Source: Amycolatopsis sp.
GTDB taxonomy: Bacteria; Actinomycetota; Actinomycetes; Mycobacteriales; Pseudonocardiaceae
Reading direction: 5' to 3'
Assembly (NCBI RefSeq): GCF_036008905.1
Contig: NZ_DASYMU010000010.1
Coordinates: 301 to 64,300 of the forward strand
Length of the DNA stretch: 64,000 bases
The position numbers and the translations under genes were made by a program. This document shows positions 1 through 64,000 of this stretch, in pieces; the stretch's first letter is position 1; each line of letters opens with the position of its first letter. The notes under the pieces are model-generated. The model was not told where the DNA came from. It saw only the letters and a list, made by a program, of their open reading frames with translations, and made no database searches.

Positions 1-533
1 ATCATCAGGACGCCGACCACGGCGATGACGAGCGACTGCCCGGCCTTGCTCTCGATGCCCAGCAGCAACGCGACCAGCCCACCGGCCCCGGCCATCTGCG
101 CGAGCAGGTAGAAGAACGACACGGCCAGCGTCGACACCGCCGCGGCGGCGCGCACCGGGCGTTGCTTCATCCGGAACGCCAGCACGTCACCCATGGTGAA
201 CTTGCCGGTGTTCCGCAGGAGCTCCGCGACCAGCAACAGCGCGACGAGCCACGCCACCAGGAAGCCGATCGAATAGAGGAAACCGTCGTACCCGTTGATC
301 GCGATGGCCCCGGCGATCCCCAGGAACGACGCCGCCGAGAGGTAATCGCCGGAAATCGCGATGCCGTTCTGCGGACCGGTGAAGGCTCGCCCGGCGGCGT
401 AGTAGTCCGACGCGGTCTTGCTGTTGCGGCTGGCCCGGAACACGATCACGAGAGTGATCAGCACGAACACCGCGAAAATGGTGATGTTCAGCGCCGGGTT
501 ACTGCCCTCGACCGGCGCGGCGAGGTTGATCAT
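1..533 (-). CDS. actP: Cation/acetate symporter ActP-like (sodium:solute symporter), runs off the window's left edge
   Basis: Not in the ORF track (open at the edge). Reverse-strand translation from ATG at 533: MINLAAPVEGSNPALNITIFAVFV...DYYAAGRAFTGPQNGIAISGDYLSAASFLG, the ActP signature. ATGA overlap with the upstream DUF485 gene. Confidence 0.9.
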   Translation of the reverse strand, partial: MINLAAPVEGSNPALNITIFAVFVLITLVIVFRASRNSKTASDYYAAGRAFTGPQNGIAISGDYLSAASFLGIAGAIAINGYDGFLYSIGFLVAWLVALLLVAELLRNTGKFTMGDVLAFRMKQRPVRAAAAVSTLAVSFFYLLAQMAGAGGLVALLLGIESKAGQSLVIAVVGVLM

Positions 534-865
534 TTGGCTGCTCCCTCGATATCGCCGCGGATCTTGTCGGAGATCGGGTCGAGGTTCTTGTTCGCGTAGC
601 GCACGTACAACCCGGTGATCACAAAGGTCGAGACGAACTGCAGCAGGCCGAAGATCAGGCCGACGGTGATGTTGCCCGCCACCTTCGTCGACATGAACCC
701 GTGGGCGTAGTCGGCGAGCAGCACGTAAAGCAGGTACCAGAGCAGGAAGATCGCCGACACCGGGAAGACGAAGTTACGCAAGCGCTTGCGTAACCGGGCG
801 AATTCCGGGCTGGCTTGGATCTGTTCCCAATCGGTCTCGGCCTCGTGGGCGACGTCTTTCTCCAT
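530..865 (-). CDS. DUF485 (YjcH-like) small membrane protein, ActP partner
   Basis: MEKDVAHEAETDW...FARLRKRLRNFVFP, two TM helices, YVRYANK-LDP motif; AGGAGGT RBS before ATG 865; coupled to actP. Confidence 0.9.
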   Translation of the reverse strand: MEKDVAHEAETDWEQIQASPEFARLRKRLRNFVFPVSAIFLLWYLLYVLLADYAHGFMSTKVAGNITVGLIFGLLQFVSTFVITGLYVRYANKNLDPISDKIRGDIEGAAK

Positions 866-1096
866 TGCGGACCTCCTGCTCCGTCGGTTCCCGACACGCC
901 GGGTTTCGAGTCGTTGATCGGTTGTTTTTGCCTGCGGCACGACTCAAGCGCCGACTGAGATCATCCCCCCGCAGGGCCACCCATGCTGATAATCCGATTG
1001 AGTGAACGGTATGACGCAAAGTAGATCAATGCGCGTCTGTTCTCGACGGAATGTCCTGATTCGATTACCGAAGGGAATGTCATCGCCCCGAACCGG

Positions 1097-2887
1097 CTAC
1101 TTGCGGTGCTTTCCCTTGGTCAGCCGCACCTTTTCCTCGACCTGGTTCCCGAACCGCGCGACGGCCCGGTCCCGCATGAAGCCCAGCGGATCCGGCGCGT
1201 GCAAGCGCAACATCACGGCGTTGAGATCCTCGGGGATGCCGTACTTCGTGGCCTTGCTGACGACGTAGGTCGTGAGGAACGCGGCCGGCACGGTGATCAG
1301 CGCGGGCTGGCTGGTGAACCAGGGCGCCCAGTTGCCGGTGTACCCGCTGACGATGTCGGCGACCAATGCGAGCAGCACGAGCCCGCCACCGACAGTCATC
1401 CCGGCCATCGCGCCGGGCCAGCTCAGCTTCCGCCACCAGATGCCGAGCACCAGCAGCGGGCTGAACGTCGACGCCGCGAGCGCGAACGACATGCCGACGC
1501 TGAACGAAATGTCCTCGGCCCGCAGCAGTACCGCCAGCACCATCGGCAGGAACGCGACGATCGCCGTCGCCACGCGGAAGTCCCGTACCCGCCCCGGAAG
1601 CACGTCGGTCGAGACCACTCCGGCGACACTGACCAGCAGCCCGGACGAGCTCGACAGGAAGGCGGCGAACGCGCCCGCCGCCGTCACCGCGCCCAGAATC
1701 TGCCCCGCGACGCCGGGCAACAACGCGCTCGGCAGGCGCAGCACGGCCGCGTCCGACTCGCCGGTCACCAGCAACTCAGGCACGTACATCCGGGAGAGCG
1801 CGCCGAGCATGGTCGGGAAGAGATAGAACAAACCCAGTAACAGCAACACATGTACGGTCGTGCGCCGCGCGGCCTTCCCGTCGGGGTTGGTGTAGAACCG
1901 CACCAGCACATGCGGAAGTCCCATAGTGCCGAGGAACAACGCGAAGATCAGCGAGTACGTCTGCAGCAGGTCGGTCACACCACCGGAGCTCGCGCGCAGC
2001 CAGTCCGCGTTCTGCGTCTGCGCGCCGCTGATGACCGGGACCGGGGTGCCGGCGGAGAAGCGCAGCGTCGTTCCCGCGGCGACCTGACGCTTGATCCCCG
2101 ACGCCCAGTACACCTCGCCGTCCGCCGTCGCGCCGTCCACTCGCCCATACGCCCAGAGGTTCACCGACCCGGCGACCTCGACGGTGATGTCCGTCTTGAC
2201 GTCGACCGTGGTCTCCTGCACGAAAACCGGCGGCGCCTCCGCACCGAGCGGCCGGGCGCCGTCCGGGCCGCCACCGCCGAGGAAGACCACGCACAGGATG
2301 AACGTCGGCGCCGCGATCGCGAACAGCTTGAGCCAGTACTGGAACGCCTGCACCACGGTGATCGCGCGCATGCCGCCGGCGATCACGTTGACCGCGACCA
2401 GGAAGGTCACCAGCACCGCGCCGGCCCACGCCGGGACCGGCAGGATCGTCGCCAGGGTCAGCCCGGCGCCCTGCAGCTGCGGGACCATGTAGAGGATGCC
2501 GATGAAGATGACGAACGCCGTCGAGAACTTGCGCAACGAAACCGAACCAAGCCGCGCCTCGATGAAGTCGGGCAGTGTGTACGCGCCGGAACGCCGCAGC
2601 GGCGCGGCGACGAAGAGCATCAGCGCCAGATAACCCGCGGTGAACCCGATCGGGAACCACAGCGCGTCGGCGCCGTCCTTGAGCACGACCCCCGCGACCC
2701 CCAGGAAGGACGCGGCGGAGAGGTACTCACCGGAGATGGCGGCGGCGTTGCGGCGCGAGCGGACCGTTCGCCGCGCGACGAGGAAGTCATGGGTGGTGAC
2801 GGCGAACCGGGACGAGCGGTGACCCAGATAGAAGGTCACCACGGCGACCAGCACGATGCCGGTCAACGCCCATGGGTTCAGCTGCAC
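1097..2887 (-). CDS. Second sodium:solute symporter (ActP-like) with a large extracytoplasmic insertion
   Basis: AAISGEYLSAASFLG, GTMGLPHVLVRFYTNPDG and AASTFSPLLVLGIWW SSS motifs; many TM helices. Confidence 0.88.
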   Translation of the reverse strand: MQLNPWALTGIVLVAVVTFYLGHRSSRFAVTTHDFLVARRTVRSRRNAAAISGEYLSAASFLGVAGVVLKDGADALWFPIGFTAGYLALMLFVAAPLRRSGAYTLPDFIEARLGSVSLRKFSTAFVIFIGILYMVPQLQGAGLTLATILPVPAWAGAVLVTFLVAVNVIAGGMRAITVVQAFQYWLKLFAIAAPTFILCVVFLGGGGPDGARPLGAEAPPVFVQETTVDVKTDITVEVAGSVNLWAYGRVDGATADGEVYWASGIKRQVAAGTTLRFSAGTPVPVISGAQTQNADWLRASSGGVTDLLQTYSLIFALFLGTMGLPHVLVRFYTNPDGKAARRTTVHVLLLLGLFYLFPTMLGALSRMYVPELLVTGESDAAVLRLPSALLPGVAGQILGAVTAAGAFAAFLSSSSGLLVSVAGVVSTDVLPGRVRDFRVATAIVAFLPMVLAVLLRAEDISFSVGMSFALAASTFSPLLVLGIWWRKLSWPGAMAGMTVGGGLVLLALVADIVSGYTGNWAPWFTSQPALITVPAAFLTTYVVSKATKYGIPEDLNAVMLRLHAPDPLGFMRDRAVARFGNQVEEKVRLTKGKHRK

Positions 2888-2938
2888 TGGGAGATCCTCG
2901 CACTCGAGCGCCCGCGCTCGGTCTTCGACTGGTTGCGG

Positions 2939-3436
2939 TCAGTTCTCGATCATGTCGACGAAATCGCGCTCGTGCCGCTCGGCGAGCCGGTTGTACCAAA
3001 GCCCGACACCGAACAGCAACGGAAACGGCACGACCCCGAGGATCAGCCACGGCATCGGCACGCCGATGAACGACAGCCGGCCGAACGACGGGACGAAGTA
3101 GAACAGGATCGGCAGCGACCCGAGCAGGGCCACGACCAGCAACGCCAGCAGCAGTCCGGTCCGGAGCTGCGCCTTGACGAGGTCCTTGATGAGGAGCTCG
3201 CCCCAGCTGGTCTGTTCTTCCAACTCGACGCGGGCACGCAGGGTGTTGGCGGCGACCCGCGGATCGGCGAGCACCACCCGTTGCCGGCGGATCTTCTGCT
3301 GCGGCTCCGCCTGTTGCTGGTTCAGGAACTGCTCGACCAGATCGGGTTCGGGCGGGTCGGTGCGGTTCAGGTTCTTGCCGAGGGTCGGATCCGGTTTGCG
3401 GAACCCGTCTTCCCCGTAGTAGTTGTCTTCGGTCAT
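2939..3436 (-). CDS. DUF485-like two-TM membrane protein
   Basis: Two hydrophobic helices ending YNRLAERHERDF; sits between the LytTR gene and the symporter. Confidence 0.7.
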   Translation of the reverse strand: MTEDNYYGEDGFRKPDPTLGKNLNRTDPPEPDLVEQFLNQQQAEPQQKIRRQRVVLADPRVAANTLRARVELEEQTSWGELLIKDLVKAQLRTGLLLALLVVALLGSLPILFYFVPSFGRLSFIGVPMPWLILGVVPFPLLFGVGLWYNRLAERHERDFVDMIEN

Positions 3437-3438
3437 CG

Positions 3439-4275
3439 CTAGGAGTTTCTAGACGAGCCGACCAGCCGGTCCTTCAACTCGCGGGTGTGCCGTCTGCTGA
3501 CCGGCAGCACCTTCTCCTCGTTGCCGATGACCACCTGGTAGCCGCCCTGGCCCATCCGCAGCTCGGTGATGAGCCCGAGCGCGACCAGGAACGACCGGTG
3601 GATCCGCACGAAGCCGGCCTTTTCCCAGCGCTCTTCGAGCTGTGCGAGCGGGATCCGCACGAGGTGGCTGCCGTCGGTGGTGAACAGGCGCGCGTAGTCG
3701 CCCTGCGCCTCGACCCACCGGACCGAAGAACGCTGGATGAGTTTCGTGGTGCCTGCCAGCTCGACCGGGATGACCTCGTCGTCGTTCTTGACCGGCGCGG
3801 CGCCGCCTGGCGGCGCGTCGAGCGAAGGCGCGGACTGGAGCTTCTCCACGACCCGCTGGATCGCCCTGTCCAGGCGGTTCTGCTTGCACGGCTTGAGCAC
3901 GTAGTCGATCGCGCCGAGTTCGAACGCGTTGACGGCCTCGTCGGCATGCCCGGTCACGAAGACGAGCAGCGGCGGCGGGCTCAGCGCGCTGAGCACCTTC
4001 GACATCTCCATGCCCGACAGCCCTGGCATCTGGATGTCGGCGAACACGGCGTCGACCGGGGGAAGGCCGCGTTCCTTCCGCATCCTGAGCTCGGGGTCGT
4101 CGGACGCGATGATGCGCCGCAACGCCTCGGAAGCGTCGACCGCTTCGAGAACACGGCTGACTTGGTGGTTGCTGTCCAGACAGTGGACCAACTCGGACAA
4201 ACCATGCGGCTCATCGTCCACAGCGAGGACGATGAGCTGACGGGTGGCATCTTGAGCACTCACAGTGATTCGCAT
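3439..4275 (-). CDS. LytTR-family response regulator
   Basis: Receiver domain (LAVDDE, FADIQMP, VFVTGH, DYVLKP) plus LytTR domain (VEAQGDY, FVRIHRSFLV, LPVSRR). Start uncertain (4275 or 4263). Confidence 0.92.
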   Translation of the reverse strand: MRITVSAQDATRQLIVLAVDDEPHGLSELVHCLDSNHQVSRVLEAVDASEALRRIIASDDPELRMRKERGLPPVDAVFADIQMPGLSGMEMSKVLSALSPPPLLVFVTGHADEAVNAFELGAIDYVLKPCKQNRLDRAIQRVVEKLQSAPSLDAPPGGAAPVKNDDEVIPVELAGTTKLIQRSSVRWVEAQGDYARLFTTDGSHLVRIPLAQLEERWEKAGFVRIHRSFLVALGLITELRMGQGGYQVVIGNEEKVLPVSRRHTRELKDRLVGSSRNS

Positions 4276-4359
4276 CCTGCCTATTGCAGGCGGCAATGTC
4301 CATACCTTCGAGACCACGCGCACCGATGAGATGGTCCCGCGTTCGACCGTACCGCCCAA

Positions 4360-4396
4360 CGGTGCCGATGCCCCCACGCTGAAGGCACCGGCACCG
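4360..4396 (-). terminator. Hairpin downstream of the GH16 gene
   Basis: CGGTGCCGATGCC / GGCACCGGCACCG, 13-bp stem with one mismatch. Confidence 0.5.
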
Positions 4397-4405
4397 AATG
4401 ACCGA

Positions 4406-5851
4406 CTAGTGGCCGAAGGTGAACCAGTTCAGGTTCACGAAGTCAGCCGGTTGGCCGCTCGTGAACGTCAGGTACACCGTGTGGACCCCGGTCGTGGCGC
4501 CGATGTTGGCCGGGATCGTGCGCCAGCTCTGCCAGCCGCCGGTGTTGCCGACGGCGAAGCTGCCGACCGGTGCGTTGCTCCGGCTGTCCAGCCGCACTTC
4601 GACCAGGCCGCTCACCCCGCCCGCGGCCCCCGAGGCGACTCTCGCCACGAACTGGCGGCCGGGCGTGCTCCCGAAGTCGACGTTCGGATAGGACGCCCAG
4701 TCCCCGTTGCCCGCCGGGCCGACAGCCTGTCCGCCACCGGTGTCGGTTGTGGACTGCGTGGCCAGTCCGCCCTGCTGACCGAAGGATTCGGCCTGGATGG
4801 TGGCGTAGGCGTTGCCGGGATTACCCGGCGTGGTCGGCGTGGTGGGCGTCGTCGGAGTGGTGGGTGTGGTCGGGGTCGTCGTGGTGCCACCACCACTGGT
4901 GGACACCGACACGTAGTCGACGACCATCGGGCGACCGGGCACGATTCCCGGTCCTGGTGTGGTGGTGCCCGAGTTGTTGTTCGGGAAGGCGCCACCGATC
5001 GCGACGTTCAGCAGGATGAAATAGCCCGCGTGGTTGGTCATGTTGGCCCACGTCGTGGCGTCGACCTGGTTCTGGCTGACGGAGTGGAACTGCTGCCCGT
5101 CGACGAACCAGCGGAAGACCTGCGGCGAGGCGCTCGCGTCCCACTCGAAGCGGTACGTGTGGAACGCGGACTGGCAGCTCGCGCCGGGGCAGGCCCGGTT
5201 GGCCACGATGCCGGTGGTCTCGTTGCACGGGCCGCCGGGGTTGACGCCGCAGTGCAGCACGCCCCACACGGAGTTGATCCCGTTGACGTTCTCCATGATG
5301 TCGAACTCGCCGATGGCGGGCCAGTTCCAGTTGTTGCCGCGGTACGGCGAGCCCAGCGCCCAGAATGCGGGCCAGTAGCCGAGCGCGGCGGCCCCGGTGA
5401 CGTTCGGCATCTGGATGCGGCTTTCGATCCGCATCGCACCGCCTGCGGGCGGCTTGAAGTTGGTCCGCTGCGTCTCGATCCGGGCCGACGTCCACGCGCC
5501 CGCGCCGTCGCGTTGCGGGGTGATCTTCAGGTTGCCCGCGCCGTCGAGGGCCAGGTTGTTCGGGTTGGTCGTGTAGTTCTGGATCTCACCGGTGCCCCAG
5601 TTCCCCGGCCCGCCCGGGTAGCCGAACCCGGTGTCGTAGATCCAGTTGGACGCGGACGGCAATGAGTTGGCGGCGCCGTTGAAGTCGTCCGCGAAAACTG
5701 TGGTCCAGCCCGGGTCCGGTGGCGGGACCGAGGCTTCGGCGGTCATGGTGAGCGGAATGGCGACCAGCACCGCGCCGGCGACCGCACTCAACGTGCCCCA
5801 CCAGCGCCGGCGGGTTCGTGGCGCTCTGGACGAAACTGATGTGACGGGCAT
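4406..5851 (-). CDS. Secreted GH16 beta-1,3-glucanase with Pro/Thr linker and C-terminal CBM6
   Basis: Signal peptide; GH16 catalytic GEFDIMENVNG (ExDxxE); TTP-repeat linker; CBM6 (IQAES, GDWASY, TGGWQSW, VNLNWFTF); GAGGAGG RBS before ATG 5851. Confidence 0.92.
   Translation of the reverse strand: MPVTSVSSRAPRTRRRWWGTLSAVAGAVLVAIPLTMTAEASVPPPDPGWTTVFADDFNGAANSLPSASNWIYDTGFGYPGGPGNWGTGEIQNYTTNPNNLALDGAGNLKITPQRDGAGAWTSARIETQRTNFKPPAGGAMRIESRIQMPNVTGAAALGYWPAFWALGSPYRGNNWNWPAIGEFDIMENVNGINSVWGVLHCGVNPGGPCNETTGIVANRACPGASCQSAFHTYRFEWDASASPQVFRWFVDGQQFHSVSQNQVDATTWANMTNHAGYFILLNVAIGGAFPNNNSGTTTPGPGIVPGRPMVVDYVSVSTSGGGTTTTPTTPTTPTTPTTPTTPGNPGNAYATIQAESFGQQGGLATQSTTDTGGGQAVGPAGNGDWASYPNVDFGSTPGRQFVARVASGAAGGVSGLVEVRLDSRSNAPVGSFAVGNTGGWQSWRTIPANIGATTGVHTVYLTFTSGQPADFVNLNWFTFGH
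4827..4886 (-). repeat. Degenerate 9-bp tandem repeat encoding the (TTP)n linker
   Basis: Translates as TTTTPTTPTTPTTPTTPTTPG between the catalytic domain and the CBM. Confidence 0.8.
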
Positions 5852-5971
5852 GGGTGACCTCCTCGTCAACCCGAACCGGCCGATACAGGGCATTTGTTGC
5901 CGGTCACAACAAAGCCTCGCCCCATGAGACCTGAAGGTCTAGACCATGTCTGTACGCCATTCGAGTGAAAG

Positions 5972-5987
5972 TGTGGTCCTTATCACA
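5972..5987. promoter_or_regulatory. CRP/GlxR-like box upstream of the glucanase
   Basis: TGTGG-TCCTTA-TCACA, a 9/10 match to TGTGA-N6-TCACA. Confidence 0.5.
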
Positions 5988-6006
5988 TGGTGCCAAGCCT
6001 TAATAT

Positions 6007-6073
6007 GCACTTTCTCGCCTAAGTGCCCCCCTTTTCGCGACGTGAAAAGGGGGGCACTTAGGCGAGAAAGTGC
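6007..6073. repeat. Perfect 30-bp inverted repeat (7-nt loop)
   Basis: GCACTTTCTCGCCTAAGTGCCCCCCTTTTC at 6007-6036 and its exact reverse complement at 6044-6073. Confidence 0.95.
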
Positions 6074-6084
6074 GACCGGTTAAC

Positions 6085-6930
6085 TCAAAGCCCGAATCGC
6101 GACCAAGCCGCTTTCGTCGTCACCGCGTCGATCAACGCACTGGCCGCCGCCGGCGCGCCGATACCCAGCCTCGCCAGCAACGCTTTCTTGGGCTCCGCAA
6201 CGGAAATCTCCGCCCCCGGGTACCGCGCGTTGATCACCTCGCGTAACGTCCCGACCCCGTCGATGAGCCCGAGTTCCAACGCCTTGTTCCCGAGCCAGAC
6301 GTCACCGGTGAACAGATCTTCCTCGGTGGACAATTTGTCCCCGCGACGTTCCTTGACCCATTCCACGAACAATTCGTGCAGCTGGGAATGCATCTTTTTC
6401 AACCACTCGACGTCTTCCGGCTTCTCCGGGCTGAACGGGTCGAGCCGCGACTTGTTGGCGCCCGCGGTGTGCAGCCGGCGCTCGATGCCGAAGCGCTCCA
6501 GCAGCCCGGTGAAGCCGAACCCGCCGCTGATCACGCCGATCGAGCCGACCATCGACGTCCGGTGCGCGAAGATCTCGTCGGCCGCGCAGGCGAGCCAGTA
6601 CCCGCCGGAAGCGGCGACGTCCTCGCAGAACGCGATCACCGGCACGTTCTTCTTGTCCGCGAGCTGCCGGATCCGCTCCGCGACCAGGCCCGACTGCGTG
6701 GGTGCCCCACCGGGCGAGTTGATCTGCAGCGCGACGGCCTTGAGGCGGTCGTGGCTGAACGCCCTGGTGAGCGCGGACTCCACCGCGGAGAGGTTGATCG
6801 AGCCCCTGGCCAGCGGCGACGGCGACGGCGTGATGACGCCATGCAGTTTCACCACGGCGACGATGTCGGTGCGATCACCCCTGTCGCCGATCATCGGGAG
6901 GCGGGAAGTCAGCTTGTCCGTGACGCTCAT
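6085..6930 (-). CDS. S49 family peptidase (SppA/SohB-like)
   Basis: INSPGG, DVAASGGYWLA, VGSIGV and GDVWLG motifs. Confidence 0.92.
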   Translation of the reverse strand: MSVTDKLTSRLPMIGDRGDRTDIVAVVKLHGVITPSPSPLARGSINLSAVESALTRAFSHDRLKAVALQINSPGGAPTQSGLVAERIRQLADKKNVPVIAFCEDVAASGGYWLACAADEIFAHRTSMVGSIGVISGGFGFTGLLERFGIERRLHTAGANKSRLDPFSPEKPEDVEWLKKMHSQLHELFVEWVKERRGDKLSTEEDLFTGDVWLGNKALELGLIDGVGTLREVINARYPGAEISVAEPKKALLARLGIGAPAAASALIDAVTTKAAWSRFGL

Positions 6931-6969
6931 ATCGCCACCTTACTGACGTTTTGACCCGGCTTCAGCGCG

Positions 6970-8262
6970 CTAGACGCCGCCGCGCGCCGCCGGCAGCACG
7001 CCGCTGCGCGAGCCGATGCCGCCGTTGTCCAGCTGGGGCTGGTCGTCGCCCTCGTCTTCACCGGGGGCGAAGTCGGGCAGGTTCGGGCGGACGCCGTTGA
7101 CGAACTTCGGCACCCGGAGCGTCACCTTCATGCCCGCGCCCGGCGCGGTTTCGACGATCAGCGCGTAGTCGCCACCGAAGACCTGCTGCATGCGCTGGTT
7201 GATGTTCCCGAGCCCGACGTGCGCGCCCGTGCGATGCGAGCTGCGGAGCCCTTCGAGCCGCGACGGGTCCATGCCGATGCCGTCGTCCTCGACGCTGATC
7301 AGCGCTTCGGAACCGAAGTCCTGCGCGATCACCGTCACCGTGCCGCCGCTGGGCTTGTTCGCCAGCCCGTGCTTGACCGCGTTCTCGACGAGCGGCTGGA
7401 TGATCAGGAACGGCACGACCACCGCGAGCACCTCGGGCGCGATCTTCATCCGGACTTCGAGCCGTCCACCGAAGCGCGCGGCCTCGATGGTCAGGTAACG
7501 GTCGATGTTGCGGAGTTCCTCGCTCAACGTCGTGAACATGCCCGAAGTACGGAACGAGTACCGCGTGAAGTCCGCGAACTCCATGAGCAACTCCCGCGCT
7601 TCCTCGGGATCCGTGCGGATCAGCGAGGAGATCGTGTTGAGCGCGTTGTAGACGAAGTGCGGCGAAATCTGCGCGCGCAGCGCCTTGATCTCGGACTGCT
7701 GCAGCTGGTGCTTGGATTCGTCGAGCCGCGCGAGTTCGAACTGCGTGCAGACGAAGTGCGCGACGGCGTCGGCCATCTCGATGAGCCTGCCGCGCGTCCG
7801 GCCGACGACGATCAGCGCCGCCTCGGTCTCGCCTTCGACGATCAGCGGCACGATGACCGCCGTTTTCATCCGGCAGGTCCCGCGGTGGTTGCAGGGCATC
7901 TTGTCGTGCTGGACGACCTCGCGCCGGTGCTTGCGGATCGCCGAGCCGATCGCCTCGACCAGGTCGACGTAGTGGTCGTTGGCCTCGCCGTCCCACGAAA
8001 GCAGCGTGCCTTCGCCGTCGGTGATGCCGACGGCCACACACTTCAGCATGTCGAGCAGCTGGGTGGTGATCTTGTCCGCGGCCTCCTCGGTGAGGCCTTC
8101 CCGCAGGTCAGGGGTCGCTTTCGACAACCCGTGCACCGCTTCCAGCCGCGCGTTCTCGACGACATGACCAGGCTGGCGCGCCTTGATGATCATGACAACG
8201 ATGACGATGAGGAGCACGCCGACCAGTCCCCAGGGAACGATCTGAGCAATAGGCCAGTACAC
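6970..8262 (-). CDS. LytS-type sensor histidine kinase with one N-terminal TM and a GAF-like domain
   Basis: ALRAQISPHFVYNALNTI (LytS H-box), QPLVENAVKHG, VEDDGIG, VGLGNI. Start estimated at GTG 8262. Confidence 0.9.
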   Translation of the reverse strand: MYWPIAQIVPWGLVGVLLIVIVVMIIKARQPGHVVENARLEAVHGLSKATPDLREGLTEEAADKITTQLLDMLKCVAVGITDGEGTLLSWDGEANDHYVDLVEAIGSAIRKHRREVVQHDKMPCNHRGTCRMKTAVIVPLIVEGETEAALIVVGRTRGRLIEMADAVAHFVCTQFELARLDESKHQLQQSEIKALRAQISPHFVYNALNTISSLIRTDPEEARELLMEFADFTRYSFRTSGMFTTLSEELRNIDRYLTIEAARFGGRLEVRMKIAPEVLAVVVPFLIIQPLVENAVKHGLANKPSGGTVTVIAQDFGSEALISVEDDGIGMDPSRLEGLRSSHRTGAHVGLGNINQRMQQVFGGDYALIVETAPGAGMKVTLRVPKFVNGVRPNLPDFAPGEDEGDDQPQLDNGGIGSRSGVLPAARGGV

Positions 8263-8423
8263 AGCCTCAATGCTCTGCGCTCTGGCATCCGGCTGCAAGG
8301 CTTGCAACCCACTTTCTGTGCGATTTGGAAAACGGAGAGTGGGCCAGACCCTACCCATTGTCCGGTGAGACACCCGATGGTTTTCGTGTGGTTCACCCGC
8401 GAAGCTGAATGGTGACCGCGAAA

Positions 8424-9275
8424 CTATTTCAGCAGGCGGGACATCCGCCGATCGGCCAGCGGTTTGCCACCGGTCTGGCAGGTGGGGCAGTACTGGAACG
8501 ATTTGTCCGCGAACGAGATCTCCCGCACGGTGTCACCGCAGACCGGGCACGGCAGGCCCGTTCGCGCGTGGACGCGCAGGCCGGACCGCTTCTCGCCCTT
8601 GAGGCGCGCCGCGTCCTGCCCGACTGAGCGGGTGACGGCACTGGTCAGGATCTCGTGGATGGCGTCGGCGAGCCTGTCGAGCGCCTCGTCGGGGAGCTTG
8701 CCGGGCGTGGAGTACGGCGAAAGCTTGGCCATGTGCATGATCTCGTCGGAGTAGGCGTTGCCGATCCCGGCGATCACTTTCTGGTCCGTCAACGCCGTTT
8801 TCAGGCGTTCGGTGCGGCCGGCGAACAACTCGCCGAGTTTCGCCCGATCGAGCGACAACGCGTCGGGGCCGAGCCGCGCGACGCTGGCGACCTCGCTGGG
8901 GTCGCGCACGATCCACACCGCGAGCCCCTTTTTCGTGCCCGCCTCGGTGAGGTCGAACCCTGGCCCGCCGAGATGGACGCGCAGGGAGATCGGGCTCTTG
9001 CCGGGTTTGAGCGGGGTCGGCGACAACGCGTCGGACCAGCGCAGCCACCCGGCACGCGCGAGATGCGTGATCAGATGCAGCTCGCCGACGACGAGGTCGA
9101 GGTGCTTGCCGAAGCGGCCGGCCCCGGTCACCTCGAGGCCCCGCAGGTCGGTGTAGGACGGGCTGAACGTTTTGAGCACGCTCAGCGAGGCCACGTCGAT
9201 CCGGCTGATCGTGCGGCCGACGGCGTGTTCGCGCAGGTGGTGGGCCAGCGCTTCGACTTCCGGCAACTCCGGCAT
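8424..9275 (-). CDS. Fpg/Nei family DNA glycosylase/AP lyase
   Basis: N-terminal MPELPEVE, H2TH IAGIGNAYSDE, C-terminal CPVC...CPTCQ zinc finger. Confidence 0.95.
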   Translation of the reverse strand: MPELPEVEALAHHLREHAVGRTISRIDVASLSVLKTFSPSYTDLRGLEVTGAGRFGKHLDLVVGELHLITHLARAGWLRWSDALSPTPLKPGKSPISLRVHLGGPGFDLTEAGTKKGLAVWIVRDPSEVASVARLGPDALSLDRAKLGELFAGRTERLKTALTDQKVIAGIGNAYSDEIMHMAKLSPYSTPGKLPDEALDRLADAIHEILTSAVTRSVGQDAARLKGEKRSGLRVHARTGLPCPVCGDTVREISFADKSFQYCPTCQTGGKPLADRRMSRLLK

Positions 9276-9292
9276 GCTGCCAGTGTCGTTGG

Positions 9293-9733
9293 CTATTCCA
9301 CCGGGCGCAACGGGCCGTCGAAGTCCGGCAGCGAGTGGGCCTGGATGGTCTTCGCGATCTTGACGACCTCGCCGCGGATGCGGAACATGCCGCGCACGTT
9401 GCCGACCCAGCGCTCGGCGGGCCGGTCACCGGTCATGTCGCCCTCGGTTTCGGCGACGACCTTCCACGGCCGGCGAAGGATCCAGCGCAGCGGGAAGAAG
9501 AGCATGACGAGCAGCAGCGCGAGAATCACCCAAGCGGGGACGTGCACGTCGGCCGGCGTCCAGACGACCAGCACCAGCGCGAGGATCACGGTCACCACGA
9601 TCATCGCGATGCCCGAGCCGTAGCTGTCCGCGACGTCGTGGTCGAAGCTGTCCGAGGTGGCGGGCTGCCGCCACTCCATCTCGGCGCGCACCACCCAGTC
9701 CCGGCCGTCATCGCCCTGCACCAGCCGGTTCAT
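9293..9733 (-). CDS. Hypothetical two-TM membrane protein
   Basis: MNRLVQGDDGRDWVVRAEMEW..., two hydrophobic helices; RBS-like GAGGAA. Confidence 0.7.
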   Translation of the reverse strand: MNRLVQGDDGRDWVVRAEMEWRQPATSDSFDHDVADSYGSGIAMIVVTVILALVLVVWTPADVHVPAWVILALLLVMLFFPLRWILRRPWKVVAETEGDMTGDRPAERWVGNVRGMFRIRGEVVKIAKTIQAHSLPDFDGPLRPVE

Positions 9734-9836
9734 CTGTTCCTCCCGCGCGACGCTCGCTCCCGGTGAGCGCGTTCCACCGTACCGTGATCGCGGCCGGCTT
9801 CGCGAGGCCAGAATCCCTGGAGATCGGGTGTTTCGG

Positions 9837-11336
9837 CTACTCGGGTGACACCGCGGAGGACGTCGAATCCGGCGATGTGGCGGAATCGGAGCCACTGATC
9901 GTCGTATCGGCGGTGGTCGTGGGCTTGGGGCTCGAGGACGGCGGACGCCACGGCGGCGTGCCCGTCGACCACGGGTAGCTCGGCTTGGGTTTGCACGAAG
10001 GCTCTTCGGTGTCCGAGGGCTGGGACGAGTCCGGCGCTGCCGTCTCCGAGAGGAGCGGCGCGTCGTCCCGGGCGCTCGTGGTGGTGGCCTCCGCCGGCGG
10101 CGGGTCCAGCCGCGGCTCACCGGACGGCTCTGTGGTCCCGAATCCGGGCTCGGTCCCCGGCTTCGCGGGCGGGATCCCGGCACCGCCGTCCGGGGCCGTC
10201 CCGGCGTTCTGGGGGGCGCCGAGCGGCACTCCCGCGGCGCCGCCACGGGCCACGTCACCGCTGACGTGGTGCACGAACGGGCCGGCGGCCTTCACATTCA
10301 GCTGATCGATACCGAGCGCGATCTGCGGCGGCTCGGGAACCGGCGCCTGCGGATCGACCCGCAGGTCGTCGCCGGTCTTGCCGGACAAGCCGACCGTCTG
10401 GTGGCTGTCGGCGTCGAAAACCGCCGGGCCGACGGCGATGCCGAAGGCACCCGCTGCCGCGGTGGACGCGAGCGCCATCCCGACCTTGATCTTGGATCCG
10501 ACCAGCACGCTCTTCACCGCGGCCAAGACACCGCCACCGCCACCGAAGCCCAGTGCGGCGGCGGGCACCAGCAGCACGACGACACCGGCGTGCGCCCGCA
10601 GCGACGAGCAGACGTCCCGCAGCTCGTCGTGGGTCGCCCGGCACGAGGTGCAGCCGAGAAGATGGGTCCTGATCCGGCGCGCTTCGGTGCCCGTGACACT
10701 GCCCGCGGTGTAGCCGCCGAGCTTTTCGACGACCGCGCGGCAGCCGTCGGAACTGCGGTTCACGGCCAGGTGGGCCTGCAGATACGCGGCGCGGAGGCCT
10801 TGGCGGGCGCGGCGGGCGAGCGCGGCCGTCGCGTTGGCGCTGAGCCCGAAATGGGGCGCGACCATCGCCGGCTGCTCGCCCTCGACCTCGGTCTGCCAGA
10901 GCACGGTCCGCCAGCGCTCGGGAAGGCTGGTGAACGCCGTGGTGATCAGCGTGTGTTCGGCGGAGCGGGCGTGCGTATCCGCCCCTGCCCCCACCCGGAA
11001 GGTCAGTTCGTCGTCGCTGACCGGGACGTCGCGGCGCGCGCCGTGCCATTCCCACGACACCCGGCGCGCGACCGTCAGCAGGTAGGCACGCACGTAGTCG
11101 CGTGGCCCGGCCCCGCGGCGGATCGCCTGCAGGACGCGGAAGAACGTCTCGGCCGTGATGTCCTCGGCTTCGGACTGGTCCGAAGCGATGCTCCGGGCCA
11201 GCCTGCGGACGGCGGCGGCGTGCAGTTCGAAGAGCTCGCCGAAGGCCGCGTCCTCGCCTCCCCGCAGCCGCAGCAGAAGTGCCTGCTCGTCGGATCCCGA
11301 GGCCGCCTGATGCGGCACTGTGCCCTGCTCGGTCAT
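9837..11336 (-). CDS. ECF sigma factor fused to a zinc finger (zf-HC2), a TM segment and a Pro/Ser/Thr-rich tail
   Basis: Sigma2 (AEDITAETFFRVL, YLLTVARR), sigma4 (LPERWRTVLW, ARRARQGLR), HLLGCTSCR, hydrophobic stretch, then a low-complexity tail. Confidence 0.88.
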   Translation of the reverse strand: MTEQGTVPHQAASGSDEQALLLRLRGGEDAAFGELFELHAAAVRRLARSIASDQSEAEDITAETFFRVLQAIRRGAGPRDYVRAYLLTVARRVSWEWHGARRDVPVSDDELTFRVGAGADTHARSAEHTLITTAFTSLPERWRTVLWQTEVEGEQPAMVAPHFGLSANATAALARRARQGLRAAYLQAHLAVNRSSDGCRAVVEKLGGYTAGSVTGTEARRIRTHLLGCTSCRATHDELRDVCSSLRAHAGVVVLLVPAAALGFGGGGGVLAAVKSVLVGSKIKVGMALASTAAAGAFGIAVGPAVFDADSHQTVGLSGKTGDDLRVDPQAPVPEPPQIALGIDQLNVKAAGPFVHHVSGDVARGGAAGVPLGAPQNAGTAPDGGAGIPPAKPGTEPGFGTTEPSGEPRLDPPPAEATTTSARDDAPLLSETAAPDSSQPSDTEEPSCKPKPSYPWSTGTPPWRPPSSSPKPTTTADTTISGSDSATSPDSTSSAVSPE

Positions 11337-11517
11337 CCGGCCAGGCACCTCCTCCCCGAATTACCAACCATTCGGTCGAATGGAGACACCATACGGAGCG
11401 AAACCCTCGTCGTCACCCCTTGTACGCCAGGAGTGACGGAAGAGGTTGATGAAGGGTGGGTCGCACGGGCACTGGGACGTCGTATAGGCTGTGCCCAGCA
11501 CCAGTTGATCGGTGCTT

Positions 11518-11590
11518 GCGGACGTGGCGCAGCTGGTAGCGCATCACCTTGCCAAGGTGAGGGTCGCGAGTTCGAATCTCGTCGTCCGCT
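11518..11590 (+). tRNA. tRNA-Gly (GCC), CCA not encoded
   Basis: GCGGACG acceptor stem pairing with CGTCCGC, D-loop AGCTGGTA, anticodon arm TCACC-TTGCCAA-GGTGA, T-loop GTTCGAATC. Confidence 0.97.
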
Positions 11591-11594
11591 CGCG

Positions 11595-11635
11595 AAGGGC
11601 CCTGTGTTTTGCGGAAACGCGAACATGGGGCCCTT
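11595..11635 (+). terminator. Hairpin after the tRNA
   Basis: AAGGGCCCTGTGTT / AACATGGGGCCCTT followed by TTCCGTTT. Confidence 0.6.
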
Positions 11636-11645
11636 TCCGTTTGAG

Positions 11646-11696
11646 TAGACACCGCGTTTTGACTAGACACCGCGTTTTGGGCGGACACCGGGCTTG
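11646..11696. repeat. Three direct repeats with an 18-bp period
   Basis: TAGACACCGCGTTTTG at 11646 and 11664 (identical) and a degenerate GGACACCGGGCTTG at 11683. Confidence 0.8.
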
Positions 11697-11778
11697 CACC
11701 GTGCGGAACACACTAGACCGTCCGGCCCAATGTCTAGACCATTGTGGCCAAGATCATGGTGGCCATCTCGGACTCTCC

Positions 11779-11794
11779 GCTGGCCTAGACCAGT
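11779..11794. promoter_or_regulatory. DasR-type (dre-like) GntR/HutC operator
   Basis: GCTGGCCTAGACCAGT, 14/16 match to ACTGGTCTAGACCAGT; a weaker site (TGTCTAGACCA) at 11731-11741. Confidence 0.55.
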
Positions 11795-11927
11795 GGTCGT
11801 GGCCCTCACCTCCCCTTCATCTCATTACGCCGTTTAGGACATCGCGGACACGGCCGACGCGTTCCGTTCCTGTTCGGATGTCGCCTTCTCGCGAATTCTT
11901 AACCGGCTATTTCCACCTTTGTTCCCC

Positions 11928-12488
11928 GTGACCGAACTGACCCGCCGCCGGTGTCGCCGCCGCCGCGGCCGCGACTTCCCTTATGCCACCCAATGTGCAG
12001 CGCGCACTCGCCCAGGGCGCCCCCAAACACGGTTCCCTGCGCGATATCGAACATGTCGTCATGCTGATGCAGGAAAACCGTTCCTTCGGCCGACGTCCCA
12101 CGCCTGGCAGGTGCAGCACGACGCCTGGAACGGTGGGAAAATGGACAACTGGCTGCCGGCGCACCGCAAAGCCGACGGCAAGAACGGCTCGTACGTCATG
12201 GGCTACCACACCCGCGCCGATCTGCCGTTCCAGTTCGCGCTCGCCGAGACGTTCACCGTCTGCGATTCCTGCCATTGCTCGGTTTTCGGCCCCACGGCGT
12301 GGGCGAAAACCGCGTTCATCCTGAACTACGACGAAAACGACGGCCTCTTCGACCACACTTCGGTGTTGCAGCTGCTGGAAAAGGTGACCGGCGTGACCGA
12401 GCCGAACATCTCGCAGTGGCGGCGCAAGACGTTCGGTGACCTGACTCAGGAACCCGGCCACCGCCCGCGAGTCCCGCGCGGCCACTAA
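11928..12488 (+). pseudogene. Phosphocholine-specific phospholipase C (phosphoesterase family) remnant with frameshifts and large internal deletions
   Basis: Tat-like TRRR start; IEHVVMLMQENRSF; HAW..QHDAWNGGKMD; CHCSVFGPT; KTAFILNYDENDGLFDH; TSVLQLLE; FGDLT. The motifs are in order but compressed into about 560 bp across different frames. Confidence 0.85.
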
Positions 12489-12512
12489 AAATGCCACCGT
12501 GGCCAAAGAACG

Positions 12513-12914
12513 CTAGTGATCGAACTCCGGATAAACGTCCACAATGGTCGGTGCGACCGGGGAAAGCAGGGTGTCCGCCATTTCCGTGACCTGGCCACGG
12601 GCCATCCGGTGGACACGGAACTCGTTGTCGTGCTGGAGATCCTGGTCGTCCCAGACATGCAGGAGCCCGTAGGACCCGGGGGCGAGCTCACCGATCCTGG
12701 TGTACAGGTCCAGCAGATCCGGCGCCATCGTGGCGCCGTGTTTGTCTAGGCCGCCGAGGTGCAGCACCGGCACCCCGTTCACCCAGCGAAGATCGACGAG
12801 GTCGATCTCCCCGAAGTCCCGTACCGCCCGGCGCACCCGCTCGACGAGTCGCTCGAGCAGCGACGTTTCGTCGTCGTTCGCCTGGATCGTGACCCACCCG
12901 TGGTATTCGAACAC
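12513..12914 (-). CDS. Imm7-family immunity-like protein
   Basis: MFEYHGWVTI start, GSYGLLHVWDD, NEFRVHRMARG, DTLLSP; recognised from memory of the family pattern. Confidence 0.7.
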   Translation of the reverse strand: MFEYHGWVTIQANDDETSLLERLVERVRRAVRDFGEIDLVDLRWVNGVPVLHLGGLDKHGATMAPDLLDLYTRIGELAPGSYGLLHVWDDQDLQHDNEFRVHRMARGQVTEMADTLLSPVAPTIVDVYPEFDH

Positions 12915-12942
12915 GCGGAGAGCCTAAGTCCAGCGGTTTTCC

Positions 12943-13473
12943 TCAGACGAGGGCGGTCCCGTCACGCCGGAGAACCGCCGTCATCGCGTCGTTCCGGTGC
13001 GTCTCGACGGCGTCGACGAGTTCCTTGCCGAACACGCAGAGCGAGCGTTCCCACGGATGGCCCAGGGTGCCGAACCTGAAGTCCTGCGCGAGGAACAGAT
13101 GGTAGTCACCGCGCGGGAAAACCGGTACCGGCCAGCGCTGCGACCCGCCCATGCGGTGCGGCCAGAACCGGTAGGACTGGTGCTGCCAGTGCAGCGCCCA
13201 CACCCACTCGTCCGGCTGGACGCAGGCGCGCAGTGCCTGCAGCGCCAGCGTGGCCACGTCATCTTCCTTGACCGAGTACGGGCCGAGGCGGAACTCGGCG
13301 GACGCGCGGTCGGCGTCACCGGCGGAAAGATCCCAGGTGACCGACGGCGACGGCTCACGGAAGCCTGGCCACGCGTTGGCGTACGTGCTCGGCCAGAAGC
13401 CCAGCTTGTCGTAAACCCAGTACCACGCCGGTTCGTCGGCGACTCTGGACAGCTGTTCCCAGGCAGGATTCAC
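12943..13473 (-). CDS. DUF2716-domain protein
   Basis: WALHWQHQSYRF, PVFPRGDYHLF, GTLGHPWERSLCVFG; GTG start at 13473 with GAGG. Confidence 0.78.
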   Translation of the reverse strand: MNPAWEQLSRVADEPAWYWVYDKLGFWPSTYANAWPGFREPSPSVTWDLSAGDADRASAEFRLGPYSVKEDDVATLALQALRACVQPDEWVWALHWQHQSYRFWPHRMGGSQRWPVPVFPRGDYHLFLAQDFRFGTLGHPWERSLCVFGKELVDAVETHRNDAMTAVLRRDGTALV

Positions 13474-13767
13474 TATCGACCTCAGTTGCTCGCACCGGCT
13501 AAGACCTTGAAAGCTTCGTATTCGACGCCGGAGTTGTCCAGTTGAGTTTGCGCTAGTTGCGGAATCGCTTCGCAATGGGGGTTGCGACCGGCCGGTTGAC
13601 AGTTATGAAATTGATACCGAACGTCGATCTTGTCCCGGCATTCGTTCGACTGAATGCCGATCTTCGAAGCAGTGCGCAACCGAACGGCCGAGGACGCCGG
13701 GCTCGTTCGGCGGTACCGTGCCGACCCCTTTTATGATTCGCCCATCCTGACTGTCCACAAAGGGCAA

Positions 13768-14499
13768 TCAGGGGTCGAGCCGCACCGCTTCGGCGACGAA
13801 TCGCCCGGCGACGTCGTGCAGTTTGACGTTGTCCCGCTGCGACCGCGAAACGAGCGCCGCGAACGCTTCGTCCGGGGTCAATCCCCGTGCCGCCATCAGG
13901 ATGCCCTTGGCCTGCTCGATCACCGCACGCGAGCTGAGCGCCCGCCGGAGCTGCTCGGCCGACTCCTTCGCCCGCAGATAGCGGCGCGCGCTGCGCAACG
14001 CCAGCACGACCATCGTCGTGTAGAGGTCCAGCAGTTTGCCCTCGACCTCGAGGAAACCGTGTTCCTGGAAACCGAACAGGTTCATCGCCCCGGACAGCGC
14101 CTCGTCGACGGCCAGCGGCGCGGCCAGGTAACTGGCGACACCCAGTTCACGCGCCGAAGCCGTGAACTCGGGCCAAAGCTCCTCGGCCTTCCAGACGTCG
14201 ACGCGCACGATCTCGCCGGTCGCCGCCGCGCGCAGACACGGCCCGTCACCTTGCCGGTACTGCTCGGCGTCGATGTCCGACGCCCGGCGATCGGTACCGG
14301 CGGCGGTTTCCGCGACGCCGTCGCGCACGACCGTGATGCTGGCCATGTCCGCGCCGGGGATCACCCGGATGGCCTGGTCACAGACAGTCTGAAGCACCGA
14401 CCCGAGATCGTCCTCGCGATCGAAGGTCTCGGTCAGCGCTTCCATCGCGCTGGTGACTTCGTCGATCTGCTCGTCCAAGCGTTCCAAGCTCCGCACCAC
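13768..14499 (-). CDS. GAF and ANTAR domain RNA-binding regulator
   Basis: GAF (QYRQGDGPCLRA, GAMNLF) and ANTAR (LSSRAVIEQAKGILM, AFAALVSRSQRDNVKL). Confidence 0.92.
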   Translation of the reverse strand: MVRSLERLDEQIDEVTSAMEALTETFDREDDLGSVLQTVCDQAIRVIPGADMASITVVRDGVAETAAGTDRRASDIDAEQYRQGDGPCLRAAATGEIVRVDVWKAEELWPEFTASARELGVASYLAAPLAVDEALSGAMNLFGFQEHGFLEVEGKLLDLYTTMVVLALRSARRYLRAKESAEQLRRALSSRAVIEQAKGILMAARGLTPDEAFAALVSRSQRDNVKLHDVAGRFVAEAVRLDP

Positions 14500-14639
14500 A
14501 GTGTCGCTCTTTTCTCCACGGAACGGCTCTCGCCGGCCGACCCGCACACAACCGATGAGGATCCTACTTCCAGTTTGGGCCCGCATAGGATGAACCGGCA
14601 CGAACAACACTGGGGTCGATTCACCTTCAAGGAGCAGGC

Positions 14640-15719
14640 ATGGCGCTGGACGAGCTCAAGAGCACCTGGGACAGCTTGGGCAGCGTCGATCCACTCTGGG
14701 CCGTGCTCACCGATCCCGCCCGCCGCAACGGCGGCTGGGATCTCGAAGAATTCATGGAAACCGGCCGTCTGACCGTCGGTGCCGCCGTGGACACGCTGAC
14801 CAGGCACGACGTTTCACTGGGCGAACGGGTGCTCGATTTCGGCTGCGGTGTCGGCAGGCTGAGCAACGCACTGGCCGAGCACGCCAAGTCCGTGGTCGGG
14901 GTCGACCTGGCGGCGTCGATGGTGGACCGGGCTCGCGAACTCAACCGGCACCCGGACCAGGTCGAATTCGTGCTCTACGACGGCCTCACCCTGCCGTTCG
15001 AAGACGGTTCCTTCGACGGCGCGCTGAGCTTGCTCGTCCTCCAGCACGGGCGGCCGGAAGTCCAGCTGCGCTGCCTGATGGAGCTGCAGCGGGTGGTGCG
15101 GCCCGGTGGGGTGCTCATGCTCCAGATCCCGAGCCGGCCACTGCCGCCGAAACCGTTGGCAGCGGACGCCTACCAAGCGCAGATCGATCTGCAGGACGCG
15201 CCGGCGAGCCTGGCCGCCGGCGAGCGCGCGACGCTGACCGTGAACCTGGTCAACGTCAGCGAGCGCACCTGGCCCGCTTCGGCGATCATCCAGCTCGGCA
15301 ACCACTGGCTCGACGGCGAGAACATGCTGGTGCTCAACGACGGCCGCACGATGTTGACCGCGGACGTCGAACCCGGTGACTTCGTCGAGCTGCCGCTGAC
15401 CGTCACGGCCCCCGAAGCCGCGGGCACCTACGAGCTGGAAATCGACCTGGTGCACGAAAACGTGACCTGGTGGAAGAACGCCGGCACGGAAACCGCCCGC
15501 GCGACGGTGACCGTCGGCGGTGCCCGGCAGGAGACCGTGGCCGAATCGGCCCCCGCCGAGGACACCCATCCCGGCGACGCGATCGAAATGCACGGCCTGC
15601 ACATCGAATTCCTGCGTGATCTGTTCGAATACAGCAACACCGACGTACTCGCCGCCATTCAAGACGGTTCTGCGGGCGAGGAATGGGAGAACTACACGTA
15701 CATTCTCCGCCGCCGCTAG
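14640..15719 (+). CDS. Class I SAM methyltransferase with an inserted Ig-like (NBR1/FW-type) domain
   Basis: VLDFGCGVG, GVDLAASMV, RPGGVLMLQIP, then a beta-rich segment (LVNVSERTW, LGNHW, VEPG, APEAAGTYELEIDLVHE), then IEMHG...YTYILR. Confidence 0.85.
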   Translation: MALDELKSTWDSLGSVDPLWAVLTDPARRNGGWDLEEFMETGRLTVGAAVDTLTRHDVSLGERVLDFGCGVGRLSNALAEHAKSVVGVDLAASMVDRARELNRHPDQVEFVLYDGLTLPFEDGSFDGALSLLVLQHGRPEVQLRCLMELQRVVRPGGVLMLQIPSRPLPPKPLAADAYQAQIDLQDAPASLAAGERATLTVNLVNVSERTWPASAIIQLGNHWLDGENMLVLNDGRTMLTADVEPGDFVELPLTVTAPEAAGTYELEIDLVHENVTWWKNAGTETARATVTVGGARQETVAESAPAEDTHPGDAIEMHGLHIEFLRDLFEYSNTDVLAAIQDGSAGEEWENYTYILRRR

Positions 15720-15734
15720 CGATCGAACACGGCA

Positions 15735-15770
15735 AAAGGGGCAGGGCGAGACAACTCGCCCTGCCCCTTT
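15735..15770. terminator. Bidirectional terminator between convergent genes
   Basis: 16-bp perfect stem AAAGGGGCAGGGCGAG-ACAA-CTCGCCCTGCCCCTTT. Confidence 0.85.
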
Positions 15771-15784
15771 GTCACGTGGCGTTC

Positions 15785-16393
15785 CTAAGCGGCGGATTCC
15801 CACAACGTCAGGAACGAAGTCGCCTCGCTGCGCACCCACGGCTCCATCCGCGTCCGGTCACGGCTGTTGAGCGTGTATTCCTTGGCCCGCCGGACATCCA
15901 CGACCAGCGCCGTCGCTTCGGGCAGCAGATCGTCCATGACCTGTTCCATGCTCCACAGCGCGAGGTTCGCACCGTCGCGCGTCAGCGGGGCCTCCTTGAA
16001 GTAGAGCCAAGTCGCGAAGACCTCGCCATTGGGCTTGCGCAGGCCGAGCTGCGGCGAAATCCGCGATTCGAACTCGCCGTGCCGCCATTTCGCGCGGCCG
16101 ACGTCCACCAGCTCCGGCTTGCGCCGCCCCAGGTAACGCAGCCAGCCTTCGGCGACGGCCGTGTAGTGCGTCAGCGACTTCGGAATCGCCTGATCGACGA
16201 GTGTCTCCATGGACTCGGCGTCCAGCCCGGACGCCCGCCCCGCGCGGATGGCGTTCGTGGCCCGTCCGTAGAAGTCGAACGCACCGCGCTCCGGGTTGTC
16301 GAAAAGACGGCGGTACCGCTTGACGAACGACGTCCGCGCCGCGCCCGAACTAGTGCTGTAACCAACAAACGTCGGCAGGGTGACATAGGCCAT
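15785..16393 (-). CDS. Hypothetical soluble protein (about 202 aa)
   Basis: MAYVTLPTFVGY...; protein-like composition; GGAGGG RBS before ATG 16393. Confidence 0.75.
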   Translation of the reverse strand: MAYVTLPTFVGYSTSSGAARTSFVKRYRRLFDNPERGAFDFYGRATNAIRAGRASGLDAESMETLVDQAIPKSLTHYTAVAEGWLRYLGRRKPELVDVGRAKWRHGEFESRISPQLGLRKPNGEVFATWLYFKEAPLTRDGANLALWSMEQVMDDLLPEATALVVDVRRAKEYTLNSRDRTRMEPWVRSEATSFLTLWESAA

Positions 16394-16680
16394 TGAGCTG
16401 CCCTCCGTGTCTTGCTCCCCATCCAGGTCCACACCCCTGGTTTCCCTACTATTTTACGAGGTGGCACCGACAAAAACGGCCTGTTCAGGAGGCCTTCGGG
16501 CAGGCAAAATGCCCGCCGGGGAAATCGGGGTTGCCCTGACCCCGCCCAACCACGACATACTGCACCCGTACGCATCTGAACGCGCTTGTTCCGGCAGTCG
16601 TAGGACGGTCTGTCCGAGCAGCGCAATACCCTGTGGGCACCCACCACACTGGGGTATTCGAACGGGCAAGGGGTTCCGCC

Positions 16681-17781
16681 ATGGGCTGGCAGGAAGAACT
16701 GCGGCAGCTGGACGTCGAGCTGGCCAATGGGCGCATCACCCCCGAGAGCCACCGTAAGCAGCGTGACGAGCTGCTCGCGGTCGCCTCCGGTGGCGGCGCG
16801 GCGTCGCCGGTCGCGTCCCCGCTGCACCGGCCGCGGAGCCCGCAAGGTCCACCGGCGCCGCAGTGGCAGAGCACCAACCCCGGTCACCAGGTCACGGAGC
16901 CCGTCACCCCGCCACCGGCGCAAAAGCCGCAGCGGCCCGCGCCGGCTCAGCCGTTCACCACCGAGCGGCGGACGACAGCGCCCAGCCCAGCCGACGAGCG
17001 GCACACCGACTGGCTGCCCTACCCGATCCCGGCCGCCGGCCGGTTCGATTCGGCGACGGTGGTCCGTCCCGCGGTGCTGCCGCCGCCTCCGCCGCAGACG
17101 TTCCAGCCCCAGTCACAGCAGGACTCCCGGCGGTCGGGTCATCGGCGGCCCGACACCATGGACCCGCCGCCCAGGAAGAACCGCGGCACACCGGTCTGGC
17201 TCTTCATCGCGCTCGGTGTGGTCCTCGTGGGCGCACTGGTCGCCGGCGGTATGTGGTGGATCGGCGGCACCAGCGACAACGCCGTGGACACCGGCGCGAC
17301 GTCGCTCGACAAGAGCTTGCCCGTCCTTCCGGGCACCGCGGGGCCGAACAATTCCACCGTTTCGGTGTACAAGGCGCTCGACCTGAGGCTGATCGGGCAG
17401 CACACCGCCGATCTCATGAACGCGAACCACGCGCAGGAGATCACCTTCCGCAGCTCCGCGGAAATGGCCGACCAGACCTACAGTTACACGCTTTTCGTCG
17501 TCAAGACGCCGTCCCCGGTCGACGCGACGAACCTGGCGGAGGACCTGACCCAGTACGCGGAGACCAGCGGATTCACCGACATGCACCTGGCCGACGCGCC
17601 GGCGAGGTCCGCGCTCAGTGTGGAGAGCCCGCAAGGGACACTGGGACAGAGCTGGTATTCGTCGGCCAACCTGACCGTCGGGGTCGGGATTTCCCAGCTG
17701 CCGAGCGGCGACGCGGCCCTGCTGCGCGAGCGTGTGGCCAAGACCCGAAACCAGCTCACCGGCGTCCTCCCGCGCGGCTGA
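16681..17781 (+). CDS. Single-pass membrane protein: SHOCT-like N-terminus, Pro-rich region, TM, extracytoplasmic domain
   Basis: MGWQEELRQLDVELANGRITPESHRKQRDELL; WLFIALGVVLVGALVAGGMWW TM. Confidence 0.8.
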   Translation: MGWQEELRQLDVELANGRITPESHRKQRDELLAVASGGGAASPVASPLHRPRSPQGPPAPQWQSTNPGHQVTEPVTPPPAQKPQRPAPAQPFTTERRTTAPSPADERHTDWLPYPIPAAGRFDSATVVRPAVLPPPPPQTFQPQSQQDSRRSGHRRPDTMDPPPRKNRGTPVWLFIALGVVLVGALVAGGMWWIGGTSDNAVDTGATSLDKSLPVLPGTAGPNNSTVSVYKALDLRLIGQHTADLMNANHAQEITFRSSAEMADQTYSYTLFVVKTPSPVDATNLAEDLTQYAETSGFTDMHLADAPARSALSVESPQGTLGQSWYSSANLTVGVGISQLPSGDAALLRERVAKTRNQLTGVLPRG

Positions 17782-17908
17782 TCCACGATCAGATCACAAA
17801 TTCGACCCGCACCGGCCACCGAGAGCGAGACCATGCACAATATGCGGCGTAGTCGCAGATAGGCCTTCGCGGGCCGTGCGTAACAAAAGCCATACGGGGG
17901 TTTACCGG

Positions 17909-19156
17909 GTGTCCTGGCAGGAGCAGCTACGAAACCTGGACGAGGAGCTCGCATCGGGCCGTCTCTCCGCCGACGAGTACCGGCAGCGCCGTGACCAGGT
18001 GCTAACGTCCGCCGTCACCCCGGGAGACAGCTCCCAGCCGTATGCTCCGCCGTCCCCGCCTCCCGGCACGCCGCCACAGGGCCAGCCGCAGTCGCAGCCG
18101 CCTCAGGGGCAGCCGCCGACGGCGGAGTCGACGCAGATCATCGCTCCGGTGAGTCCCTCACGGGGATTCCCGCAGCAGAACGCGCCGCAGGCGAACACAC
18201 CCCAGCAGAACTCCGAGGCCACCCAGGTCGTGCGGGGCCTCGACCCCAGCGCCGATCGCACCCAGGCCGTCCAGGGTGGCTGGCCCGCGACGCCGGGCGA
18301 CGCCGATCGCACCCAGGTCGTCCCCGGCGGCACCGCGTCCTCACCTCCCGGCGGGATTCCCATGGGCGGCCACCGGCCGCAGCAGCCCACGTGGAACACC
18401 CCGGACACCGACGCCAGCCCGCCGTGGGGTGGCAGCGAGTTCCCGCCGCTTCCGGCGCAGGGCCCGGACAGCTGGATCACCCAGGGTCCGGAGGTCTTCG
18501 GCACGAAGAGCGGCGGCAAGGGCAAGATCATCGGCATCGTGGTGGCCGTGCTGGTGCTGGCCGGGCTCGGTGTCGGCGCCTTCCTGATCTGGGGTCAGGG
18601 CTCGTCCAGCGAGCAAGCAGGCCCCGGCGACCAGACGCCGCCCGCCGCGAGTTCGCAGGCCCCGCCGCCGGCGCCCCCGGACCCGCTGCCCACCGCCAAG
18701 CTGGCAGGCCAGGCCGAGGCGCACCCCGAGATCAAGTCCATGGCGGACATCCCGCAGCTCAACTACCTCGGCCCCAAAGAGCTCGAGGCGTATAACACCG
18801 CGACCTCGGGCGCCGGCGACACCAAGGTCGTCGTCTACCACCTGACCGACGGCAGCCAGGTCGTGCTCATGCTGACGGAGGCCTTCGCCCCCGCCGCGGC
18901 ACAGGACGCCGTCGAGAAGCTGAAGGACGTCCAGGTCGAGAACGGCGCGAAGACGGACACCGCGTCTCCGGTCGGTGTGCAGACGACCGAAATCGGGGTC
19001 AAGGGCGGCCAGCCGGCCCAGGTTCGCGGCCACTACGTCAGCGGCAGTGTGATCGTCCGGGTGGACGTGGCGAACACTTCCGGGCTCGAAGCGGCCAAGA
19101 GCTCGTACGAGACCGCTCTCGCGGCTCAGTTGAGCGCGCTTCCCAGCAATGGCTGA
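17909..19156 (+). CDS. Paralogous single-pass membrane protein (same architecture)
   Basis: VSWQEQLRNLDEELASGRLSADEYRQRRDQVL; IIGIVVAVLVLAGLGVGAFLIW TM; overlaps the next gene by 8 bp. Confidence 0.8.
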   Translation: MSWQEQLRNLDEELASGRLSADEYRQRRDQVLTSAVTPGDSSQPYAPPSPPPGTPPQGQPQSQPPQGQPPTAESTQIIAPVSPSRGFPQQNAPQANTPQQNSEATQVVRGLDPSADRTQAVQGGWPATPGDADRTQVVPGGTASSPPGGIPMGGHRPQQPTWNTPDTDASPPWGGSEFPPLPAQGPDSWITQGPEVFGTKSGGKGKIIGIVVAVLVLAGLGVGAFLIWGQGSSSEQAGPGDQTPPAASSQAPPPAPPDPLPTAKLAGQAEAHPEIKSMADIPQLNYLGPKELEAYNTATSGAGDTKVVVYHLTDGSQVVLMLTEAFAPAAAQDAVEKLKDVQVENGAKTDTASPVGVQTTEIGVKGGQPAQVRGHYVSGSVIVRVDVANTSGLEAAKSSYETALAAQLSALPSNG

Positions 19157-22100
19157 GGCGCACGCACCAGCACCGGCCGTGACAGCGTGCACCATCGTCG
19201 CGAGGAACTACCTTCCCGCGGCGAGGGTGCTCGCGCGGTCCTATCTGCGGCATCACCCCGAAGGTGATTTCGTCATCGCGGTCATCGACGCGGACGAGGC
19301 GGATCTCGGCGGGCAGGACGGGTTCCGGGTCGTCGGCCGGGACGCGTTCGGCATCGACGAAGACACCTACCTGCGCATGGCGACCGCGTACTCGATCACC
19401 GAGTTGGCGACCTCGGTCAAGCCGTACCTGTTGCGACAGTTGCTGCGCGACAGGCAGGTAGCGATCTATCTCGACCCGGACATCCAGGTGTTCGCGCCGA
19501 TGCCCGAGCTCGCTGTGCTGGCCGCCGAACACGGAATCGTGCTCACGCCGCATTTCCTCGCGCCGCTGCCGCAGGACGGCATGGAGCCCGACGACGCCGT
19601 GATCATGGGGACGGGCATCTTCAACCTCGGTTTCGTCGCCGTGGGTACCGGTGCCGGGGACTTCCTGGACTTCTGGGCGCAGCGCCTGCGGCACGACGCG
19701 ATCGTCGCCCCGGAAAAGCAGCTGTTCACCGATCAGCGCTGGGTCGACCAGGTACCGGCGCTGTTCGGTCACCACGTGCTCCGGGACCCCGGGTTCAACG
19801 TGGCCTACTGGAACCTGCACGACCGCTCGGTCGGCCGTGACGCCGAGGGCACGCTCACCGCGGGCGGGCACCGGCTCCGGTTCTTCCACTTCAGCGGCTA
19901 CCGGCCGGAAACGAACTGGCTGCTGAGCTTCCATCTCGCCCGCAAGCCCCGGATCCTGCTTTCCGAGCATCCCGAAGTACGAGCCCTGTGCGACGCCTAC
20001 GGTGCCGCGCTGAAGGCCGCCGGGTACGCCGAAACGCTGGACGCGGTGGCCTACGGTTTCGCGAAGTTCGGCGACGGCCAGTCGTTGACGCCGATCAGCC
20101 GCCGGTTGTTCCGTGACGGCTGGATCAAGGCCGAGCTCACGAAGAAGCCGTTGCCACCACACGCTTTCGGCGCCGACGGCGGAGCGGCCTTGCGGGCCTG
20201 GCTGCTTTCGTCGGACGAAGACGCGCACGCCGCCGCCGGTCTCAACAGGCTGGTCATGGCCGTCTGGGAAGCACGGGTGGATCTGCAGCTCGCCTTCCCG
20301 CAGCCGACCGGCGCGGATTCGGCCCGGCTGCGCAGCTGGTGCGGCCTGTCCGGGGTCTCCGAGGGCATGCTGCCCGAATGGGCCGTCCCGGCCGAGCCGG
20401 AGCCGCCGGCCGCGCCCGACGAGGAATTCGGCGTCAACCTGCTCGGTTACCTGACCGCGGAACTCGGTGTCGGCGAGATGGGCCGCATCGTGCACGACGC
20501 CATCTCGCTCGCGAAGGTCCCGGTCGTCTCCGTACTCGAAGAACGCTCGCTGCAGAGCCGGACCGGGATCGACCAGCCGGAAACCGTGGGCAAGCCCCAT
20601 TTCCCGGTCAGTGTGCTCGCGGTCAACGCCGACCAGACGGCGGCGGTGCTCGCGAACCACCCCGAGGTCGGCTACCAGCGTTACCGGATCGGCTTGTGGG
20701 CTTGGGAGCTCGAGGACTTTCCCCAGGCACAGCACCACGCCTTCGATTTGCTCGACGAGGTGTGGACGGTCTCGGACTTCTGCCGGGACGCGCTCGCCAG
20801 GCACACCACGATCCCGGTGAAGACGATCCCGGTGCCGGTCCGCGATCACGGCGCCGTCAACGCGCCGCGCCGCGCCGCCGGTGACCCCGCTCAGTTCCTG
20901 TTCGCCTTCGACTTCAACAGCACCGCGCAGCGGAAGAACCCGGGCGGGGTCGTCGCCGCGTTCCAGCGCGCGTTCCCCGAACGCGAAGACGTGCGCCTGG
21001 TCATCAAGACGATCAACGCGCGCCTGCATCCCGGGGTGGCGGAACGGCTCCGGATCGAGGTCGCCGACGACCCGCGGATCGAGCTGATCGAGCGCTACCT
21101 GAGCGTCGCCGAACTGCACGAGCTTTACGACACCAGCACTTGTTACGTGTCCCTGCACCGGAGTGAGGGCTTCGGCCTGACCGTGGCCGAGGCCATGGTG
21201 CGCGCGATGCCGGTGATCTCGACGGACTACTCGAGCACGCGCGAGTTCCTCGACGAGCGGACCGGCTGGCCGATCCGCTACCGGATGGTCCCGGTGGGCA
21301 ACGGCGCCCTCCCGTACCACCCGGACGGCGTCTGGGCGGATCCCGACGTCGGTGCCGCCGCGGCCGCGATGCGGCAGATCGTCGAAGATCCGGAAGAAGC
21401 CACACGCCGCGGCAAGGCCGCTCGCGAACACATCCTGCGGACCCGTTCGATGGAGACGGCCGCCGCCTGGATGCACGCCGAGCTTTCGCAGGCTTACGAG
21501 ACGTGGCAAGCGAAACGCGGCGCTCTCGCCGCGCCGCCCGCCCCCGAACAACTCGACCACCCGCTGTCGCCGATGCACAACGCGCGGGAAGCCCTGCGCT
21601 GGCGCCCGGAGCCGGGCGCGTCCTCGCGGGTGCCGCTCGCCCCCGCGATGCGCAAAGCGGTGCTGCGCGTCATCGACCACTACGACGTCCACCAGCGCAA
21701 CGTCATGGGCGCGCTGCAAGACGGCGTGGAGAGCACCGCTCAGCGGTTGCTCGGCAGGCTCGAAGCCGTCGAGGCGGCGTTGGAAGAGTCGCGGCGCGCG
21801 GCGCAACGTGACGCCGAATTCACCACCAGGCTCAGCGCCAAGCTGGCGACGACCCAGTCGGCATTGGACGAACTTCGCCACCAGGCGCCCGGAACCCAAT
21901 CCACGCTGCAGGGCGTCGCGGAAGACGTGACCCGGCTCCAGACCGAGCTGACGTCCGGGTTCGAGGCCTCACAATCGTTGTCGCACAGCATGTTCCAGGA
22001 GCGCGACGCGCGACTGGACAACAACGAGCACCTGATCCGGCGGATCACGGCAGACGTCGAAGCGGTGCACGAAGCCGCGCGGCTCGTCCACAGCCCGGTC

Positions 22101-22874
22101 CCCGACGGTGCCGAGGTGGTCCTCTGTGACGCGGGTGCGCTGCTCCTGCCCGCGGACGACGTCGTCCTGCCGTGGATCCGTTACCACCGCTCGTGGGAGA
22201 AGTCCGAAGCCACGAAGATGACCGAGTTGGCGAGCCGCCGGCCGGGTGCGTTCCTCGACGTCGGCGCACACGTCGGCTACCACACGCTGAGCCTGCTGCG
22301 CACGACTCCGGGTGTCACGCGGGTGGTCGCCGTCGAGGTGGACGCCACCAACGCCGGTTTCCTGCGGCGGAACCTCGCCGCGAACCTGCCCGCTTGGCAG
22401 GCGGAACGCGTCACCGTGGTCGAGGCCGCCGCCTGGGACACCGACGCCGGCGTACGCCTTGTCCGTGCCGCGGAGACCAACAGCGGCGATCACCGCGTTC
22501 GTGAAGCCGCCGAGGGCGACGGCACGGACGTCGTGCCGTCGGTTCGGCTGGAGACGCTTCCGGAGGTCACGGCTCAGCCCGTCACGCTGGTGAAGGTGGA
22601 CCTGCAGGGGCGCGATCACCGTGCGCTCGCGGGACTCCGGGCGATCCTGGAACGCGACCGGCCCGACGTCGTCTGCGAATTCTCACCCGAAGCGATCGAA
22701 GAGCTCGGTGACGATCCCTCGCAGGTACTCGCGGGCTACCGCAAGCTCGGCTATCGGCTGCTGACGATCGAAGCGGACGGCCGGGTCGTCGACGACTACA
22801 CCGACGACGAGCTGATCCGTGGCGCCAGAACGGACGAACGGGAGTTCTTCACCCTGTGGCTGTGCCCTGCCTGA
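19149..22874 (+). CDS. Multidomain enzyme: GT-A-like glycosyltransferase + GT4 glycosyltransferase + coiled coil + FkbM methyltransferase
   Basis: YLDPDI (DxD), GIFNLGF, FTDQRWVD, NVAYWN; GVNLLGYLTAELGVGE, RKNP, SLHRSEGFGLTVAEAM (GT4 EX7E); about 130 aa heptad-rich helix; FLDVGAHVGYH, VKVDLQG. Confidence 0.88.
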   Translation: MAEAHAPAPAVTACTIVARNYLPAARVLARSYLRHHPEGDFVIAVIDADEADLGGQDGFRVVGRDAFGIDEDTYLRMATAYSITELATSVKPYLLRQLLRDRQVAIYLDPDIQVFAPMPELAVLAAEHGIVLTPHFLAPLPQDGMEPDDAVIMGTGIFNLGFVAVGTGAGDFLDFWAQRLRHDAIVAPEKQLFTDQRWVDQVPALFGHHVLRDPGFNVAYWNLHDRSVGRDAEGTLTAGGHRLRFFHFSGYRPETNWLLSFHLARKPRILLSEHPEVRALCDAYGAALKAAGYAETLDAVAYGFAKFGDGQSLTPISRRLFRDGWIKAELTKKPLPPHAFGADGGAALRAWLLSSDEDAHAAAGLNRLVMAVWEARVDLQLAFPQPTGADSARLRSWCGLSGVSEGMLPEWAVPAEPEPPAAPDEEFGVNLLGYLTAELGVGEMGRIVHDAISLAKVPVVSVLEERSLQSRTGIDQPETVGKPHFPVSVLAVNADQTAAVLANHPEVGYQRYRIGLWAWELEDFPQAQHHAFDLLDEVWTVSDFCRDALARHTTIPVKTIPVPVRDHGAVNAPRRAAGDPAQFLFAFDFNSTAQRKNPGGVVAAFQRAFPEREDVRLVIKTINARLHPGVAERLRIEVADDPRIELIERYLSVAELHELYDTSTCYVSLHRSEGFGLTVAEAMVRAMPVISTDYSSTREFLDERTGWPIRYRMVPVGNGALPYHPDGVWADPDVGAAAAAMRQIVEDPEEATRRGKAAREHILRTRSMETAAAWMHAELSQAYETWQAKRGALAAPPAPEQLDHPLSPMHNAREALRWRPEPGASSRVPLAPAMRKAVLRVIDHYDVHQRNVMGALQDGVESTAQRLLGRLEAVEAALEESRRAAQRDAEFTTRLSAKLATTQSALDELRHQAPGTQSTLQGVAEDVTRLQTELTSGFEASQSLSHSMFQERDARLDNNEHLIRRITADVEAVHEAARLVHSPVPDGAEVVLCDAGALLLPADDVVLPWIRYHRSWEKSEATKMTELASRRPGAFLDVGAHVGYHTLSLLRTTPGVTRVVAVEVDATNAGFLRRNLAANLPAWQAERVTVVEAAAWDTDAGVRLVRAAETNSGDHRVREAAEGDGTDVVPSVRLETLPEVTAQPVTLVKVDLQGRDHRALAGLRAILERDRPDVVCEFSPEAIEELGDDPSQVLAGYRKLGYRLLTIEADGRVVDDYTDDELIRGARTDEREFFTLWLCPA

Positions 22875-22938
22875 GCGGATGTGTTGGTTAGTCGCAAACT
22901 GAGAAAGCCGGGAAGCTACCCTGTGGCGGACACAGGGG

Positions 22939-24111
22939 GTGGTGACTCTGACGACCACGCAGTCGAAGCGCCGAATCGTCTTCATCGACATCGGCAGGGC
23001 GATGGCCGCGCTTCTCGTGTTCTACAGCCACCTGGCCGAGCCGTGGGTGCACGCGAAGGGCGAACACGCGCCCTACATCGACTTCATCGACGCTTTGACG
23101 AGCGGGCCGATGCACATGGCGGGCCAGGGCATCGGGCAGATCGCGGTGCCGTTCTTCTTCCTGGTCAGTGGTTTCGTGGTGACGCCGATCGCGATGCGGC
23201 AGGGCCAGGGGCGCTTCACGCTGAACCGGGTCATCCGGATCTACGCGCCGATGCTGTTCACCGTGCTGTTGACCGCCGTCCTGCTGGCAGCGAATCTCCA
23301 CCCGCCGTCAACCGGCCAGTCGCAGCTGCTCACCCCGGTCACCGTGCTGACGAACATCACCTTGGCCAACTACCTGATCTTCCCGCAGGTGGTGCTGATC
23401 CCGGTGGCGTGGACGATGATCATCGAGGTCATCTTCTACGCGATGATTTTGCTGGTGCTGCCGGTGCTCCGCCGGGCGGTGTGGCTGGCCATCGCCATCG
23501 AGCTCACCTTCGTTTTCGTCGTGCTGATGAGCCGGACCCATTACAGCGCCTCGTATTCGCTGTTCGGCGTCGCGGTTTCGTATCTCCCGGCGATGATCAT
23601 CGGCCAGATCATCTGGGCGACCGCGAGCAAGCGGATCCCGCTGTGGGCCGGTTGGACCTACGGGGCGATCGCGTGGTCGCTCTACGTCCTCGCCGACATC
23701 GTGGACGTCGGCCGGATCGACAATTCGTACAACCTCGCGCTCGCGTTCGCGATCGTCTGCTTCCTGATGGGGATGTTCGCCGAACCGAGGCTGAAGGAAC
23801 GGCCGTTCTGGACGGCGTTGTCCGAGCGCAGCTATTCGCTTTATCTCCTGCACATGCTGGTTTCGTTCGTCCTGCTCGAACTGCTGCGCCCGGCGGTGCC
23901 GCTGCCTCTCGCGTTGCTGATCGTCATCGTGGTGACCTTCGGCGTCGTGGAGATCTCGTACCGGCTGGTCGAGCAGCCCAGTCACAAGCTGGCCAGGAAA
24001 CTGGCGACCCGGTTCGACAAACCCGGGTCCGGGAAACCGAAACCGCAGCCTCCACCACCCAGAGATCCCGAATCCACCGTCGTCATGCAACGAGTTAATT
24101 CGAACGGGTGA
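22939..24111 (+). CDS. Acyltransferase family 3 (OafA/YrhL-like) membrane O-acyltransferase
   Basis: FIDIGRAMAALLVFYSH, VPFFFLVSGFV, WTMIIEVIFY, SYSLYLLH, YRLVEQP. Confidence 0.92.
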   Translation: MVTLTTTQSKRRIVFIDIGRAMAALLVFYSHLAEPWVHAKGEHAPYIDFIDALTSGPMHMAGQGIGQIAVPFFFLVSGFVVTPIAMRQGQGRFTLNRVIRIYAPMLFTVLLTAVLLAANLHPPSTGQSQLLTPVTVLTNITLANYLIFPQVVLIPVAWTMIIEVIFYAMILLVLPVLRRAVWLAIAIELTFVFVVLMSRTHYSASYSLFGVAVSYLPAMIIGQIIWATASKRIPLWAGWTYGAIAWSLYVLADIVDVGRIDNSYNLALAFAIVCFLMGMFAEPRLKERPFWTALSERSYSLYLLHMLVSFVLLELLRPAVPLPLALLIVIVVTFGVVEISYRLVEQPSHKLARKLATRFDKPGSGKPKPQPPPPRDPESTVVMQRVNSNG

Positions 24112-24187
24112 CTTAGGCCACCTCCGTCAACGAGGTCCCACCACTGGGCGTCCTACCAACGCAGCATCAGCTGCGAGGAGGTAGTCC

Positions 24188-24268
24188 ATGTGGGTTCAGA
24201 TCATCATCGTTTCGGTGTTGGCCGTGGTGTTCCTCGTTCGCCTGACCAGGCAGCTGCGGCACCGGTGA
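24188..24268 (+). CDS. 26-aa single-TM small protein (not in the ORF track)
   Basis: GAGGAG RBS 7 nt before ATG; MWVQIIIVSVLAVVFLVRLTRQLRHR, a hydrophobic helix with a basic tail. Confidence 0.6.
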   Translation: MWVQIIIVSVLAVVFLVRLTRQLRHR

Positions 24269-24269
24269 G

Positions 24270-24938
24270 TCACTTGCCGCGTGGCGTGACCAGGCCTGAT
24301 TCGTAGGCGAGCACGACAAGCTGTGCCCTGTCGCGAGCGCCGATCTTGGTCATGATGCGGCTGACGTGGGTACGGGCCGTCGCCGTCGAGATGACCAGCT
24401 GAGCGGCGATTTCGTCGTTCGACAGGCCGCCGGCGACCAGCGCGAGCACCTCACGTTCCCGGTCGGTCACCTCGCGGACGGCGCTGGAGTCGACGCGGCG
24501 GTTCTCCGGGCGGCCCACGAACTCGGCGATCAGCCGACGGGTGACTGTCGGCGCGAGTAGCGCTTCACCGGCGTTGATCACCTGCAACGCGCGAAGCAGC
24601 TCCACCGGCTCGGTGTCCTTCAGCAGGAACCCGCTCGCCCCGGCCCGCAGCGCTTCGTAGACGTACTCGTCGACGTCGAAAGTGGTCAGCACCAGCACCT
24701 TCACCCCGGACAGCTCGGGGTTCGAAGTGATCTGGCGAGTCGCTTCGAGCCCATCGACCCCGGGCATCCGGATGTCCATCACGACGATGTCCGGCCGATG
24801 CCGGAGCGCCTGGGCGACCGCCTCCGTGCCGTTCCCGGCTTCCCCGCAGACCTCGAACCCGTCCTCGGTCTCCAGCAGCACCCGGAAACCGGCGCGGACG
24901 AGCACCTGGTCGTCGGCCAGCACCACGCGGATGTTCAC
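24270..24938 (-). CDS. NarL/LuxR-family response regulator
   Basis: VVLADDQ, VMDIRMP, LTTFD, GFLLKD; HTH TDREREVL...GLSNDEIA...TARTHVSRIMTK. Confidence 0.95.
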   Translation of the reverse strand: MNIRVVLADDQVLVRAGFRVLLETEDGFEVCGEAGNGTEAVAQALRHRPDIVVMDIRMPGVDGLEATRQITSNPELSGVKVLVLTTFDVDEYVYEALRAGASGFLLKDTEPVELLRALQVINAGEALLAPTVTRRLIAEFVGRPENRRVDSSAVREVTDREREVLALVAGGLSNDEIAAQLVISTATARTHVSRIMTKIGARDRAQLVVLAYESGLVTPRGK

Positions 24939-26063
24939 GAGTCCCCCTCCTGCAGTGGAAGTTCGGCACGCACTTCGAATCCCCCTTCGACCGGCCTGGC
25001 GAGCACTTTGCCGCCGAGCGCGGCGGCGCGTTCGCCCATGCCGCGCAGGCCGTTGCCGAGTTTCGGCTCCGCGGCCCCCATACCGTCGTCGGTCACGACG
25101 AGTTCGAAGAAGCCCTCGCGCCGGTCGAAACGGACCTGGACGTTTTTGGGCTGGTTCGCGTGCCGGACCACGTTGGTCAATGACTCTTGCAGGATCCGGT
25201 ACGCGGCGCCATCGGTCGGCGCGGGCAGCTCGCCCGGCGAGCCCTCGACGCGCACGACAAGCCCTGTCGCGCGGGCGTGCTCGAACAGTTCGGACATCTG
25301 GCGCAGGCTCGGCGCGGGGGCGCGGTCCTCCCCCGACCGCAGCACGGCGAGGGTCGCGCGCAGATCCTTCAGCGCGGACGCGCTGGCTTCCTTGATGTTG
25401 AGCAGTGCTTCCTTGGCCTGCTCGGGACGTCGATCGGCGACATGCGCGGCGACCCCGGCCTGGACGTTGATCATCGCGAGGCTGTGGGCGACGACGTCGT
25501 GCACATCGCGGGCGATCCGCAGCCGTTCCTGCTCGGCCATCCGCCCCTGGTGCTCCACGGCCCGCTCTCGCGAGGCCCGCACGGCGGTGACCTGGTTGCG
25601 GACGGCGGTCCCGATGCCCACCACGGCGACGATCCAGACCACGAACAGCCCGGCGCGGGCGTCCAAGAAGATTTCCCCGCCAGTGGCCAGGTAGACCACG
25701 AACCCGACGAGCATCAGCGATCCACCCGCGATGCCCGCCCTGACCGGGCCCTGGCGCTGGGTGAGCGTGAACAGCGCGATCGTCGGCAGGAACACCGCGG
25801 GCCCGCCCGGATACCCTGAGATCCAGTAATACGCCCAGGTCAACGCCGCGACCACGAGGAACACCGTCAGCGGGAACCGGCGCCGGACCATTAGCGGCAG
25901 CGCGGCGGCGAGCAGCCAGAGGTAACCGAAGACGTCGAGGCGGTGCACGTCGGGCTGCCAGCGGGAGGCACCCGTTGTCGCTCCGAGCACGAAGAGCGTC
26001 ACGAACAGGGTCGACACCACTGTCCATCTCGCCGGATCGCGTTCTCTCCATCGCTCTTGCCAC
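24935..26063 (-). CDS. HisKA_3-type membrane sensor histidine kinase
   Basis: ERLRIARDVHDVVAHSL, RILQESLTNVVRHA, GNGLRGMGER; N-terminal TMs; start uncertain. Confidence 0.92.
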
Positions 26064-26147
26064 ACGCCGGAAAAGCTACCCGGCCCAGGTGACATTCGCG
26101 TCCGTCGCGAAGCGGCTCTCGGGCTACGACACCCGACGTACGCGGCG

Positions 26148-26984
26148 CTAGCCGAAGACCGGCAGCTTCGACGCGGTTTCCTCGTCGGCCGGGGTGTAGG
26201 CGGCCAGCGAGATTTCGGAGCGCGGGCCGAAGTAGAGGTACGCGAAGTCGAACCGCAGCAGCCCCACGTCCGGGTGCTCGAAGCGCTTGGTCCGGATGCG
26301 CTCGGAGGTGACCTCGTGCTGGTTCCACAGCCGCTCGAACACCGGCGATTCCTTCCGAAGCCGCTTCACCAGGCATTTCCACGCCGGCTCGGCGACATGC
26401 TCGGCCATCGCCGCGCGGAAGCCCGCGACCATCCGCGGCGCGTTGGTGTCGAAGTCCGGCAGCCGCTTGCGCCATTCCGGGTTGGTCAAGCACTGGAGCA
26501 ACGAGTTGCGCTCCTCGAACGGGATCGCGTCGACGTCGCCCATCAGCCAGTCGTAGCCACGGTTGTAGGCCAGGATGTCGCAGCGCGCGTTGCGCACCAT
26601 GGCGGGGAACGGTTCGAGCTGGCGCATCATCACGTGGATCGACGGCGAGATGGACCGGCATTCCTTTTCGGCGGGCGGCTCGGGCGCGCCCGCGAGGGTG
26701 AAGAGGTGCGAGTGCTCGTACGGGTCGAGCCGCAGCGTCCGCGAGATGGCGTCGAGCACCTGCTCGGAGGCGTTGATGTCGCGGCCCTGCTCGAGCCAGG
26801 TGTACCAGGTGACCCCGACCCCGGCGAGCTGCGCGACCTCTTCGCGGCGCAGGCCCGGCGTCCGGCGTCGACCGGCGAACGGCAACCCGACCTGCTCCGG
26901 CGTGATGCGCTCGCGGCGGCTGCGCAGGAAGGCGGCCAGCTCGTGGCGGCGCACGGCGGCGGGATCTTGCAGGACAGCGGTCAT
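26148..26984 (-). CDS. XRE-family regulator with an MmyB-like ligand-binding domain
   Basis: ELAAFLRSRRER, RRTPGLRREEVAQLAGVGVTWYTWLEQGR, HPDVGLL. Confidence 0.93.
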   Translation of the reverse strand: MTAVLQDPAAVRRHELAAFLRSRRERITPEQVGLPFAGRRRTPGLRREEVAQLAGVGVTWYTWLEQGRDINASEQVLDAISRTLRLDPYEHSHLFTLAGAPEPPAEKECRSISPSIHVMMRQLEPFPAMVRNARCDILAYNRGYDWLMGDVDAIPFEERNSLLQCLTNPEWRKRLPDFDTNAPRMVAGFRAAMAEHVAEPAWKCLVKRLRKESPVFERLWNQHEVTSERIRTKRFEHPDVGLLRFDFAYLYFGPRSEISLAAYTPADEETASKLPVFG

Positions 26985-27048
26985 GGTCCCAGGGTCGCAC
27001 GTCCGCGAGCCTATTACCAGGTAGTCGTGGTACCCGGATAAACAGACT

Positions 27049-27060
27049 CCTGGTACCAGG
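27049..27060. promoter_or_regulatory. Palindrome in the divergent XRE/MFS promoter
   Basis: CCTGGTACCAGG (perfect); a second TGGTACC lies 23 bp upstream. Confidence 0.45.
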
Positions 27061-27086
27061 TTAAATGAGCGTGGAACCTAGTACTC

Positions 27087-28520
27087 ATGACGACTCAGAC
27101 AGCGGCACCCACCCTCGCCGCGCCGCAGTCAGTCAGGCCGGGGCTTACCCCTGCCGGCCTGGTGACCGTGCTGCTGGGGGCAGCACTTCCCCTGATCGAC
27201 TTCTTCATCGTCAACGTCGCGCTGCCGACGATCGATGCCGACTTCAACGCCTCGACGCCCACCCTCGAACTCGTGGTGGCCGCCTACGGCATCACCTACG
27301 CCGTCCTGCTCGTCGTCGGCGGACGGCTCGGCGACGCCTTCGGGCGCCGCAAGCTCTTCATCGCCGGGCTCACGGCGTTCACGATCACTTCGCTGGTCTG
27401 CGGCATCGCGCCGACCGCGGAAATGCTGGTGGTCGCCAGGGCCGCCCAGGGCGCGTCGGCCGCGCTGATGCTGCCGCAGGTCCTCTCCATCATCCAGGCC
27501 ACGACCAGCGGCGAACAGCGCTCGAAGGCGCTGGGCATGTACGGCGCGACCGCCGGGATCTCCATGTTCATCGGCCAGTTGCTGGGCGGCGTGCTCGTCG
27601 CGGCGGACATCGCCGGGACCGGCTGGCGGCCGATCTTCCTGATCAACGTGCCGATCGGCCTGCTGGGCCTGTTCCTCGCGAAGAGGACCCTGCCGGAGAC
27701 GCGCTCCGCGAACCCGCTCGGCGTCGACCACCTCGGCACGACGTTGCTCGGCATCTCACTGCTGTCGCTGCTCATCCCGCTGATGGAAGGCAGTGCCCTC
27801 GGCTGGCCCACCTGGACGATCGTGCTGCTCGCGCTCTTCCCCTTCGCCTTCGCCGGGTTCGTTCACGTCGAGCGGCGACTCGAACGGGCCGGTGGTGTGC
27901 CACTGCTGCCGCCGTCGATCCTGAAGATGCCGAGCATCCGCCGCGGCCTCGGCGTCGGCGCGCCGTTCTTCACCGGCTTCGGCGGCTTCATGTTCGTCGT
28001 CGCGATGACCCTGCAGGACGGCCTGCACCTCGGCCCCCTCGCCTCCGGCGCCGCGCTGACGCCGATGGCCGTCGGCTTCCTGGCAACGTCGTTGATCAGC
28101 AGCCGCCTGGTGACCAGGTTCGGTCAGCGGGTGGTGTCGTTCGGACTGTTCACGCAGGTGGTGGGGTTGCTGGTGATGCTTTTGTCGATCCGGCTGGCCT
28201 GGCCGGACCTGAACGTCCTCGACCTCGCGCCCGGGATGCTGATCTGCGGTATCGGTCAGGGAATGGCGATGACCACGCTGTTCCGGGTGGTGCTCTCGAA
28301 GGTGCCGACCGAGCTCGCGGGCGTCGGGAGTGGTGTCTTGACCACCACTCAGCAGACGTTCCTGGCGCTCGGCGTCGCCACCCTCGGAAGCCTTTTCGGC
28401 TCCCTGAGCGCGCCGGACTCGCTGGGTATCGAAGGCGCCTTTGTCCTCGTGATCGGCATCCAAGCAGTGCTCTCGCTCGGCGTCGCCCTCCTCGCCCGCA
28501 CCCTCCCCGACCCGCGCTAA
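27087..28520 (+). CDS. MFS drug:H+ antiporter (DHA2/EmrB-like)
   Basis: GGRLGDAFGRRK motif A, WRPIFLINVPIG, about 14 TMs. Confidence 0.92.
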   Translation: MTTQTAAPTLAAPQSVRPGLTPAGLVTVLLGAALPLIDFFIVNVALPTIDADFNASTPTLELVVAAYGITYAVLLVVGGRLGDAFGRRKLFIAGLTAFTITSLVCGIAPTAEMLVVARAAQGASAALMLPQVLSIIQATTSGEQRSKALGMYGATAGISMFIGQLLGGVLVAADIAGTGWRPIFLINVPIGLLGLFLAKRTLPETRSANPLGVDHLGTTLLGISLLSLLIPLMEGSALGWPTWTIVLLALFPFAFAGFVHVERRLERAGGVPLLPPSILKMPSIRRGLGVGAPFFTGFGGFMFVVAMTLQDGLHLGPLASGAALTPMAVGFLATSLISSRLVTRFGQRVVSFGLFTQVVGLLVMLLSIRLAWPDLNVLDLAPGMLICGIGQGMAMTTLFRVVLSKVPTELAGVGSGVLTTTQQTFLALGVATLGSLFGSLSAPDSLGIEGAFVLVIGIQAVLSLGVALLARTLPDPR

Positions 28521-28532
28521 CGGTCCGTGAAG

Positions 28533-28571
28533 GCCTTCACGACCAGTCGCGCAGCGAGTGGTCGTGAAGGC
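28533..28571. terminator. Inverted repeat after the MFS gene
   Basis: GCCTTCACGACCA / TGGTCGTGAAGGC, 13-bp perfect stem. Confidence 0.6.
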
Positions 28572-28637
28572 GAGTGGTCCGGAAAATTATCTGGGGTTGT
28601 CCGTCGGAAAAGGGGGTCGCCGGACGACGATGAGGGT

Positions 28638-29153
28638 GTGAGCGAACCTCGGGTGCGGCCGGACCCGGCCTTCGCGGTGCTCGACCTGTACGAGTCGGCG
28701 CTTCCGGAGGTCTACGGGTACCTGCTGTCCCGGTGCGGCAATCGCACGCTCGCCGAGGAACTGACGTCCGAGACGTTCCTGGGCGCGGTGAGCGCGTGCC
28801 GGAAGTCGGCAGCGCCGGTGAGCGTCGCGTGGTTGATCGGCGTGGCGCGGCACAAGCTCGCCGACCATTGGCGCCGCCGCGAGCGTGAGGAGCGTGGGTT
28901 GCGGCTGGTGCACGAGTCGGAACCCGAAACCGTCGATCCGTGGGACGGCGAGCTGGACGCGATCCTCGCTCGCGAAGTGCTCGGGTCGCTCGGCGCGCAT
29001 CACCAGGCGGCACTGACCTTGCGTTACGTCGACGGGCTCGGCGTGCCCGAGGTCGCCGCGCATCTCGACCGGACCGTGCACGCCACCGAAGCGTTGCTGG
29101 TGCGCGCTCGCGCCGCTTTCCGGAAGGCCTACCAGGAGAAGGGGGAGCAATGA
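28638..29153 (+). CDS. ECF sigma factor
   Basis: AEELTSETF, WLIGVARHKLADHWRR, sigma4 ALTLRYVDGL...EVAAHL...TEALLVRAR. Confidence 0.9.
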   Translation: MSEPRVRPDPAFAVLDLYESALPEVYGYLLSRCGNRTLAEELTSETFLGAVSACRKSAAPVSVAWLIGVARHKLADHWRRREREERGLRLVHESEPETVDPWDGELDAILAREVLGSLGAHHQAALTLRYVDGLGVPEVAAHLDRTVHATEALLVRARAAFRKAYQEKGEQ

Positions 29154-30028
29154 CTGATCCGTTCGACGCCCTCCGCCGGCCTGGGGAAGCCGTCCGCCCC
29201 GACCCCGATTTCGCCGCCGAGCTGCGCGACAACCTGCGCCGCTTGGTACTGAACGGAGACCAGATGACCACCACCGAAGCAGTCCAAGCCCAAACCCGTT
29301 CCCTGACGCCGTACCTCGCCGTGTCCGACGCCCGCGCGGCGCTCGACTTCTACGTCGACGTGTTCGGCGCGACCCGCCGCGGCGAGCCGATCGTGATGCC
29401 GGACGGCAAGGTCGGGCACGCCGAGCTGGCCATCGGTGACACCGTGTTGATGCTCGCCGAGGAACACCCCGAGATCGGCCATGTCGCCGCGACCAACGGC
29501 GGCGCGTCGATCCGCGTCGAAGTGTCCGATGTGGACGGTTCGATGGCGCGGGCTGTCGAGCGCGGGGCCACGGTCATCCGAGAGGTGACCGAGTCTTCGT
29601 ACGGGCGCGGCGGCTCGTTCCGCGATCCGTTCGGACAGCGCTGGCTGGTGGCACAGGCCGCTCCGCGCGCGGGCACCGACACTGTGCGGCACGGCCAGGC
29701 CGGGTACTTCACGTTCCAGGTGCCCGCGGCCGAACCCGCGAAGGCGTTCTACGGTGCCGTGCTCGGCTGGCAGTTCTCGCCGGGCCGCGTTGAGGGCGCC
29801 TGGGGCGTCGAGGGCAACGGCCTGCAGGGTGGGCTCTGGGGCGGTCCGGGCCGCCAGATCGGGTGGAAACTGATGTACGCCGTCGACGACCTGACCTCGG
29901 CGTTGGAGCGGGTCCGCGCGCAAGGTGGCCAGGCCGGCGAGGTGGAGCACGAGTCGTACGGGATGACAGCGGATTGTGTTGATAATCAAGGCATCGAGTT
30001 CTGGCTGTGGGAGCAAATCGGGGAGTGA
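29150..30028 (+). CDS. Tandem VOC/glyoxalase protein with an N-terminal extension
   Basis: LTPYLAVSDARAALDFY, GKVGHAEL, FRDPFGQRW; second VOC AKAFYGAVLGW, DNQGIEF; ATGA coupling to the ECF gene. Confidence 0.88.
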   Translation: MTDPFDALRRPGEAVRPDPDFAAELRDNLRRLVLNGDQMTTTEAVQAQTRSLTPYLAVSDARAALDFYVDVFGATRRGEPIVMPDGKVGHAELAIGDTVLMLAEEHPEIGHVAATNGGASIRVEVSDVDGSMARAVERGATVIREVTESSYGRGGSFRDPFGQRWLVAQAAPRAGTDTVRHGQAGYFTFQVPAAEPAKAFYGAVLGWQFSPGRVEGAWGVEGNGLQGGLWGGPGRQIGWKLMYAVDDLTSALERVRAQGGQAGEVEHESYGMTADCVDNQGIEFWLWEQIGE

Positions 30029-30040
30029 CATAGTAGGACG

Positions 30041-30454
30041 ATGGAGTCGTGCTGGACGCCGAGGAGTGACGCCGAACTGACCGCGGGCTGGCGGCTGTGG
30101 CTCGAGCTGAGCACCCAGATCTGGCCGGACGCGACCTGGGACGGCACCCCGGCCGACGCCCTCCGCAGGCTCCGCGAGCTCTTCTCGCTCTGCGACAAGA
30201 TCGAGTCGGACTTCCTCGCGGAGCCGGGCGCCGAGAAGTCGGCCGAGATCGTCGGGCTGTTGCAGTCGATGGTCGTGGCGGCGGCCACGCCGATGGAGCT
30301 GTGGTCGGACGACACCTACCCACTCGACGAGGAACGCACCGCTCTCCTGCACGCCGACCTCGCCTGCTTCGCCGACCACGCGCAGGGTGTCCTACGACTC
30401 CTCGCCGTCGGTGGCGGCTGGACCTCCCTCAACGTCACGACCCCGCCACGATAA
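30041..30454 (+). CDS. Hypothetical protein
   Basis: ORF of 137 aa with AGGA RBS, co-oriented in the operon. Confidence 0.65.
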   Translation: MESCWTPRSDAELTAGWRLWLELSTQIWPDATWDGTPADALRRLRELFSLCDKIESDFLAEPGAEKSAEIVGLLQSMVVAAATPMELWSDDTYPLDEERTALLHADLACFADHAQGVLRLLAVGGGWTSLNVTTPPR

Positions 30455-30495
30455 ATCGGTTGCCTGGGCCCGGCGGCCCGCCGCATGGTGGTGCG

Positions 30496-31371
30496 ATGGG
30501 GATCGCAGAGACATGGGAGACGGACGGGTTCGTCGTTCTTCCCGGCTATTTGTCCGCCGAAGAACTGGCTCCGGCCCAGGCCGAACTGGGGAAGATGTTC
30601 CCTTCGGCCGAAGGCTTCCATGACGGCAGCGACCCACGTCGTGCGCGTTTTCTCGACGACGAGTTCAACGGCATCGACGGATTTCCTTTCGCCAGCACGG
30701 AACTGAGCCTGCTGGCCGTGCATCCCAAGATCGTCGGGTTGGCCGAGACCCTGCTCGGCGAAGACCTGCGCATCTACTCGGCCGAGTCGTGGGCGAAGTA
30801 CACCGGCGCCGCCGACTACGACCAGGACCTGCACCGCGACTATCTCAACCACACGATCGTGGTGCCCAGCAGCACGTTCCGGCAGGTGGAGATGTTCGTC
30901 TACCTGGTCGACGTGCCGGAAGCGCTCGGCCCGCCGCATCTGGTTCCCGCCACCCAGTTGCCCGCCACGCCTAACTGGTTCCCGCGCTTCGGCGACAGCG
31001 AGAGCGATTTCGTCGCCAACGGAGACAACTCGGCGCTGTACGACGCCGAGGTCTCGGCCGCCGGGCCCGCGGGAACGGTCGTCGCTTTTGGGCTCGACAC
31101 GTTCCATCGCGGCACCGCGATGGCTCAACCGGGTGGCGCGAGGTACACCATGCACCTCAACTACCGACCCGCCGCGGCCGAGTGGGCGCAGCGCCACGCG
31201 TGGGCCGAGCGCAGCCACGAACCGGCCTGGTACCGATTCGTCGGGCGGGCGACTCCGCATCAGCTGGCCTTGTTCGGTTTCCCGCCGCCCGGACATTCGT
31301 TCTGGACGCCCGAAGCCCTCGCCGGAACAGCGCTGCGCTACCCGGAGCTCGACCTCTCGCCCTGGGCCTAG
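30496..31371 (+). CDS. Phytanoyl-CoA dioxygenase (PhyH)-family Fe/2OG oxygenase
   Basis: WETDGFVVLPG start, LHRD (HxD), GPAGTVVAF..DTFHRG (distal His). Confidence 0.85.
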   Translation: MGIAETWETDGFVVLPGYLSAEELAPAQAELGKMFPSAEGFHDGSDPRRARFLDDEFNGIDGFPFASTELSLLAVHPKIVGLAETLLGEDLRIYSAESWAKYTGAADYDQDLHRDYLNHTIVVPSSTFRQVEMFVYLVDVPEALGPPHLVPATQLPATPNWFPRFGDSESDFVANGDNSALYDAEVSAAGPAGTVVAFGLDTFHRGTAMAQPGGARYTMHLNYRPAAAEWAQRHAWAERSHEPAWYRFVGRATPHQLALFGFPPPGHSFWTPEALAGTALRYPELDLSPWA

Positions 31372-31373
31372 GT

Positions 31374-31446
31374 CGTGTCTGGTAAATCTGTTCGATGGGC
31401 TTCGTGATCCAGGTGGTTAGACCGCGAACTTGATTTGCCAGACACG
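31374..31446. mobile_element. MITE-like element with 15-bp terminal inverted repeats
   Basis: CGTGTCTGGTAAATC (31374-31388) and GATTTGCCAGACACG (31432-31446), 14/15 complementary, enclosing 43 bp with no coding capacity. Confidence 0.45.
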
Positions 31447-31455
31447 GCAATACAC

Positions 31456-33237
31456 CTAGCGGCCGACGGCGTAGCCCTGCATGCCCCGGGGGTTCGCGGC
31501 GGCGCGCAGGATGCCGGTCGCCGGGTCGCGCGAAACGGCCGAAAGCCGGCCAAGCGCCCACTCGCCCGCATCGACGACGCTGTGCCCACGCTCGCCCAGT
31601 TCGTCCATTGTGGACTTCCCCAAGCGCGACTCGACGACGAGTTCGCGTGGCGTCCAGGAGCGCGGGTAGAACGAGCTCGGGAACGCGGTGGTGTGCCAGT
31701 TGGGCGCGTCGATCGACTCCTGCAGGTTCAGCCCGGCGAGGGTGTGCGCGAGCCAGAAGCACAGCTGCCACTGGTCCTGCTGGTCACCACCGGGCGTGCC
31801 GAAGGCGATCGTCGGCTCGCCGCCACGCAGGGCCATCGACGGCGAAAGCGTGATGCGGGGCCGTTTTCCGGGCGCCAGCGAGTTCGGGAGGCCCTGTTCG
31901 AGCCAGAACATCTGCCCGCGCGAGTCGAGGCAGAAGCCCAGCTCGGGGATGGTCGGGCTGGACTGCAGCCAGCCGCCGGACGGCGTCGCCGAGATCATGT
32001 TGCCCGCCGCGTCGACGACGTCGATGTGCACGGTGTCGCCGCGGGTTTCACCGGTCGGGCCGACGGTCGGTTCGCCGGTGGCGCCGGAGCCCGCTTGGAG
32101 TCCGCGGAGGCGTTCGAGGATCGCGGGCAGTTTCGGCGCGACGCCGCCGGGCGAGCCAGGGCGGAGTTCGGCGCTGGCTTCGTCAGTGATCAGCGCGCGG
32201 CGCTGGGCGGTGTACTCGGCCGAGAGCAGGGCGTCCATCGGGACGTCGGAGTCGCCGTACCAAGCTTCGCGGTCGGCGAAGGCGAGCTTCGCGCACTCGG
32301 TGGCGAGGTGGACGGTGCGAGCCGTCGGCAGTCCGTCTACATAGGACAGTTCGTCGCGGAAACCGTCCAGCAGCAACAACTGCTGAGTCAGCGCGGGGCC
32401 TTGTGTCCACGGGCCGAGCTTGACGACACTCCAGTCACCGAGGTCGGTGATCAGCGCGTCCTCGTAGGTCGCTTCCCAGTTCGCCATGTCCTGGCCGGTG
32501 ATCAGGCCCGCGTGGTCACGCCCGGAGTCGTCGCGGAACGCCTGCTTGGAGAAAGTGTCGACATATTCCGCGACGAAACCGTGCGACCAGGCGCGGCGGG
32601 CGGCGTCGATCTGGGCTTCGCGGCCGGTGACGGCTTCGGCCTCGGACAGCAGCCGCTCCCAGGTCCCGGCGAGGGTCGGGTTGCGGTGCAACGTGCCGGG
32701 GGCGGGCGGCTTGCCGTCGACGAGCCAGAGGTCGGCCGACGACTTCCAGTGGTTCTTGAACAGTTCCGACACCGTCTCGATGGTCGCCGAGACGCGGTCG
32801 ACCAGTGGAACGCCGTGCTGCGCATAGGAAATCGCGTACTTGAGGACGTCACGCAGACTCTTGGTGCCGTGGTCGCGCAGCAGCAGAAGCCAGCCGTCCC
32901 ACGCGCCGGGGACCGTTCCCGGGAGCAGCCCGCTGCCCGGGATGAGGTCGAGCCCCAGGTCGGCGAAGTGTTCGGGCGTCGCCGCGGCGGGCGAGACGCC
33001 CTGGCCCGCGAGGACCCGCGGCGTGCGGTCGGTGGCCGTCACGAAGATCGCCGGGACCTGCCCGGCGGGGCCGTTCAGATGCGGTTCGGCGACTTGGAGG
33101 ACAAAACCGGCGGCCACCGCCGCGTCGAAGGCGTTGCCGCCGTTTTCGAGCACCGCCATACCGGTGGCCGAAGCCAGCCAATGCGTCGACGCCACCATGC
33201 CATGGGTTCCGGATAGCTCCGGCCGGGTCGTGAACAC
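31456..33237 (-). CDS. ggt: Gamma-glutamyltransferase family protein
   Basis: GMVAS, GGNAFDAAVA, DTVHIDVVD (catalytic Thr at the cleavage site), PGKRPRITLSP, GTPGGD. Confidence 0.92.
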   Translation of the reverse strand: MFTTRPELSGTHGMVASTHWLASATGMAVLENGGNAFDAAVAAGFVLQVAEPHLNGPAGQVPAIFVTATDRTPRVLAGQGVSPAAATPEHFADLGLDLIPGSGLLPGTVPGAWDGWLLLLRDHGTKSLRDVLKYAISYAQHGVPLVDRVSATIETVSELFKNHWKSSADLWLVDGKPPAPGTLHRNPTLAGTWERLLSEAEAVTGREAQIDAARRAWSHGFVAEYVDTFSKQAFRDDSGRDHAGLITGQDMANWEATYEDALITDLGDWSVVKLGPWTQGPALTQQLLLLDGFRDELSYVDGLPTARTVHLATECAKLAFADREAWYGDSDVPMDALLSAEYTAQRRALITDEASAELRPGSPGGVAPKLPAILERLRGLQAGSGATGEPTVGPTGETRGDTVHIDVVDAAGNMISATPSGGWLQSSPTIPELGFCLDSRGQMFWLEQGLPNSLAPGKRPRITLSPSMALRGGEPTIAFGTPGGDQQDQWQLCFWLAHTLAGLNLQESIDAPNWHTTAFPSSFYPRSWTPRELVVESRLGKSTMDELGERGHSVVDAGEWALGRLSAVSRDPATGILRAAANPRGMQGYAVGR

Positions 33238-33246
33238 CCGGCGATA

Positions 33247-34554
33247 CTACGCGTTGCTAACGACTTTTGAGTAGGCCTTCGGTCGGCCGATGCCCTGCCA
33301 GGAGAGTCCGACACCCAGGATGAGCTGCGGATCCAGCAGATTCCGGGTGTCCACAACTGTGTCCCCGACCATCATCTCGGCCATGTACGACCAGTCGAGC
33401 CGCTTGAACTCGTCCCACTCCGTCAGCACGACGACGGCGTCCGCACCCTTGGCCACCTGGTAGGCGTCGTCGACCACGGTCATGCCCGCGATCTCGCCGC
33501 CGACAGCCGGGTCGTACGCCGTGAGCTCGGCGCCCAGCGCGCCCAGCACCGAGGCCACCGCGAGCGCCGGCGAGTCGCGCAGGTCGTTCGTCCCGGCCTT
33601 GAACGCCAGCCCCAGCAGCCCGATCCGCGCCCCGGCGAGCCTGCCGCCGACAGCGCCCGCGATCTTCGCGACGATCCGGTCCCGCTGCGCGAGGTTCTCG
33701 TCGATCGCGGCGCCGAGCATGCCGAAGTCGAACTTCACCGACTCCGCGATCCGCAGCAGCGCGTGCGTGTCCTTCGGCAGGCACGACCCTCCCCAGCCCG
33801 GCCCCGGCTTCAGGAACGAGCGGCCGATGCGACGGTCGTGGCCCATGCCTTCGGTGACCTTGTCGATGTCCGCGTCGAGCCGTTCGCACAGCTCCGCGAT
33901 CGAGTTGACGTACGAAAGCTTCATCGCGAGGAAGCAGTTCGCCGCGTACTTCACCAGCTCCGCGCTCGCCGCGTCGGAGACGACCGTCGGCGCCGCGAGG
34001 TCGGCGTACAGCTCGCCCACCCAGCGCGCCGCGCCCTCGTCGTCCGAGCCGACGACGATCCGGTCCGGGCCGAGGAAGTCGGCGACGGCAGTGCCCTCGC
34101 GCAGGAACTCCGGGTTCGACACCACCGGGATGTCCGAGCGGCCGACGAGCTCGCGGATCCGCCGCGAGGTGCCCACCGGCACGGTCGACTTCGTGATCAG
34201 CGCGCAGCGCGGCGGCAGGACGTCGCCGATCTCGGCCGTCACCGCCTCCACCGCGCGCAGGTCCGCCGCGCCAGCGGCACCCATCGGCGTCGGTACACAG
34301 AGGAACACGCCCTCGGCGTCCCGCACGGCTTCTCTGGCCCCGACGACGAACGTGAGCCTGCCGCTGGTCAGCCCACGGCCGACCAATTCGGACAGTCCCG
34401 GTTCGAGAATGTCCACTCGTCCGGCCGCGAGCCGCGCGACCTTCGCCTCGTCGACGTCGACGCAAGTGACCTGATGTCCGAGGCCTGCCAGGCAGGCTCC
34501 CGTGGTCAATCCGACGTATCCGGTCCCCACCACCACGATCCGAGCTGCGGTCAT
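33247..34554 (-). CDS. ugd: UDP-glucose/GDP-mannose 6-dehydrogenase
   Basis: VVGTGYVGL, KSTVPVG, SNPEFLREG, GWGGSCLPKD, GLAFK..DLRDSP. Confidence 0.93.
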   Translation of the reverse strand: MTAARIVVVGTGYVGLTTGACLAGLGHQVTCVDVDEAKVARLAAGRVDILEPGLSELVGRGLTSGRLTFVVGAREAVRDAEGVFLCVPTPMGAAGAADLRAVEAVTAEIGDVLPPRCALITKSTVPVGTSRRIRELVGRSDIPVVSNPEFLREGTAVADFLGPDRIVVGSDDEGAARWVGELYADLAAPTVVSDAASAELVKYAANCFLAMKLSYVNSIAELCERLDADIDKVTEGMGHDRRIGRSFLKPGPGWGGSCLPKDTHALLRIAESVKFDFGMLGAAIDENLAQRDRIVAKIAGAVGGRLAGARIGLLGLAFKAGTNDLRDSPALAVASVLGALGAELTAYDPAVGGEIAGMTVVDDAYQVAKGADAVVVLTEWDEFKRLDWSYMAEMMVGDTVVDTRNLLDPQLILGVGLSWQGIGRPKAYSKVVSNA

Positions 34555-34711
34555 GAGCTGAAGGTGACAGCCCGAGTTGGCCGCAGCACTAACGGAAGCG
34601 GACAGGCCCGAATACTCCTCGCGACGGGTGAGGAGTCTCATTCTCCCGGCGACGCGAACGAGCGTTAACCTAAGGCGAATATTGGCCAGCTCAGGAAGGA
34701 ACCGGAGAACA

Positions 34712-35470
34712 ATGCAGATCACCGACACCGCCGCGCTCGTCACAGGTGGGGCTTCCGGGCTGGGCGGCGCGACCGCCAAGGCACTGGCCGCGAAGGGCGC
34801 GCGGGTTTTCGCGCTCGACCTCGCGGGCTCGATCGAGAAGGCCGAGCAGGTCGACGGCGTCACCTACGTCGAGGCCGACGTGACGAACCCCGACCAGGTC
34901 CAGGCCGCGGTGGACACGGCAGCGGGCTCGGGCGTGCCGCTGCGGACCGTGGTGAACTGCGCCGGCATCGGCCCGGCCGCGCGGATCCTGTCCAAAAAGG
35001 GCAAGCACGACCTGAACCTGTACGCGAAGGTCATCCAGATCAACCTGATCGGCACGTTCAACGTCATGACATTGGCCGCCGAGGCGATCTCCCAGACCGA
35101 CCCGCTCGTCGACGACGCTCGCGGCGTCATCATCAACACGGCGTCCGTCGCCGCTTACGACGGCCAGATCGGGCAGGCCGCATACGCGTCCTCGAAGGGT
35201 GGCGTTGTCGGGCTGACGCTGTCCGCCGCGCGTGACCTGGCGTCCTACGGTATCCGCGTGCTGACCATCGCGCCCGGCATCATCGACACCCCGATGCTCG
35301 CGACCGTCAGCGAGGAGTTCCGCGAGAAGCTCGCCGCCGGCATCCCGTTCCCGAAGCGCCTCGGCCGCCCAGACGAATACGCGCAGCTCGCGCTGAGCCT
35401 CGTCGACCACGACTACCTGAACGGCGAGGTCATCCGCATGGACGGCTCCCTCCGCATGGCCCCGCGCTAG
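34712..35470 (+). CDS. SDR, 3-hydroxyacyl-CoA dehydrogenase type-2-like
   Basis: TGGASGLG, VNCAGIG, YASSKGG, DYLNGEVIRMDG. Confidence 0.93.
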   Translation: MQITDTAALVTGGASGLGGATAKALAAKGARVFALDLAGSIEKAEQVDGVTYVEADVTNPDQVQAAVDTAAGSGVPLRTVVNCAGIGPAARILSKKGKHDLNLYAKVIQINLIGTFNVMTLAAEAISQTDPLVDDARGVIINTASVAAYDGQIGQAAYASSKGGVVGLTLSAARDLASYGIRVLTIAPGIIDTPMLATVSEEFREKLAAGIPFPKRLGRPDEYAQLALSLVDHDYLNGEVIRMDGSLRMAPR

Positions 35471-35474
35471 CCCA

Positions 35475-35506
35475 CTCCGGGGAATGTGTCGACACATTCC
35501 CCGGAG
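35475..35506. repeat. Perfect loopless 32-bp palindrome
   Basis: CTCCGGGGAATGTGTC|GACACATTCCCCGGAG directly after the SDR stop codon. Confidence 0.9.
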
Positions 35507-35548
35507 GTGCGCCAAGGTGGGTAGTCGTCGTCTGGAGGAGGACCTGCC

Positions 35549-36082
35549 TTGGCCAGCTCGCCTTGGGGTGAAGACCCGCTCGAGCTGATCCGGCGGACGG
35601 TCCCCGCGTCGGTCTATATCGACGTCGACATCGACCATTTCGAAGTCGAGCGCGCGTTCATCGGCTTGCTGACGGCGTTCGACCTGGAGATCGCCGAGAC
35701 CTTCCCGCCGATCCGCGGTTCCTGGTTCCGCGCGTTCACCGCACGCGCCAAGAAAGCCGCCACCGCACCGGAATTCACCTCACGGCTGGCCAAGATCGAG
35801 CGCGCGCTGGAGCTGCAGACGATCCACCGCGTCCAGGCCGAGGTCGACTCCGCGCAGGGTGCCGCCGTCGCCAAGCTGATCACCGCGCTAGGCAGCGCGC
35901 CCAACGCGATCATCCAGGTCGGTTCCGTCCTGCTGATCAAGGTCGACGGCGTGCCGGTGGTGCGCAACCTGACACAGGTCGAGCTCACGCATCTCGAACG
36001 CAATCCCGCCCTGTTCCGCGACCCGGCCGCGGCACTGCACGAACTGCAGCAGGTCAACGGGCCCGCGAAACAGGTGAACTAG
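35549..36082 (+). CDS. Hypothetical protein
   Basis: 177 aa, TTG start after GGAGGAGG; shares CTAG with the stop codon of the convergent gene. Confidence 0.7.
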   Translation: MASSPWGEDPLELIRRTVPASVYIDVDIDHFEVERAFIGLLTAFDLEIAETFPPIRGSWFRAFTARAKKAATAPEFTSRLAKIERALELQTIHRVQAEVDSAQGAAVAKLITALGSAPNAIIQVGSVLLIKVDGVPVVRNLTQVELTHLERNPALFRDPAAALHELQQVNGPAKQVN

Positions 36083-37725
36083 AGGTCCTCCATGAACGGG
36101 ACCTCGGTCTGCGCGCGGGTGGACATCCAGCTGCGCAACGCTTGCGTAGCCAGGACGTCGTCCTCGTTGTACTGCAAGAGCCGCTCGCGCTGGGTGTCGT
36201 CGGGCAGTTCACCATCCATGCCGACGGCGTCGCGGTACCAGCCCATCGACGCCTCGCCGCCGGCTTCCGGGTCACGCCAGGTGAACCCGGCGACCGGCGC
36301 GATCACCTTCAAGCCCTTGCCCTGCGCGCAAAGGAACTGGTCCGAAACGCTGCGGAACAGATCCACCCATTCCTCGGAGTCCACAAAGGACACGATTTCC
36401 GCACGGGTCGGGATCCCCGGGTAGGTACCGAATCGCTCGACCGAACCGAACAGCCACCGGTTCTCCGCCATCGCGTTGTAGCAATACGCGCGGAAAGTCA
36501 GGCCGGCCGCTTCGGTCCGTGCGCGGACATCGCTCAGCCAAGCCCAGAACTCCGCGAACGACCGCGCTTCGTCGGTCGTCGGCACCGGATCCCAGGTCGC
36601 GAACGCGCGATACCCGTGCTCCAGCCCGATGTCGGCGCCGCTCAACAAACAGCCCCAAAGATACGCGCCGGACTCGCCGAAACTCTCCATGTCGACGTCG
36701 ACCTCGACATCCCCGCGCGGCACGACGACCTCGGTGACGCGCCGGACCACGGTCAGGTCCGCGAGCCACGCCCGCGCGAGCGCGACGGCGTCGGTGAAGT
36801 TGCCCGCCGTCCACGTCATCGGCGGCTCGTCGGCCGGGCTCAGCGCGGCCAGTTCGTCCACTGTGGAGATTCCGGCCTTGCGCAGCTCACCAGCGTCCTC
36901 TCCGCGCACCACCAGGCTGACGTCGCGCGTGCGGTTCAGCTCGGTCTCGCAGGTCGGCCACCACGGGCACCGGCGGCACTCCAGGATGCGTGACGGTTGC
37001 GCGAGCGGCTCGTCGCCGCTCGCGGCCGCGGTGGCGACGGCCAGCCTGTCGGCGAAGCGGCTGTCGTACTCAGCCAGCGTGCTGCGGCCACCGGGCCAGG
37101 TCTGCGCCGCGAGGTCATGCCAGACGACGACGTCGGCGTCCAGGCCGATGACCCCGCCGAGCGCGCGATGCTTCTCGGCGTGGCCGAGCGACTGCAGCAT
37201 CTTCCGCAGATGCGCCAGCCGGAGCTGGTCACGCGGCTGCGAACGGACCTTTCGAGCAGGATCGGAAATCTGATGCGCCGGATCGAGGTCGGTCATGATC
37301 GTGGTCGCCGCGCCCGCACCGCGATCGGTGATGCGGTGCCGGACGACCAGCACCGGCAGATAGCCGTGCTCGGTCTTGACCAGCAACTCGACCCCGCCGC
37401 GCCGATGGCCGACCCGGTCCACCGCGAACAACGCGCCCCAGATGAACGGCACGCCGTCGGCCAGCGCCTGTTCGGTCGCGAGGACCCGATCGGTGGTCGG
37501 CTGCTCCCGGCTGATCGTCACCCAGTCGCCCTCGGGCACGTTCTGCGCGTCCGCGAGCCGCTTCGCGATTTCGAGCCGATGCGTTGCGGCATCGGCTATC
37601 CGCTGCTCCGCGGCCGGGTCCGGCGGCAGGAGCGGGGTCTCCCGCATGGTCGGATCGTGCTCGAGATGCACGCGTCGGCGACAGCGGGTGACCGCTCCCG
37701 CATCTAGCAACACCTCTGAACCCAT
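36079..37725 (-). CDS. TM0106-family RecB-like putative nuclease with a C-terminal RNase H-like exonuclease domain
   Basis: CRRRVHL, ECRRCPWWPTC, DVDMES, WVDLF, GLKVIAPVAGFTW, YNEDDVLAT. Start uncertain. Confidence 0.85.
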   Translation of the reverse strand: MGSEVLLDAGAVTRCRRRVHLEHDPTMRETPLLPPDPAAEQRIADAATHRLEIAKRLADAQNVPEGDWVTISREQPTTDRVLATEQALADGVPFIWGALFAVDRVGHRRGGVELLVKTEHGYLPVLVVRHRITDRGAGAATTIMTDLDPAHQISDPARKVRSQPRDQLRLAHLRKMLQSLGHAEKHRALGGVIGLDADVVVWHDLAAQTWPGGRSTLAEYDSRFADRLAVATAAASGDEPLAQPSRILECRRCPWWPTCETELNRTRDVSLVVRGEDAGELRKAGISTVDELAALSPADEPPMTWTAGNFTDAVALARAWLADLTVVRRVTEVVVPRGDVEVDVDMESFGESGAYLWGCLLSGADIGLEHGYRAFATWDPVPTTDEARSFAEFWAWLSDVRARTEAAGLTFRAYCYNAMAENRWLFGSVERFGTYPGIPTRAEIVSFVDSEEWVDLFRSVSDQFLCAQGKGLKVIAPVAGFTWRDPEAGGEASMGWYRDAVGMDGELPDDTQRERLLQYNEDDVLATQALRSWMSTRAQTEVPFMEDL

Positions 37726-37813
37726 AAGGATCACTTTAGAAGCTCTCGGTCACGCCGACATGCCCAGCATGCTCGGGACCAGTAAGTTCGACCCGACAGG
37801 GAAGGTAGGAGCC

Positions 37814-38278
37814 ATGGTGCGCAAGGCGAAGAAGGTCGCGGGGGAAGGCAGGTTCACCCCGAAGAACGCACGCAACGCTCTCGGCGTGGCGAAGGTGGTC
37901 GGGCCGGTCGTGATCCCGGTCGTCGCGCCCTTCGCGATCCAGGCCGCCGGCAAGATGCGGGAGGCCTACGACCGCTACCAGGCACGGAAGCTCGGCGTCG
38001 ACGTCGGACGGCTCGGGGAGTTCACCGGCCGCGGTGCCGCACTGCACGCGAGGATTTCCGGACTGTCCGAAGGTCTCGCCGAGCTGAAGAAGTCTGCGAA
38101 GGCCACCGAAGCGGACGTCAAGTTCGCCAACGACACCCAGGCGACGCTGGAGCAGCTCGCCGCGTCCGTCCGCGCGTCGGAGCGGATGCCGACCCCACGT
38201 CGCAAGTCGACAGCGCGAGCCGTCGCCACCGAGCTGGAACAGCTCGAGGACCAGTTGCTGCACCGGCTCGGGGTCTAG
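37814..38278 (+). CDS. DUF6474-like actinobacterial protein
   Basis: MVRKAKK...; VVAPFAIQAA, GAALHARI, ASERM; AGGAG RBS. Family name from memory. Confidence 0.65.
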   Translation: MVRKAKKVAGEGRFTPKNARNALGVAKVVGPVVIPVVAPFAIQAAGKMREAYDRYQARKLGVDVGRLGEFTGRGAALHARISGLSEGLAELKKSAKATEADVKFANDTQATLEQLAASVRASERMPTPRRKSTARAVATELEQLEDQLLHRLGV

Positions 38279-38284
38279 CAAAGT

Positions 38285-38337
38285 GCTATGAACGGACCTT
38301 TCCTCGCAAAAAACGCTAGGAAAGGTCCGTTCATAGC
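38285..38337. terminator. 20-bp inverted repeat between convergent genes
   Basis: GCTATGAACGGACCTTTCCT / AGGAAAGGTCCGTTCATAGC. Confidence 0.8.
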
Positions 38338-38340
38338 GCG

Positions 38341-39321
38341 TCAGCCGACCTTCACGAAGCCCTTCGACACCATCCAGTCGCGGGCGACCTCGCCCGGGTC
38401 GCGGCCTTCGATGTCGACCTGCTTGCCGAGTTCGATCATCTGGTTGTTGTCGATCGCCGCGGCGATCGGCTCCAGCACCTGACGCACCTGCGGGTGGTCC
38501 TTGACGAACTGCGAGCGCAGCGTCGGGGCCACGTTGTACTGCGGGAAGAACTTCTTGTCGTCCGCCAGCACGTGCAGGTTCAGCCCGGCGATCCGGCCGT
38601 CGGTCGTGAAGATCTCGCCGAAGTTGCAGGTGCCGTTGGCGATCGACGAGTAGATCGTCCCGATGCCGAACGTCTTGATTTCGGCGGGCGTGAACCCGTA
38701 GGTCTTCTGCACCCCGGGCATGCCGTCCTGGCGGGAGGCGAACTCGGTTTCCACGCAGAAGACGCCCTGCTCGGGGTGTTCCTTGAGGAACGCCGTCATA
38801 TCCGAGTTGGTCTTCAGGTTGTTCTTCTCCGCGAACGCCGCCGTGGTACCGAACGCGTAGGTGTTGTTCAGCGGTGAGTACTGCAGCCAGTCGATGCCGT
38901 ACTGCTGGGCGTCGGCCTTCTTCACCGCTTCGAACTGCTCACGCTCGTCGGGGATCGGGTCGGTGTTGCCCTGGTAGTTGATCCAGCCGGTGCCGGTGTA
39001 CTCCCAGGTGATGTCGATCTGCCCGGCGATGAGTGCCTGCCGGGCGCTGACGGAACCCTTGATGTCACTCATGTCCGTGATGTCCGCGCCCGCCGCCGAC
39101 AACCCCAGCTCGGCCATGTACGCGAGCAGGATGTTCTCGGTGAAGTCCTTGGAGCCCACGGTGATCGGCAGGCCCTTCAGCCCGTCCATCGGCTGGATCG
39201 TCCCGGGCAGCACCTTGAACGGCAGCGCGGTGTTGATGTCCAAACCGCACCCGGCGAGCGAACCGGCGAGCACGGCCGTGACCCCGATGAGGGCCTTGAT
39301 CCGGCGCGAAATCCGCGTCAT
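38341..39321 (-). CDS. Glycine betaine/osmoprotectant ABC transporter substrate-binding lipoprotein
   Basis: Lipobox LAGC, VGSKDFTEN, WEYTGTGW, NNTYA, FTTDGRI, DDKKFFP. Confidence 0.92.
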   Translation of the reverse strand: MTRISRRIKALIGVTAVLAGSLAGCGLDINTALPFKVLPGTIQPMDGLKGLPITVGSKDFTENILLAYMAELGLSAAGADITDMSDIKGSVSARQALIAGQIDITWEYTGTGWINYQGNTDPIPDEREQFEAVKKADAQQYGIDWLQYSPLNNTYAFGTTAAFAEKNNLKTNSDMTAFLKEHPEQGVFCVETEFASRQDGMPGVQKTYGFTPAEIKTFGIGTIYSSIANGTCNFGEIFTTDGRIAGLNLHVLADDKKFFPQYNVAPTLRSQFVKDHPQVRQVLEPIAAAIDNNQMIELGKQVDIEGRDPGEVARDWMVSKGFVKVG

Positions 39322-40097
39322 CAGCGAAGTCCCTTCGGTCCGAGGAGCTGTTCCGCGATCGCGCCCAGCCAGTCGACCAGCAGAGCGAGTCCGACGGCCA
39401 GCACGGAACCGGTGATCAGCACCTTGTTCAGCTGGAGCTTGTAACCGGTGTCGATCAGCAGGCCGAAACCACCGGCGTTGACGAACTGCGCGAGCGTCGC
39501 CGTACCGACGGCCAGCACCAGCGAAGTCCGCAGCCCGGCCAGCATCAGCGGCACGGCGAGCGGGAATTCGATGCGCCACAACACACTCTGCGACGACATG
39601 CCGATCCCGCGGCCGGCGTCGACGAGCGACGGGTCGACCTGCTGCAGCCCGACCATCGTGTTACGCAGCACGGGAAGCAGCGAATAGAACGCCAGCGGGA
39701 TGGCGGCGACCCACAGGCCGTCCCACCCAGTCCACAGGAAGAACAGCACCAGCACACCGAGTGCGGGCGCGGCCTGGCCGATGTTCGCGATGCCCAGGAA
39801 GATCGGGGCGAGGAATTTCGCCCCCGGCCGCGTCAGCAGGATGCCGAGCGGCACGGCGATGACCACGACCATCGCGGTCACCACGATGGTGATCAGGAGA
39901 TGGTCGCCCAACGCCGTCAGCAGCGACGTCGCGTTGAGCGTTTCCTTCTCGTTGGGCTTGATCTCGCCGGTGAACGCCCAGAGCAGCACCGCACCGACCA
40001 CGATGACGACCACCGCGGGCTGCGCGAACAGCCGGATGCGCTCGGCGCGCTTGGAGCCGGACTCGGTGGAAAACGCCGTATCTACGGTTGTCGTCAC
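39321..40097 (-). CDS. Osmoprotectant ABC transporter permease
   Basis: GQAAPALG, LLPVLRNT, DAGRGIGM (EAA loop), AGLRTS. Confidence 0.92.
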   Translation of the reverse strand: MTTTVDTAFSTESGSKRAERIRLFAQPAVVVIVVGAVLLWAFTGEIKPNEKETLNATSLLTALGDHLLITIVVTAMVVVIAVPLGILLTRPGAKFLAPIFLGIANIGQAAPALGVLVLFFLWTGWDGLWVAAIPLAFYSLLPVLRNTMVGLQQVDPSLVDAGRGIGMSSQSVLWRIEFPLAVPLMLAGLRTSLVLAVGTATLAQFVNAGGFGLLIDTGYKLQLNKVLITGSVLAVGLALLVDWLGAIAEQLLGPKGLR

Positions 40098-41314
40098 GCG
40101 GTAACACCTCCGTTGTGGTCGTCGGCGTGCTCTTCACGCAGCTGCTGGATGGTGTCGGTGACCGTCTTGATGTCGATGGTCCCGACGTACTCACCGCGGC
40201 TTCCGGTCACCACGGCGTTGCCGCCTTCGGTGAGGATCGCCTCGAGCGCGTCCTGCAGCGTGGACTGGAGGCTGACCGAGTCGCCGACCGGTCGTCCGGC
40301 GGAGGCGAGCGACGTCGCCGTGCCGAGTTCGCGGATGTGCACCCAGCGGATGGGCCGGTTGCGCTGGTCGAGGATCAGCGCGAAGGACACCTTCGCGTCG
40401 GCCATCTTCTGCTTGATCTGGGCGGGTGACTCACCGACGGTCGCGGTGACCGGCGCCGGCGTGATCTCGACGTCGCGCACCCGCAGCAGTGTCAGCTGCT
40501 TGAGCGAGGCTCCGGCGCCGACGAAGCCGGCGACGGTGTCGTTCGCCGGGTTGGCGAGGATCGCGTCCGGGGTGTCGTACTGCAGGATCGTCGACTGGTT
40601 GCCGAGCACCGCGATCTTGTCGCCGAGCTTCACGGCCTCGTCGAAGTCGTGCGTGACGAACACGATCGTCTTCTTGAGCTCGGTCTGCAGGCGCAGCAGC
40701 TCGTCCTGCAGGTTCCCTCGTGTGATCGGGTCGACCGCGCCGAACGGCTCGTCCATCAGCAGCACGGGCGGGTCGGCGGCGAGCGCACGAGCCACCCCGA
40801 CACGCTGCTGCTGTCCGCCGGAGAGCTGACGCGGGTAGCGGTGGTAGTAGTCGGCGGGGTCCAGGCCGACCAGGTCCATCATCTCTTCGACGCGGGAATC
40901 GACCCGCTTCTTGTCCCAGCCGAGCAGGCCGGGGACCACGCCGATGTTCTGCGCCACGGTGAAGTGCGGGAACAGCCCGGCCTGCTGGATGGCGTAGCCG
41001 ACGCGGCGGCGCAGGGTGTCGGCGTTCAGCTTGAGCGCGTCCTCCCCGCCGATGGTGATGCGGCCGGACGTCGGTTCGATGAGCCGGTTGATCATCCGCA
41101 TGGTGGTCGTCTTGCCGCAGCCGGACGGGCCGACGAAGACGACGATCTTGCCCGCGGGGACTGTCATCGAGAAGTCGTCGACAGCCGCTTCGCGGGTGCC
41201 GGGGTAGCGCTTGGTGACGTTTTCGAGCTGGATCTCGACGCCTGAAACGCCGTTGTCGGAGCTGTCCGTGTTATCCGGGCCAGTTGTGGTAGTCGTTTGC
41301 GCGTTCTCAGACAC
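40094..41314 (-). CDS. Osmoprotectant ABC transporter ATPase with CBS domains
   Basis: GPSGCGKT, LSGGQQQRVG, LLMDEPFGAVDP, FVTHD. Confidence 0.94.
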   Translation of the reverse strand: MSENAQTTTTTGPDNTDSSDNGVSGVEIQLENVTKRYPGTREAAVDDFSMTVPAGKIVVFVGPSGCGKTTTMRMINRLIEPTSGRITIGGEDALKLNADTLRRRVGYAIQQAGLFPHFTVAQNIGVVPGLLGWDKKRVDSRVEEMMDLVGLDPADYYHRYPRQLSGGQQQRVGVARALAADPPVLLMDEPFGAVDPITRGNLQDELLRLQTELKKTIVFVTHDFDEAVKLGDKIAVLGNQSTILQYDTPDAILANPANDTVAGFVGAGASLKQLTLLRVRDVEITPAPVTATVGESPAQIKQKMADAKVSFALILDQRNRPIRWVHIRELGTATSLASAGRPVGDSVSLQSTLQDALEAILTEGGNAVVTGSRGEYVGTIDIKTVTDTIQQLREEHADDHNGGVTA

Positions 41315-41954
41315 GGACACCCCTTGAGACGGTAAGGCGGGCAATGATCATGTAGATGCCTTCGAGGATCAAGGCGAGGATGACGACACCGAGCGTCCCG
41401 GTGAGCGCCTGGTTGTCCGCGTTGGCGCTCCCGGCCCTGGTCAGGCCGGAGAAGACCTCGGAGCCGAGTCCCGGCCCCTTCGCGTATGCGGCGATGACGG
41501 CGATGCCCATGAGCATCTGGGTGGCCACGCGCATGCCGGTGAGGATCGCCGGCCAGGCCAGCCGGAGCTCGACCCTGGTCAAGACGCCGAAGCGGCTCAT
41601 CCCGACGCCTTTGGCGGCGTCGCTGATCGCCGGATCGACGCTGCCGAGCCCGACGATCGTGTTCCGCACGATCGGGAGCAGCGCGTAGAGGACGAGCGCG
41701 ATGACGGTCGGAGGGACACCGAGGCCGACCACGGGGATCAGGAGTCCCAGCAGTGCGAACGACGGAACGGTCAGGATGGTGCTGGCCAGCGCTGTCGCGA
41801 GCGCTGAGCCGAGCGGGCTGCGGTAAACCGCGATCCCGATGAGCACGCCGATGACGGCGGCGATGATCGTGCATTGGACGACGGCGCTTACGTGCAACAA
41901 AGCTTGTAACGACAGCTTGTCCCACCGGTCGGCCACATATTCGAAGAGATTCAT
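41307..41954 (-). CDS. Osmoprotectant ABC transporter permease
   Basis: TVPSFALLG, LLPIVRNT, DAAKGVGM, GGPG-like GPGLG. Confidence 0.92.
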   Translation of the reverse strand: MNLFEYVADRWDKLSLQALLHVSAVVQCTIIAAVIGVLIGIAVYRSPLGSALATALASTILTVPSFALLGLLIPVVGLGVPPTVIALVLYALLPIVRNTIVGLGSVDPAISDAAKGVGMSRFGVLTRVELRLAWPAILTGMRVATQMLMGIAVIAAYAKGPGLGSEVFSGLTRAGSANADNQALTGTLGVVILALILEGIYMIIARLTVSRGVRV

Positions 41955-42260
41955 CGTTCTCCCGGCGCGTGAGGGGCCCCCGCGTTAGGCCATTCGATAC
42001 AGCCAAGGGCGGGCTGATCTGTACCCAGATACCGAAAGATCCAAACCCCCTTGGCCGTCAGTAGTGGGCAACCGTTCCCTATCGGCGGGAGATCGGCAAC
42101 TAGACATCACCTGGTCAGGGCTCATTCAGGTTGGATCATCTCGCGCTGACCTGGGGATTCGTTGGGTTCAGACCTTTTTCATGTTTGGTTGTGTACAACT
42201 CTGTGTTCAGCTGTCGAGAGCCTGTCGCCTTGGCACCCTGTCGTCCCATACCCTCTGTTG

Positions 42261-42812
42261 GTGAGCATCCGCCGAACCGATCACAGCGCGTTACGCGTCG
42301 TGCGCGGTGGGCTGCTCGCGGTCAGTTCGGCGGTGCTCGCGGTGAGTGCGCATACGCTTGCGGACGGTAGCCTGCCCGATCTTCCGATGACGGTGTTGCT
42401 CACCGTGATGGTCGGCTGGACGGCCACCGCGCTCGCCGCCCAAGCCCGCGGCCCGGTGCCGACGGTCGCGATCCTCGGAGCCGCGCAGATAGTCATGCAC
42501 GTCGTGCTGACCACGCTCGCGCCGCATTCCGACACGCACACCATGACATCCGGCGCGATGAGCGGCCTGACGATGACGACGGCCCACACCGTCGCCACGA
42601 TACTGACGGCTTTGCTCGTCACGCGGGCCGAGTCGATGCTCCTGACCGTCCTCAACGCGATGCGTCTCCTGCTGCCGCCGGTTTGGCGCGCGGCCCCGGT
42701 GCCGGACCTGGTTCTCGCCCCGATCCCTGTGCCCGCCCCGGAAATCGGGCAGCTCGTCTCCGAGCTGTTCCGGTCCACCTTGGGCAGACGCGGCCCGCCG
42801 CTTTACTCCTGA
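42261..42812 (+). CDS. His-containing membrane protein upstream of ycnI (putative copper-related)
   Basis: AVSAHTLADG, QIVMHVVL, PHSDTHTM, AHTVAT; about 4 TMs; GTG start. Confidence 0.7.
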   Translation: MSIRRTDHSALRVVRGGLLAVSSAVLAVSAHTLADGSLPDLPMTVLLTVMVGWTATALAAQARGPVPTVAILGAAQIVMHVVLTTLAPHSDTHTMTSGAMSGLTMTTAHTVATILTALLVTRAESMLLTVLNAMRLLLPPVWRAAPVPDLVLAPIPVPAPEIGQLVSELFRSTLGRRGPPLYS

Positions 42813-42877
42813 ACACCTCTTTTCCCTTCCCCTAACGGATCCCCGATTCGTTGCCTTCTCCCGTTCAGGAGTTTTTC

Positions 42878-43651
42878 TTGTCCCACAACCACTTCATTAA
42901 GCGTGCCGGTTTCCTTTCGGCCGCCATCGGGATCACCGGTCTGCTCAGCGCCGGCGTCGCGTCCGCGCACGTGACGGCGGACGTCTACGGCGCGCAGCCG
43001 ACCAAGGGCGGCTACGGCGCGATCGTCTTGCGCGTCCCCAACGAGGACGCCGCGGCCGGCACCATCAAGGTCGAGGTCGACGTCAAGCCGGAGTACGCCA
43101 TCAGCGGCGCGCGCACCAAGCCGGTTCCGGGCTGGACCGCTCTGGTCGAAAAGACCAAGCTGGACACTCCGGTGAAGACCGCGCCCGGAACGGAGATCAA
43201 GGAAGTCGTCTCGAAGATCAGCTGGACCGCGCAGCCTGGCAACAAGATCGCCGCCGGGTCGGCCGAGTTCCAGGAGTTCGAGATCAGTCTCGGCGCGCTG
43301 CCGAGCAACGTCGACGAGCTGGTCCTTCCGGCCATCCAGACCTACGAAGGCGGCAAGGTCGTCAGCTGGGACCAGGTCCAGGCCGCGGGTGCCGAGGAGC
43401 CGGAGTACCCGGCGCCGTCGGTGAAGCTCGCCGCGGCCAGCACCGACGACCACCACGGTGCGGCCGCGGCCGACACCGCTGACACGCACACCGAGGCTGC
43501 GGCGTCGAGCTCCAGCGACAACACCGCCCGCTGGCTCGGCGGCGCGGGCTTGGTCGTCGGCGCGCTCGGCCTCGGCGTAGGAGCGGGCGCGACCATCCGC
43601 GCCCGTAAGGCAGGCGCGAGCGCCACGACGAAGACCGAGGGCACTGAATAA
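42878..43651 (+). CDS. ycnI: YcnI (DUF1775) copper-binding membrane-anchored protein
   Basis: Signal peptide ending ASA|HVT (N-terminal His), LRVPNE, PGW, QTYEGG..VSW, C-terminal TM; TTG start after AGGAG. Confidence 0.88.
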   Translation: MSHNHFIKRAGFLSAAIGITGLLSAGVASAHVTADVYGAQPTKGGYGAIVLRVPNEDAAAGTIKVEVDVKPEYAISGARTKPVPGWTALVEKTKLDTPVKTAPGTEIKEVVSKISWTAQPGNKIAAGSAEFQEFEISLGALPSNVDELVLPAIQTYEGGKVVSWDQVQAAGAEEPEYPAPSVKLAAASTDDHHGAAAADTADTHTEAAASSSSDNTARWLGGAGLVVGALGLGVGAGATIRARKAGASATTKTEGTE

Positions 43652-44193
43652 TGCGGAAAGCGCTGGTCGGCTTCGGGGTGGCGGTGCTGTTTCTTCTCGG
43701 CACCGCCGGCCCGGCGCTGGCGCACAACGTCCTGATCTCGACCAACCCGGCGAAGGACTCGTCCGTCGCCGCTGGTCCGGACAAGGTCCTGCTCACGTTC
43801 GACCAGTACGTGCAGAACGCCGACGTCAACCAGGTCGCGGTGACCGGGCCCAGCGGCGATCAGTGGGCCGAGGGCCCGGTTCAGGTGAGCGACAACGTCG
43901 TCAGCGCTCCGCTGCGGCCGCTCGGCCCGGCCGGCGTCTACACGATCGGCTACCGGATCCTGTCCGCCGACGGCCACTCGGTGACGGGCGAAGTCAAGTT
44001 CACCCTGACCCAGGCCGGCACCGGCACGCCCGCGACCGCGCAAGCCGCGAAGGCGCCCGGCACCGGTGACGCCGCCGCGCCCAGCGGTTCCGGCGGCGGA
44101 GTGCCGATCTGGGTGTGGATCGCCGGTGCGGTGGTCCTGCTCGGCGTCGGGATGACCGTCGCGCTGCGAACCGGCAAGGAGTCGGCGAAGTAA
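43651..44193 (+). CDS. copC: CopC copper-binding protein
   Basis: ALA|HNVLISTNP, YRILSADGHSVTG, C-terminal TM. Confidence 0.92.
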   Translation: MRKALVGFGVAVLFLLGTAGPALAHNVLISTNPAKDSSVAAGPDKVLLTFDQYVQNADVNQVAVTGPSGDQWAEGPVQVSDNVVSAPLRPLGPAGVYTIGYRILSADGHSVTGEVKFTLTQAGTGTPATAQAAKAPGTGDAAAPSGSGGGVPIWVWIAGAVVLLGVGMTVALRTGKESAK

Positions 44194-45221
44194 TGACCCA
44201 GGCCGAGACCACCTCGACGAAAGTCCGTTATTCCACCCTGCTGTGCGTGGTGACCGCCGGACTGGTCGCCGCGCTGATCGGCGTCGCGCTGACAGCCACC
44301 TCGCCGATCCCCGGGGTGACGGACGCCAGCGAGGTGGTCTCGGCCGCGATCCCGATCGTGCGGGTGCTGCTGGACATGGCGGCCATCACCACGATCGGGC
44401 TCTCGCTGTTGTCCGTGCTGGTCGGGTACGACCGGCCGAAGCTGAGCGAGCCGATCATGAAGCTCGCGCGGCCCGGTGCGGTGGCCGGCGCGCTGGTGTG
44501 GTCGATGACCGCGTTCGTAACCCTGGTGTTGCAGACGTCGGAGTTCAAGCCGCAGTCGACGACGGTCAGTTTTGGTGACGTCGCCGAGTACGTGTCGCAG
44601 GTCGGTGCCGGGAAGGCGCTGCTGATCGTCGGCGTGCTGGCGTTGTTGCACGCCGGGTTGGGTGTGCTGGCGCTGCGGCACGGCGAGAAGGTTCCGGCGG
44701 AGGTGCGCGTCGGGCTCGGGTTGTTCGCGCTGCTGCCGCTGCCGGTGACCGGGCACGCGGTGAACTGGAACTACCACGACTACACGATGATTTCGATGGA
44801 GCTCCACGTGATGAGCGCCGTCGCGTGGACCGGCGGGCTCGGTGCGATGGCCGTGCTGCTGATCGGCAACCGGACGCTGCTGGCGCACGCGCTGCCGCGA
44901 TTCTCGAAACTCGCGACGTTGTGCCTCATCTTGTCGGCGGCGACAGGGATGTTCAACGGCTTCATCGAGCTGTACCTGAACCCGACGGTGGACTTCTGGA
45001 CAGCGCTGTTCACGTCGCCTTATGGGCAGCTGGTGCTGCTGAAGCTGCTGTGCACCGGCGTCATCGCGCTGCTGGGTGCGCATGTGCGGTGGAAGTTGAT
45101 GCCGCAGATCATCCGGCACCACAAGACCGCGCTGGCGACCTGGGCGACGCTCGAGCTGACCGTCATGGGCTTGGCGTTCGGCTTCGCCGTCGTCCTGACC
45201 CGCGCCCCCGTCGCTTCCTGA
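44193..45221 (+). CDS. copD: CopD-family copper uptake membrane protein
   Basis: VTGHA, ELHVMSAVAWTGGL, RFSKLA, YGQLVLLK, ELTVM. Confidence 0.88.
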   Translation: MTQAETTSTKVRYSTLLCVVTAGLVAALIGVALTATSPIPGVTDASEVVSAAIPIVRVLLDMAAITTIGLSLLSVLVGYDRPKLSEPIMKLARPGAVAGALVWSMTAFVTLVLQTSEFKPQSTTVSFGDVAEYVSQVGAGKALLIVGVLALLHAGLGVLALRHGEKVPAEVRVGLGLFALLPLPVTGHAVNWNYHDYTMISMELHVMSAVAWTGGLGAMAVLLIGNRTLLAHALPRFSKLATLCLILSAATGMFNGFIELYLNPTVDFWTALFTSPYGQLVLLKLLCTGVIALLGAHVRWKLMPQIIRHHKTALATWATLELTVMGLAFGFAVVLTRAPVAS

Positions 45222-45243
45222 CCCACCACTCGTCGCCACAGGC

Positions 45244-45336
45244 GGGAAACACGGCTACGGGAGCGGGCGCAGCGCTGGTGTAGGCGTGTTTCCCCGTGGC
45301 GTAGGTGTGGTTCCCGTCTGTGTGGGTGTGGTTCCC
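45244..45336. repeat. 15-bp motif: three direct copies at a 21-bp period plus one inverted copy
   Basis: GTAGGCGTGTTTCCC (45280), GTAGGTGTGGTTCCC (45301), GTGGGTGTGGTTCCC (45322); inverted GGGAAACACGGCTAC (45244-45258). Confidence 0.8.
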
Positions 45337-45571
45337 GGTGCGGGGGATGAGCGGATCTCACCTGGCAAGATCGGGGAGGGGAAAGAGAGAGGGTGAGAGG
45401 AAAGATCGAAATGACGGGGAGTAGCTGCAAATTGCGCATTTGGGGTTGCAGATCCGCCAGACAGGGTGATTAGCGCAACCGAATTGTCTACTCTCAGCAA
45501 TGATTAATTCGCAGCGACGAACGGTCATTCAGCCTCGCCGAATAGTGAAAACATTAGTTCTTCTAGGCCAT

Positions 45572-46459
45572 TCAGCGGTACCTGTACCAACGATTCTCAG
45601 TTCGGCCCTCGCGAAGATCGTCCAGCCTTCGGTGCAATTCCTCGCGCACGTTGGGGTGACTGCGCAAGATCGGCAGGACACTCGTTGTCAGCTTCAGTTC
45701 CCGCACCGCTCTGAGCACCGGAAACCCGCTCCAGGACGTCACGTCGAAGCCGTAGCCGTCCACAAGCGACTGGTACCGCCCGGCCGGGTCCCCGAACCGC
45801 TCACGGCCGACCGCGAGCGGCGTCAGGTCCCATTCCGGTGGCCCTACGCAGGAAGAATCGAAGTCGCAGAGCACCGGCCCGCCAGGTCCGACCAGTACGT
45901 TGCCGGGATGCGCGTCGCCGTGCACCAGGCCGCGCGGCAGGGCGAAGTCCAGCTGGCCCAACGCCGTTTCCAGCTCGTCACAGCGGCCCAGCAGGAACTG
46001 CCGATCGCGGTCGCGCAATTCTTCGGCGTCGCCGACGCGGGCACGCACCGCATCCATCGGCGACCACGTCGCGAGGCCGTCGGGCGGTGGAAGTGCGTGC
46101 ACGCGGAGTAACAGGACTGAAAGGTCAGCGGCGGTCGGTTCCCGCCCGGTGGAAGCCACTTTCTGCCAGACAGTTACGAGGTGTTCACCGACTCGCAGCG
46201 GCTGCCGGACGTCGGGAAGTAACCGAATAGCGGGCACATCGTGCGCCGCGAAATGCTCCGCGACGCGGACGACCTTGCCGACGCGGTGCCGCAACGCACG
46301 CGAGCCGACGATCCGGACCACAACCGGATCGTCGGCCAGCGCGTAGACGGCGTTGTTGGTGAATCGGAGGAGTTCGGCACCGGCGGCGGCATAACCGAGT
46401 AAGGCGCAGGTCTGTCCCAGCGCCTCGTCGAGTATTTCCCTGGTGAAGCGCCCGTCCAA
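45572..46459 (-). CDS. APH/choline-kinase-like phosphotransferase
   Basis: NAVY, VVVRI, HGDAHPGN (Brenner motif), CDFD, PPEWDL. Confidence 0.88.
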   Translation of the reverse strand: MDGRFTREILDEALGQTCALLGYAAAGAELLRFTNNAVYALADDPVVVRIVGSRALRHRVGKVVRVAEHFAAHDVPAIRLLPDVRQPLRVGEHLVTVWQKVASTGREPTAADLSVLLLRVHALPPPDGLATWSPMDAVRARVGDAEELRDRDRQFLLGRCDELETALGQLDFALPRGLVHGDAHPGNVLVGPGGPVLCDFDSSCVGPPEWDLTPLAVGRERFGDPAGRYQSLVDGYGFDVTSWSGFPVLRAVRELKLTTSVLPILRSHPNVREELHRRLDDLREGRTENRWYRYR

Positions 46460-46479
46460 GTCAGGCCGCTAGGGTCAAG

Positions 46480-47868
46480 TCAGGCCGCGAAGAAAGCGCT
46501 CAGTCTGTCCGCCAGCTCGCGGGCGTCGGCGTTGTTGCGCCGCAGCTCCGCCTCGATCTGGAGGGGCTTCAGACGGTCACGCACCCGGGCGGACTTGATG
46601 CCTTCGGCGCAGTCCAGCGCCTTGCCGCCGACCTTGGCGCCCTGGTCGATGTCGCCGTCGAGCAGGTGGTTCGTGGCGAGCGCGCCGAGCATGAACGTCT
46701 TGCTGCGCGCCATGTCGTCGTCGTAGGTATCAACAGCCCTGGTCAGGGCCGGAATCGCGTACTTGGTGTGGGTGACGTCCTGCTGCGCGAGCACGGTGTG
46801 GACGGTGCCGATCATCGCGTAGACGTCGGTCTCGTTGAAGAACTTGACCCAGGATTCGGCGTTGGCCAGGTCGGCTCGCGCGAATTCGTCCTTGGTCCGG
46901 CCGAGCAGCTTGGCGGCCTGGTCGTGGTTGCCCATCATCGCGTAGGCCCAGGCCTCGTTGGCGCAGAGCACGGCGACTGCCAGCTCAGAGCCCGATTCCT
47001 GCGCGGCGATCTGGCCGAGCTGGAACAGCTTGAGCGCGTCGTTCGGCGCGTCCTGGTGCAGGTAGACCCGGCCCATCCGGTAGAGGACGTTGGCGACGAG
47101 CGGGTGGTTGTCGCCCTGTTTCGCCAGGTCCAGCGCGTTGGCGAAATGCCCGCGGGCGGAGTCCATCAAGCCGGTGTCGAACGACGTCCAGCCGGCCAGA
47201 CTGTGCAGGTCCGCCAGCGCCACGAACAGGCGCGACTTGACCAACTCGGTGCCGTTGGACTCGAGCATCTGCTGTCCCCAAGACAGCTGGGCGACCACTG
47301 CGTCGCGGCAAAAACCGCCGCCGTACTGGTAATCAAGCGCACGTAGCGCCCTTGTCGCGGCCTCGACCTGCCGCACGTCGGTCATCCCGATCCGGCCGGG
47401 GGCCGGTGTCCTCGCGGGGTTGGCGGACCAGTTGCCGGATTCCGTTCCCAGCACCGCGGCACCCATCGTGACCTGTGCGGCATGCGCGAGGAACCTCCGT
47501 CGCTTCACGGACTCGTCCTCCTCGGCCTGCTGGCCGCCGGCAGCACCGACGACCCGTATCGCTGTCGCCTCGTCATATGCGAGACCCATGTATCCACGGG
47601 CGACACCCAAGCCATCGGAGATCCTGGTGAGCACGTCGTAGGCCATGACCTGACGACCCTTGAGGATCTCCGACACTTCGGACTGCGATTGGCCGGTCAT
47701 CGCGGCGATCTGGCGCTGGGACACGCCGTGCTGGCGCAGCAGCCGATAGACGGTACTGATCTCCCGCTTCGACAGAGCCTCCCGCATGTCTGGTTTCTCC
47801 CAGGCATCCGACGGGATCAGCTGGCCTTGCCGACCGTCTTGACCGCTACCGCCATTACCGGCGTCCAT
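46480..47868 (-). CDS. XRE HTH plus TPR-like helical regulator (NsdA-like architecture)
   Basis: SQRQIAAMTGQSQSEVSEILKG HTH; VKRRRFL; YQYGGG; LHSLAGWTSFDTG; helical repeats. Confidence 0.85.
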   Translation of the reverse strand: MDAGNGGSGQDGRQGQLIPSDAWEKPDMREALSKREISTVYRLLRQHGVSQRQIAAMTGQSQSEVSEILKGRQVMAYDVLTRISDGLGVARGYMGLAYDEATAIRVVGAAGGQQAEEDESVKRRRFLAHAAQVTMGAAVLGTESGNWSANPARTPAPGRIGMTDVRQVEAATRALRALDYQYGGGFCRDAVVAQLSWGQQMLESNGTELVKSRLFVALADLHSLAGWTSFDTGLMDSARGHFANALDLAKQGDNHPLVANVLYRMGRVYLHQDAPNDALKLFQLGQIAAQESGSELAVAVLCANEAWAYAMMGNHDQAAKLLGRTKDEFARADLANAESWVKFFNETDVYAMIGTVHTVLAQQDVTHTKYAIPALTRAVDTYDDDMARSKTFMLGALATNHLLDGDIDQGAKVGGKALDCAEGIKSARVRDRLKPLQIEAELRRNNADARELADRLSAFFAA

Positions 47869-48184
47869 TGCGCCCCCTCACAGTCCGTTGGGCGTCTACA
47901 AACAGCGTAGGCACGTTCATTCAACCCCGCTAAAGCCGTTTTAGGCGAGCTGATCGGTCCGAACGAAGTTCCGTGACCGCTTACCGTGGAACCCGGACCG
48001 GTCGCAGCCCGAACGCGGTTCCCACCTTCTATCGCTCGCCGTTTGGTCGCAATGTAGTTGTCAGTTCTCCGTGACCAACCAGGCACCGCCAGCGATCACA
48101 GAGAGCTACCGAAGACCCAGACAGCACAGCAGTTCCCGTTACGCAGTGTTTGTTCCCGGCATATGGACAGAGCGGAGTAACCCG

Positions 48185-48517
48185 GTGGAGTTCGTGGATT
48201 CGATCACAGCAGGACGTGCTGGGACAGCCACGAGCCCCGTGCGGCCCTCGGGGCCAGTCACGGTGGCCCGCATGGCCCCCTCTTCCCCGCCGGTGGACCC
48301 GCGCACCGCGAACGTCCGTCGGTACGAGGGCGGCCAGCTCATCTGGCGCGTGCAGTGCGGTGACCTCATCAACCGCGAACGTGCGGTGACCGTGTTCGTC
48401 GAAGACAACCAGGTAGTACTGGTTTCCCCGCCAGGAGAGACCGCGCGACTGACAACTGGCCAGCTCGGCCAGCTCAGGGCCGCGCTCAATGAAGCCGCCA
48501 AAATGGCGGAAAGGTAA
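48185..48517 (+). CDS. Small hypothetical protein
   Basis: GGAG RBS + GTG; C-terminal RERAVTVFV..VVLVSPPGETARL..QLRAAL. Confidence 0.7.
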   Translation: MEFVDSITAGRAGTATSPVRPSGPVTVARMAPSSPPVDPRTANVRRYEGGQLIWRVQCGDLINRERAVTVFVEDNQVVLVSPPGETARLTTGQLGQLRAALNEAAKMAER

Positions 48518-48529
48518 CGGTGGTTCCAG

Positions 48530-48931
48530 GTGGATCAAATCCTCGGGCAGGTTCTCCGCAATGCCGTATGGGAACGCCTCGACATGCTCTCCGATCTGGC
48601 CAATCGTGCCGACGCCCACTCGCTTGTGTCGGTGGCACGTTCCGAGCTCCCACGCCTGACTGAGGGCTGGCGCGCCATGCTCCTGGCGCACGAGCCCGAC
48701 GAGCGCGGCGACTGCCCGACCTGCTCCACCCGGTGGCACCGCTGCAAGGCGCCGTGCTCGGTGTGGCAGGTCGCGCACGAGCACCTGGTCGCCGGCGGCC
48801 TGGCACCGCAGCAGGACCCGAAGCGTCAGGGGCGTCGCAAGCCGCTGCCGACGCAGACCCGTGGCGGAAGCGCCCCCGCGCCCTCGCCTGCGGAAACCAC
48901 TGGTCGGCACGCGCTGATTGTCGGTGCCTGA
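48530..48931 (+). CDS. Hypothetical protein with a putative Zn site (H-x6-CPTC-x8-PC)
   Basis: AHEPDERGDCPTCSTRWHRCKAPCSVW. Confidence 0.72.
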   Translation: MDQILGQVLRNAVWERLDMLSDLANRADAHSLVSVARSELPRLTEGWRAMLLAHEPDERGDCPTCSTRWHRCKAPCSVWQVAHEHLVAGGLAPQQDPKRQGRRKPLPTQTRGGSAPAPSPAETTGRHALIVGA

Positions 48932-49197
48932 CCCCAAGACTGGCGAGCATGGCCGACCGACCGCCCCCATCGGGTTGACGCCGACGCTCGCCAATTACCG
49001 AAGGCCGGCTCGTCCGTACCCCCGAGCGTGATGAGCCGGCCCTCGGTTCCTTCCTCCCCGGTCCCCACCGCGATTAATCGAAAAATTTACGTGTTAGCCC
49101 TAGCCAACGCCTCGCGACCTCGCTAGATTATTGATCAATACCACCTAGTAACACCTCGCTGTCGAGGAGCTTCACGCCTACTCGACGGCCCATGATC

Positions 49198-49251
49198 ACC
49201 GCGGGCCGGTGCCGTTGCACTCCCCTCCCCCGACCGGCACCGGCCTGCGGT
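49198..49251. other. Strong GC hairpin upstream of the XRE-DUF5753 gene
   Basis: ACCGCGGGCCGGTGCCG / CGGCACCGGCCTGCGGT, 17-bp stem with one G-U pair and a 20-nt loop. Confidence 0.6.
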
Positions 49252-49353
49252 CCCCACCTAGGTGGTGGTGCGAAGACGCATCGCTCGACCCCTTACGGTG
49301 AACGCGCGCGTGGCATATACCACTTGCCAGCGCAGCGGTCCTACGGTCGGTTC

Positions 49354-50208
49354 ATGACTGAGGAATCGACGGCGAGACGCCGTGAGCTGGGTAGCGAGCT
49401 GCGAATTCTGCGCAAGCGGCACAACATGAGCGGTCATCAGCTGGGCAGACGACTGGAATGGCCGCCCAGCAACATCTCTCGCTTGGAAACGGGCGTCCGA
49501 CCCCTTCCCATCACTGACGTCGCCATGTTCCTGGCGACCGTCAACGCCAACGCCGAGGAACGCGCCCGCCTCCTGAAACTCGCCGAGCTCAAGGACGACA
49601 GTTACTGGGTCCGCCCATACTTCAGCCAGCTCGCCGACCCCATGAAGTCCCTTGTCCTGCAAGAATCCCTGGCCGAATCGATCGTCAGTTACGAGCCCCT
49701 GATCATCCCCGGCCTGCTCCAGACCGAGCCCTACGTGCGCACAGTCTTCGAAAACTTCGGCCGCCACACGCGCGAGCGAGTGGATTTTCTGGTCAAAGCC
49801 CGCATGGATCGCCAGATGTTGCTGTCTCGATGGAAACCGCCGCGCTGCACGTTCTTCATCCACGAACGCGCGCTGCGAACAGTCGTTGGCAACGCACAGC
49901 TGATGTACGAGCAGCTTCTCAACCTGGTGCTTTCGAGCAACATGTCCCGCTGCTGCATCAGGATCATTCCGGACTCAGTGCCCAGCCTGCGCACCTTGGC
50001 CAGCCCGTTCTTCGTCATGGAGTTCGGCGACCATCCAGCGGTCGTCTACACCGATACCCATGCGGCAGGGATCTTCATCGACGATCGAGCTGGCGTCGAG
50101 GAGCATTACCTAATCGCTGCGAGCCTGGAACAAAATGCCCTGCTTGAGGGAGACTCAAGGGAGTGGCTTGTCCAGATGGCGAGCGAGTACGAGCGCATGG
50201 AGGAGTAA
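49354..50208 (+). CDS. XRE HTH + DUF5753 regulator (WhiJ/Scr1-like)
   Basis: RRRELGSELRILR, NISRLETG, YEPLIIPGLLQTEPY, RMDRQ, HERALR, VVYTDT. Confidence 0.9.
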   Translation: MTEESTARRRELGSELRILRKRHNMSGHQLGRRLEWPPSNISRLETGVRPLPITDVAMFLATVNANAEERARLLKLAELKDDSYWVRPYFSQLADPMKSLVLQESLAESIVSYEPLIIPGLLQTEPYVRTVFENFGRHTRERVDFLVKARMDRQMLLSRWKPPRCTFFIHERALRTVVGNAQLMYEQLLNLVLSSNMSRCCIRIIPDSVPSLRTLASPFFVMEFGDHPAVVYTDTHAAGIFIDDRAGVEEHYLIAASLEQNALLEGDSREWLVQMASEYERMEE

Positions 50209-50212
50209 CCAC

Positions 50213-50389
50213 ATGGCCTGGACCAAGAGCAGTCACAGCGAAGGTGCCGAGCACTCCAACTGCGTCGAAGTTCTGCTCCAGCCCCAGGCCATCGCAGTGC
50301 GTGATTCCAAGGCCCCCGCAGCCGGTCACTTGACGTTGCCGAACCCGGCTTGGGCCGCCCTGATCACCTCACTGAACGCACGCGAGTAA
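50213..50389 (+). CDS. DUF397 protein (Scr2-like)
   Basis: WTKSSHS, NCVEV, VRDSK, AWAALI. Not listed as a separate ORF in the track. Confidence 0.92.
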   Translation: MAWTKSSHSEGAEHSNCVEVLLQPQAIAVRDSKAPAAGHLTLPNPAWAALITSLNARE

Positions 50390-51614
50390 TCAGGAAACCG
50401 GCGATAATCGTCGCCACCGCCGATGCGGCGAACAGCGCCCGATAGCCGCCGAGTTGCGCCAATAGCACCGTCGCGACGAGCGGCGCGACCACCTGCGGCA
50501 GCGAATTGGCGATGTTGACCACGCCCAAGTCCTTCGCGCGGTCCTCCGCGGCGGGCAAAACCGAGGTAAGGATCGCCAGCGCCACGGCCATATACGCGCC
50601 ATACCCGACACCGAGGAGCGGCGAGGCGATCAGTGCGGCGGTCCAGTTCTGCCAGAACGCCAAGATCAAGGCGGCGAGCGCCATCACCGCTGCCGCCGCG
50701 AGGACGAACGGCTTACGCCGCCGCGACCTGTCCGAGAAATGCCCCGCCGCGACCGCGCCGCCGATCAGCGCGACGCCGTAGAGGCCCATCATGATCAGCA
50801 GTCCGGTGTCCGGGTCTTCGAGGTGCACCGCGTCCCGGAGGAAGAACAACAGGAACAGCGTCCCGAGTGCGTTTCCGGTCCCGACCATGAAGTGACAGGC
50901 CCACGCCCACGCGAAATCCGGGTGCTCGCGCGGCGAGATCCGCAGGCTCGCCAGGACCTCCCGCACCTTGGCCGCGGGCCGGAACGCGGCGGGCAATGTG
51001 GCGTCGGGCGTGCGCAGTACGAACGCGATCGCGCCGAGCACCACGATCACCGCGCACGCGATGTATCCGCCCGGCAAGCTCGTGACCAGCACTGTCACCA
51101 GCACCGCACCCAGCACCGTGCCCAGCATCTGACTGATCCCGACGAGCCCGCCGATATGCGCACGCTGGTCCACCGGCACGCGGTCGGGGATCGCTGAGGT
51201 GAGTGTCGCGAGCATGCCGTTGAGCCCGGCGGAAACCAGGCACCAGCCGAGGATCATCACGCCGACGTTGCCCGCCGATGCGAGCACGAGCAGGCCGATC
51301 GCGCCGAGGGTCGCCCCGGCGAGCGTCCACGGGTGGCGGCGGCCGAACCGCGAACACGTCCGGTCCGACAGCAGCCCGATCAGGGGGTTCGCGACGAGCG
51401 ACACCAACGCGCCGACGCCGGTCACCAGACTGAAAACGAACTCCTTGTTCGCGGAGTCCAGCAGCTCGGCCTGCGTCGGGAGCAGCACCTGGATCGGCGC
51501 GTAGATCCCGAGCCAGAGCCCGATGTTCGCGAAGAACAGCAGGCTCATCCAGCTCTTGCGGACATGGATGGTCGGCTCGGCGAGCGCCGCCGGTCTGCCT
51601 TCGACTTCAGTCAT
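50364..51614 (-). CDS. MFS transporter (sugar/glycoside type)
   Basis: GLLSDRTCSRFGRRHPW, SDRSRRRK, AKDLGVVNIANSLPQ; ATG 51614 overlaps the GH1 stop. Confidence 0.9.
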   Translation of the reverse strand: MTEVEGRPAALAEPTIHVRKSWMSLLFFANIGLWLGIYAPIQVLLPTQAELLDSANKEFVFSLVTGVGALVSLVANPLIGLLSDRTCSRFGRRHPWTLAGATLGAIGLLVLASAGNVGVMILGWCLVSAGLNGMLATLTSAIPDRVPVDQRAHIGGLVGISQMLGTVLGAVLVTVLVTSLPGGYIACAVIVVLGAIAFVLRTPDATLPAAFRPAAKVREVLASLRISPREHPDFAWAWACHFMVGTGNALGTLFLLFFLRDAVHLEDPDTGLLIMMGLYGVALIGGAVAAGHFSDRSRRRKPFVLAAAAVMALAALILAFWQNWTAALIASPLLGVGYGAYMAVALAILTSVLPAAEDRAKDLGVVNIANSLPQVVAPLVATVLLAQLGGYRALFAASAVATIIAGFLITRVRSVR

Positions 51615-52929
51615 GCGTGACCAGCTTCCGGTACCACTCGTAGGAATCCTTCGGCGTCCTTCGCTGGTTCCCGTAGTCGATGTGCACGAGACCGAAGCGC
51701 GGCGCGTAGCCCTTGGACCACTCGAAGTTGTCGAGCAGCGACCAGACGAAATACCCGCGGATGTCGACACCGTGGTCCATCGCCTCACGGACCGCGGTGA
51801 GGTGACTTTCGAGGAAGTCGATGCGCTCGGGGTCGTGCACTTTGCCGTCCGGCCCGACCTCATCGGCGAAACTGCAGCCGTTCTCCGTGATGAAGATCGG
51901 CGGCAGGTTCTCCTTGTAGCGATCCTGGAACGACACCAGCATCTCGCGCAACGCGTGCGGCACGATCGGCGAGTCGTTGGTGGTCATCGGATAACCCTCG
52001 ATCGGGCGAAGTTCGAACGGAAGCGGATTGTCCGGTCCGGGTGCGGCGACGCCTTGGGGCTCGTAGTAGTTGACGCCGTAGAAGTCGAGGGGCTGCGCGA
52101 TGGCCGGAAGATCGTCGGCGAATCCCTCGGGCAGGTGACGCTGGATTTCCTCGGGGTAGGAGCCGAGGAGCACAGGCTCGGTGTACATCCGGTTGAGCAG
52201 CGCGTCGAGCCAGATCGCGGCGGCTTGGTCCTCATCGGTGTCGGCCGCGGGCCAGATCGGGCTGTGGTTGTTGGCCGTGCCGATATTGGTCGCGCCCGCC
52301 GCGCGCAGCGCCTGGACGGCGAGTCCGTGCGCGAGATTTTGGTAGTGCGCGGTGGGAATCGCGTCGAGCAGCAGGAACTGGCCGGGCGCGTACTCGCCGA
52401 TTCCGTAGCCGTAGATGGACGTGACCATCGGCTCGTTGATCGGGATCCACATCTTCACGCGGTCGGCGAACCGCTCTCCGAGGATCGACGCGTACTCGGC
52501 AAAACGCTCCGCGGTGTCGCGCGCGAGCCAGCCGCCGGCGTCCTCGAGAGCCTGCGGAGTGTCCCAGTGATAGAGCGTCGCGCAGGGCGCGATGCCCGCT
52601 TCGCAGACACCATCGAGTAGTCGATCATAGAAATCGAGGCCCTCTTTGTTCGCCGATCCCGTGCCGTCCGGCTGTATTCTGGGCCAGGCAAAGGACATTC
52701 GGTACGCCCCGACCCCAAGTTCCGCCATCAGGGCGATGTCTTCCGGGTAGCGGTGATAGTGATCGGCAGCTACCTTTGCGTGCTCACCGCGTGCGATCTT
52801 GCCCTCCGTGGCGGTGAACGTGTCCCAAATGGACGGTCCGCGGCCGCCTTCGCTCGTGGCGCCTTCGATCTGGAACGCCGAGGTGGACACACCCCAGACG
52901 AAATCGGGCGGGAAGGTCAAGTTTTCCAC
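51607..52929 (-). CDS. GH1 beta-glucosidase
   Basis: FVWGVSTSAFQIEG, YHWDTP, INEP (acid/base), ITENG (nucleophile), DNFEW. Confidence 0.95.
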   Translation of the reverse strand: MENLTFPPDFVWGVSTSAFQIEGATSEGGRGPSIWDTFTATEGKIARGEHAKVAADHYHRYPEDIALMAELGVGAYRMSFAWPRIQPDGTGSANKEGLDFYDRLLDGVCEAGIAPCATLYHWDTPQALEDAGGWLARDTAERFAEYASILGERFADRVKMWIPINEPMVTSIYGYGIGEYAPGQFLLLDAIPTAHYQNLAHGLAVQALRAAGATNIGTANNHSPIWPAADTDEDQAAAIWLDALLNRMYTEPVLLGSYPEEIQRHLPEGFADDLPAIAQPLDFYGVNYYEPQGVAAPGPDNPLPFELRPIEGYPMTTNDSPIVPHALREMLVSFQDRYKENLPPIFITENGCSFADEVGPDGKVHDPERIDFLESHLTAVREAMDHGVDIRGYFVWSLLDNFEWSKGYAPRFGLVHIDYGNQRRTPKDSYEWYRKLVTHD

Positions 52930-53069
52930 TGGCGATCTCTTTCATCGAGGCATCTTCAGAGGGCAAGTCAGGAGAACATGAAAAGTTCTCATATGCTAGG
53001 CCTTCACTCGTCCGTGGGGAAGCCCGTTCGCACGATAAAGTCGCTGATCAGCAGATTGAGGAGCCCGAC

Positions 53070-53711
53070 GTGTCCGACATCCAGGCCGCCAAGGCGACGG
53101 CCGAGGCGACCCCGCTTCGCCGGCAGCCGGTCCAGCAACGCAGTGCCAAACGTGTGGAGCAGATGCTCGACGCCAGCGCCCAGCTGATCGACGAGCTCGG
53201 CTACGACGCGCTGACGACAACGCTCATCGCGAAACGGGCGGGTGTGGCCGTCGGTTCGCTGTACCAGTTCTTCCCCGACAAGCGCGCTGTCGTGCAGGCG
53301 CTGACCCAGCGAAACCTCGAACGCTTCATCGCTTCGGTGACCGAGCGGCTCGCCACCATGGACCACGGGCACTGGTGGGACGTCGTCGACTCGATCCTCG
53401 ACATCTACCTCCGCATGCACCGCGAGATCCCCGGATTCTCGAAGGTGCACTTCGGTGACGTCGTCGACAGACAGTTGCTCGACGAGAGCCGGGACAACAA
53501 CACCGTGCTCGTCGACGCACTCGCGGAAATCCTGACGCCGAAGCTCGGCTTCCCGCCGGACGACCTGCGGTTCGCGCTGACGATCGCCAACGAAACGGCG
53601 GACGCGCTGTTGAAATTGGCCTTCCGACGCGATCCGCGCGGCGACGAGCAGATCGTCACGGAGACGAAATACGTGGTCAAACGCTATTTGGCGAGCAAGT
53701 TCGGCGAGTAG
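53070..53711 (+). CDS. TetR-family regulator
   Basis: RRQPVQQRS, TTTLIAKRAGVAVGSLYQFFPDK. Confidence 0.94.
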   Translation: MSDIQAAKATAEATPLRRQPVQQRSAKRVEQMLDASAQLIDELGYDALTTTLIAKRAGVAVGSLYQFFPDKRAVVQALTQRNLERFIASVTERLATMDHGHWWDVVDSILDIYLRMHREIPGFSKVHFGDVVDRQLLDESRDNNTVLVDALAEILTPKLGFPPDDLRFALTIANETADALLKLAFRRDPRGDEQIVTETKYVVKRYLASKFGE

Positions 53712-53717
53712 TCCCCA

Positions 53718-53751
53718 AGTTGTCCACAGGCATCCACATCTGTGGACAACT
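53718..53751. repeat. Inverted repeat built from two perfect DnaA boxes around a degenerate third
   Basis: TTGTCCACA (53720-53728), GCATCCACA (53730-53738), TGTGGACAA (53741-53749). Confidence 0.75.
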
Positions 53752-53754
53752 AAC

Positions 53755-54945
53755 TCACCCGAAGTTCTTGCCTTCGCCGCGGTAAGTCGGGACGGTTCGC
53801 TCGACCCGATCGCCGACGACGATGTGGTACGCGGTGAAGCGCTCGGCGAGTTCGCCGGCCTTGGAGTGGCGCAGCCAGACGCGGTCGCCGAGTTTCAGCG
53901 ACCGCGCGGCTTTGCCCACCACGGGGGTCTGCACTTCGCCGGCGCCTTCGAGCGGAAGCATGCCGAGCCCGGCGGGGAGGTACGGCGACGGGCGCCGCGA
54001 GATCTCGTTCGGGCCGGAACCGATGTAGCCGCCGGAAAACAGCGTCGCGATGTTCTTCGACGGCCGCCGCACCACGGGCAACGCGAAGAGCGCGGCGGGC
54101 TGCGGCTTGAAGCGCGAGTAGAAGTCGAACAGCGTCGGGCCGATCAGGCCGGAACCCGCGGCGATCTCGGTCACCGCGGCTTCCGCGCCGGTCGTCTCGA
54201 TGCTGCCGGTGCCGCCGCCGTTGACGAACTCGATGTCGGTCACCGCGCGCACGGCCTTCACCGCCGCGGCACGCCGCTTCGCGAGTTCGGCGGCCGAGCG
54301 GATCTGCATCCAGTGGACGATCGCGTTCTTGACGGCGTTGCCCGCGGTGTCGCCGAGACCGGCGATCTGACCTTCGTAGGCCATCATGCCGGAGACCTGG
54401 AAACCCTTACGTGACAACACAATCCTTGCGAGTTCGGCGGCCTGCTTCGGGGTGAACACCGGCGAGCGCCGGGTGCCGACATGCAGGCCGGGGAGCGGGC
54501 GCCACGACGCGTCGAGCTCGAGGCAGACCCGGATTTCGGGGTGGTCGTGGCCGAGCGCGGAGTCGACGAGGTCGAGATGCGCCGGCGAATCGATCATGAT
54601 CGAGATCGCCGCGCGGGCCTTGTCGCTGGCCGCCAGCCGACGCAGCGCGCCGTGATCGGCGGTCGGGTACGCGACCACGATGTCGTCGGTGGTGCCCAGC
54701 TCGACGTGCCAAAGCGCCTCGGCGAGCGAGTAGCACATCAGGCCTTCGAAGCCGGGCATCGCGAGGACGCGCTCCAGCAGATACCGGCACCGCACGGACT
54801 TGCTCACGACGCGGATCGGCTTACCGGCCGCGCGGCGGGCGAGGGCGGCCGCGTTGGCGTCGAACGCCGCGAGATCGACGATTGCCAAGGGCGGGTCGAG
54901 ATCCTTGGTCGCCAGGTCGAACGGCGTCGCGGTTCCTGAGGTCAC
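53755..54945 (-). CDS. DSD1/alanine-racemase-fold PLP enzyme (amino acid deaminase/aldolase)
   Basis: PIRVVSKSVR (PLP Lys), MAYEGQ, NGGGTGS, EIAAGSG, AGEVQTP, RHSKAGE. Start estimated. Confidence 0.85.
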   Translation of the reverse strand: MTSGTATPFDLATKDLDPPLAIVDLAAFDANAAALARRAAGKPIRVVSKSVRCRYLLERVLAMPGFEGLMCYSLAEALWHVELGTTDDIVVAYPTADHGALRRLAASDKARAAISIMIDSPAHLDLVDSALGHDHPEIRVCLELDASWRPLPGLHVGTRRSPVFTPKQAAELARIVLSRKGFQVSGMMAYEGQIAGLGDTAGNAVKNAIVHWMQIRSAAELAKRRAAAVKAVRAVTDIEFVNGGGTGSIETTGAEAAVTEIAAGSGLIGPTLFDFYSRFKPQPAALFALPVVRRPSKNIATLFSGGYIGSGPNEISRRPSPYLPAGLGMLPLEGAGEVQTPVVGKAARSLKLGDRVWLRHSKAGELAERFTAYHIVVGDRVERTVPTYRGEGKNFG

Positions 54946-55034
54946 AATGGCTACGGTACGACAGAAAAGCTTGAAACGCGAATACCATTCACTTATGGTT
55001 TCGGAACTCAGACTCTGAATGGATGGGCCCGCAG

Positions 55035-56342
55035 ATGACACGGTGGACGAACTGGGCCGGTACGGCGACGGCCGTCCCGCAGCGTGTGCACAAACCACGC
55101 AGCACCCCCGAGCTCGCCGAAGTCGTCGCGAACGCGGCGGTCGAAGGCCGGAAAATCAGGCCCTGGGGCAGCGGACATTCGTTCACGCCCATCTGCGTCG
55201 CCGAGTCGGACGCCGTCGACCTGACGAATTGGACGGGGATCGCTTCCGCCGATGTCAGCACCGGCTTAGTGACCGTTCGGTCGGGAACCACGATCAAAGT
55301 TCTCAACGCAGAGCTCGATCACCTCGGCCTGGGTCTCATCAATCTGGGTGACATCGACGCGCAGACCGTCGCCGGCGCGATCTCGACCGGCACCCACGGC
55401 ACCGGCGCCCGGCTCGGCGGCCTCGCGACGCAGGTCGCCGCGCTGGAAATCGTCCTCGCCGACGGCTCCGTAACGCACTGCTCGGCCGACCACCGCCCCG
55501 ACCTTTTCGCCGCCGCCCGCGTCGGCCTGGGCGCGCTCGGCGTCATCTCGACGGTGACGCTGCAGTGCGAAAAGGCGTTTTGCCTGTCCGCGCAGGAGCG
55601 TCCGGAGCCGCTGGAACAGGTGCTCGAAAGCTTCGACGAACTCGCCGCGTCGAACGACCACTACGAGTTCTACTGGTTCCCGTACGGCAGCAACGCGCTG
55701 GTCAAGCAAAACAACCGGCTGCCAGCGGGCGCCGAATGTCAGCCGCTGAGCAAGGCACGGCAGTTCCTCGACTACGAGATCATGGAGAACGTCGCGTTCG
55801 GCAGTTTCTGCCGCATCGGCCGCGCGATGCCGCGCCTGGTGCAGCCGCTCGGACGCATCGCGTCGTCGAGCCTTTCGTCCCGTGACTACAGCGACGTGTC
55901 GCATCGCGTGTTCGTGACGCACCGAGCGGTCAAGTTCGTCGAGTCGGAATTCGCTGTTCCACGTGAATCACTGCACGACGTCCTCGCCGAACTGCGCGCG
56001 CTGGTGCCGACACTGGAAAACCCGGTGATGTTCCCGGTCGAGGTACGCGTCGCCGCGGCCGACGACATCTGGCTTTCCACGGCGAACGGGCGGGACTCAG
56101 CGTACATCGCGATCCACCAGTACGTCGGCATGCCGTACCGCGAGTACTTCGCGGGCTTCGCGTCGATCGTCGGCCAGGTCGGCGGGCGGCCGCACTGGGG
56201 CAAGATGCACGACCTCGACGCGTCGACCCTGCGCGAGCGCTACCCGCACTTCGACGACTTCCTGCAGGTCCGCAAGGAAGTCGACCCGGCAGGCGTTTTC
56301 ACCAACGCCTACCTGGACCAGGTGTTAGGTCCGGTCTCGTAG
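55035..56342 (+). CDS. FAD-linked D-arabinono-1,4-lactone/L-gulonolactone oxidase-family protein
   Basis: WTNWAG, GSGHSF (covalent FAD His), GAISTGTHGTG, FPVEVR, GRPHWGK. Confidence 0.92.
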   Translation: MTRWTNWAGTATAVPQRVHKPRSTPELAEVVANAAVEGRKIRPWGSGHSFTPICVAESDAVDLTNWTGIASADVSTGLVTVRSGTTIKVLNAELDHLGLGLINLGDIDAQTVAGAISTGTHGTGARLGGLATQVAALEIVLADGSVTHCSADHRPDLFAAARVGLGALGVISTVTLQCEKAFCLSAQERPEPLEQVLESFDELAASNDHYEFYWFPYGSNALVKQNNRLPAGAECQPLSKARQFLDYEIMENVAFGSFCRIGRAMPRLVQPLGRIASSSLSSRDYSDVSHRVFVTHRAVKFVESEFAVPRESLHDVLAELRALVPTLENPVMFPVEVRVAAADDIWLSTANGRDSAYIAIHQYVGMPYREYFAGFASIVGQVGGRPHWGKMHDLDASTLRERYPHFDDFLQVRKEVDPAGVFTNAYLDQVLGPVS

Positions 56343-56769
56343 GGCGAAGCCGCCTGATGACGTAGTAATTCGTCGCCACGACCAACAGCGTGATGACGCT
56401 GAATGTCAGGTACAAGCCGGTGAGCACGCCGAACTGCGTTGTGATCACCACGAGAACCGCACCGGAGACCAGGCCACACAGCAGGCCCATGATCCCCAGC
56501 GCGGACACCAACGCGCGAAGTCCACGCGCGCGGTTCTCGTCCAACGATCCGGTCGACACACACCTCGGTCCGCCGAGCACCGCGATGCCGATCACCAGCA
56601 GGCACAGGTCTACGGCCGCCGCGAGGACGATCACGACGGCCATCATCGGGTGCTGCTCCGCTACCGGAAGCTTGTTGCCGATCCACACGACCTGGAATCC
56701 GAGCATGACGCTGAGGAAGATCGAGATGATCCCCATCCCGCGACTTTCAGCTCGGATCTTCCGCAGCAT
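56299..56769 (-). CDS. Hypothetical 4-TM membrane protein
   Basis: Four hydrophobic segments; overlaps the oxidase 3' end by 44 bp. Confidence 0.6.
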   Translation of the reverse strand: MLRKIRAESRGMGIISIFLSVMLGFQVVWIGNKLPVAEQHPMMAVVIVLAAAVDLCLLVIGIAVLGGPRCVSTGSLDENRARGLRALVSALGIMGLLCGLVSGAVLVVITTQFGVLTGLYLTFSVITLLVVATNYYVIRRLRPTRPDLTPGPGRRW

Positions 56770-56879
56770 CCGAGGGGAAATCCAGCGGTAATCCGGCGAT
56801 TCGATGCCGCATCCTTAACGTTGTGACGTGAGCGCAGCTAGGTGGGTGGCTCGTGACCATAGGCAGTGCCGCGCGGGAT

Positions 56880-57530
56880 CTAGAGCTGCTGGGTGGCTTC
56901 TTCGATGGAGGCGTCGCCCGAGATGAGCTCGATGGTCCGCTTGATCGACTTCGGCGCGTTCAGCAACGCGACGACCACGGCCGCCACGTCGTCGCGCGGC
57001 ACGGGGCCGCGGCCGGTCTTGTCGGCGATCAGGACCTTGCCGGTGCCCGGGTCGTTCGTCAGGGCGCCCGGCCGGAGGATCGTCCAGTCCAGATCCCGCT
57101 CGCGCAGGTCGTCCTCGGCGGCCTTCTTCGCCTTGAGGTAGACCGCGAAGGTCGGGTCGAGGCCCGGGGCGTCCGGATTGTCCGCACCCATCGAGCCGAT
57201 CTGGATGTGCCGCCTGACCCCGGCCTGCTCGGCAGCCGCGGCGAAGAGTGCGGCTGCGGCGCGGTCCACAGTGTCCTTGCGTTCGGTTCCGCTGCCCGGG
57301 CCGGCGCCGGCGGCGAAGACCGCGGCATCCGCTCCCGAAAGGACAGCGGCGACCGTGTCCACATCGGACTGCTCGAGGTCGAGCACCACCGGCTCGGCCT
57401 TCAACGCTTCGAGCTTGCCCGTCTGCTCGGGCTTCCGGATGATCCCGACCGCCTGATCACCGCGCTCGGCGAGCAACTTCTCCAGCCGAAGCGCGATCTG
57501 ACCATGTCCACCTGCAATAACGACTCGCAT
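56880..57530 (-). CDS. Atypical SDR / NAD(P)-binding protein
   Basis: IAGGHGQIA, FAAGAGPGSG, WTILRPG. Confidence 0.9.
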   Translation of the reverse strand: MRVVIAGGHGQIALRLEKLLAERGDQAVGIIRKPEQTGKLEALKAEPVVLDLEQSDVDTVAAVLSGADAAVFAAGAGPGSGTERKDTVDRAAAALFAAAAEQAGVRRHIQIGSMGADNPDAPGLDPTFAVYLKAKKAAEDDLRERDLDWTILRPGALTNDPGTGKVLIADKTGRGPVPRDDVAAVVVALLNAPKSIKRTIELISGDASIEEATQQL

Positions 57531-57548
57531 ACAGCGAGCCTAACCCCA

Positions 57549-58229
57549 TCAGTCGACGTCGGCAGGGACCTCGGTGACGGCGAGCAGGTGCTCGTAGACC
57601 ATCTCGTTCATCCAGCGCGAGATCGGGTCCTCGTCGAGGAGGATGCGCTCGGTGCGGCCCTCGAGGTCGAGGTCGATCATCGCGTTCGGGTCGGCGGTCA
57701 CCACGGCGAGGCCGTACGCACGGGCGCGCGGCAGACAGTTGACGACGTAATCCTCTGTCAGTACGGCGGGCGACGGCAGCACCATCGCGGCCTCCCCGTA
57801 CCGGGCGAACGGAACCGCGGAGGCCATCGCGGTGCGCCAGTGCCGGCCGACCGCGATGACGCCGATGATCTCGGCGGCAGCCGCGGGTGCGGTTCCAGCG
57901 AACTCTGGCCAAGTCCAGGTGTCGACGGTGGCGCGATCGGCGACCGGGCCGAAGCCCATCGCGATGCGCTCCGCGTGCACGTCGGTACGGAGCTTCGCGA
58001 CCACGCAGACCTTCCGGCCGAGCATGGCCATCTCCGGCAGCACGACGCCGTCCCACCCGAGAAGGGCGGCGGCTTCGCGAGCCAGCTCGTCGACGGACGC
58101 GGGCAGCTCGAGTGGCGGCACCACACGACTCGGCAGCGACCGGCTGTTCTTGGTTCCGCCGGTCACCGCGATGTTGTGAGGTGTTGGTGTAGCCGCCACG
58201 AGTCCGCCTCCTTCAAATTCCTGAACCAC
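57549..58229 (-). CDS. Hypothetical protein
   Basis: About 215-226 aa ORF with protein-like composition; start uncertain (GTG near 58199 after AGGAGG). Confidence 0.7.
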   Translation of the reverse strand: MVQEFEGGGLVAATPTPHNIAVTGGTKNSRSLPSRVVPPLELPASVDELAREAAALLGWDGVVLPEMAMLGRKVCVVAKLRTDVHAERIAMGFGPVADRATVDTWTWPEFAGTAPAAAAEIIGVIAVGRHWRTAMASAVPFARYGEAAMVLPSPAVLTEDYVVNCLPRARAYGLAVVTADPNAMIDLDLEGRTERILLDEDPISRWMNEMVYEHLLAVTEVPADVD

Positions 58230-58631
58230 TGTGTTGAAGCTGTGTGCTCGGTAAAAGCTGTGCTCCTGATCCCCCCGGAAAGGGGCACATGACTTTGGTA
58301 CCAGTGCGACAAGGCGTGGTCGCCGGGTAACGAGAGTGGCTGCGATCGGCGGACGTCCTCGGTCGGTGACCGGTCGACGAGCGGTTGGGGACTTCAGCCC
58401 GACCGTGCCGCCGTACGGGTGAGACGAAGCTGAACGGTCCGCCGCAGGTCGGCGCGGGTGGCCCGGATCACGTCCACGGCAAAGGAACCAAGCGGTTGCG
58501 CCGAACAGCCTAATATCGACGTGAATCCACAGTGGACGTCACCGGTCCGGGGTGACGTTCACCGCAGCGGGTGTCGTACTGCCGGGTTTAGGGTTACTGA
58601 CCAGTCACATGTCGCTTGCGATGGAGGATCG

Positions 58632-59696
58632 ATGCGCTCGCCGAAGGACTTCTTCGCCCCGCTGGCCCTCGGGGCACCGGAACCGCTCCGCGAAATTCCC
58701 GTGCCGCCGTCGAGGATGATCCACTTCTTCGACCCGAGCAACGAGAAGATGGCGGCGAAGGCACCGGACATCGCGAAGAAGGTCGATGTCCTGCTCGGGA
58801 ACCTCGAGGACGCCGTGCGCGCCGACCGCAAGGAAGCCGCGCGCGACGGGCTGGTGGCGATCGCCAAGGCCAACGACTTCGGCAAGACGCAGCTGTGGAC
58901 CCGCATCAACAGCCTCGACTCGCCGTGGGCGCTCGACGACCTGATCACGCTCGTCACGGAGATCGGCGACAAGCTCGACGTCATCATGGTGCCGAAGGTC
59001 GAAGGCGCCCAGGACATCCACTACGTCGACCGCCTGCTGGCGCAGCTCGAAGCGCGCGCCGGGCTCACGAAACCGTTGCTGGTGCACGCGATCCTGGAGA
59101 CCGCGAGCGGTGTCGCGAACGTCGAGGAGATCGCCGGCGCGAGCCCGCGGATGCAGGGAATTTCGCTCGGCCCGGCCGACCTCGCCGCGAGCCGCCGGAT
59201 GAAGACCACCCGCGTGGGTGGCGGCCACCCGGGTTATCTGGTGCGTACCGACCCCGTCGGCGAGGACATCAACGAAGGCCGCACGACCTACCAGCAGGAC
59301 CTGTGGCACTACACCGTCGCGCGCATGGTCGACGCCTGCGCGGCGCACGGAATCCTGCCGTACTACGGGCCGTTCGGGGACATCCGCGACGTCGTCGGCT
59401 GCGAAGACCAGTTCCGCAACGCGTTCATCCTCGGCTGCGTCGGCGCGTGGAGCCTGCACCCGGTGCAGATCGACATCGCGAAGAGGGTTTTCTCGCCCGC
59501 GCCTGAAGAAGTCGCCTGGGCCCGCAAGGTGATCAAGGCCATGGGCGACGGCACCGGTGCGGTGATGCTCGATGGCAAGATGCAGGATGACGCTTCCTAT
59601 AAGCAATGTCTCGTCGTGGCGGAGCTGGCCGACGCGCTCGCCGAGGACGACCCCGAACTCGCCAAGGCGTATGCCGACGCGTCCACGGAGGACTGA
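58632..59696 (+). CDS. mcl: Malyl-CoA/beta-methylmalyl-CoA/citramalyl-CoA lyase (Chloroflexus-type, CitE fold)
   Basis: [69 protein letters not shown]; closely resembles Chloroflexus Mcl as remembered. Confidence 0.82.
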
Positions 59697-59698
59697 TC

Positions 59699-60571
59699 AT
59701 GACCGAGTTGAGACCACGCCGTTCCGTCCTCTACATGCCCGGCGCGAACGAACGTGCGTTGGAGAAGGCCAAAACCCTCGACGCCGACGCGCTGATCTTC
59801 GACCTCGAAGACGCCGTCTCCCCGGACGCCAAGGAAACCGCCCGCGAACGCGTCTGCGCCGCCGCGGCCTCCGGCGACTACGGCCGTCGTGAGGTGACCA
59901 TCCGCGTCAACGGCATCGACACCGGCTGGCACGACGCCGACCTCCGCGCCGCCGCCCAAGCCGGGCCGGCCGCCGTCGTGGTGCCCAAGGTGAACTCGGC
60001 GCGCGAGGTGAACAACATCGAGCGCGCGCTGGAACTCGGCGGCGCGCCGGACCACATGAAGATCTGGGCGATGCTCGAAACCCCGGTCGCGATGCTGCAC
60101 GCGGAGGAAATCGCCGCCGCCAGCGAGCGGTTGACCGTGTTGGTGATGGGGACGAACGATCTCGCGAAGGAGCTGTACGCGGAGTTCGTGCCAGGGCGCG
60201 CGCCGTTGATGGGCGGGTTGTCGCTGGCGCTGCTGGCCGCGCGGGCGACCGGGAAGGTGATCCTCGATGGCGTGTACAACGACGTCAAGGATCTTGAGGG
60301 GTTCGAGGCGGAATGCTTGCAGGGCAGGCAATACGGCTTCGACGGGAAGACGTTGATCCATCCTGGGCAGCTCGAGGCGTGCAACCGGCTGTTCGCGCCT
60401 TCGGCGGAGGAGATCGAGCGGTCGCGGCGGATCATCGAGGCGTTCACCCAGGCTCAGGTGGAGGGTCGCGGAGTGGTCACTGTGGACGGTCGGATGATCG
60501 AGAATCTCCACGTCGACAACGCGAAGCGGATCCTCGCGCTGGCCGAGGCGATCGGCAATGCCTCGGACTAG
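59699..60571 (+). CDS. mcl2: CitE-fold CoA ester lyase, (3S)-malyl-CoA thioesterase-like
   Basis: RRSVLYMPG..RALEKA, FDLEDAV, WAMLET, MGTNDLAKEL, DGVYN, FDGKTLIHP, GRMIENLH; resembles Rhodobacter Mcl2 as remembered. Confidence 0.72.
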   Translation: MTELRPRRSVLYMPGANERALEKAKTLDADALIFDLEDAVSPDAKETARERVCAAAASGDYGRREVTIRVNGIDTGWHDADLRAAAQAGPAAVVVPKVNSAREVNNIERALELGGAPDHMKIWAMLETPVAMLHAEEIAAASERLTVLVMGTNDLAKELYAEFVPGRAPLMGGLSLALLAARATGKVILDGVYNDVKDLEGFEAECLQGRQYGFDGKTLIHPGQLEACNRLFAPSAEEIERSRRIIEAFTQAQVEGRGVVTVDGRMIENLHVDNAKRILALAEAIGNASD

Positions 60572-60575
60572 TGAC

Positions 60576-60599
60576 TCGCCATCTGTCGACAGATGGCGA
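60576..60599. repeat. Perfect loopless 24-bp palindrome
   Basis: TCGCCATCTGTC|GACAGATGGCGA immediately after the stop codon. Confidence 0.88.
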
Positions 60600-60664
60600 C
60601 CAGGTGAGACCCTGGATTGCACTCGGGTGTGCGCAGATCGCGCTTGAGCGTGCACAGGCTGCGG

Positions 60665-62515
60665 CTAGGGGCGGGTGCTTAGGCGGACTAGGGCGTTTCG
60701 GGCGGCGGTGGCGACGACTTGGTCTTCGTGGCCGGTGGCGATGGATTCGAGGACTTTGGCGGCGCGGGGGTGGCCGGCGGAGGGGATTTCCTCGAGGAGT
60801 TCGAGTTGGGCCTCGCGGGATTGGAGGGCGAACTCGGCGACGGTTTCGTCCGGGACGGCGGCGAGGGCGTCGAGCATGCCGAAGACGACTTCGCGGCGGC
60901 TGAGTTCGTCGCCGGCGAGGACGCCGGCGCTGACGAGCCAGCCGGCGGCGGACGGGCCCGCCATGGAGTGGTTTCGCAGGTCGAGCATCGCGGCGATGCC
61001 TTCCTCGCCGCAGTTGCTCAGGAGCCGCAGCGCGACCATGCGGTGGCCGGAGTCGTCGGTGCGGGCGGCGAGCGCGCGCAGTTCGGCGCAGGCCTGGGTG
61101 ACGCTGCGCGCGGCGAGCCAGCCCGCGACGCCCTTGTCGAAGGTCTCCTGCGCCATCTCGGCGAGCCTCGCGACGAGGACTTCGGCGGTCTCGTCGACCA
61201 GCTGCCCGACGGTCGTGACGGCGGCGCCGCTTTCGGCGAACAAGTCCCGCACCGCGCGCTGGCCCAGCGGCAGCAGCGCGAAGATCTGCCGGGTGAAGTT
61301 GTTGACGCTGAGGCTCTCCTCCAGCATGAACTCTTCGAGGTCGAGCAGCTCTTCGCCGGTCGCCTCACGCAGTTCCAGCAGGCCGAAGTCGGCCAGCAGC
61401 TGCGCTTCCCTGTCGAGGCTGAAGTCGGTGACCGGATTGAGCGAAGTCTCCTGCAACATGGTGAGCAGGATCGGCGCGGGCAGCGGGATCGGGGACGTGA
61501 ACAGGCCCGCGAGAATCGGGAACACCATGTCGTCCTCGACCGGGTACAAGCTGTAGAGCGGCGCTTCGAGCAGGTCCATCCGGTCGAACGCGGCTTCCCA
61601 CAGCTTCAGCGGGTCGGCCAGCAGTTTGGCCGCGCTCTTCACCTTCAGCAGCCGTCCTTTCGCGACCCGCGCGATCCGGATCGTCTTGGCCAGCTCGAAA
61701 ATCCCGGAGACGCCCATCAGCCGTTCGCTGGTCCGCGTGTGGTCGCGATCGAACACATCGCGCGTGCCCAGCAAGGTGATGAGTTCGCGGGCGTCGGCGA
61801 GCTTGAGGTTGCCCTTGGTCGTGAGCGCACGGCCTTCGCCGATCCAGTCCACGAAATCACGCAGCTGAGTGCTGATTTTGGTGTCGGCGGCCAGCTCGCG
61901 CTGTTCTTCCTCGGACGGCAGGTCGAACACCGCCGACGGCGCCTGGGGCGGAAGGTCCGGATCGCCCTCTTGGTGCCGCTCGGCGATCACCGCGAGGACG
62001 GCGTCGTCGACCGCGATGCGGCCGCCGCGGACCTCGTCGATGAACGCGCTCGCCGCGTCCTGATCCTCCGGGTCGACGCCGCTTTCCAGCATCTTCGTGG
62101 CCCAGAACTTGGCCATGCCGTAGTTCTCGGGCTGCCGCATCGCGGCGAAGAAGTCAGGGCTGAGCTCGCGCAGAATCTCCCGCAGCGTGCCGATCGGCTC
62201 ACTGCGCTCGTCGAGCAGGTCGCTGTCGTCGAGGAAGTCGAGGAACGCCTCGACGGTCTCCATCACGGTGACGTGCTCGGCTTCGGCCAGCGTCACGCGC
62301 CGCGGGAACCAGGTCAGCAACAGGCTGCGCAACGCGGGCGCGGTCCAGCGCCCCAGCAGCCCGTCGGTTTCGAACCGCTGGTTGAGCACCGCGTCCACGA
62401 CGAACAGGTGCACGGTCCGTTCGCGCGTTTCCGACCACGCCTCGAACTCCGCCAGCACCCGCTGGGCGACTTCGGCGAACTCCTCGGGGTCCGCGCCCGT
62501 GAACACCATCCGCAT
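60665..62515 (-). CDS. Acidic helical hypothetical protein (616 aa)
   Basis: LTTKGNLKLADARELI motif, HEAT-like C-terminus; high-GC3 codon pattern on this frame. Confidence 0.75.
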   Translation of the reverse strand: MRMVFTGADPEEFAEVAQRVLAEFEAWSETRERTVHLFVVDAVLNQRFETDGLLGRWTAPALRSLLLTWFPRRVTLAEAEHVTVMETVEAFLDFLDDSDLLDERSEPIGTLREILRELSPDFFAAMRQPENYGMAKFWATKMLESGVDPEDQDAASAFIDEVRGGRIAVDDAVLAVIAERHQEGDPDLPPQAPSAVFDLPSEEEQRELAADTKISTQLRDFVDWIGEGRALTTKGNLKLADARELITLLGTRDVFDRDHTRTSERLMGVSGIFELAKTIRIARVAKGRLLKVKSAAKLLADPLKLWEAAFDRMDLLEAPLYSLYPVEDDMVFPILAGLFTSPIPLPAPILLTMLQETSLNPVTDFSLDREAQLLADFGLLELREATGEELLDLEEFMLEESLSVNNFTRQIFALLPLGQRAVRDLFAESGAAVTTVGQLVDETAEVLVARLAEMAQETFDKGVAGWLAARSVTQACAELRALAARTDDSGHRMVALRLLSNCGEEGIAAMLDLRNHSMAGPSAAGWLVSAGVLAGDELSRREVVFGMLDALAAVPDETVAEFALQSREAQLELLEEIPSAGHPRAAKVLESIATGHEDQVVATAARNALVRLSTRP

Positions 62516-62551
62516 GGGCCCACCCTTCCACGGGTCAGGGTCTCAACACGG

Positions 62552-63922
62552 TCAAGGCCAGGGAAGTTGGGCCGGTCGTACCCGTTCGAATGCCGCCGCA
62601 AGGCGGAGTACACCAAGATCATCAAAGCGTCGACCAGCTATTTGTAGCCCGACCGGTTGATTTTCACCCGTATAGCCGCAGTTCACCGACACCGCCGGCT
62701 GGCCGGACATGTTGTAGGGCACGGTGAACGCGATGTGCTCGAACGGGCGTTGCGGGTCGTTTGTCGGCGATGGGTGTTCCGCGGGCGGCGCGGACACCGG
62801 ACACACCGGCGAGAGCACGAAATCGAACGGTCCGGTGGCCTTCAGCGCGGCCACGCTGATGGCGTCGATCTGCGCGAAACCGGTGTACGTGTCGAGGCCC
62901 GAGATCCCGGCGCCGCTGGTGGCCCACTCGGCGATGTACGGCAGGACCTGTCGACGTCGCTCTTCCGGCACCTTCGAGAGGTCCGACCACGCGCGGACGC
63001 GCCAGAACCGGTCCAGTCCATCGAGCATTTCCCTGGTCAGGAACGGTTCGACCGGTTCAATCACCGCGCCGGCGGCTTCGAGCAACCGAGCCGCTTCGAC
63101 GACGGCCGCGCGGATCTCCGGCTCGACGTCCAGGCCCACGCCCGGATCGAGCTGCAGTCCTATCCGGACCCCGGCCAGGTCGACGTCGAGCGCGTCCCAC
63201 GTGATGTCCTCGGGCGGCAGGCTCAGCTGGTCGCGCGGGTCGGGGCGCGAAAGGACACTCATGAACAGCGCGGTGTCGGCGACCGTGCGGGTCATCGGCC
63301 CGGCGGCGCGGCCGAGGAACGGCGGGTCGACCGGTACGCGGCCGAAACTGGGCTTGAGGCCGACCAGTCCGCACCACCCGGCCGGCAGCCGGATCGAGCC
63401 GCCGATATCGGTGCCGACGTGCAGCGGGCCGTACCCGACAGCGGCGGCCACCGCCGCGCCCGCGCTGGAACCACCGGGCGTGCGCGTGGTGTCCCAAGGG
63501 TTCCTGGCGGCGGTGTGGAAGCTCGACAGGCCGGAGGTGAGCATGCCGTAGTCGGGCATCGTCGTCTTGGCCAGCAGGACACCGCCGGACTCGTGGACGC
63601 GAGCTGCGGCGGGAGCATCGGCATCGGCCGGGATCAGCTCGGTGCCCGCGGTGCCCAGCGGCACGGGCGTGCCGCGGGTGGCGATGTTCTCCTTGAGCGT
63701 CAACGGGATTCCGTCGATCGGTCCGAGTGGTTCGCCGCTCCGCCAGCGCGCCTCGGACGCCTTCGCTTCGGCGCGTGCGCTTGCCGGGTCGAACGCGTAC
63801 AGCGCGTGCAGCGTCGGTTCGAGCGCTTCGATCCTGGTGATCGCGTTCTCGGTGGCTTCGACCGGCGACAACGTGCCCGTCCGGTACGCAGCGATCAGCT
63901 CGACCGCGCTCAAATCCGGCAT
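62552..63922 (-). CDS. Amidase signature family protein
   Basis: LKENI, KTTMPDYG, TPGGSSAGAA, GTDIGGSIRLPA, GLKPS. Confidence 0.93.
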   Translation of the reverse strand: MPDLSAVELIAAYRTGTLSPVEATENAITRIEALEPTLHALYAFDPASARAEAKASEARWRSGEPLGPIDGIPLTLKENIATRGTPVPLGTAGTELIPADADAPAAARVHESGGVLLAKTTMPDYGMLTSGLSSFHTAARNPWDTTRTPGGSSAGAAVAAAVGYGPLHVGTDIGGSIRLPAGWCGLVGLKPSFGRVPVDPPFLGRAAGPMTRTVADTALFMSVLSRPDPRDQLSLPPEDITWDALDVDLAGVRIGLQLDPGVGLDVEPEIRAAVVEAARLLEAAGAVIEPVEPFLTREMLDGLDRFWRVRAWSDLSKVPEERRRQVLPYIAEWATSGAGISGLDTYTGFAQIDAISVAALKATGPFDFVLSPVCPVSAPPAEHPSPTNDPQRPFEHIAFTVPYNMSGQPAVSVNCGYTGENQPVGLQIAGRRFDDLGVLRLAAAFERVRPAQLPWP

Positions 63923-64000
63923 CTCAACTTCCCTCACTTTCGCCACTTCGTTCACATCAGCCTCAAAACGGGCCCAAAAACTTCAGAACATGTCGACATA

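What the first reader, a model, noticed from the sequence alone, without database searches (positions are those of the whole stretch)
1..8262. Possible split transporter-sensor system: SSS permease plus a sensor-poor LytS kinase controlling actP
Seen: LytTR, a DUF485-like gene and an atypical SSS permease precede a canonical DUF485-actP pair, all on one strand. The LytS kinase has only one TM and a GAF-like domain, without the usual 5-TM LytS input domain. Established: CbrA and CrbS fuse an SLC5/SSS domain to a histidine kinase for carbon/acetate sensing. Inference: the first permease is a co-sensor for the kinase and the second is the regulated transporter.
Basis: partly seen in the sequence, partly recalled or inferred. 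Interest (0 to 1): 0.55.

Follow-up and report, generated by a model that had tools for sequence, protein, structure and literature searches.

The report
Sensor-less LytS kinase wired to a symporter
An Amycolatopsis-type actinobacterium carries a widely conserved but apparently unstudied gene set: a signalling kinase with no outside-facing sensor always travels with its own small membrane protein and transporter, and probably switches on acetate/pyruvate uptake genes.

Summary
The genes exist, all on the minus strand. actP is cut by the contig end.

The kinase has a LytS-type core, a GAF-like domain, one N-terminal helix and almost no ectodomain. The 5TM-Lyt sensor domain is not found in this genome and occurs in only 1 of 301 Actinomycetes genomes.

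Kinase, LytTR regulator, a remote DUF485 homologue and an ActP-like SSS permease form one block in all 40 loci inspected. They co-occur in about 130 of 301 class genomes.

A LytTR-style direct repeat (CCGYTCGTCGC, 21-bp period) lies upstream of DUF485-actP. Elsewhere it lies upstream of cstA, MFS, another SSS gene and acs. It was not seen before the small-protein/permease pair. The window has only a diverged, family-conserved version.

Control of monocarboxylate uptake is well supported by comparison. The permease as the kinase's input device is plausible but unproven. Sensing of an imported or internal metabolite by the GAF domain is equally open.

No publication on this module was found. First readers of this scan noted it in at least ten other genomes.

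The parts
6970..8373 (-). LytS-type histidine kinase. It has a single N-terminal TM helix (aa 45-63 of the long ORF), a GAF-like domain (aa 91-186), and DHp with a P-H-F H-box plus a CA domain. The probable true start is GTG 8262.
   Evidence: Pfam PF06580, PF02518 and weak GAF hits. Translation. AF2 model: TM 37-60, GAF-like alpha/beta 91-186 at pLDDT 85-92. Best PDB match is the GanS kinase domain. In-frame stops upstream of the Val38 position in 3 orthologues.
6085..6930 (-). S49 (SppA/SohB-like) serine peptidase gene with no TM segment. It is inserted between kinase and regulator.
   Evidence: PF01343 at 120 bits. TIGR00706 domain. Found at this position in 20 of 20 Pseudonocardiaceae genera, but in none of 20 loci from other families.
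4406..5893 (-). Secreted GH16-like glucanase with a C-terminal CBM6. It is a lineage-specific insertion and not part of the module.
   Evidence: CBM_6 at 129 bits and a weak GH16 hit. Present only in G000 and its congener G020 among 20 family loci.
3439..4377 (-). LytTR-family response regulator (receiver plus LytTR). The probable start is ATG 4275.
   Evidence: PF00072 and PF04397. Nearest NCBIfam models are BtsR and LytR, both below cut-off. Orthologue alignments start at residues 25-48.
2939..3436 (-). Small two-TM protein, a remote DUF485 (YjcH/MctB) homologue. It has a conserved cytoplasmic N-terminal segment and starts 2 nt after the regulator's stop codon.
   Evidence: ORF and TM prediction. 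Sub-threshold DUF485 hits. hhalign 75.7%. Alignment A1. Found in 130 of 301 class genomes.
1097..2887 (-). ActP-like SSS/SLC5 permease of 596 aa. It has 13 TM helices and a beta-rich extracytoplasmic insert (about aa 205-305) after TM6. The Na2-site A-x-x-S-S/T motif is kept.
   Evidence: PF00474. Below all NCBIfam cut-offs. AF2 pLDDT 78.7, pTM 0.79. Foldseek matches SGLT2, SGLT1, CHT1 and SiaT. Alignment A3. Orthologue in 61 of 61 family genomes.
941..1096 (-). Intergenic region upstream of DUF485-actP. It holds a family-conserved element with the half-site CCGTTCACTCAA (998-1009). This is the candidate, diverged, LytTR operator.
   Evidence: Sequence. CGTTCACTCGA-like word in 10 of 13 family intergenic regions. 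Exact 12-mer is unique in the window. The class-wide repeat sits at the same position in other loci.
530..940 (-). Canonical DUF485 (YjcH/MctB-type) small membrane protein. The probable start is ATG 865. It shares an ATGA overlap with actP.
   Evidence: PF04341 at 122 bits. Sequence.
3..533 (-). N-terminal 177 codons of an ActP/MctC-type monocarboxylate symporter, cut by the contig end.
   Evidence: NF058657 MctC at 299.9 bits over 167 residues, and PF00474. Contig geometry. C-terminal fragments lie at the ends of contigs C40 and C189.

Best explanation
This is the Pseudonocardiaceae form of an ancient actinobacterial four-gene module. Its parts are a membrane-anchored but sensor-less LytS-type kinase, a LytTR regulator, a DUF485-like two-TM protein and an ActP-like Na+/H+-coupled SSS permease.

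Shown by comparison:
- The four genes travel as one unit.
- The kinase has no extracytoplasmic domain.
- A LytTR-type direct repeat marks DUF485-actP (and cstA, MFS, SSF and acs genes in other species) as the likely regulon.

Inferred:
- The small protein and the permease form a low-level, constitutively co-expressed monocarboxylate (acetate/pyruvate) transporter. This transporter serves as the input device of the kinase.
- Substrate passing through it activates the kinase. This happens either by contact (TM anchor or GAF domain against the small protein or permease) or through the imported substrate binding the GAF domain.
- The phosphorylated regulator then binds the repeats and induces the high-capacity DUF485-ActP/MctC system just downstream.

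In this genome the unit is split by two inserted genes. A second copy without a TM helix in the kinase lies on contig C207.
For: Linkage:
- Nei-HK-S49-RR-small-SSS is present in 20 of 20 family genera.
- HK-RR-small-SSS is contiguous in 20 of 20 loci from other Actinomycetes families, including a permuted order RR-small-SSS-HK.

Co-occurrence:
- The small protein is in 130 and the kinase in 134 of 301 class genomes. They occur largely in the same genomes, usually at adjacent coordinates.

Sensor-less kinase:
- It has one N-terminal TM helix with a minimal ectodomain.
- 5TM-5TMR_LYT is not found in G000 and is found in 1 of 301 class genomes.

Operator:
- CCGYTCGTCGC repeats of 21-bp period (20 bp in two loci; an 11-bp pair in L021) lie upstream of DUF485 in 13 loci (L021, L024, L026, L032, L034-L037, L039, L046, L047, L049, L050), at up to 3 mismatches per pair. 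L034, L035, L036, L049 and L050 were not used to derive the pattern.
- Exact copies are unique per genome in G168, G310 and G313.
- Of 58 sites with at most 1 mismatch, 26 lie within 8 kb of the cluster. Distant ones precede DUF485-actP, cstA, MFS, SSF and acs.
- The architecture matches LytTR sites as described in PMC4847170.

The permease looks functional:
- It has an SLC5 fold and a conserved Na2-site motif.

Analogy:
- BtsSR controls btsT (CstA family) and YpdAB controls yhjX (MFS) (PMC5552118).
- LytST controls pftAB, with feedback from pyruvate influx (PMC5626966).
- SLC5-fused kinases CrbS and RpuS control acs and mctP.
Against: - No protein-protein interaction or multimer model could be computed.
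- No natural permease-kinase fusion was found among longer homologues. The one apparent fusion, P0122, is a frameshifted gene call.
- The paralogous kinase on C207 has no TM helix, so membrane contact through the anchor cannot be universal.
- A few Micromonospora-like genomes (f5) have an extra kinase-regulator pair with no permease beside it.
- In the window the operator is diverged to a single clear half-site with a weak partner 19 bp upstream.
- The raw count of repeat matches is no higher than for a reversed control pattern. The signal is in their location only.
- In CbrA a variant lacking the SSS domain still signals (PMC7918813).
Confidence: 0.5

Rival explanations
1. The kinase senses on its own. 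Its GAF-like domain binds an intracellular metabolite (pyruvate, acetyl-phosphate, acetyl-CoA or similar) that reports carbon status. The small protein and permease are simply a second, co-expressed carboxylate uptake system with no signalling role, and the TM helix is only an anchor.
For: - The GAF-like domain is well folded and conserved.
- The C207 paralogue is fully cytoplasmic.
- Extra kinase-regulator pairs exist without an adjacent permease.
- The BtsS GAF domain was proposed as a hub for an intracellular stimulus (PMC5552118).
- CbrA lacking its SSS domain still signals (PMC7918813).
Against: - It does not explain why the permease pair stays inside the regulatory operon in two different gene orders across a whole class.
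- It does not explain why presence and absence of kinase and small protein coincide genome by genome.
- It does not explain why the single TM anchor is kept in most lineages.
Confidence: 0.3
2. The small protein and permease are the regulated target of an autoregulated operon, as with btsT or yhjX. The downstream DUF485-actP pair is controlled independently, for example by RamA/RamB-type regulators as for mctC in Corynebacterium.
For: - LytS/LytTR systems typically control one adjacent carboxylate transporter.
- In G165 and G284 the repeat precedes cstA, which is followed by the kinase. It could drive the whole block there.
- In G267 a repeat also lies upstream of the kinase.
Against: - In the loci the repeat sits after the permease and before DUF485. 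No comparable pair was seen upstream of the kinase, the regulator or the small protein.
- Distant copies precede actP, cstA, MFS and acs, not the module.
- In the window the regulator's stop and the small protein's start are 2 nt apart, which leaves no room for a separate promoter.
Confidence: 0.12
3. The kinase at 6970-8373 and the regulator at 3439-4377 are not partners in this genome. Two unrelated genes separate them, so the cluster is a chance juxtaposition.
For: About 2.6 kb and two genes separate them.
Against: - The same kinase and regulator are adjacent in every non-Pseudonocardiaceae locus.
- The S49 insertion is fixed across the family and the GH16 gene is a recent addition.
- The genome has only two PF06580 kinases and two LytTR regulators, one of each in each cluster.
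Confidence: 0.03

Closest known systems
BtsS/BtsR and YpdA/YpdB of E. coli; LytS/LytT of B. subtilis (LytS/LytTR pyruvate-responsive two-component systems)
   Same: - Same kinase core: PF06580 DHp with the Pro-His-Phe H-box, HATPase_c and a preceding GAF domain.
- Same LytTR regulator class.
- The predicted regulon includes the same transporter families (CstA-type, MFS) plus carboxylate symporters.
- The operator is a direct repeat with about 21-bp period.
   Different: - The 5TM-5TMR_LYT (7-TM receptor) input domain that binds pyruvate in BtsS is missing. It is replaced by a single TM helix, or by none.
- A DUF485-like protein and an SSS permease are encoded inside the regulatory operon.
- Targets include DUF485-actP and acs.
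SLC5/STAC sensor kinases CbrA, CrbS (MxtR) and RpuS of Proteobacteria
   Same: - An SSS/SLC5 transporter module is tied to a histidine kinase that governs acetate or pyruvate utilisation genes (acs, actP, mctP).
- A small ORF precedes the SSS part (cbrX in Pseudomonas).
   Different: - Here the transporter and the kinase are separate polypeptides.
- There is no STAC or PAS domain; a GAF-like domain is present instead.
- The kinase is LytS-type, not HisKA-type, and the regulator is LytTR, not NtrC or LuxR type.
- No fused form was found.
YjcH-ActP of E. coli and MctB-MctC of Corynebacterium glutamicum (DUF485 + cation/monocarboxylate symporter pairs)
   Same: - A two-TM small protein is followed by an SSS permease.
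- The window's 530-940 and 3-533 pair is a canonical example.
- The 2939-3436 and 1097-2887 pair is a divergent duplicate of the same design.
   Different: - The divergent pair scores below the ActP, MctC and DUF485 thresholds.
- It carries a roughly 100-residue extracytoplasmic beta-rich insert.
- It is co-transcribed with a two-component system.
Transporter-dependent ('co-sensor') kinases: DcuS-DctA/DcuB and BceS-BceAB
   Same: A kinase with little or no sensing domain of its own is proposed to read the state of a dedicated transporter encoded next to it.
   Different: The transporter and kinase families differ, and interaction and flux-sensing have not been shown here.

Membership tests
[quoted passage not shown] | DHp domain of Pfam His_kinase PF06580 with a Pro-His-Phe H-box, plus HATPase_c | tested here: met
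   PF06580 at 89.5 bits and PF02518 at 50.9 bits. 'ISPHFVYNAL' is in the translation. The H-box description comes from PMC10653868.
[quoted passage not shown] | Membrane-integrated 5TM-5TMR_LYT input domain (PF07694) | tested here: not met
   No hit in the kinase. None in the whole genome. Found in 1 of 301 class genomes. A single TM helix is present instead.
[quoted passage not shown] | Cytosolic GAF domain between the membrane part and DHp | tested here: met
   Weak Pfam GAF and GAF_2 hits at E 2e-4 to 7e-4, below gathering score. The AF2 model shows a compact alpha/beta domain at 91-186 with pLDDT 85-92. Foldseek also hits GAF-kinase phytochromes.
[quoted passage not shown] | Partner regulator with receiver and LytTR DNA-binding domain, acting on direct repeats of 9-11 nt with 11-13 nt spacers before a carboxylate transporter gene | tested here: inconclusive
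   The regulator's domains are present. Repeats of this design lie upstream of DUF485-actP, cstA, MFS and acs in relatives. In the window only a diverged half-site is clear. Binding was not tested.
SLC5/STAC histidine kinases (CbrA, CrbS/MxtR, RpuS) | SSS/SLC5 domain fused N-terminally to the kinase in one polypeptide | tested here: not met
   They are separate genes, 1097-2887 and 6970-8373. The search of longer homologues found only an artefactual fusion.
SLC5/STAC histidine kinases (CbrA, CrbS/MxtR, RpuS) | STAC and PAS domains between transporter and DHp | tested here: not met
   Pfam scans of the permease and the kinase show neither.
Cation/acetate symporter ActP or monocarboxylate transporter MctC (NCBIfam equivalogs) | Score above the curated whole-protein cut-off | tested here: not met
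   Permease 1097-2887: MctC 191.7 vs 670, ActP 185.8 vs 750, VC_2705 225.4 vs 320.75. The fragment 3-533 scores 299.9 bits on 167 residues of MctC but is too short to reach the cut-off.
DUF485 (YjcH/MctB) | Pfam PF04341 above gathering score (28 bits) | tested here: not met
   This row is for the small protein 2939-3436: 14.9 bits, E 0.026. The profile-profile comparison supports a remote relationship. The downstream gene 530-940 does meet the threshold at 122 bits.
Transporter/kinase co-sensing systems | Physical interaction of transporter and kinase, and dependence of signalling on the transporter | not testable with these tools
   No multimer prediction or experiment was available. Only gene linkage and co-occurrence were measured.

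The most novel reading that the evidence does not exclude
The DUF485-like protein and the SSS permease form a membrane complex that physically gates a LytS-type kinase lacking any sensor of its own. This would be a split 'transceptor', the actinobacterial counterpart of the fused CbrA/CrbS kinases. In this class it would stand in the place that the 5TM-Lyt receptor domain occupies in LytS-type kinases elsewhere. It would couple carboxylate flux, not concentration, to expression of actP, cstA, MFS and acs genes in nearly half of Actinomycetes.
Probability: 0.3. Interest if true: 0.75.

Novelty: new variant of a known kind. Interest (0 to 1): 0.6.

Why it matters
How bacteria sense acetate and pyruvate is understood in only a few Proteobacteria and Firmicutes.

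This module is present in about 45% of the sampled Actinomycetes. I found no publication on it.

If the permease pair is the input device, it would be a natural split version of transporter-kinase fusions. Transport and signalling could then be separated genetically, which is hard to do in CbrA and CrbS.

The predicted operator (CCGYTCGTCGC, 21-bp period) and regulon (actP, cstA, MFS, acs) give immediately testable handles. They could also serve as parts for acetate- or pyruvate-responsive switches in industrial actinomycetes.

Tried and rejected
- A natural permease-kinase fusion. The only candidate, P0122 (1161 aa, with SSF, His_kinase, receiver and LytTR), has truncated domains joined by low-complexity out-of-frame stretches. 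It is a frameshifted gene call.
- GACATTCC occurs twice, 26 bp apart, upstream of DUF485 (1048-1081), and I considered it as the operator. It is no more frequent than chance in the window and is absent from the closest relative L011. It is kept only as a note.
- The sigma-70 promoter and terminator scan of 1-9400 gave no promoter-like sites, and terminator-like hits at the chance level.
- Single half-sites are too frequent in the genome to define a regulon in G000. G000 has no cstA.
- The raw number of repeat matches across 301 genomes is similar to that of a reversed control pattern, so only their positions were used as evidence.
- Literature searches for the actinobacterial module gave nothing relevant. 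Behr et al. 2014, on the BtsS/YpdA network, is not held, so its reported kinase-transporter interactions are not cited as checked.
Synteny was done with the genome search, the fetch from genomes and tblastn instead.
- The conserved C-terminal 'MLRLHxP' tail of the permease was considered as a kinase-docking motif. ActP/MctC has a similar M-x-V-R tail, so it is not specific.
Full report
WHAT IS THERE

The window is G000:C10:301-64300 of an 8.7-Mb, 259-contig genome. Close homologues of its proteins are from Amycolatopsis.

In 1-9300 the real genes all lie on the minus strand:
- Nei/Fpg glycosylase, 8424-9275.
- LytS-type histidine kinase, 6970-8373.
- S49 (SppA/SohB-like) peptidase, 6085-6930.
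- GH16-like glucanase with CBM6, 4406-5893.
- LytTR response regulator, 3439-4377.
- A 165-aa protein with two C-terminal TM helices, 2939-3436.
- A 596-aa SSS permease, 1097-2887.
- Canonical DUF485, 530-940.
- The first 177 codons of an ActP/MctC-type symporter, 3-533.

actP is also a fragment, because the contig starts only 300 nt before the window. Its C-terminal part, and that of a paralogue, lie at the ends of contigs C40 and C189.

THE KINASE

- It has the LytS-family DHp (PF06580, 'SPHF' H-box), HATPase_c and weak GAF hits.
- It has one hydrophobic helix.
- The AlphaFold model (mean pLDDT 72) shows a TM helix at 37-60, a linker helix, a compact GAF-like domain at 91-186 (pLDDT 85-92), and then DHp and CA.
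- The best solved match is the GanS kinase domain.
- Three orthologues carry in-frame stops just before the conserved 'SIDAV' position. That leaves about 7 residues outside the membrane.
- Across 40 loci most orthologues have a single N-terminal TM helix with 0-40 residues ahead of it.
- PF07694 (5TM-5TMR_LYT) defines the input domain of BtsS, YpdA and LytS (PMC5552118, PMC10653868). It is not found in the kinase or in the whole genome. It was found in only 1 of 301 Actinomycetes genomes.

THE PERMEASE PAIR

- The 596-aa protein is an SSS member, but it scores below every curated cut-off (ActP, MctC, VC_2705).
- Its model (pLDDT 78.7, pTM 0.79) has 13 TM helices of the SLC5/LeuT fold. The closest structures are SGLT2, SGLT1, CHT1 and SiaT.
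- A beta-rich insert at about 218-290 follows TM6. With an outside N-terminus this places the insert outside the cell.
- The Na2-site-like A-x-x-S-S/T motif and many TM residues are invariant in 32 orthologues. The protein therefore looks like a working transporter.
- The small protein gives sub-threshold DUF485 hits over nearly the whole model in 4 of 4 divergent orthologues. A profile-profile match has probability 75.7%, E 2.4e-5. It is a remote YjcH/MctB relative with an extra conserved cytoplasmic N-terminal segment.
- The two pairs (small protein + permease; DUF485 + ActP) are thus an old duplication of one design.

CONSERVATION

- The genome holds a second copy on contig C207. It reads kinase (360 aa, no TM), regulator, small protein, 598-aa permease with the same kind of insert, DUF485 and actP. 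All are contiguous.
- In Pseudonocardiaceae the permease orthologue is in 61 of 61 genomes from 60 genera.
- In 20 genera the order Nei-kinase-S49-regulator-small-permease is kept in 20 of 20. The GH16 gene is present only in G000 and its congener. DUF485-actP follows in 13 of 20.
- In the class, the small protein was found in 130 and the kinase in 134 of 301 genomes. They occur largely in the same genomes, usually at adjacent coordinates.
- Twenty loci from other families all show the four genes together without S49. One large-genome family has the permuted order regulator-small-permease-kinase.
- The functional unit is therefore the four genes. S49 is a family-level insertion and GH16 a recent one.
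- Exceptions are a few genomes of one family, which have an extra kinase-regulator pair with no permease beside it.
- These tallies include unpublished genomes: G004 and G038 in the family search; G066, G089, G095, G322 and G074 in the class searches.

THE LIKELY TARGET

The intergenic regions between the permease and DUF485 share a direct repeat, CCGYTCGTCGC. The period is usually 21 bp, sometimes with a third copy.
- Scanning all fetched loci found repeat pairs (20-21-bp period; an 11-bp pair in L021) upstream of DUF485 in 13 loci: L021, L024, L026, L032, L034-L037, L039, L046, L047, L049 and L050.
- L034, L035, L036, L049 and L050 had not been used to derive the pattern. In L034 and L035 the DUF485-actP pair lies 1-4 kb from the module.
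- No comparable pair was seen upstream of the kinase, the regulator or the small protein.
- The exact double repeat is unique in each of three whole genomes, and it lies exactly there.
- Over 301 genomes, 58 sites with at most 1 mismatch were found. That is about as many as for a reversed control pattern, so the count alone means nothing. However, 26 of them lie within 8 kb of the module. I expect roughly 0.2 by chance (my estimate).
- Sites elsewhere in module-bearing genomes precede the following genes:
  - DUF485-actP: G209, G180, G326, G317, G232.
  - cstA: G230, G165, G284.
  - MFS transporters: G230, G300, G289, G196, G217.
  - Another SSS gene: G315.
  - Acetyl-CoA synthetase: G064, G301.
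- Sites in genomes without the kinase fall in unrelated places, for example inside an ABC ATPase gene.
- The design matches LytTR sites: two repeats of 9-11 nt with an 11-13 nt spacer (PMC4847170).
- The gene set mirrors the known LytS/LytTR regulons btsT (CstA family) and yhjX (MFS), and the CrbS/R regulon (acs).

In the window itself the element has drifted.
- The 941-1096 region holds CCGTTCACTCAA (998-1009). Variants of this word occur in 10 of 13 family intergenic regions.
- Its partner is only a weak repeat 19 bp upstream.
- The C207 copy has CCGTTCGTAAA-CCGTTCGTCGC with 11-bp spacing.

HOW IT PROBABLY WORKS

Shown:
- An intact LytS/LytTR pair.
- No external sensing domain.
- Obligate linkage to a divergent DUF485/SSS pair.
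- A LytTR-type operator on carboxylate uptake and activation genes in relatives.

Inferred:
- The system responds to acetate, pyruvate or related monocarboxylates.
- It induces the downstream DUF485-ActP/MctC.
- The permease pair provides the input.

The evidence cannot tell direct contact apart from import followed by GAF binding. The TM-less paralogue, and the CbrA variant lacking its SSS domain, favour a cytoplasmic signal. The conserved TM anchor, the strict linkage and the class-wide lack of the 5TM-Lyt domain favour a membrane complex.

My probabilities:
- About 0.75 that the two-component system controls actP-type genes.
- About 0.5 that the permease pair is required for sensing.
- About 0.3 that this is by physical contact.

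COMPARISON AND NOVELTY

- It works like BtsSR, YpdAB and LytST, but it fails their defining input domain.
- It resembles CbrA, CrbS and RpuS in tying an SLC5 module to a carboxylate-responsive kinase. It is not fused, lacks STAC and PAS, and uses different kinase and regulator families.
- No fused form was found.
- No paper on the actinobacterial module was found. The SSS review mentions only other actinobacterial SSS fusions.
- Earlier first-reader notes of this scan describe the same module in at least ten other genomes, none followed up.
- I class it as a new variant of a known kind.

Noticed in passing
window 6085-6930 (-): An S49/SppA-like peptidase gene without a TM segment sits between kinase and regulator in all 20 Pseudonocardiaceae genera checked. 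It is absent from the module in other families. Whether it has a role in the system, for example processing of the TM-anchored kinase, is unknown.
   Followed up: partly
window 4406-5893 (-): A secreted GH16-like glucanase with a Thr/Pro linker and CBM6 is inserted inside the module, only in this genome and its congener. It probably splits the kinase-S49 and regulator-permease transcripts. A related GH16 gene also lies about 1.5 kb downstream of the actP gene of the type-2 cluster in L075 (10462-11721).
   Followed up: partly
G000 contigs C10 (1-830), C207 (1-272), C40 and C189 ends: Both module-linked actP paralogues are broken by the assembly. N-terminal parts lie at the starts of C10 and C207, and C-terminal parts at the ends of C40 and C189. 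The middle is missing, presumably a collapsed repeat. A third, intact DUF485-actP pair on C139 shows no operator-like repeat.
   Followed up: partly
window 1048-1081 (-): GACATTCC occurs twice, 26 bp apart, upstream of DUF485. It resembles the YpdB half-site GGCATTTCAT. It is not conserved in the closest relative and is not above chance in the window.
   Followed up: yes
L021 (G039:C1) 6172-17782; G006:C24:232240-235792: Two complete modules (type 1 with S49, type 2 with the TM-less kinase) lie in tandem in one genus. Another genus has two permease genes in tandem. This shows repeated local duplication of the unit.
   Followed up: no
L073 4696-4727 and L074 4580-4611: In one family, an extra kinase-regulator pair without a permease is followed about 45-85 nt after the regulator by the exact operator-type repeat. 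The next clearly coding genes are convergent on the other strand, so this site's target is unclear.
   Followed up: partly
P0122 (ENA metagenome protein, 1161 aa): A database 'protein' that joins kinase, regulator and permease domains is a frameshifted read-through of the whole operon. Such entries could mislead domain-architecture surveys into reporting LytS-SSS fusions.
   Followed up: yes
L053 (G111) and L054 (G071), sites at about 301-332: Near-exact or exact operator repeats (1 mismatch in L053, 0 in L054) lie upstream of ORFs with no Pfam family. These are possible further regulon members of unknown function.
   Followed up: partly

Follow-up and report, generated by a model that had tools for sequence, protein, structure and literature searches.

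Two described systems combine a flavoenzyme with a pyridoxal phosphate (PLP) enzyme. The SphR regulon of Pseudomonas aeruginosa comprises the ceramidase gene cerN, sphA and sphBCD (PA5324-PA5328, PA0845). SphBCD are described as a cytochrome c, an ALO homologue and an Ala-racemase-N homologue (PA5326 being the latter), and are induced 18-45 fold by sphingomyelin (PMC5150637). The sequence-only reading of the DNA considered here named sphC and sphD as the flavin oxidoreductase gene and the PLP aldolase-like gene of an operon that sphingosine induces. PMC3900636 bears this out, with a flavin oxidoreductase that is predicted and a PLP enzyme that is threonine-aldolase-like, and puts forward a scheme of C1 oxidation followed by aldol cleavage. 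In Pseudomonas, sphC is required for sphingosine metabolism and sphD is dispensable (PMC11398299).

The same two enzyme families occur in the Rv1769/Rv1771-type locus of Mycobacterium tuberculosis. Rv1771 is said to have a published in vitro L-gulono-1,4-lactone dehydrogenase activity, and its role in vitamin C synthesis reportedly rests on that in vitro activity only. PMC11505616 mentions the protein as an L-gulonolactone dehydrogenase. A locus of this type, which the sequence-only reading named for comparison, was recovered in M. riyadhense, laid out as PLP enzyme, M28 peptidase and ALO oxidase, with PLP and oxidase proteins 49% and 42% identical to those described below. It differs from our locus in the extra gene between the pair and a nearby IclR regulator, and no GH1, MFS, TetR or acylase gene was seen there.

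The window is a stretch of 64,000 nucleotides from a contig of the soil actinomycete Amycolatopsis sp. (NZ_DASYMU010000010.1). The five adjacent genes picked out earlier from the letters are all present where they had been placed (Table 1), and the gap between the divergent PLP and oxidase genes, estimated then at about 90 bp, measures 89 bp. The gene order is kept in every sampled Amycolatopsis genome, with syntenic flanking genes as well. Like the SphR regulon, the regulon to which these genes would belong has a fold-type III Ala-racemase-N PLP enzyme next to an ALO flavoenzyme of the same family. Each regulon also has a secreted N-deacylase and a component for uptake, roles that are predicted in the case of ours. 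The differences lie in the regulator (the AraC-type SphR in Pseudomonas, a TetR protein here), in the deacylase (a neutral ceramidase in Pseudomonas, a penicillin-acylase-family Ntn hydrolase in our regulon) and in GH1 and MFS, which the Pseudomonas regulon lacks. Ours looks like a so far undescribed, complete-looking route for dismantling glucosylceramide-type lipids, arranged around relatives of SphC and SphD.

Table 1. Genes and operator sites of the locus (positions in the window)
Feature	Position	Strand	Description
MFS transporter	50364..51611	-	415 aa; MFS_1 2e-38, MFS_2 3e-13
GH1 beta-glucosidase	51607..52929	-	440 aa; PF00232 3e-142, TIGR03356 563 bits
Degenerate operator copy ATGAAAAGTTCTCAT	52978..52992	.	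49 bp upstream of GH1, 78 bp upstream of tetR
TetR-family regulator	53070..53711	+	Pfam TetR_N + TetR_C_22
Fold-type III PLP enzyme, D-threonine-aldolase/DSD1-like ('amino acid deaminase/aldolase')	53755..54945	-	396 aa; GTG start; Ala_racemase_N
Operator GCGAATACCATTCAC	54978..54992	.	15-bp palindrome in 89-bp divergent promoter region
ALO-type FAD oxidoreductase	55035..56342	+	435 aa; FAD_binding_4 + ALO; TIGR01679 family

Candidate operator and further regulon members

The promoter region between the PLP and oxidase genes contains a 15-bp palindrome with the consensus G[TC]GAA-N5-TTCA[CT]. The copy at this locus (GCGAATACCATTCAC) is the sole match to the palindrome in the window, and it overlaps the spacer that follows the -35 box (TTGAAA) of the oxidase promoter. 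Nearly every Pseudonocardiaceae locus has the operator at the corresponding position, and Micromonosporaceae and Actinomadura have it upstream of the PLP gene. Whether or not GH1-MFS is present, orthologues of the TetR protein (44-84% identity) accompany the pair in four families, among them Pseudonocardiaceae and Micromonosporaceae, and TetR is presumed to be the repressor that binds the operator. Two further genes carry the operator upstream: that of a secreted acylase (in 24 of 25 genomes of Amycolatopsis and in 16 of 25 other genera) and that of an aldehyde dehydrogenase (21 of 24 Amycolatopsis genomes). A control palindrome site upstream of a GH16 gene was conserved in 0 of 10. Taken jointly with a role in glucosyl-sphingoid lipid breakdown, we regard it as an evenly balanced proposition that the five window genes, the acylase and the aldehyde dehydrogenase form one TetR-type regulon, with a phylogenetically conserved candidate operator. 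Because the acylase and the aldehyde dehydrogenase, both overlooked in the sequence-only reading, join the regulon, the scheme outlined there becomes more complete.

The acylase gene lies on another contig. Its product, which matches PF01804 (penicillin amidase) and F5/8 type C, has a PGA-like Ntn domain and a CBM32 sugar-binding domain as well as a signal peptide; its closest relatives among solved structures are penicillin G acylases, and those of the CBM32 are chitosan-binding modules. Judging by the PF01804 profile match, the enzyme is not of a known ceramidase family. Neutral ceramidase (PF04734) was not found in the genome, a weak negative given that a control search gave no match either. 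Penicillin G acylases prefer small aromatic acyl groups. Glycosphingolipid ceramide deacylase activity has reportedly been found in Nocardia. The reaction proposed for the acylase is the same as that of this activity and of the sphingolipid ceramide N-deacylase (SCDase) of Pseudomonas and Shewanella, in which the fatty acid is removed from a glycosphingolipid to leave the lyso form. SCDase and our acylase are both secreted and have a lectin-type domain, and our acylase differs in being a penicillin-amidase-family Ntn hydrolase. The aldehyde dehydrogenase is GabD2-like and scores as a succinic-semialdehyde dehydrogenase equivalog.

The PLP enzyme and oxidase pair

All PDB sequence matches of the PLP enzyme are D-threonine or D-3-hydroxyaspartate aldolases. 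The top four folds for its AlphaFold model (pLDDT 93.8) are the aldolases 4v15, 6qkb, 7yqa and 7dib (TM 0.74-0.85), and Lys50 aligns with the PLP lysine of the D-threonine aldolase group. That group binds a divalent metal through a His and an Asp or Cys of the C-terminal domain; in the family of our enzyme, His361 is nearly invariant and the residue two positions further is an invariant Lys, and the C-terminal domain is unaligned by sequence profiles. As modelled, the PLP enzyme folds like the D-specific beta-hydroxy-amino-acid aldolases. The group of D-threonine aldolase, D-3-hydroxyaspartate aldolase (BhcC) and DSD1, whose members act on D-alpha-amino-beta-hydroxy acids, has its fold and PLP lysine position in common with our enzyme, but identity is only 20-24%, a Pfam match to the C-terminal D-serine-dehydratase domain is missing, and the family has invariant motifs of its own (EGAGEVQTP and RH[AS]KAGE).

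Kinship with the Pseudomonas proteins, on which the earlier reading leaned, is at family level for the oxidase and only remote for the PLP enzyme. Against SphD, the PLP enzyme shows 24% identity (55 bits; hhalign probability 99.5%), and the family motifs EGAGEVQTP and RHxKAGE were looked for in SphD and are absent; by sequence, SphD is only a distant homologue, and close orthology was not found. The oxidase, on the other hand, is 35% identical to P. aeruginosa SphC over the full length. It matches ALO (3e-78), FAD_binding_4 (6e-25) and TIGR01679 (398 bits versus a cut-off of 292), and TIGR01678 as well. SphC nests within the PLP-linked oxidase family in the tree (support 98/97), with the oxidase paralogue of our own genome as a far outgroup, although the exact position of SphC is uncertain because it sits on a long branch. 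These comparisons support placing the window oxidase in the same PLP-linked family as SphC.

The two oxidases differ in their predicted location. SphC carries a Tat signal (MPSHLSRRQLLQ...), SphD apparently has an export signal as well, and SphC pairs with the cytochrome c SphB, whereas the window oxidase starts MTRWTNWAGT with no signal peptide and, like its partner, is predicted to be cytoplasmic. Among the loci compared, a Cytochrome_CBB3 gene was seen upstream of the oxidase gene only in Pseudomonas, and none accompanies the window oxidase. Among solved structures, those closest to the window oxidase are of alditol/glycerol oxidase and galactonolactone dehydrogenase. Alditol/glycerol oxidases (AldO 2vfr; 8ot8) have the same VAO-fold FAD_binding_4 + ALO architecture and oxidize a terminal CH2OH beside a substituted carbon, as is proposed for the window oxidase; they fall into another subfamily (E values from 1e-38 to 1e-49, versus 5e-81 for SphC) and are not known to be paired with a PLP enzyme.

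The pair is the conserved core of the locus. Of the 29 other Actinomycetota genomes with the PLP gene, 16 have the two genes side by side, as do 52 of 80 named loci; divergent, convergent and co-directional layouts all occur. Adjacency extends to Burkholderia, Chondrinema, Bacillus thuringiensis, Brevibacillus, Mycobacterium, Tsukamurella and Arthrobacter, and the pair is found across four phyla, including Actinomycetota and Bacteroidota. In the B. cereus group, it directly follows the sphingomyelinase locus plc-sph (cerA-sph), and in Burkholderia and Tsukamurella its neighbors include SphR-like AraC regulators, which are 39% and 34% identical to SphR. Other neighbors suggest that a small polar substrate fits better: permeases of NCS2/SLC23 type adjoin the pair in three unrelated taxa (Brevibacillus, Tsukamurella and Arthrobacter), and a HAD phosphatase gene follows it in one genome (G028).

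An alternative keeps the same enzyme logic, with a PLP step that cleaves or deaminates, and replaces the sphingolipid by an N-acylated beta-glucoside whose aglycone is an amino alcohol or amino polyol of small size and polar character; secondary metabolites of plants or microbes and derivatives of amino-sugar alcohols would be examples. The kinship of the acylase with penicillin G acylases and of its CBM32 with chitosan binders, the resemblance of the aldehyde dehydrogenase to succinic-semialdehyde dehydrogenase, and the action of ALO/alditol oxidases on polyols and sugar lactones all point the same way. However, no two of the three NCS2 permeases are orthologues, and this substrate therefore lacks the backing of a single conserved transporter. 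It also leaves unexplained why the pair adjoins sphingomyelinase in Bacillus, why SphR-like regulators flank it and why sphingosine induces SphC (PMC5150637). We consider it unlikely, with a real share of the probability nonetheless.

GH1 and MFS in relation to the pair

From its sequence, GH1 is a canonical beta-glucosidase, predicted to be cytoplasmic: the TIGR03356 score is at equivalog level (cut-off 478.5, reported also as 478), both catalytic glutamate motifs, NEP and ENG, are present (PINEPMV, ITENGCS), and the best PDB match is 8znv (1e-169). The true start of the MFS protein is the Met of MTEVEG, overlapping the GH1 stop in ATGA, and the transporter is weakly GPH/sucrose-symporter-like.

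These two genes could be an ordinary uptake operon for a beta-glucoside (e.g. cellobiose) that happens to lie beside an unrelated pair in a syntenic part of the core chromosome. GH1-MFS accompanies the pair in some Pseudonocardiaceae only and is missing from Prauserella, Saccharomonospora, Saccharopolyspora, Haloechinothrix and Actinokineospora, which keep oxidase-PLP-TetR in the same synteny; the synteny of the flanking genes and the canonical nature of GH1 also agree with a chance neighbor. In addition, the GH1-proximal site in Amycolatopsis (ATGAAAAGTTCTCAT) is only a degenerate operator. It reads ATGAG-N5-TTCAT towards GH1, lies inside a GAGAAC-N7-GTTCTC palindrome, and forms a block that is invariant across 12 Amycolatopsis loci. 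Against this, [CG]CGAA-N5-TTCA[CT] occupies the corresponding position downstream of the -10 box in 11 GH1-bearing loci of six other genera; the 15-bp operator of the PLP/oxidase promoter stands there 35-70 bp upstream of GH1, with few background matches in 1.57 Mb. In a related genus (G393), the genes form one string, MFS<-GH1<-acylase<-oxidase, followed by the operator, PLP-> and <-TetR, with gaps of 19-42 bp. An MFS orthologue directly follows the PLP gene, with no GH1, in two metagenome-assembled genomes (L058 and L064). Because of the common operator in six sister genera and the single operon-like string in G393, we hold it to be very improbable that GH1-MFS is a chance neighbor; a functional tie to the pair is supported.

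Least probable of all is that the oxidase is a sugar-1,4-lactone dehydrogenase making an ascorbate-like compound, as reported for Rv1771, with the PLP enzyme and the others unrelated. Its ALO domain, its TIGR01678/TIGR01679 matches, the galactonolactone dehydrogenases among its nearest solved structures and the Rv1771 activity mentioned above agree with this reading, but it cannot account for the pairing with a D-beta-hydroxy-amino-acid aldolase-like enzyme across four phyla, for co-regulation and operon fusion with acylase, GH1 and MFS, or for the role of SphC in sphingosine metabolism (PMC11398299).

Proposed breakdown of glucosylceramide-type lipids

The idea of sphingolipid catabolism, first raised from the sequence, is partly supported, by the oxidase family, the PLP fold, the tie to GH1-MFS and the sphingolipid-related neighbors; on the other side stand the remote kinship with SphD, the cytoplasmic enzymes that have no cytochrome c partner, the limited occurrence of GH1/MFS with the pair, and the permeases and phosphatases near the pair elsewhere. 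We hold about as strongly as we doubt that the regulon serves to degrade a 2-amino-1,3-diol lipid that is N-acylated and beta-glucosylated, with a substrate, step order and chemistry that we infer. The most likely substrates would be fungal or plant glucosylceramide (cerebroside), together with the free sphingoid bases that it yields.

In this scheme, the secreted penicillin-acylase-family enzyme would take off the fatty acid outside the cell, and the MFS transporter would bring in the deacylated glucosyl-sphingoid. GH1 could then remove glucose, freeing the C1 alcohol, which the ALO-type flavoenzyme would convert to the aldehyde and the GabD2-like aldehyde dehydrogenase to a D-configured 2-amino-3-hydroxy acid. 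Given the stereochemistry known for what serine palmitoyltransferase makes, a D-amino acid is expected when a sphingoid base is oxidized at C1. The PLP enzyme would finally cleave the product of C1 oxidation.

More tentatively, and with the doubt outweighing the confidence, this may be the first complete bacterial pathway of glucosylceramide catabolism, with a penicillin-acylase-family Ntn hydrolase as a new kind of glycosphingolipid N-deacylase and a lyase-independent route for destroying the sphingoid base, in which flavin oxidation at C1 and a D-specific PLP retro-aldol step yield glycine and a fatty aldehyde. If the scheme is true, the PLP/oxidase pair, from Mycobacterium to Bacillus and Burkholderia, would be a general bacterial module for the degradation of sphingoid bases, and SphCD of Pseudomonas would be an exported variant of that module.

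The PLP/oxidase pair and its neighbours

All five genes claimed by the sequence-only reading are present in the window, and the divergent genes for the PLP enzyme and the oxidase, which it had placed about 90 bp apart, are separated by 89 bp. Every close homologue with a name comes from Amycolatopsis (Pseudonocardiaceae), to which the genome is therefore assigned. The five-gene order is retained in every sampled Amycolatopsis genome; the flanking genes are retained as well, and thus synteny within the genus proves nothing alone. The three minus-strand genes in 56299-58229 converge with the oxidase gene, and synteny within the family holds for all three. A plus-strand ORF of 479 amino acids (56853-58292), Arg/Gly/Asp-rich and without a family match, looks spurious.

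Features of the window and of related loci (window coordinates unless a genome, contig or locus is named; G, genome, with G000 that of the window; C, contig; L, locus)
Feature	Position	Strand	Remarks
MFS transporter	50364-51611	-	True start overlaps GH1 stop in ATGA
GH1 beta-glucosidase	51607-52929	-	Above TIGR03356 equivalog cut-off; NEP and ENG motifs visible
GH1-proximal site	52978-52992		One-off variant ATGAG-N5-TTCAT; same register after -10 box; invariant block in Amycolatopsis
TetR	53070-53711	+	
Fold-type III PLP enzyme	53755-54945	-	GTG start
Operator, window copy	54978-54992		GCGAATACCATTCAC; PLP/oxidase intergenic region
ALO-type FAD oxidoreductase	55035-56342	+	Above TIGR01679 cut-off
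Small four-helix membrane protein	56299-56769	-	Apparent real gene
NmrA-like NAD(P)-binding protein	56880-57530	-	Apparent real gene
226-aa protein without assigned role	57549-58229	-	Apparent real gene
HpcH/CitE-type C-C lyases, two adjacent genes	58458-59696 and 59606-60571		
Amidase after the lyases	62552-63955	-	
Regulon acylase	G000:C184:11159-14407		Locus L130/L137
Second element before the aldehyde dehydrogenase, examples	L094/L132 upstream regions; G000:C139:88870-88920		
Operator sites of oxidase-less Actinomadura/Streptosporangiaceae MAG loci	L067 7938; L070 4160; L079 3371; L081 7939		

The PLP/oxidase pair is the conserved core of the locus. Among 300 Actinomycetota genomes drawn, the PLP gene occurs in 29 besides the window's own, and in 16 of these 29 the oxidase gene lies at most 2.5 kb away, in co-directional, convergent or divergent layouts (the tally includes the unpublished genomes G058 and G213; the conclusion is independent of both). 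In eight genomes, all from one large-genome genus, both genes are present but unlinked. The oxidase is beside the PLP gene in 52 of 80 named loci; PLP genes with no adjacent oxidase are found in Streptomyces, Kitasatospora, Actinomadura, Nonomuraea and others. The window's own genome has a second, unlinked PLP copy (G000:C245:19558-20715, 56% identity), with neither oxidase nor operator beside it. The two genes are neighbours, too, in Burkholderia arboris (with a cytoplasmic oxidase), in Chondrinema (Bacteroidota), in Bacillus thuringiensis and a second B. cereus-group record, and in Brevibacillus, Tsukamurella and Arthrobacter. The gene order of Rv1769-Rv1771, named for comparison in the sequence-only reading, is found in M. 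riyadhense, with an M28 peptidase gene between those for the PLP enzyme and the oxidase.

Neighbourhoods were drawn from genome searches, related loci and annotated plasmid records, and gene calls in the loci of other genomes are crude and GC3-based. The unpublished genomes G344 and G378 enter the family-level tallies, and G058, G121, G213 and G278 those at phylum level; no conclusion depends on any of these. Apart from TetR, GH1 and MFS, clustering of neighbour genes in 97 loci brought up no pathway gene that recurs; what else recurs (tmk, holB, topA, PRPP synthetase, bcp) is housekeeping synteny. The gcvT gene beside the pair in Tsukamurella was rejected as a glycine link, the pair being inserted there between pepB and gcvT, neighbours in the core gene order of mycobacteria. 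In a locus from another family (L022 10620-11050, genome G040), the PLP-TetR intergenic region is filled by imperfect tandem repeats of about 30 bp each (GGCCGAGGG[CT]CGGTCAGGGCTTGGCGGCCGGG...).

A shared predicted operator and the genes behind it

The 15-bp palindrome G[TC]GAA-N5-TTCA[CT], presumably bound by TetR, is conserved in the PLP/oxidase intergenic region across genera while its surroundings drift. The window alone has one match against 0.26 expected, which is not significant by itself. Among GH1-bearing loci, 11 from six genera other than Amycolatopsis have the same operator 35-70 bp before GH1, and in a twelfth locus it precedes a GH1 remnant; very few other matches occur in the 1.57 Mb of loci. 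The HpcH/CitE-type lyase genes, syntenic in Amycolatopsis, have no operator site. A palindrome before GH1 in Amycolatopsis (GAACATGAAAAGTTC), considered as a separate motif, was dropped: other genera do not have it, and a degenerate copy of the operator is the better reading. Between the GH1-proximal site and the tetR start, a second non-coding block (52995-53060; TCACTCG...GGGGAAGCCC...CG[AC]TAAAGTC) is conserved across Amycolatopsis loci and may be the tetR promoter or leader; CTCGTC...GACGAG pairing is possible there in most relatives, not in this window.

TetR is orthologous across Pseudonocardiaceae loci with or without GH1-MFS, and in Micromonosporaceae, and therefore goes with the pair. 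For GH1-MFS, the expectation of co-conservation with the pair fails by distribution alone, but regulatory sites argue that the two genes belong with it. The two genes occur in 17 loci, all from part of the Pseudonocardiaceae (Amycolatopsis, Sciscionella, Kibdelosporangium, Lentzea, Actinosynnema, Kutzneria, Crossiella); Prauserella, Saccharomonospora, Saccharopolyspora, Haloechinothrix and Actinokineospora have oxidase, PLP and TetR genes in the same place and no GH1-MFS. An MFS orthologue directly follows the PLP gene, without GH1, in two MAGs. The common operator ties GH1-MFS to the pair, as does a compact cluster in G393, from another Pseudonocardiaceae genus, where the order is MFS, GH1, acylase and oxidase on one side of a single operator, all four reading away from it, with a divergent PLP gene and a TetR gene convergent with the latter on the other. 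Gaps in the four-gene string are 19-42 bp. This arrangement, to us the decisive one, indicates that acylase, GH1 and MFS work with the pair, and that GH1-MFS is a chance neighbour is now unlikely.

A site of the form GTGAA-N5-TTCAC also stands about 60 bp upstream of PLP genes in Actinomadura and a Streptosporangiaceae MAG, with neither oxidase nor TetR nearby; the regulator for these loci may be encoded elsewhere in the genome.

An operator scan of the window's own genome returned 30 matches, versus 16 for the reversed control, and two passed a conservation test. The first is 75 bp upstream of a secreted, 1083-aa acylase of the penicillin-amidase family with a C-terminal F5/8-type-C (CBM32) domain. 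The site is kept before the orthologue in 24 of 25 Amycolatopsis genomes and in 16 of 25 other Pseudonocardiaceae genera (the count includes one locus from the unpublished G378), and five more have one-mismatch variants. In complete Amycolatopsis genomes the acylase is about 20-28 kb from the PLP gene. Phyletic co-occurrence is no more than suggestive: the PLP gene is present in 27 of the 29 genera with the acylase, versus 50 of 60 genera overall. The second match precedes a gene for a GabD2-like aldehyde dehydrogenase by about 85 bp, and 21 of 24 orthologous Amycolatopsis loci retain the site. A match near a GH16 gene is kept in none of 10 orthologous loci, which shows that the test discriminates. 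A fungal-wall regulon, suggested by matches near GH16, alpha-1,3-glucanase and other F5/8-type-C proteins, was rejected since the GH16 site is not conserved. Past the operator, ahead of the dehydrogenase start, all orthologous Amycolatopsis loci carry a further element (TACCG[AG]CGGTATG[CG]TGTACTCGTCGGTAAC), even where the operator is missing, and a related one (CTACC..GGTAGCGTGCGC) precedes the acylase.

A candidate route and its possible substrates

The AlphaFold model of the PLP enzyme (pLDDT 93.8) comes closest to D-threonine aldolases and D-3-hydroxyaspartate aldolase, followed by D-3-hydroxyaspartate and D-serine dehydratases, and Lys50 aligns with the PLP lysine. Such enzymes act on D-configured 2-amino-3-hydroxy acids. 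By known stereochemistry, a natural sphingoid base oxidized at C1 would yield an acid of this kind, because the former serine hydroxymethyl becomes the carboxylate.

We infer the substrate, all of the chemistry and the identity of the operator-binding protein. Each enzyme would deal with a single functional group in a molecule of the glucosylceramide type. The secreted acylase would free the amine needed by the PLP enzyme, MFS would import the lyso-glucolipid and GH1 would free the C1 hydroxyl needed by the oxidase; oxidase and aldehyde dehydrogenase would then produce the D-2-amino-3-hydroxy acid, to be cleaved or deaminated by the PLP enzyme. Genera with the pair and TetR alone would handle free amino-diols. 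We consider it quite probable that these genes together make up a single pathway, with an N-acyl, beta-glucosyl amino alcohol as its substrate; that this compound is a sphingoid is an evenly balanced call.

The statement that Pseudomonas sphC and sphD belong to a sphingosine-induced operon is borne out: sphBCD is induced by sphingosine and SphR, and C1 oxidation followed by aldol cleavage was proposed (PMC3900636). For comparison, the sph locus was recovered from a metagenome contig, with the published SphC signal peptide used as a degenerate DNA pattern. The kinship suggested from sequence stands for the oxidase. SphC is 35% identical to the window oxidase over its full length, closer than any solved enzyme, and in the tree it nests, on a long branch, inside the PLP-linked oxidase family with Burkholderia, Chondrinema and Bacillus members (98/97 support), with a paralogue from the window's own genome as a far outgroup. 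An ascorbate-type role, the alternative in the sequence-only reading, is now unlikely. On the PLP side the kinship is distant: SphD is homologous by hhalign (probability 99.5%) but only 24% identical, and lacks the invariant C-terminal motifs of the window family. SphC, a Tat substrate (PMC6085387), and apparently SphD carry export signals, which the window proteins do not have, and their genes come after one for a cytochrome c. The SphR regulon (secreted ceramidase, uptake protein, ALO oxidase, fold-III PLP enzyme) parallels the proposed route.

Further, independent links to sphingolipids come from neighbours of the pair. In two B. cereus-group records it comes immediately after cerA (phospholipase C) and sph (sphingomyelinase C), on the same strand; in this group (L118 5868-10375, from B. 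thuringiensis, and L128) it starts 110 bp downstream of these cereolysin AB genes, an arrangement for which we found no paper. Regulators with the architecture of SphR, an AraC protein with an Arabinose_bd domain, adjoin the pair in Burkholderia (39% identical to SphR) and directly precede it in Tsukamurella (34%). These regulators are supportive, not decisive, because AraC paralogues are numerous.

A small polar N-acyl glucoside is a live alternative as substrate. The closest solved relatives of the acylase are penicillin G acylases; its CBM32 is closest to chitosan-binding modules of Paenibacillus glucanase/chitosanase (E 1e-27), and is missing in about half of the orthologues of other genera. 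By score the aldehyde dehydrogenase is a succinic-semialdehyde dehydrogenase, in one genome (G028) the gene after the pair encodes a HAD phosphatase, and a neutral ceramidase was not found in the window's own genome, a weak negative. NCS2/SLC23-type permeases beside the pair in Brevibacillus, Tsukamurella and Arthrobacter also point to a polar substrate, but they are not orthologous to one another.

Novelty and implications

In the literature searched we found no paper that characterizes the pair or a ceramide deacylase gene of actinomycetes biochemically, proves the SphC/SphD scheme by biochemistry or describes the actinobacterial regulon; one paper remarks only that STRING co-occurrence extends to Actinobacteria and Firmicutes (PMC11398299). 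What we rate as new is the cytoplasmic, TetR-controlled form, extended by acylase, glucosidase, transporter and dehydrogenase.

Sphingoid bases are antimicrobial host lipids and abundant components of fungal and plant membranes. To our knowledge, how bacteria dispose of them is unsettled: we know of no identified product of Pseudomonas SphC and no biochemical demonstration of the oxidase-plus-aldolase scheme. Here both enzymes come in soluble, cytoplasmic form, within a defined regulon that has a predicted operator and also contributes candidates for deacylase, importer, glucosidase and aldehyde dehydrogenase. The whole route is therefore testable with purified proteins and simple inducers. 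If true, it may be a source of new enzymes for making lyso-glycosphingolipids, and both the M. tuberculosis 'vitamin C' locus (Rv1769-Rv1771) and the genes after the sphingomyelinase in the B. cereus group would be reassigned to host-lipid catabolism.
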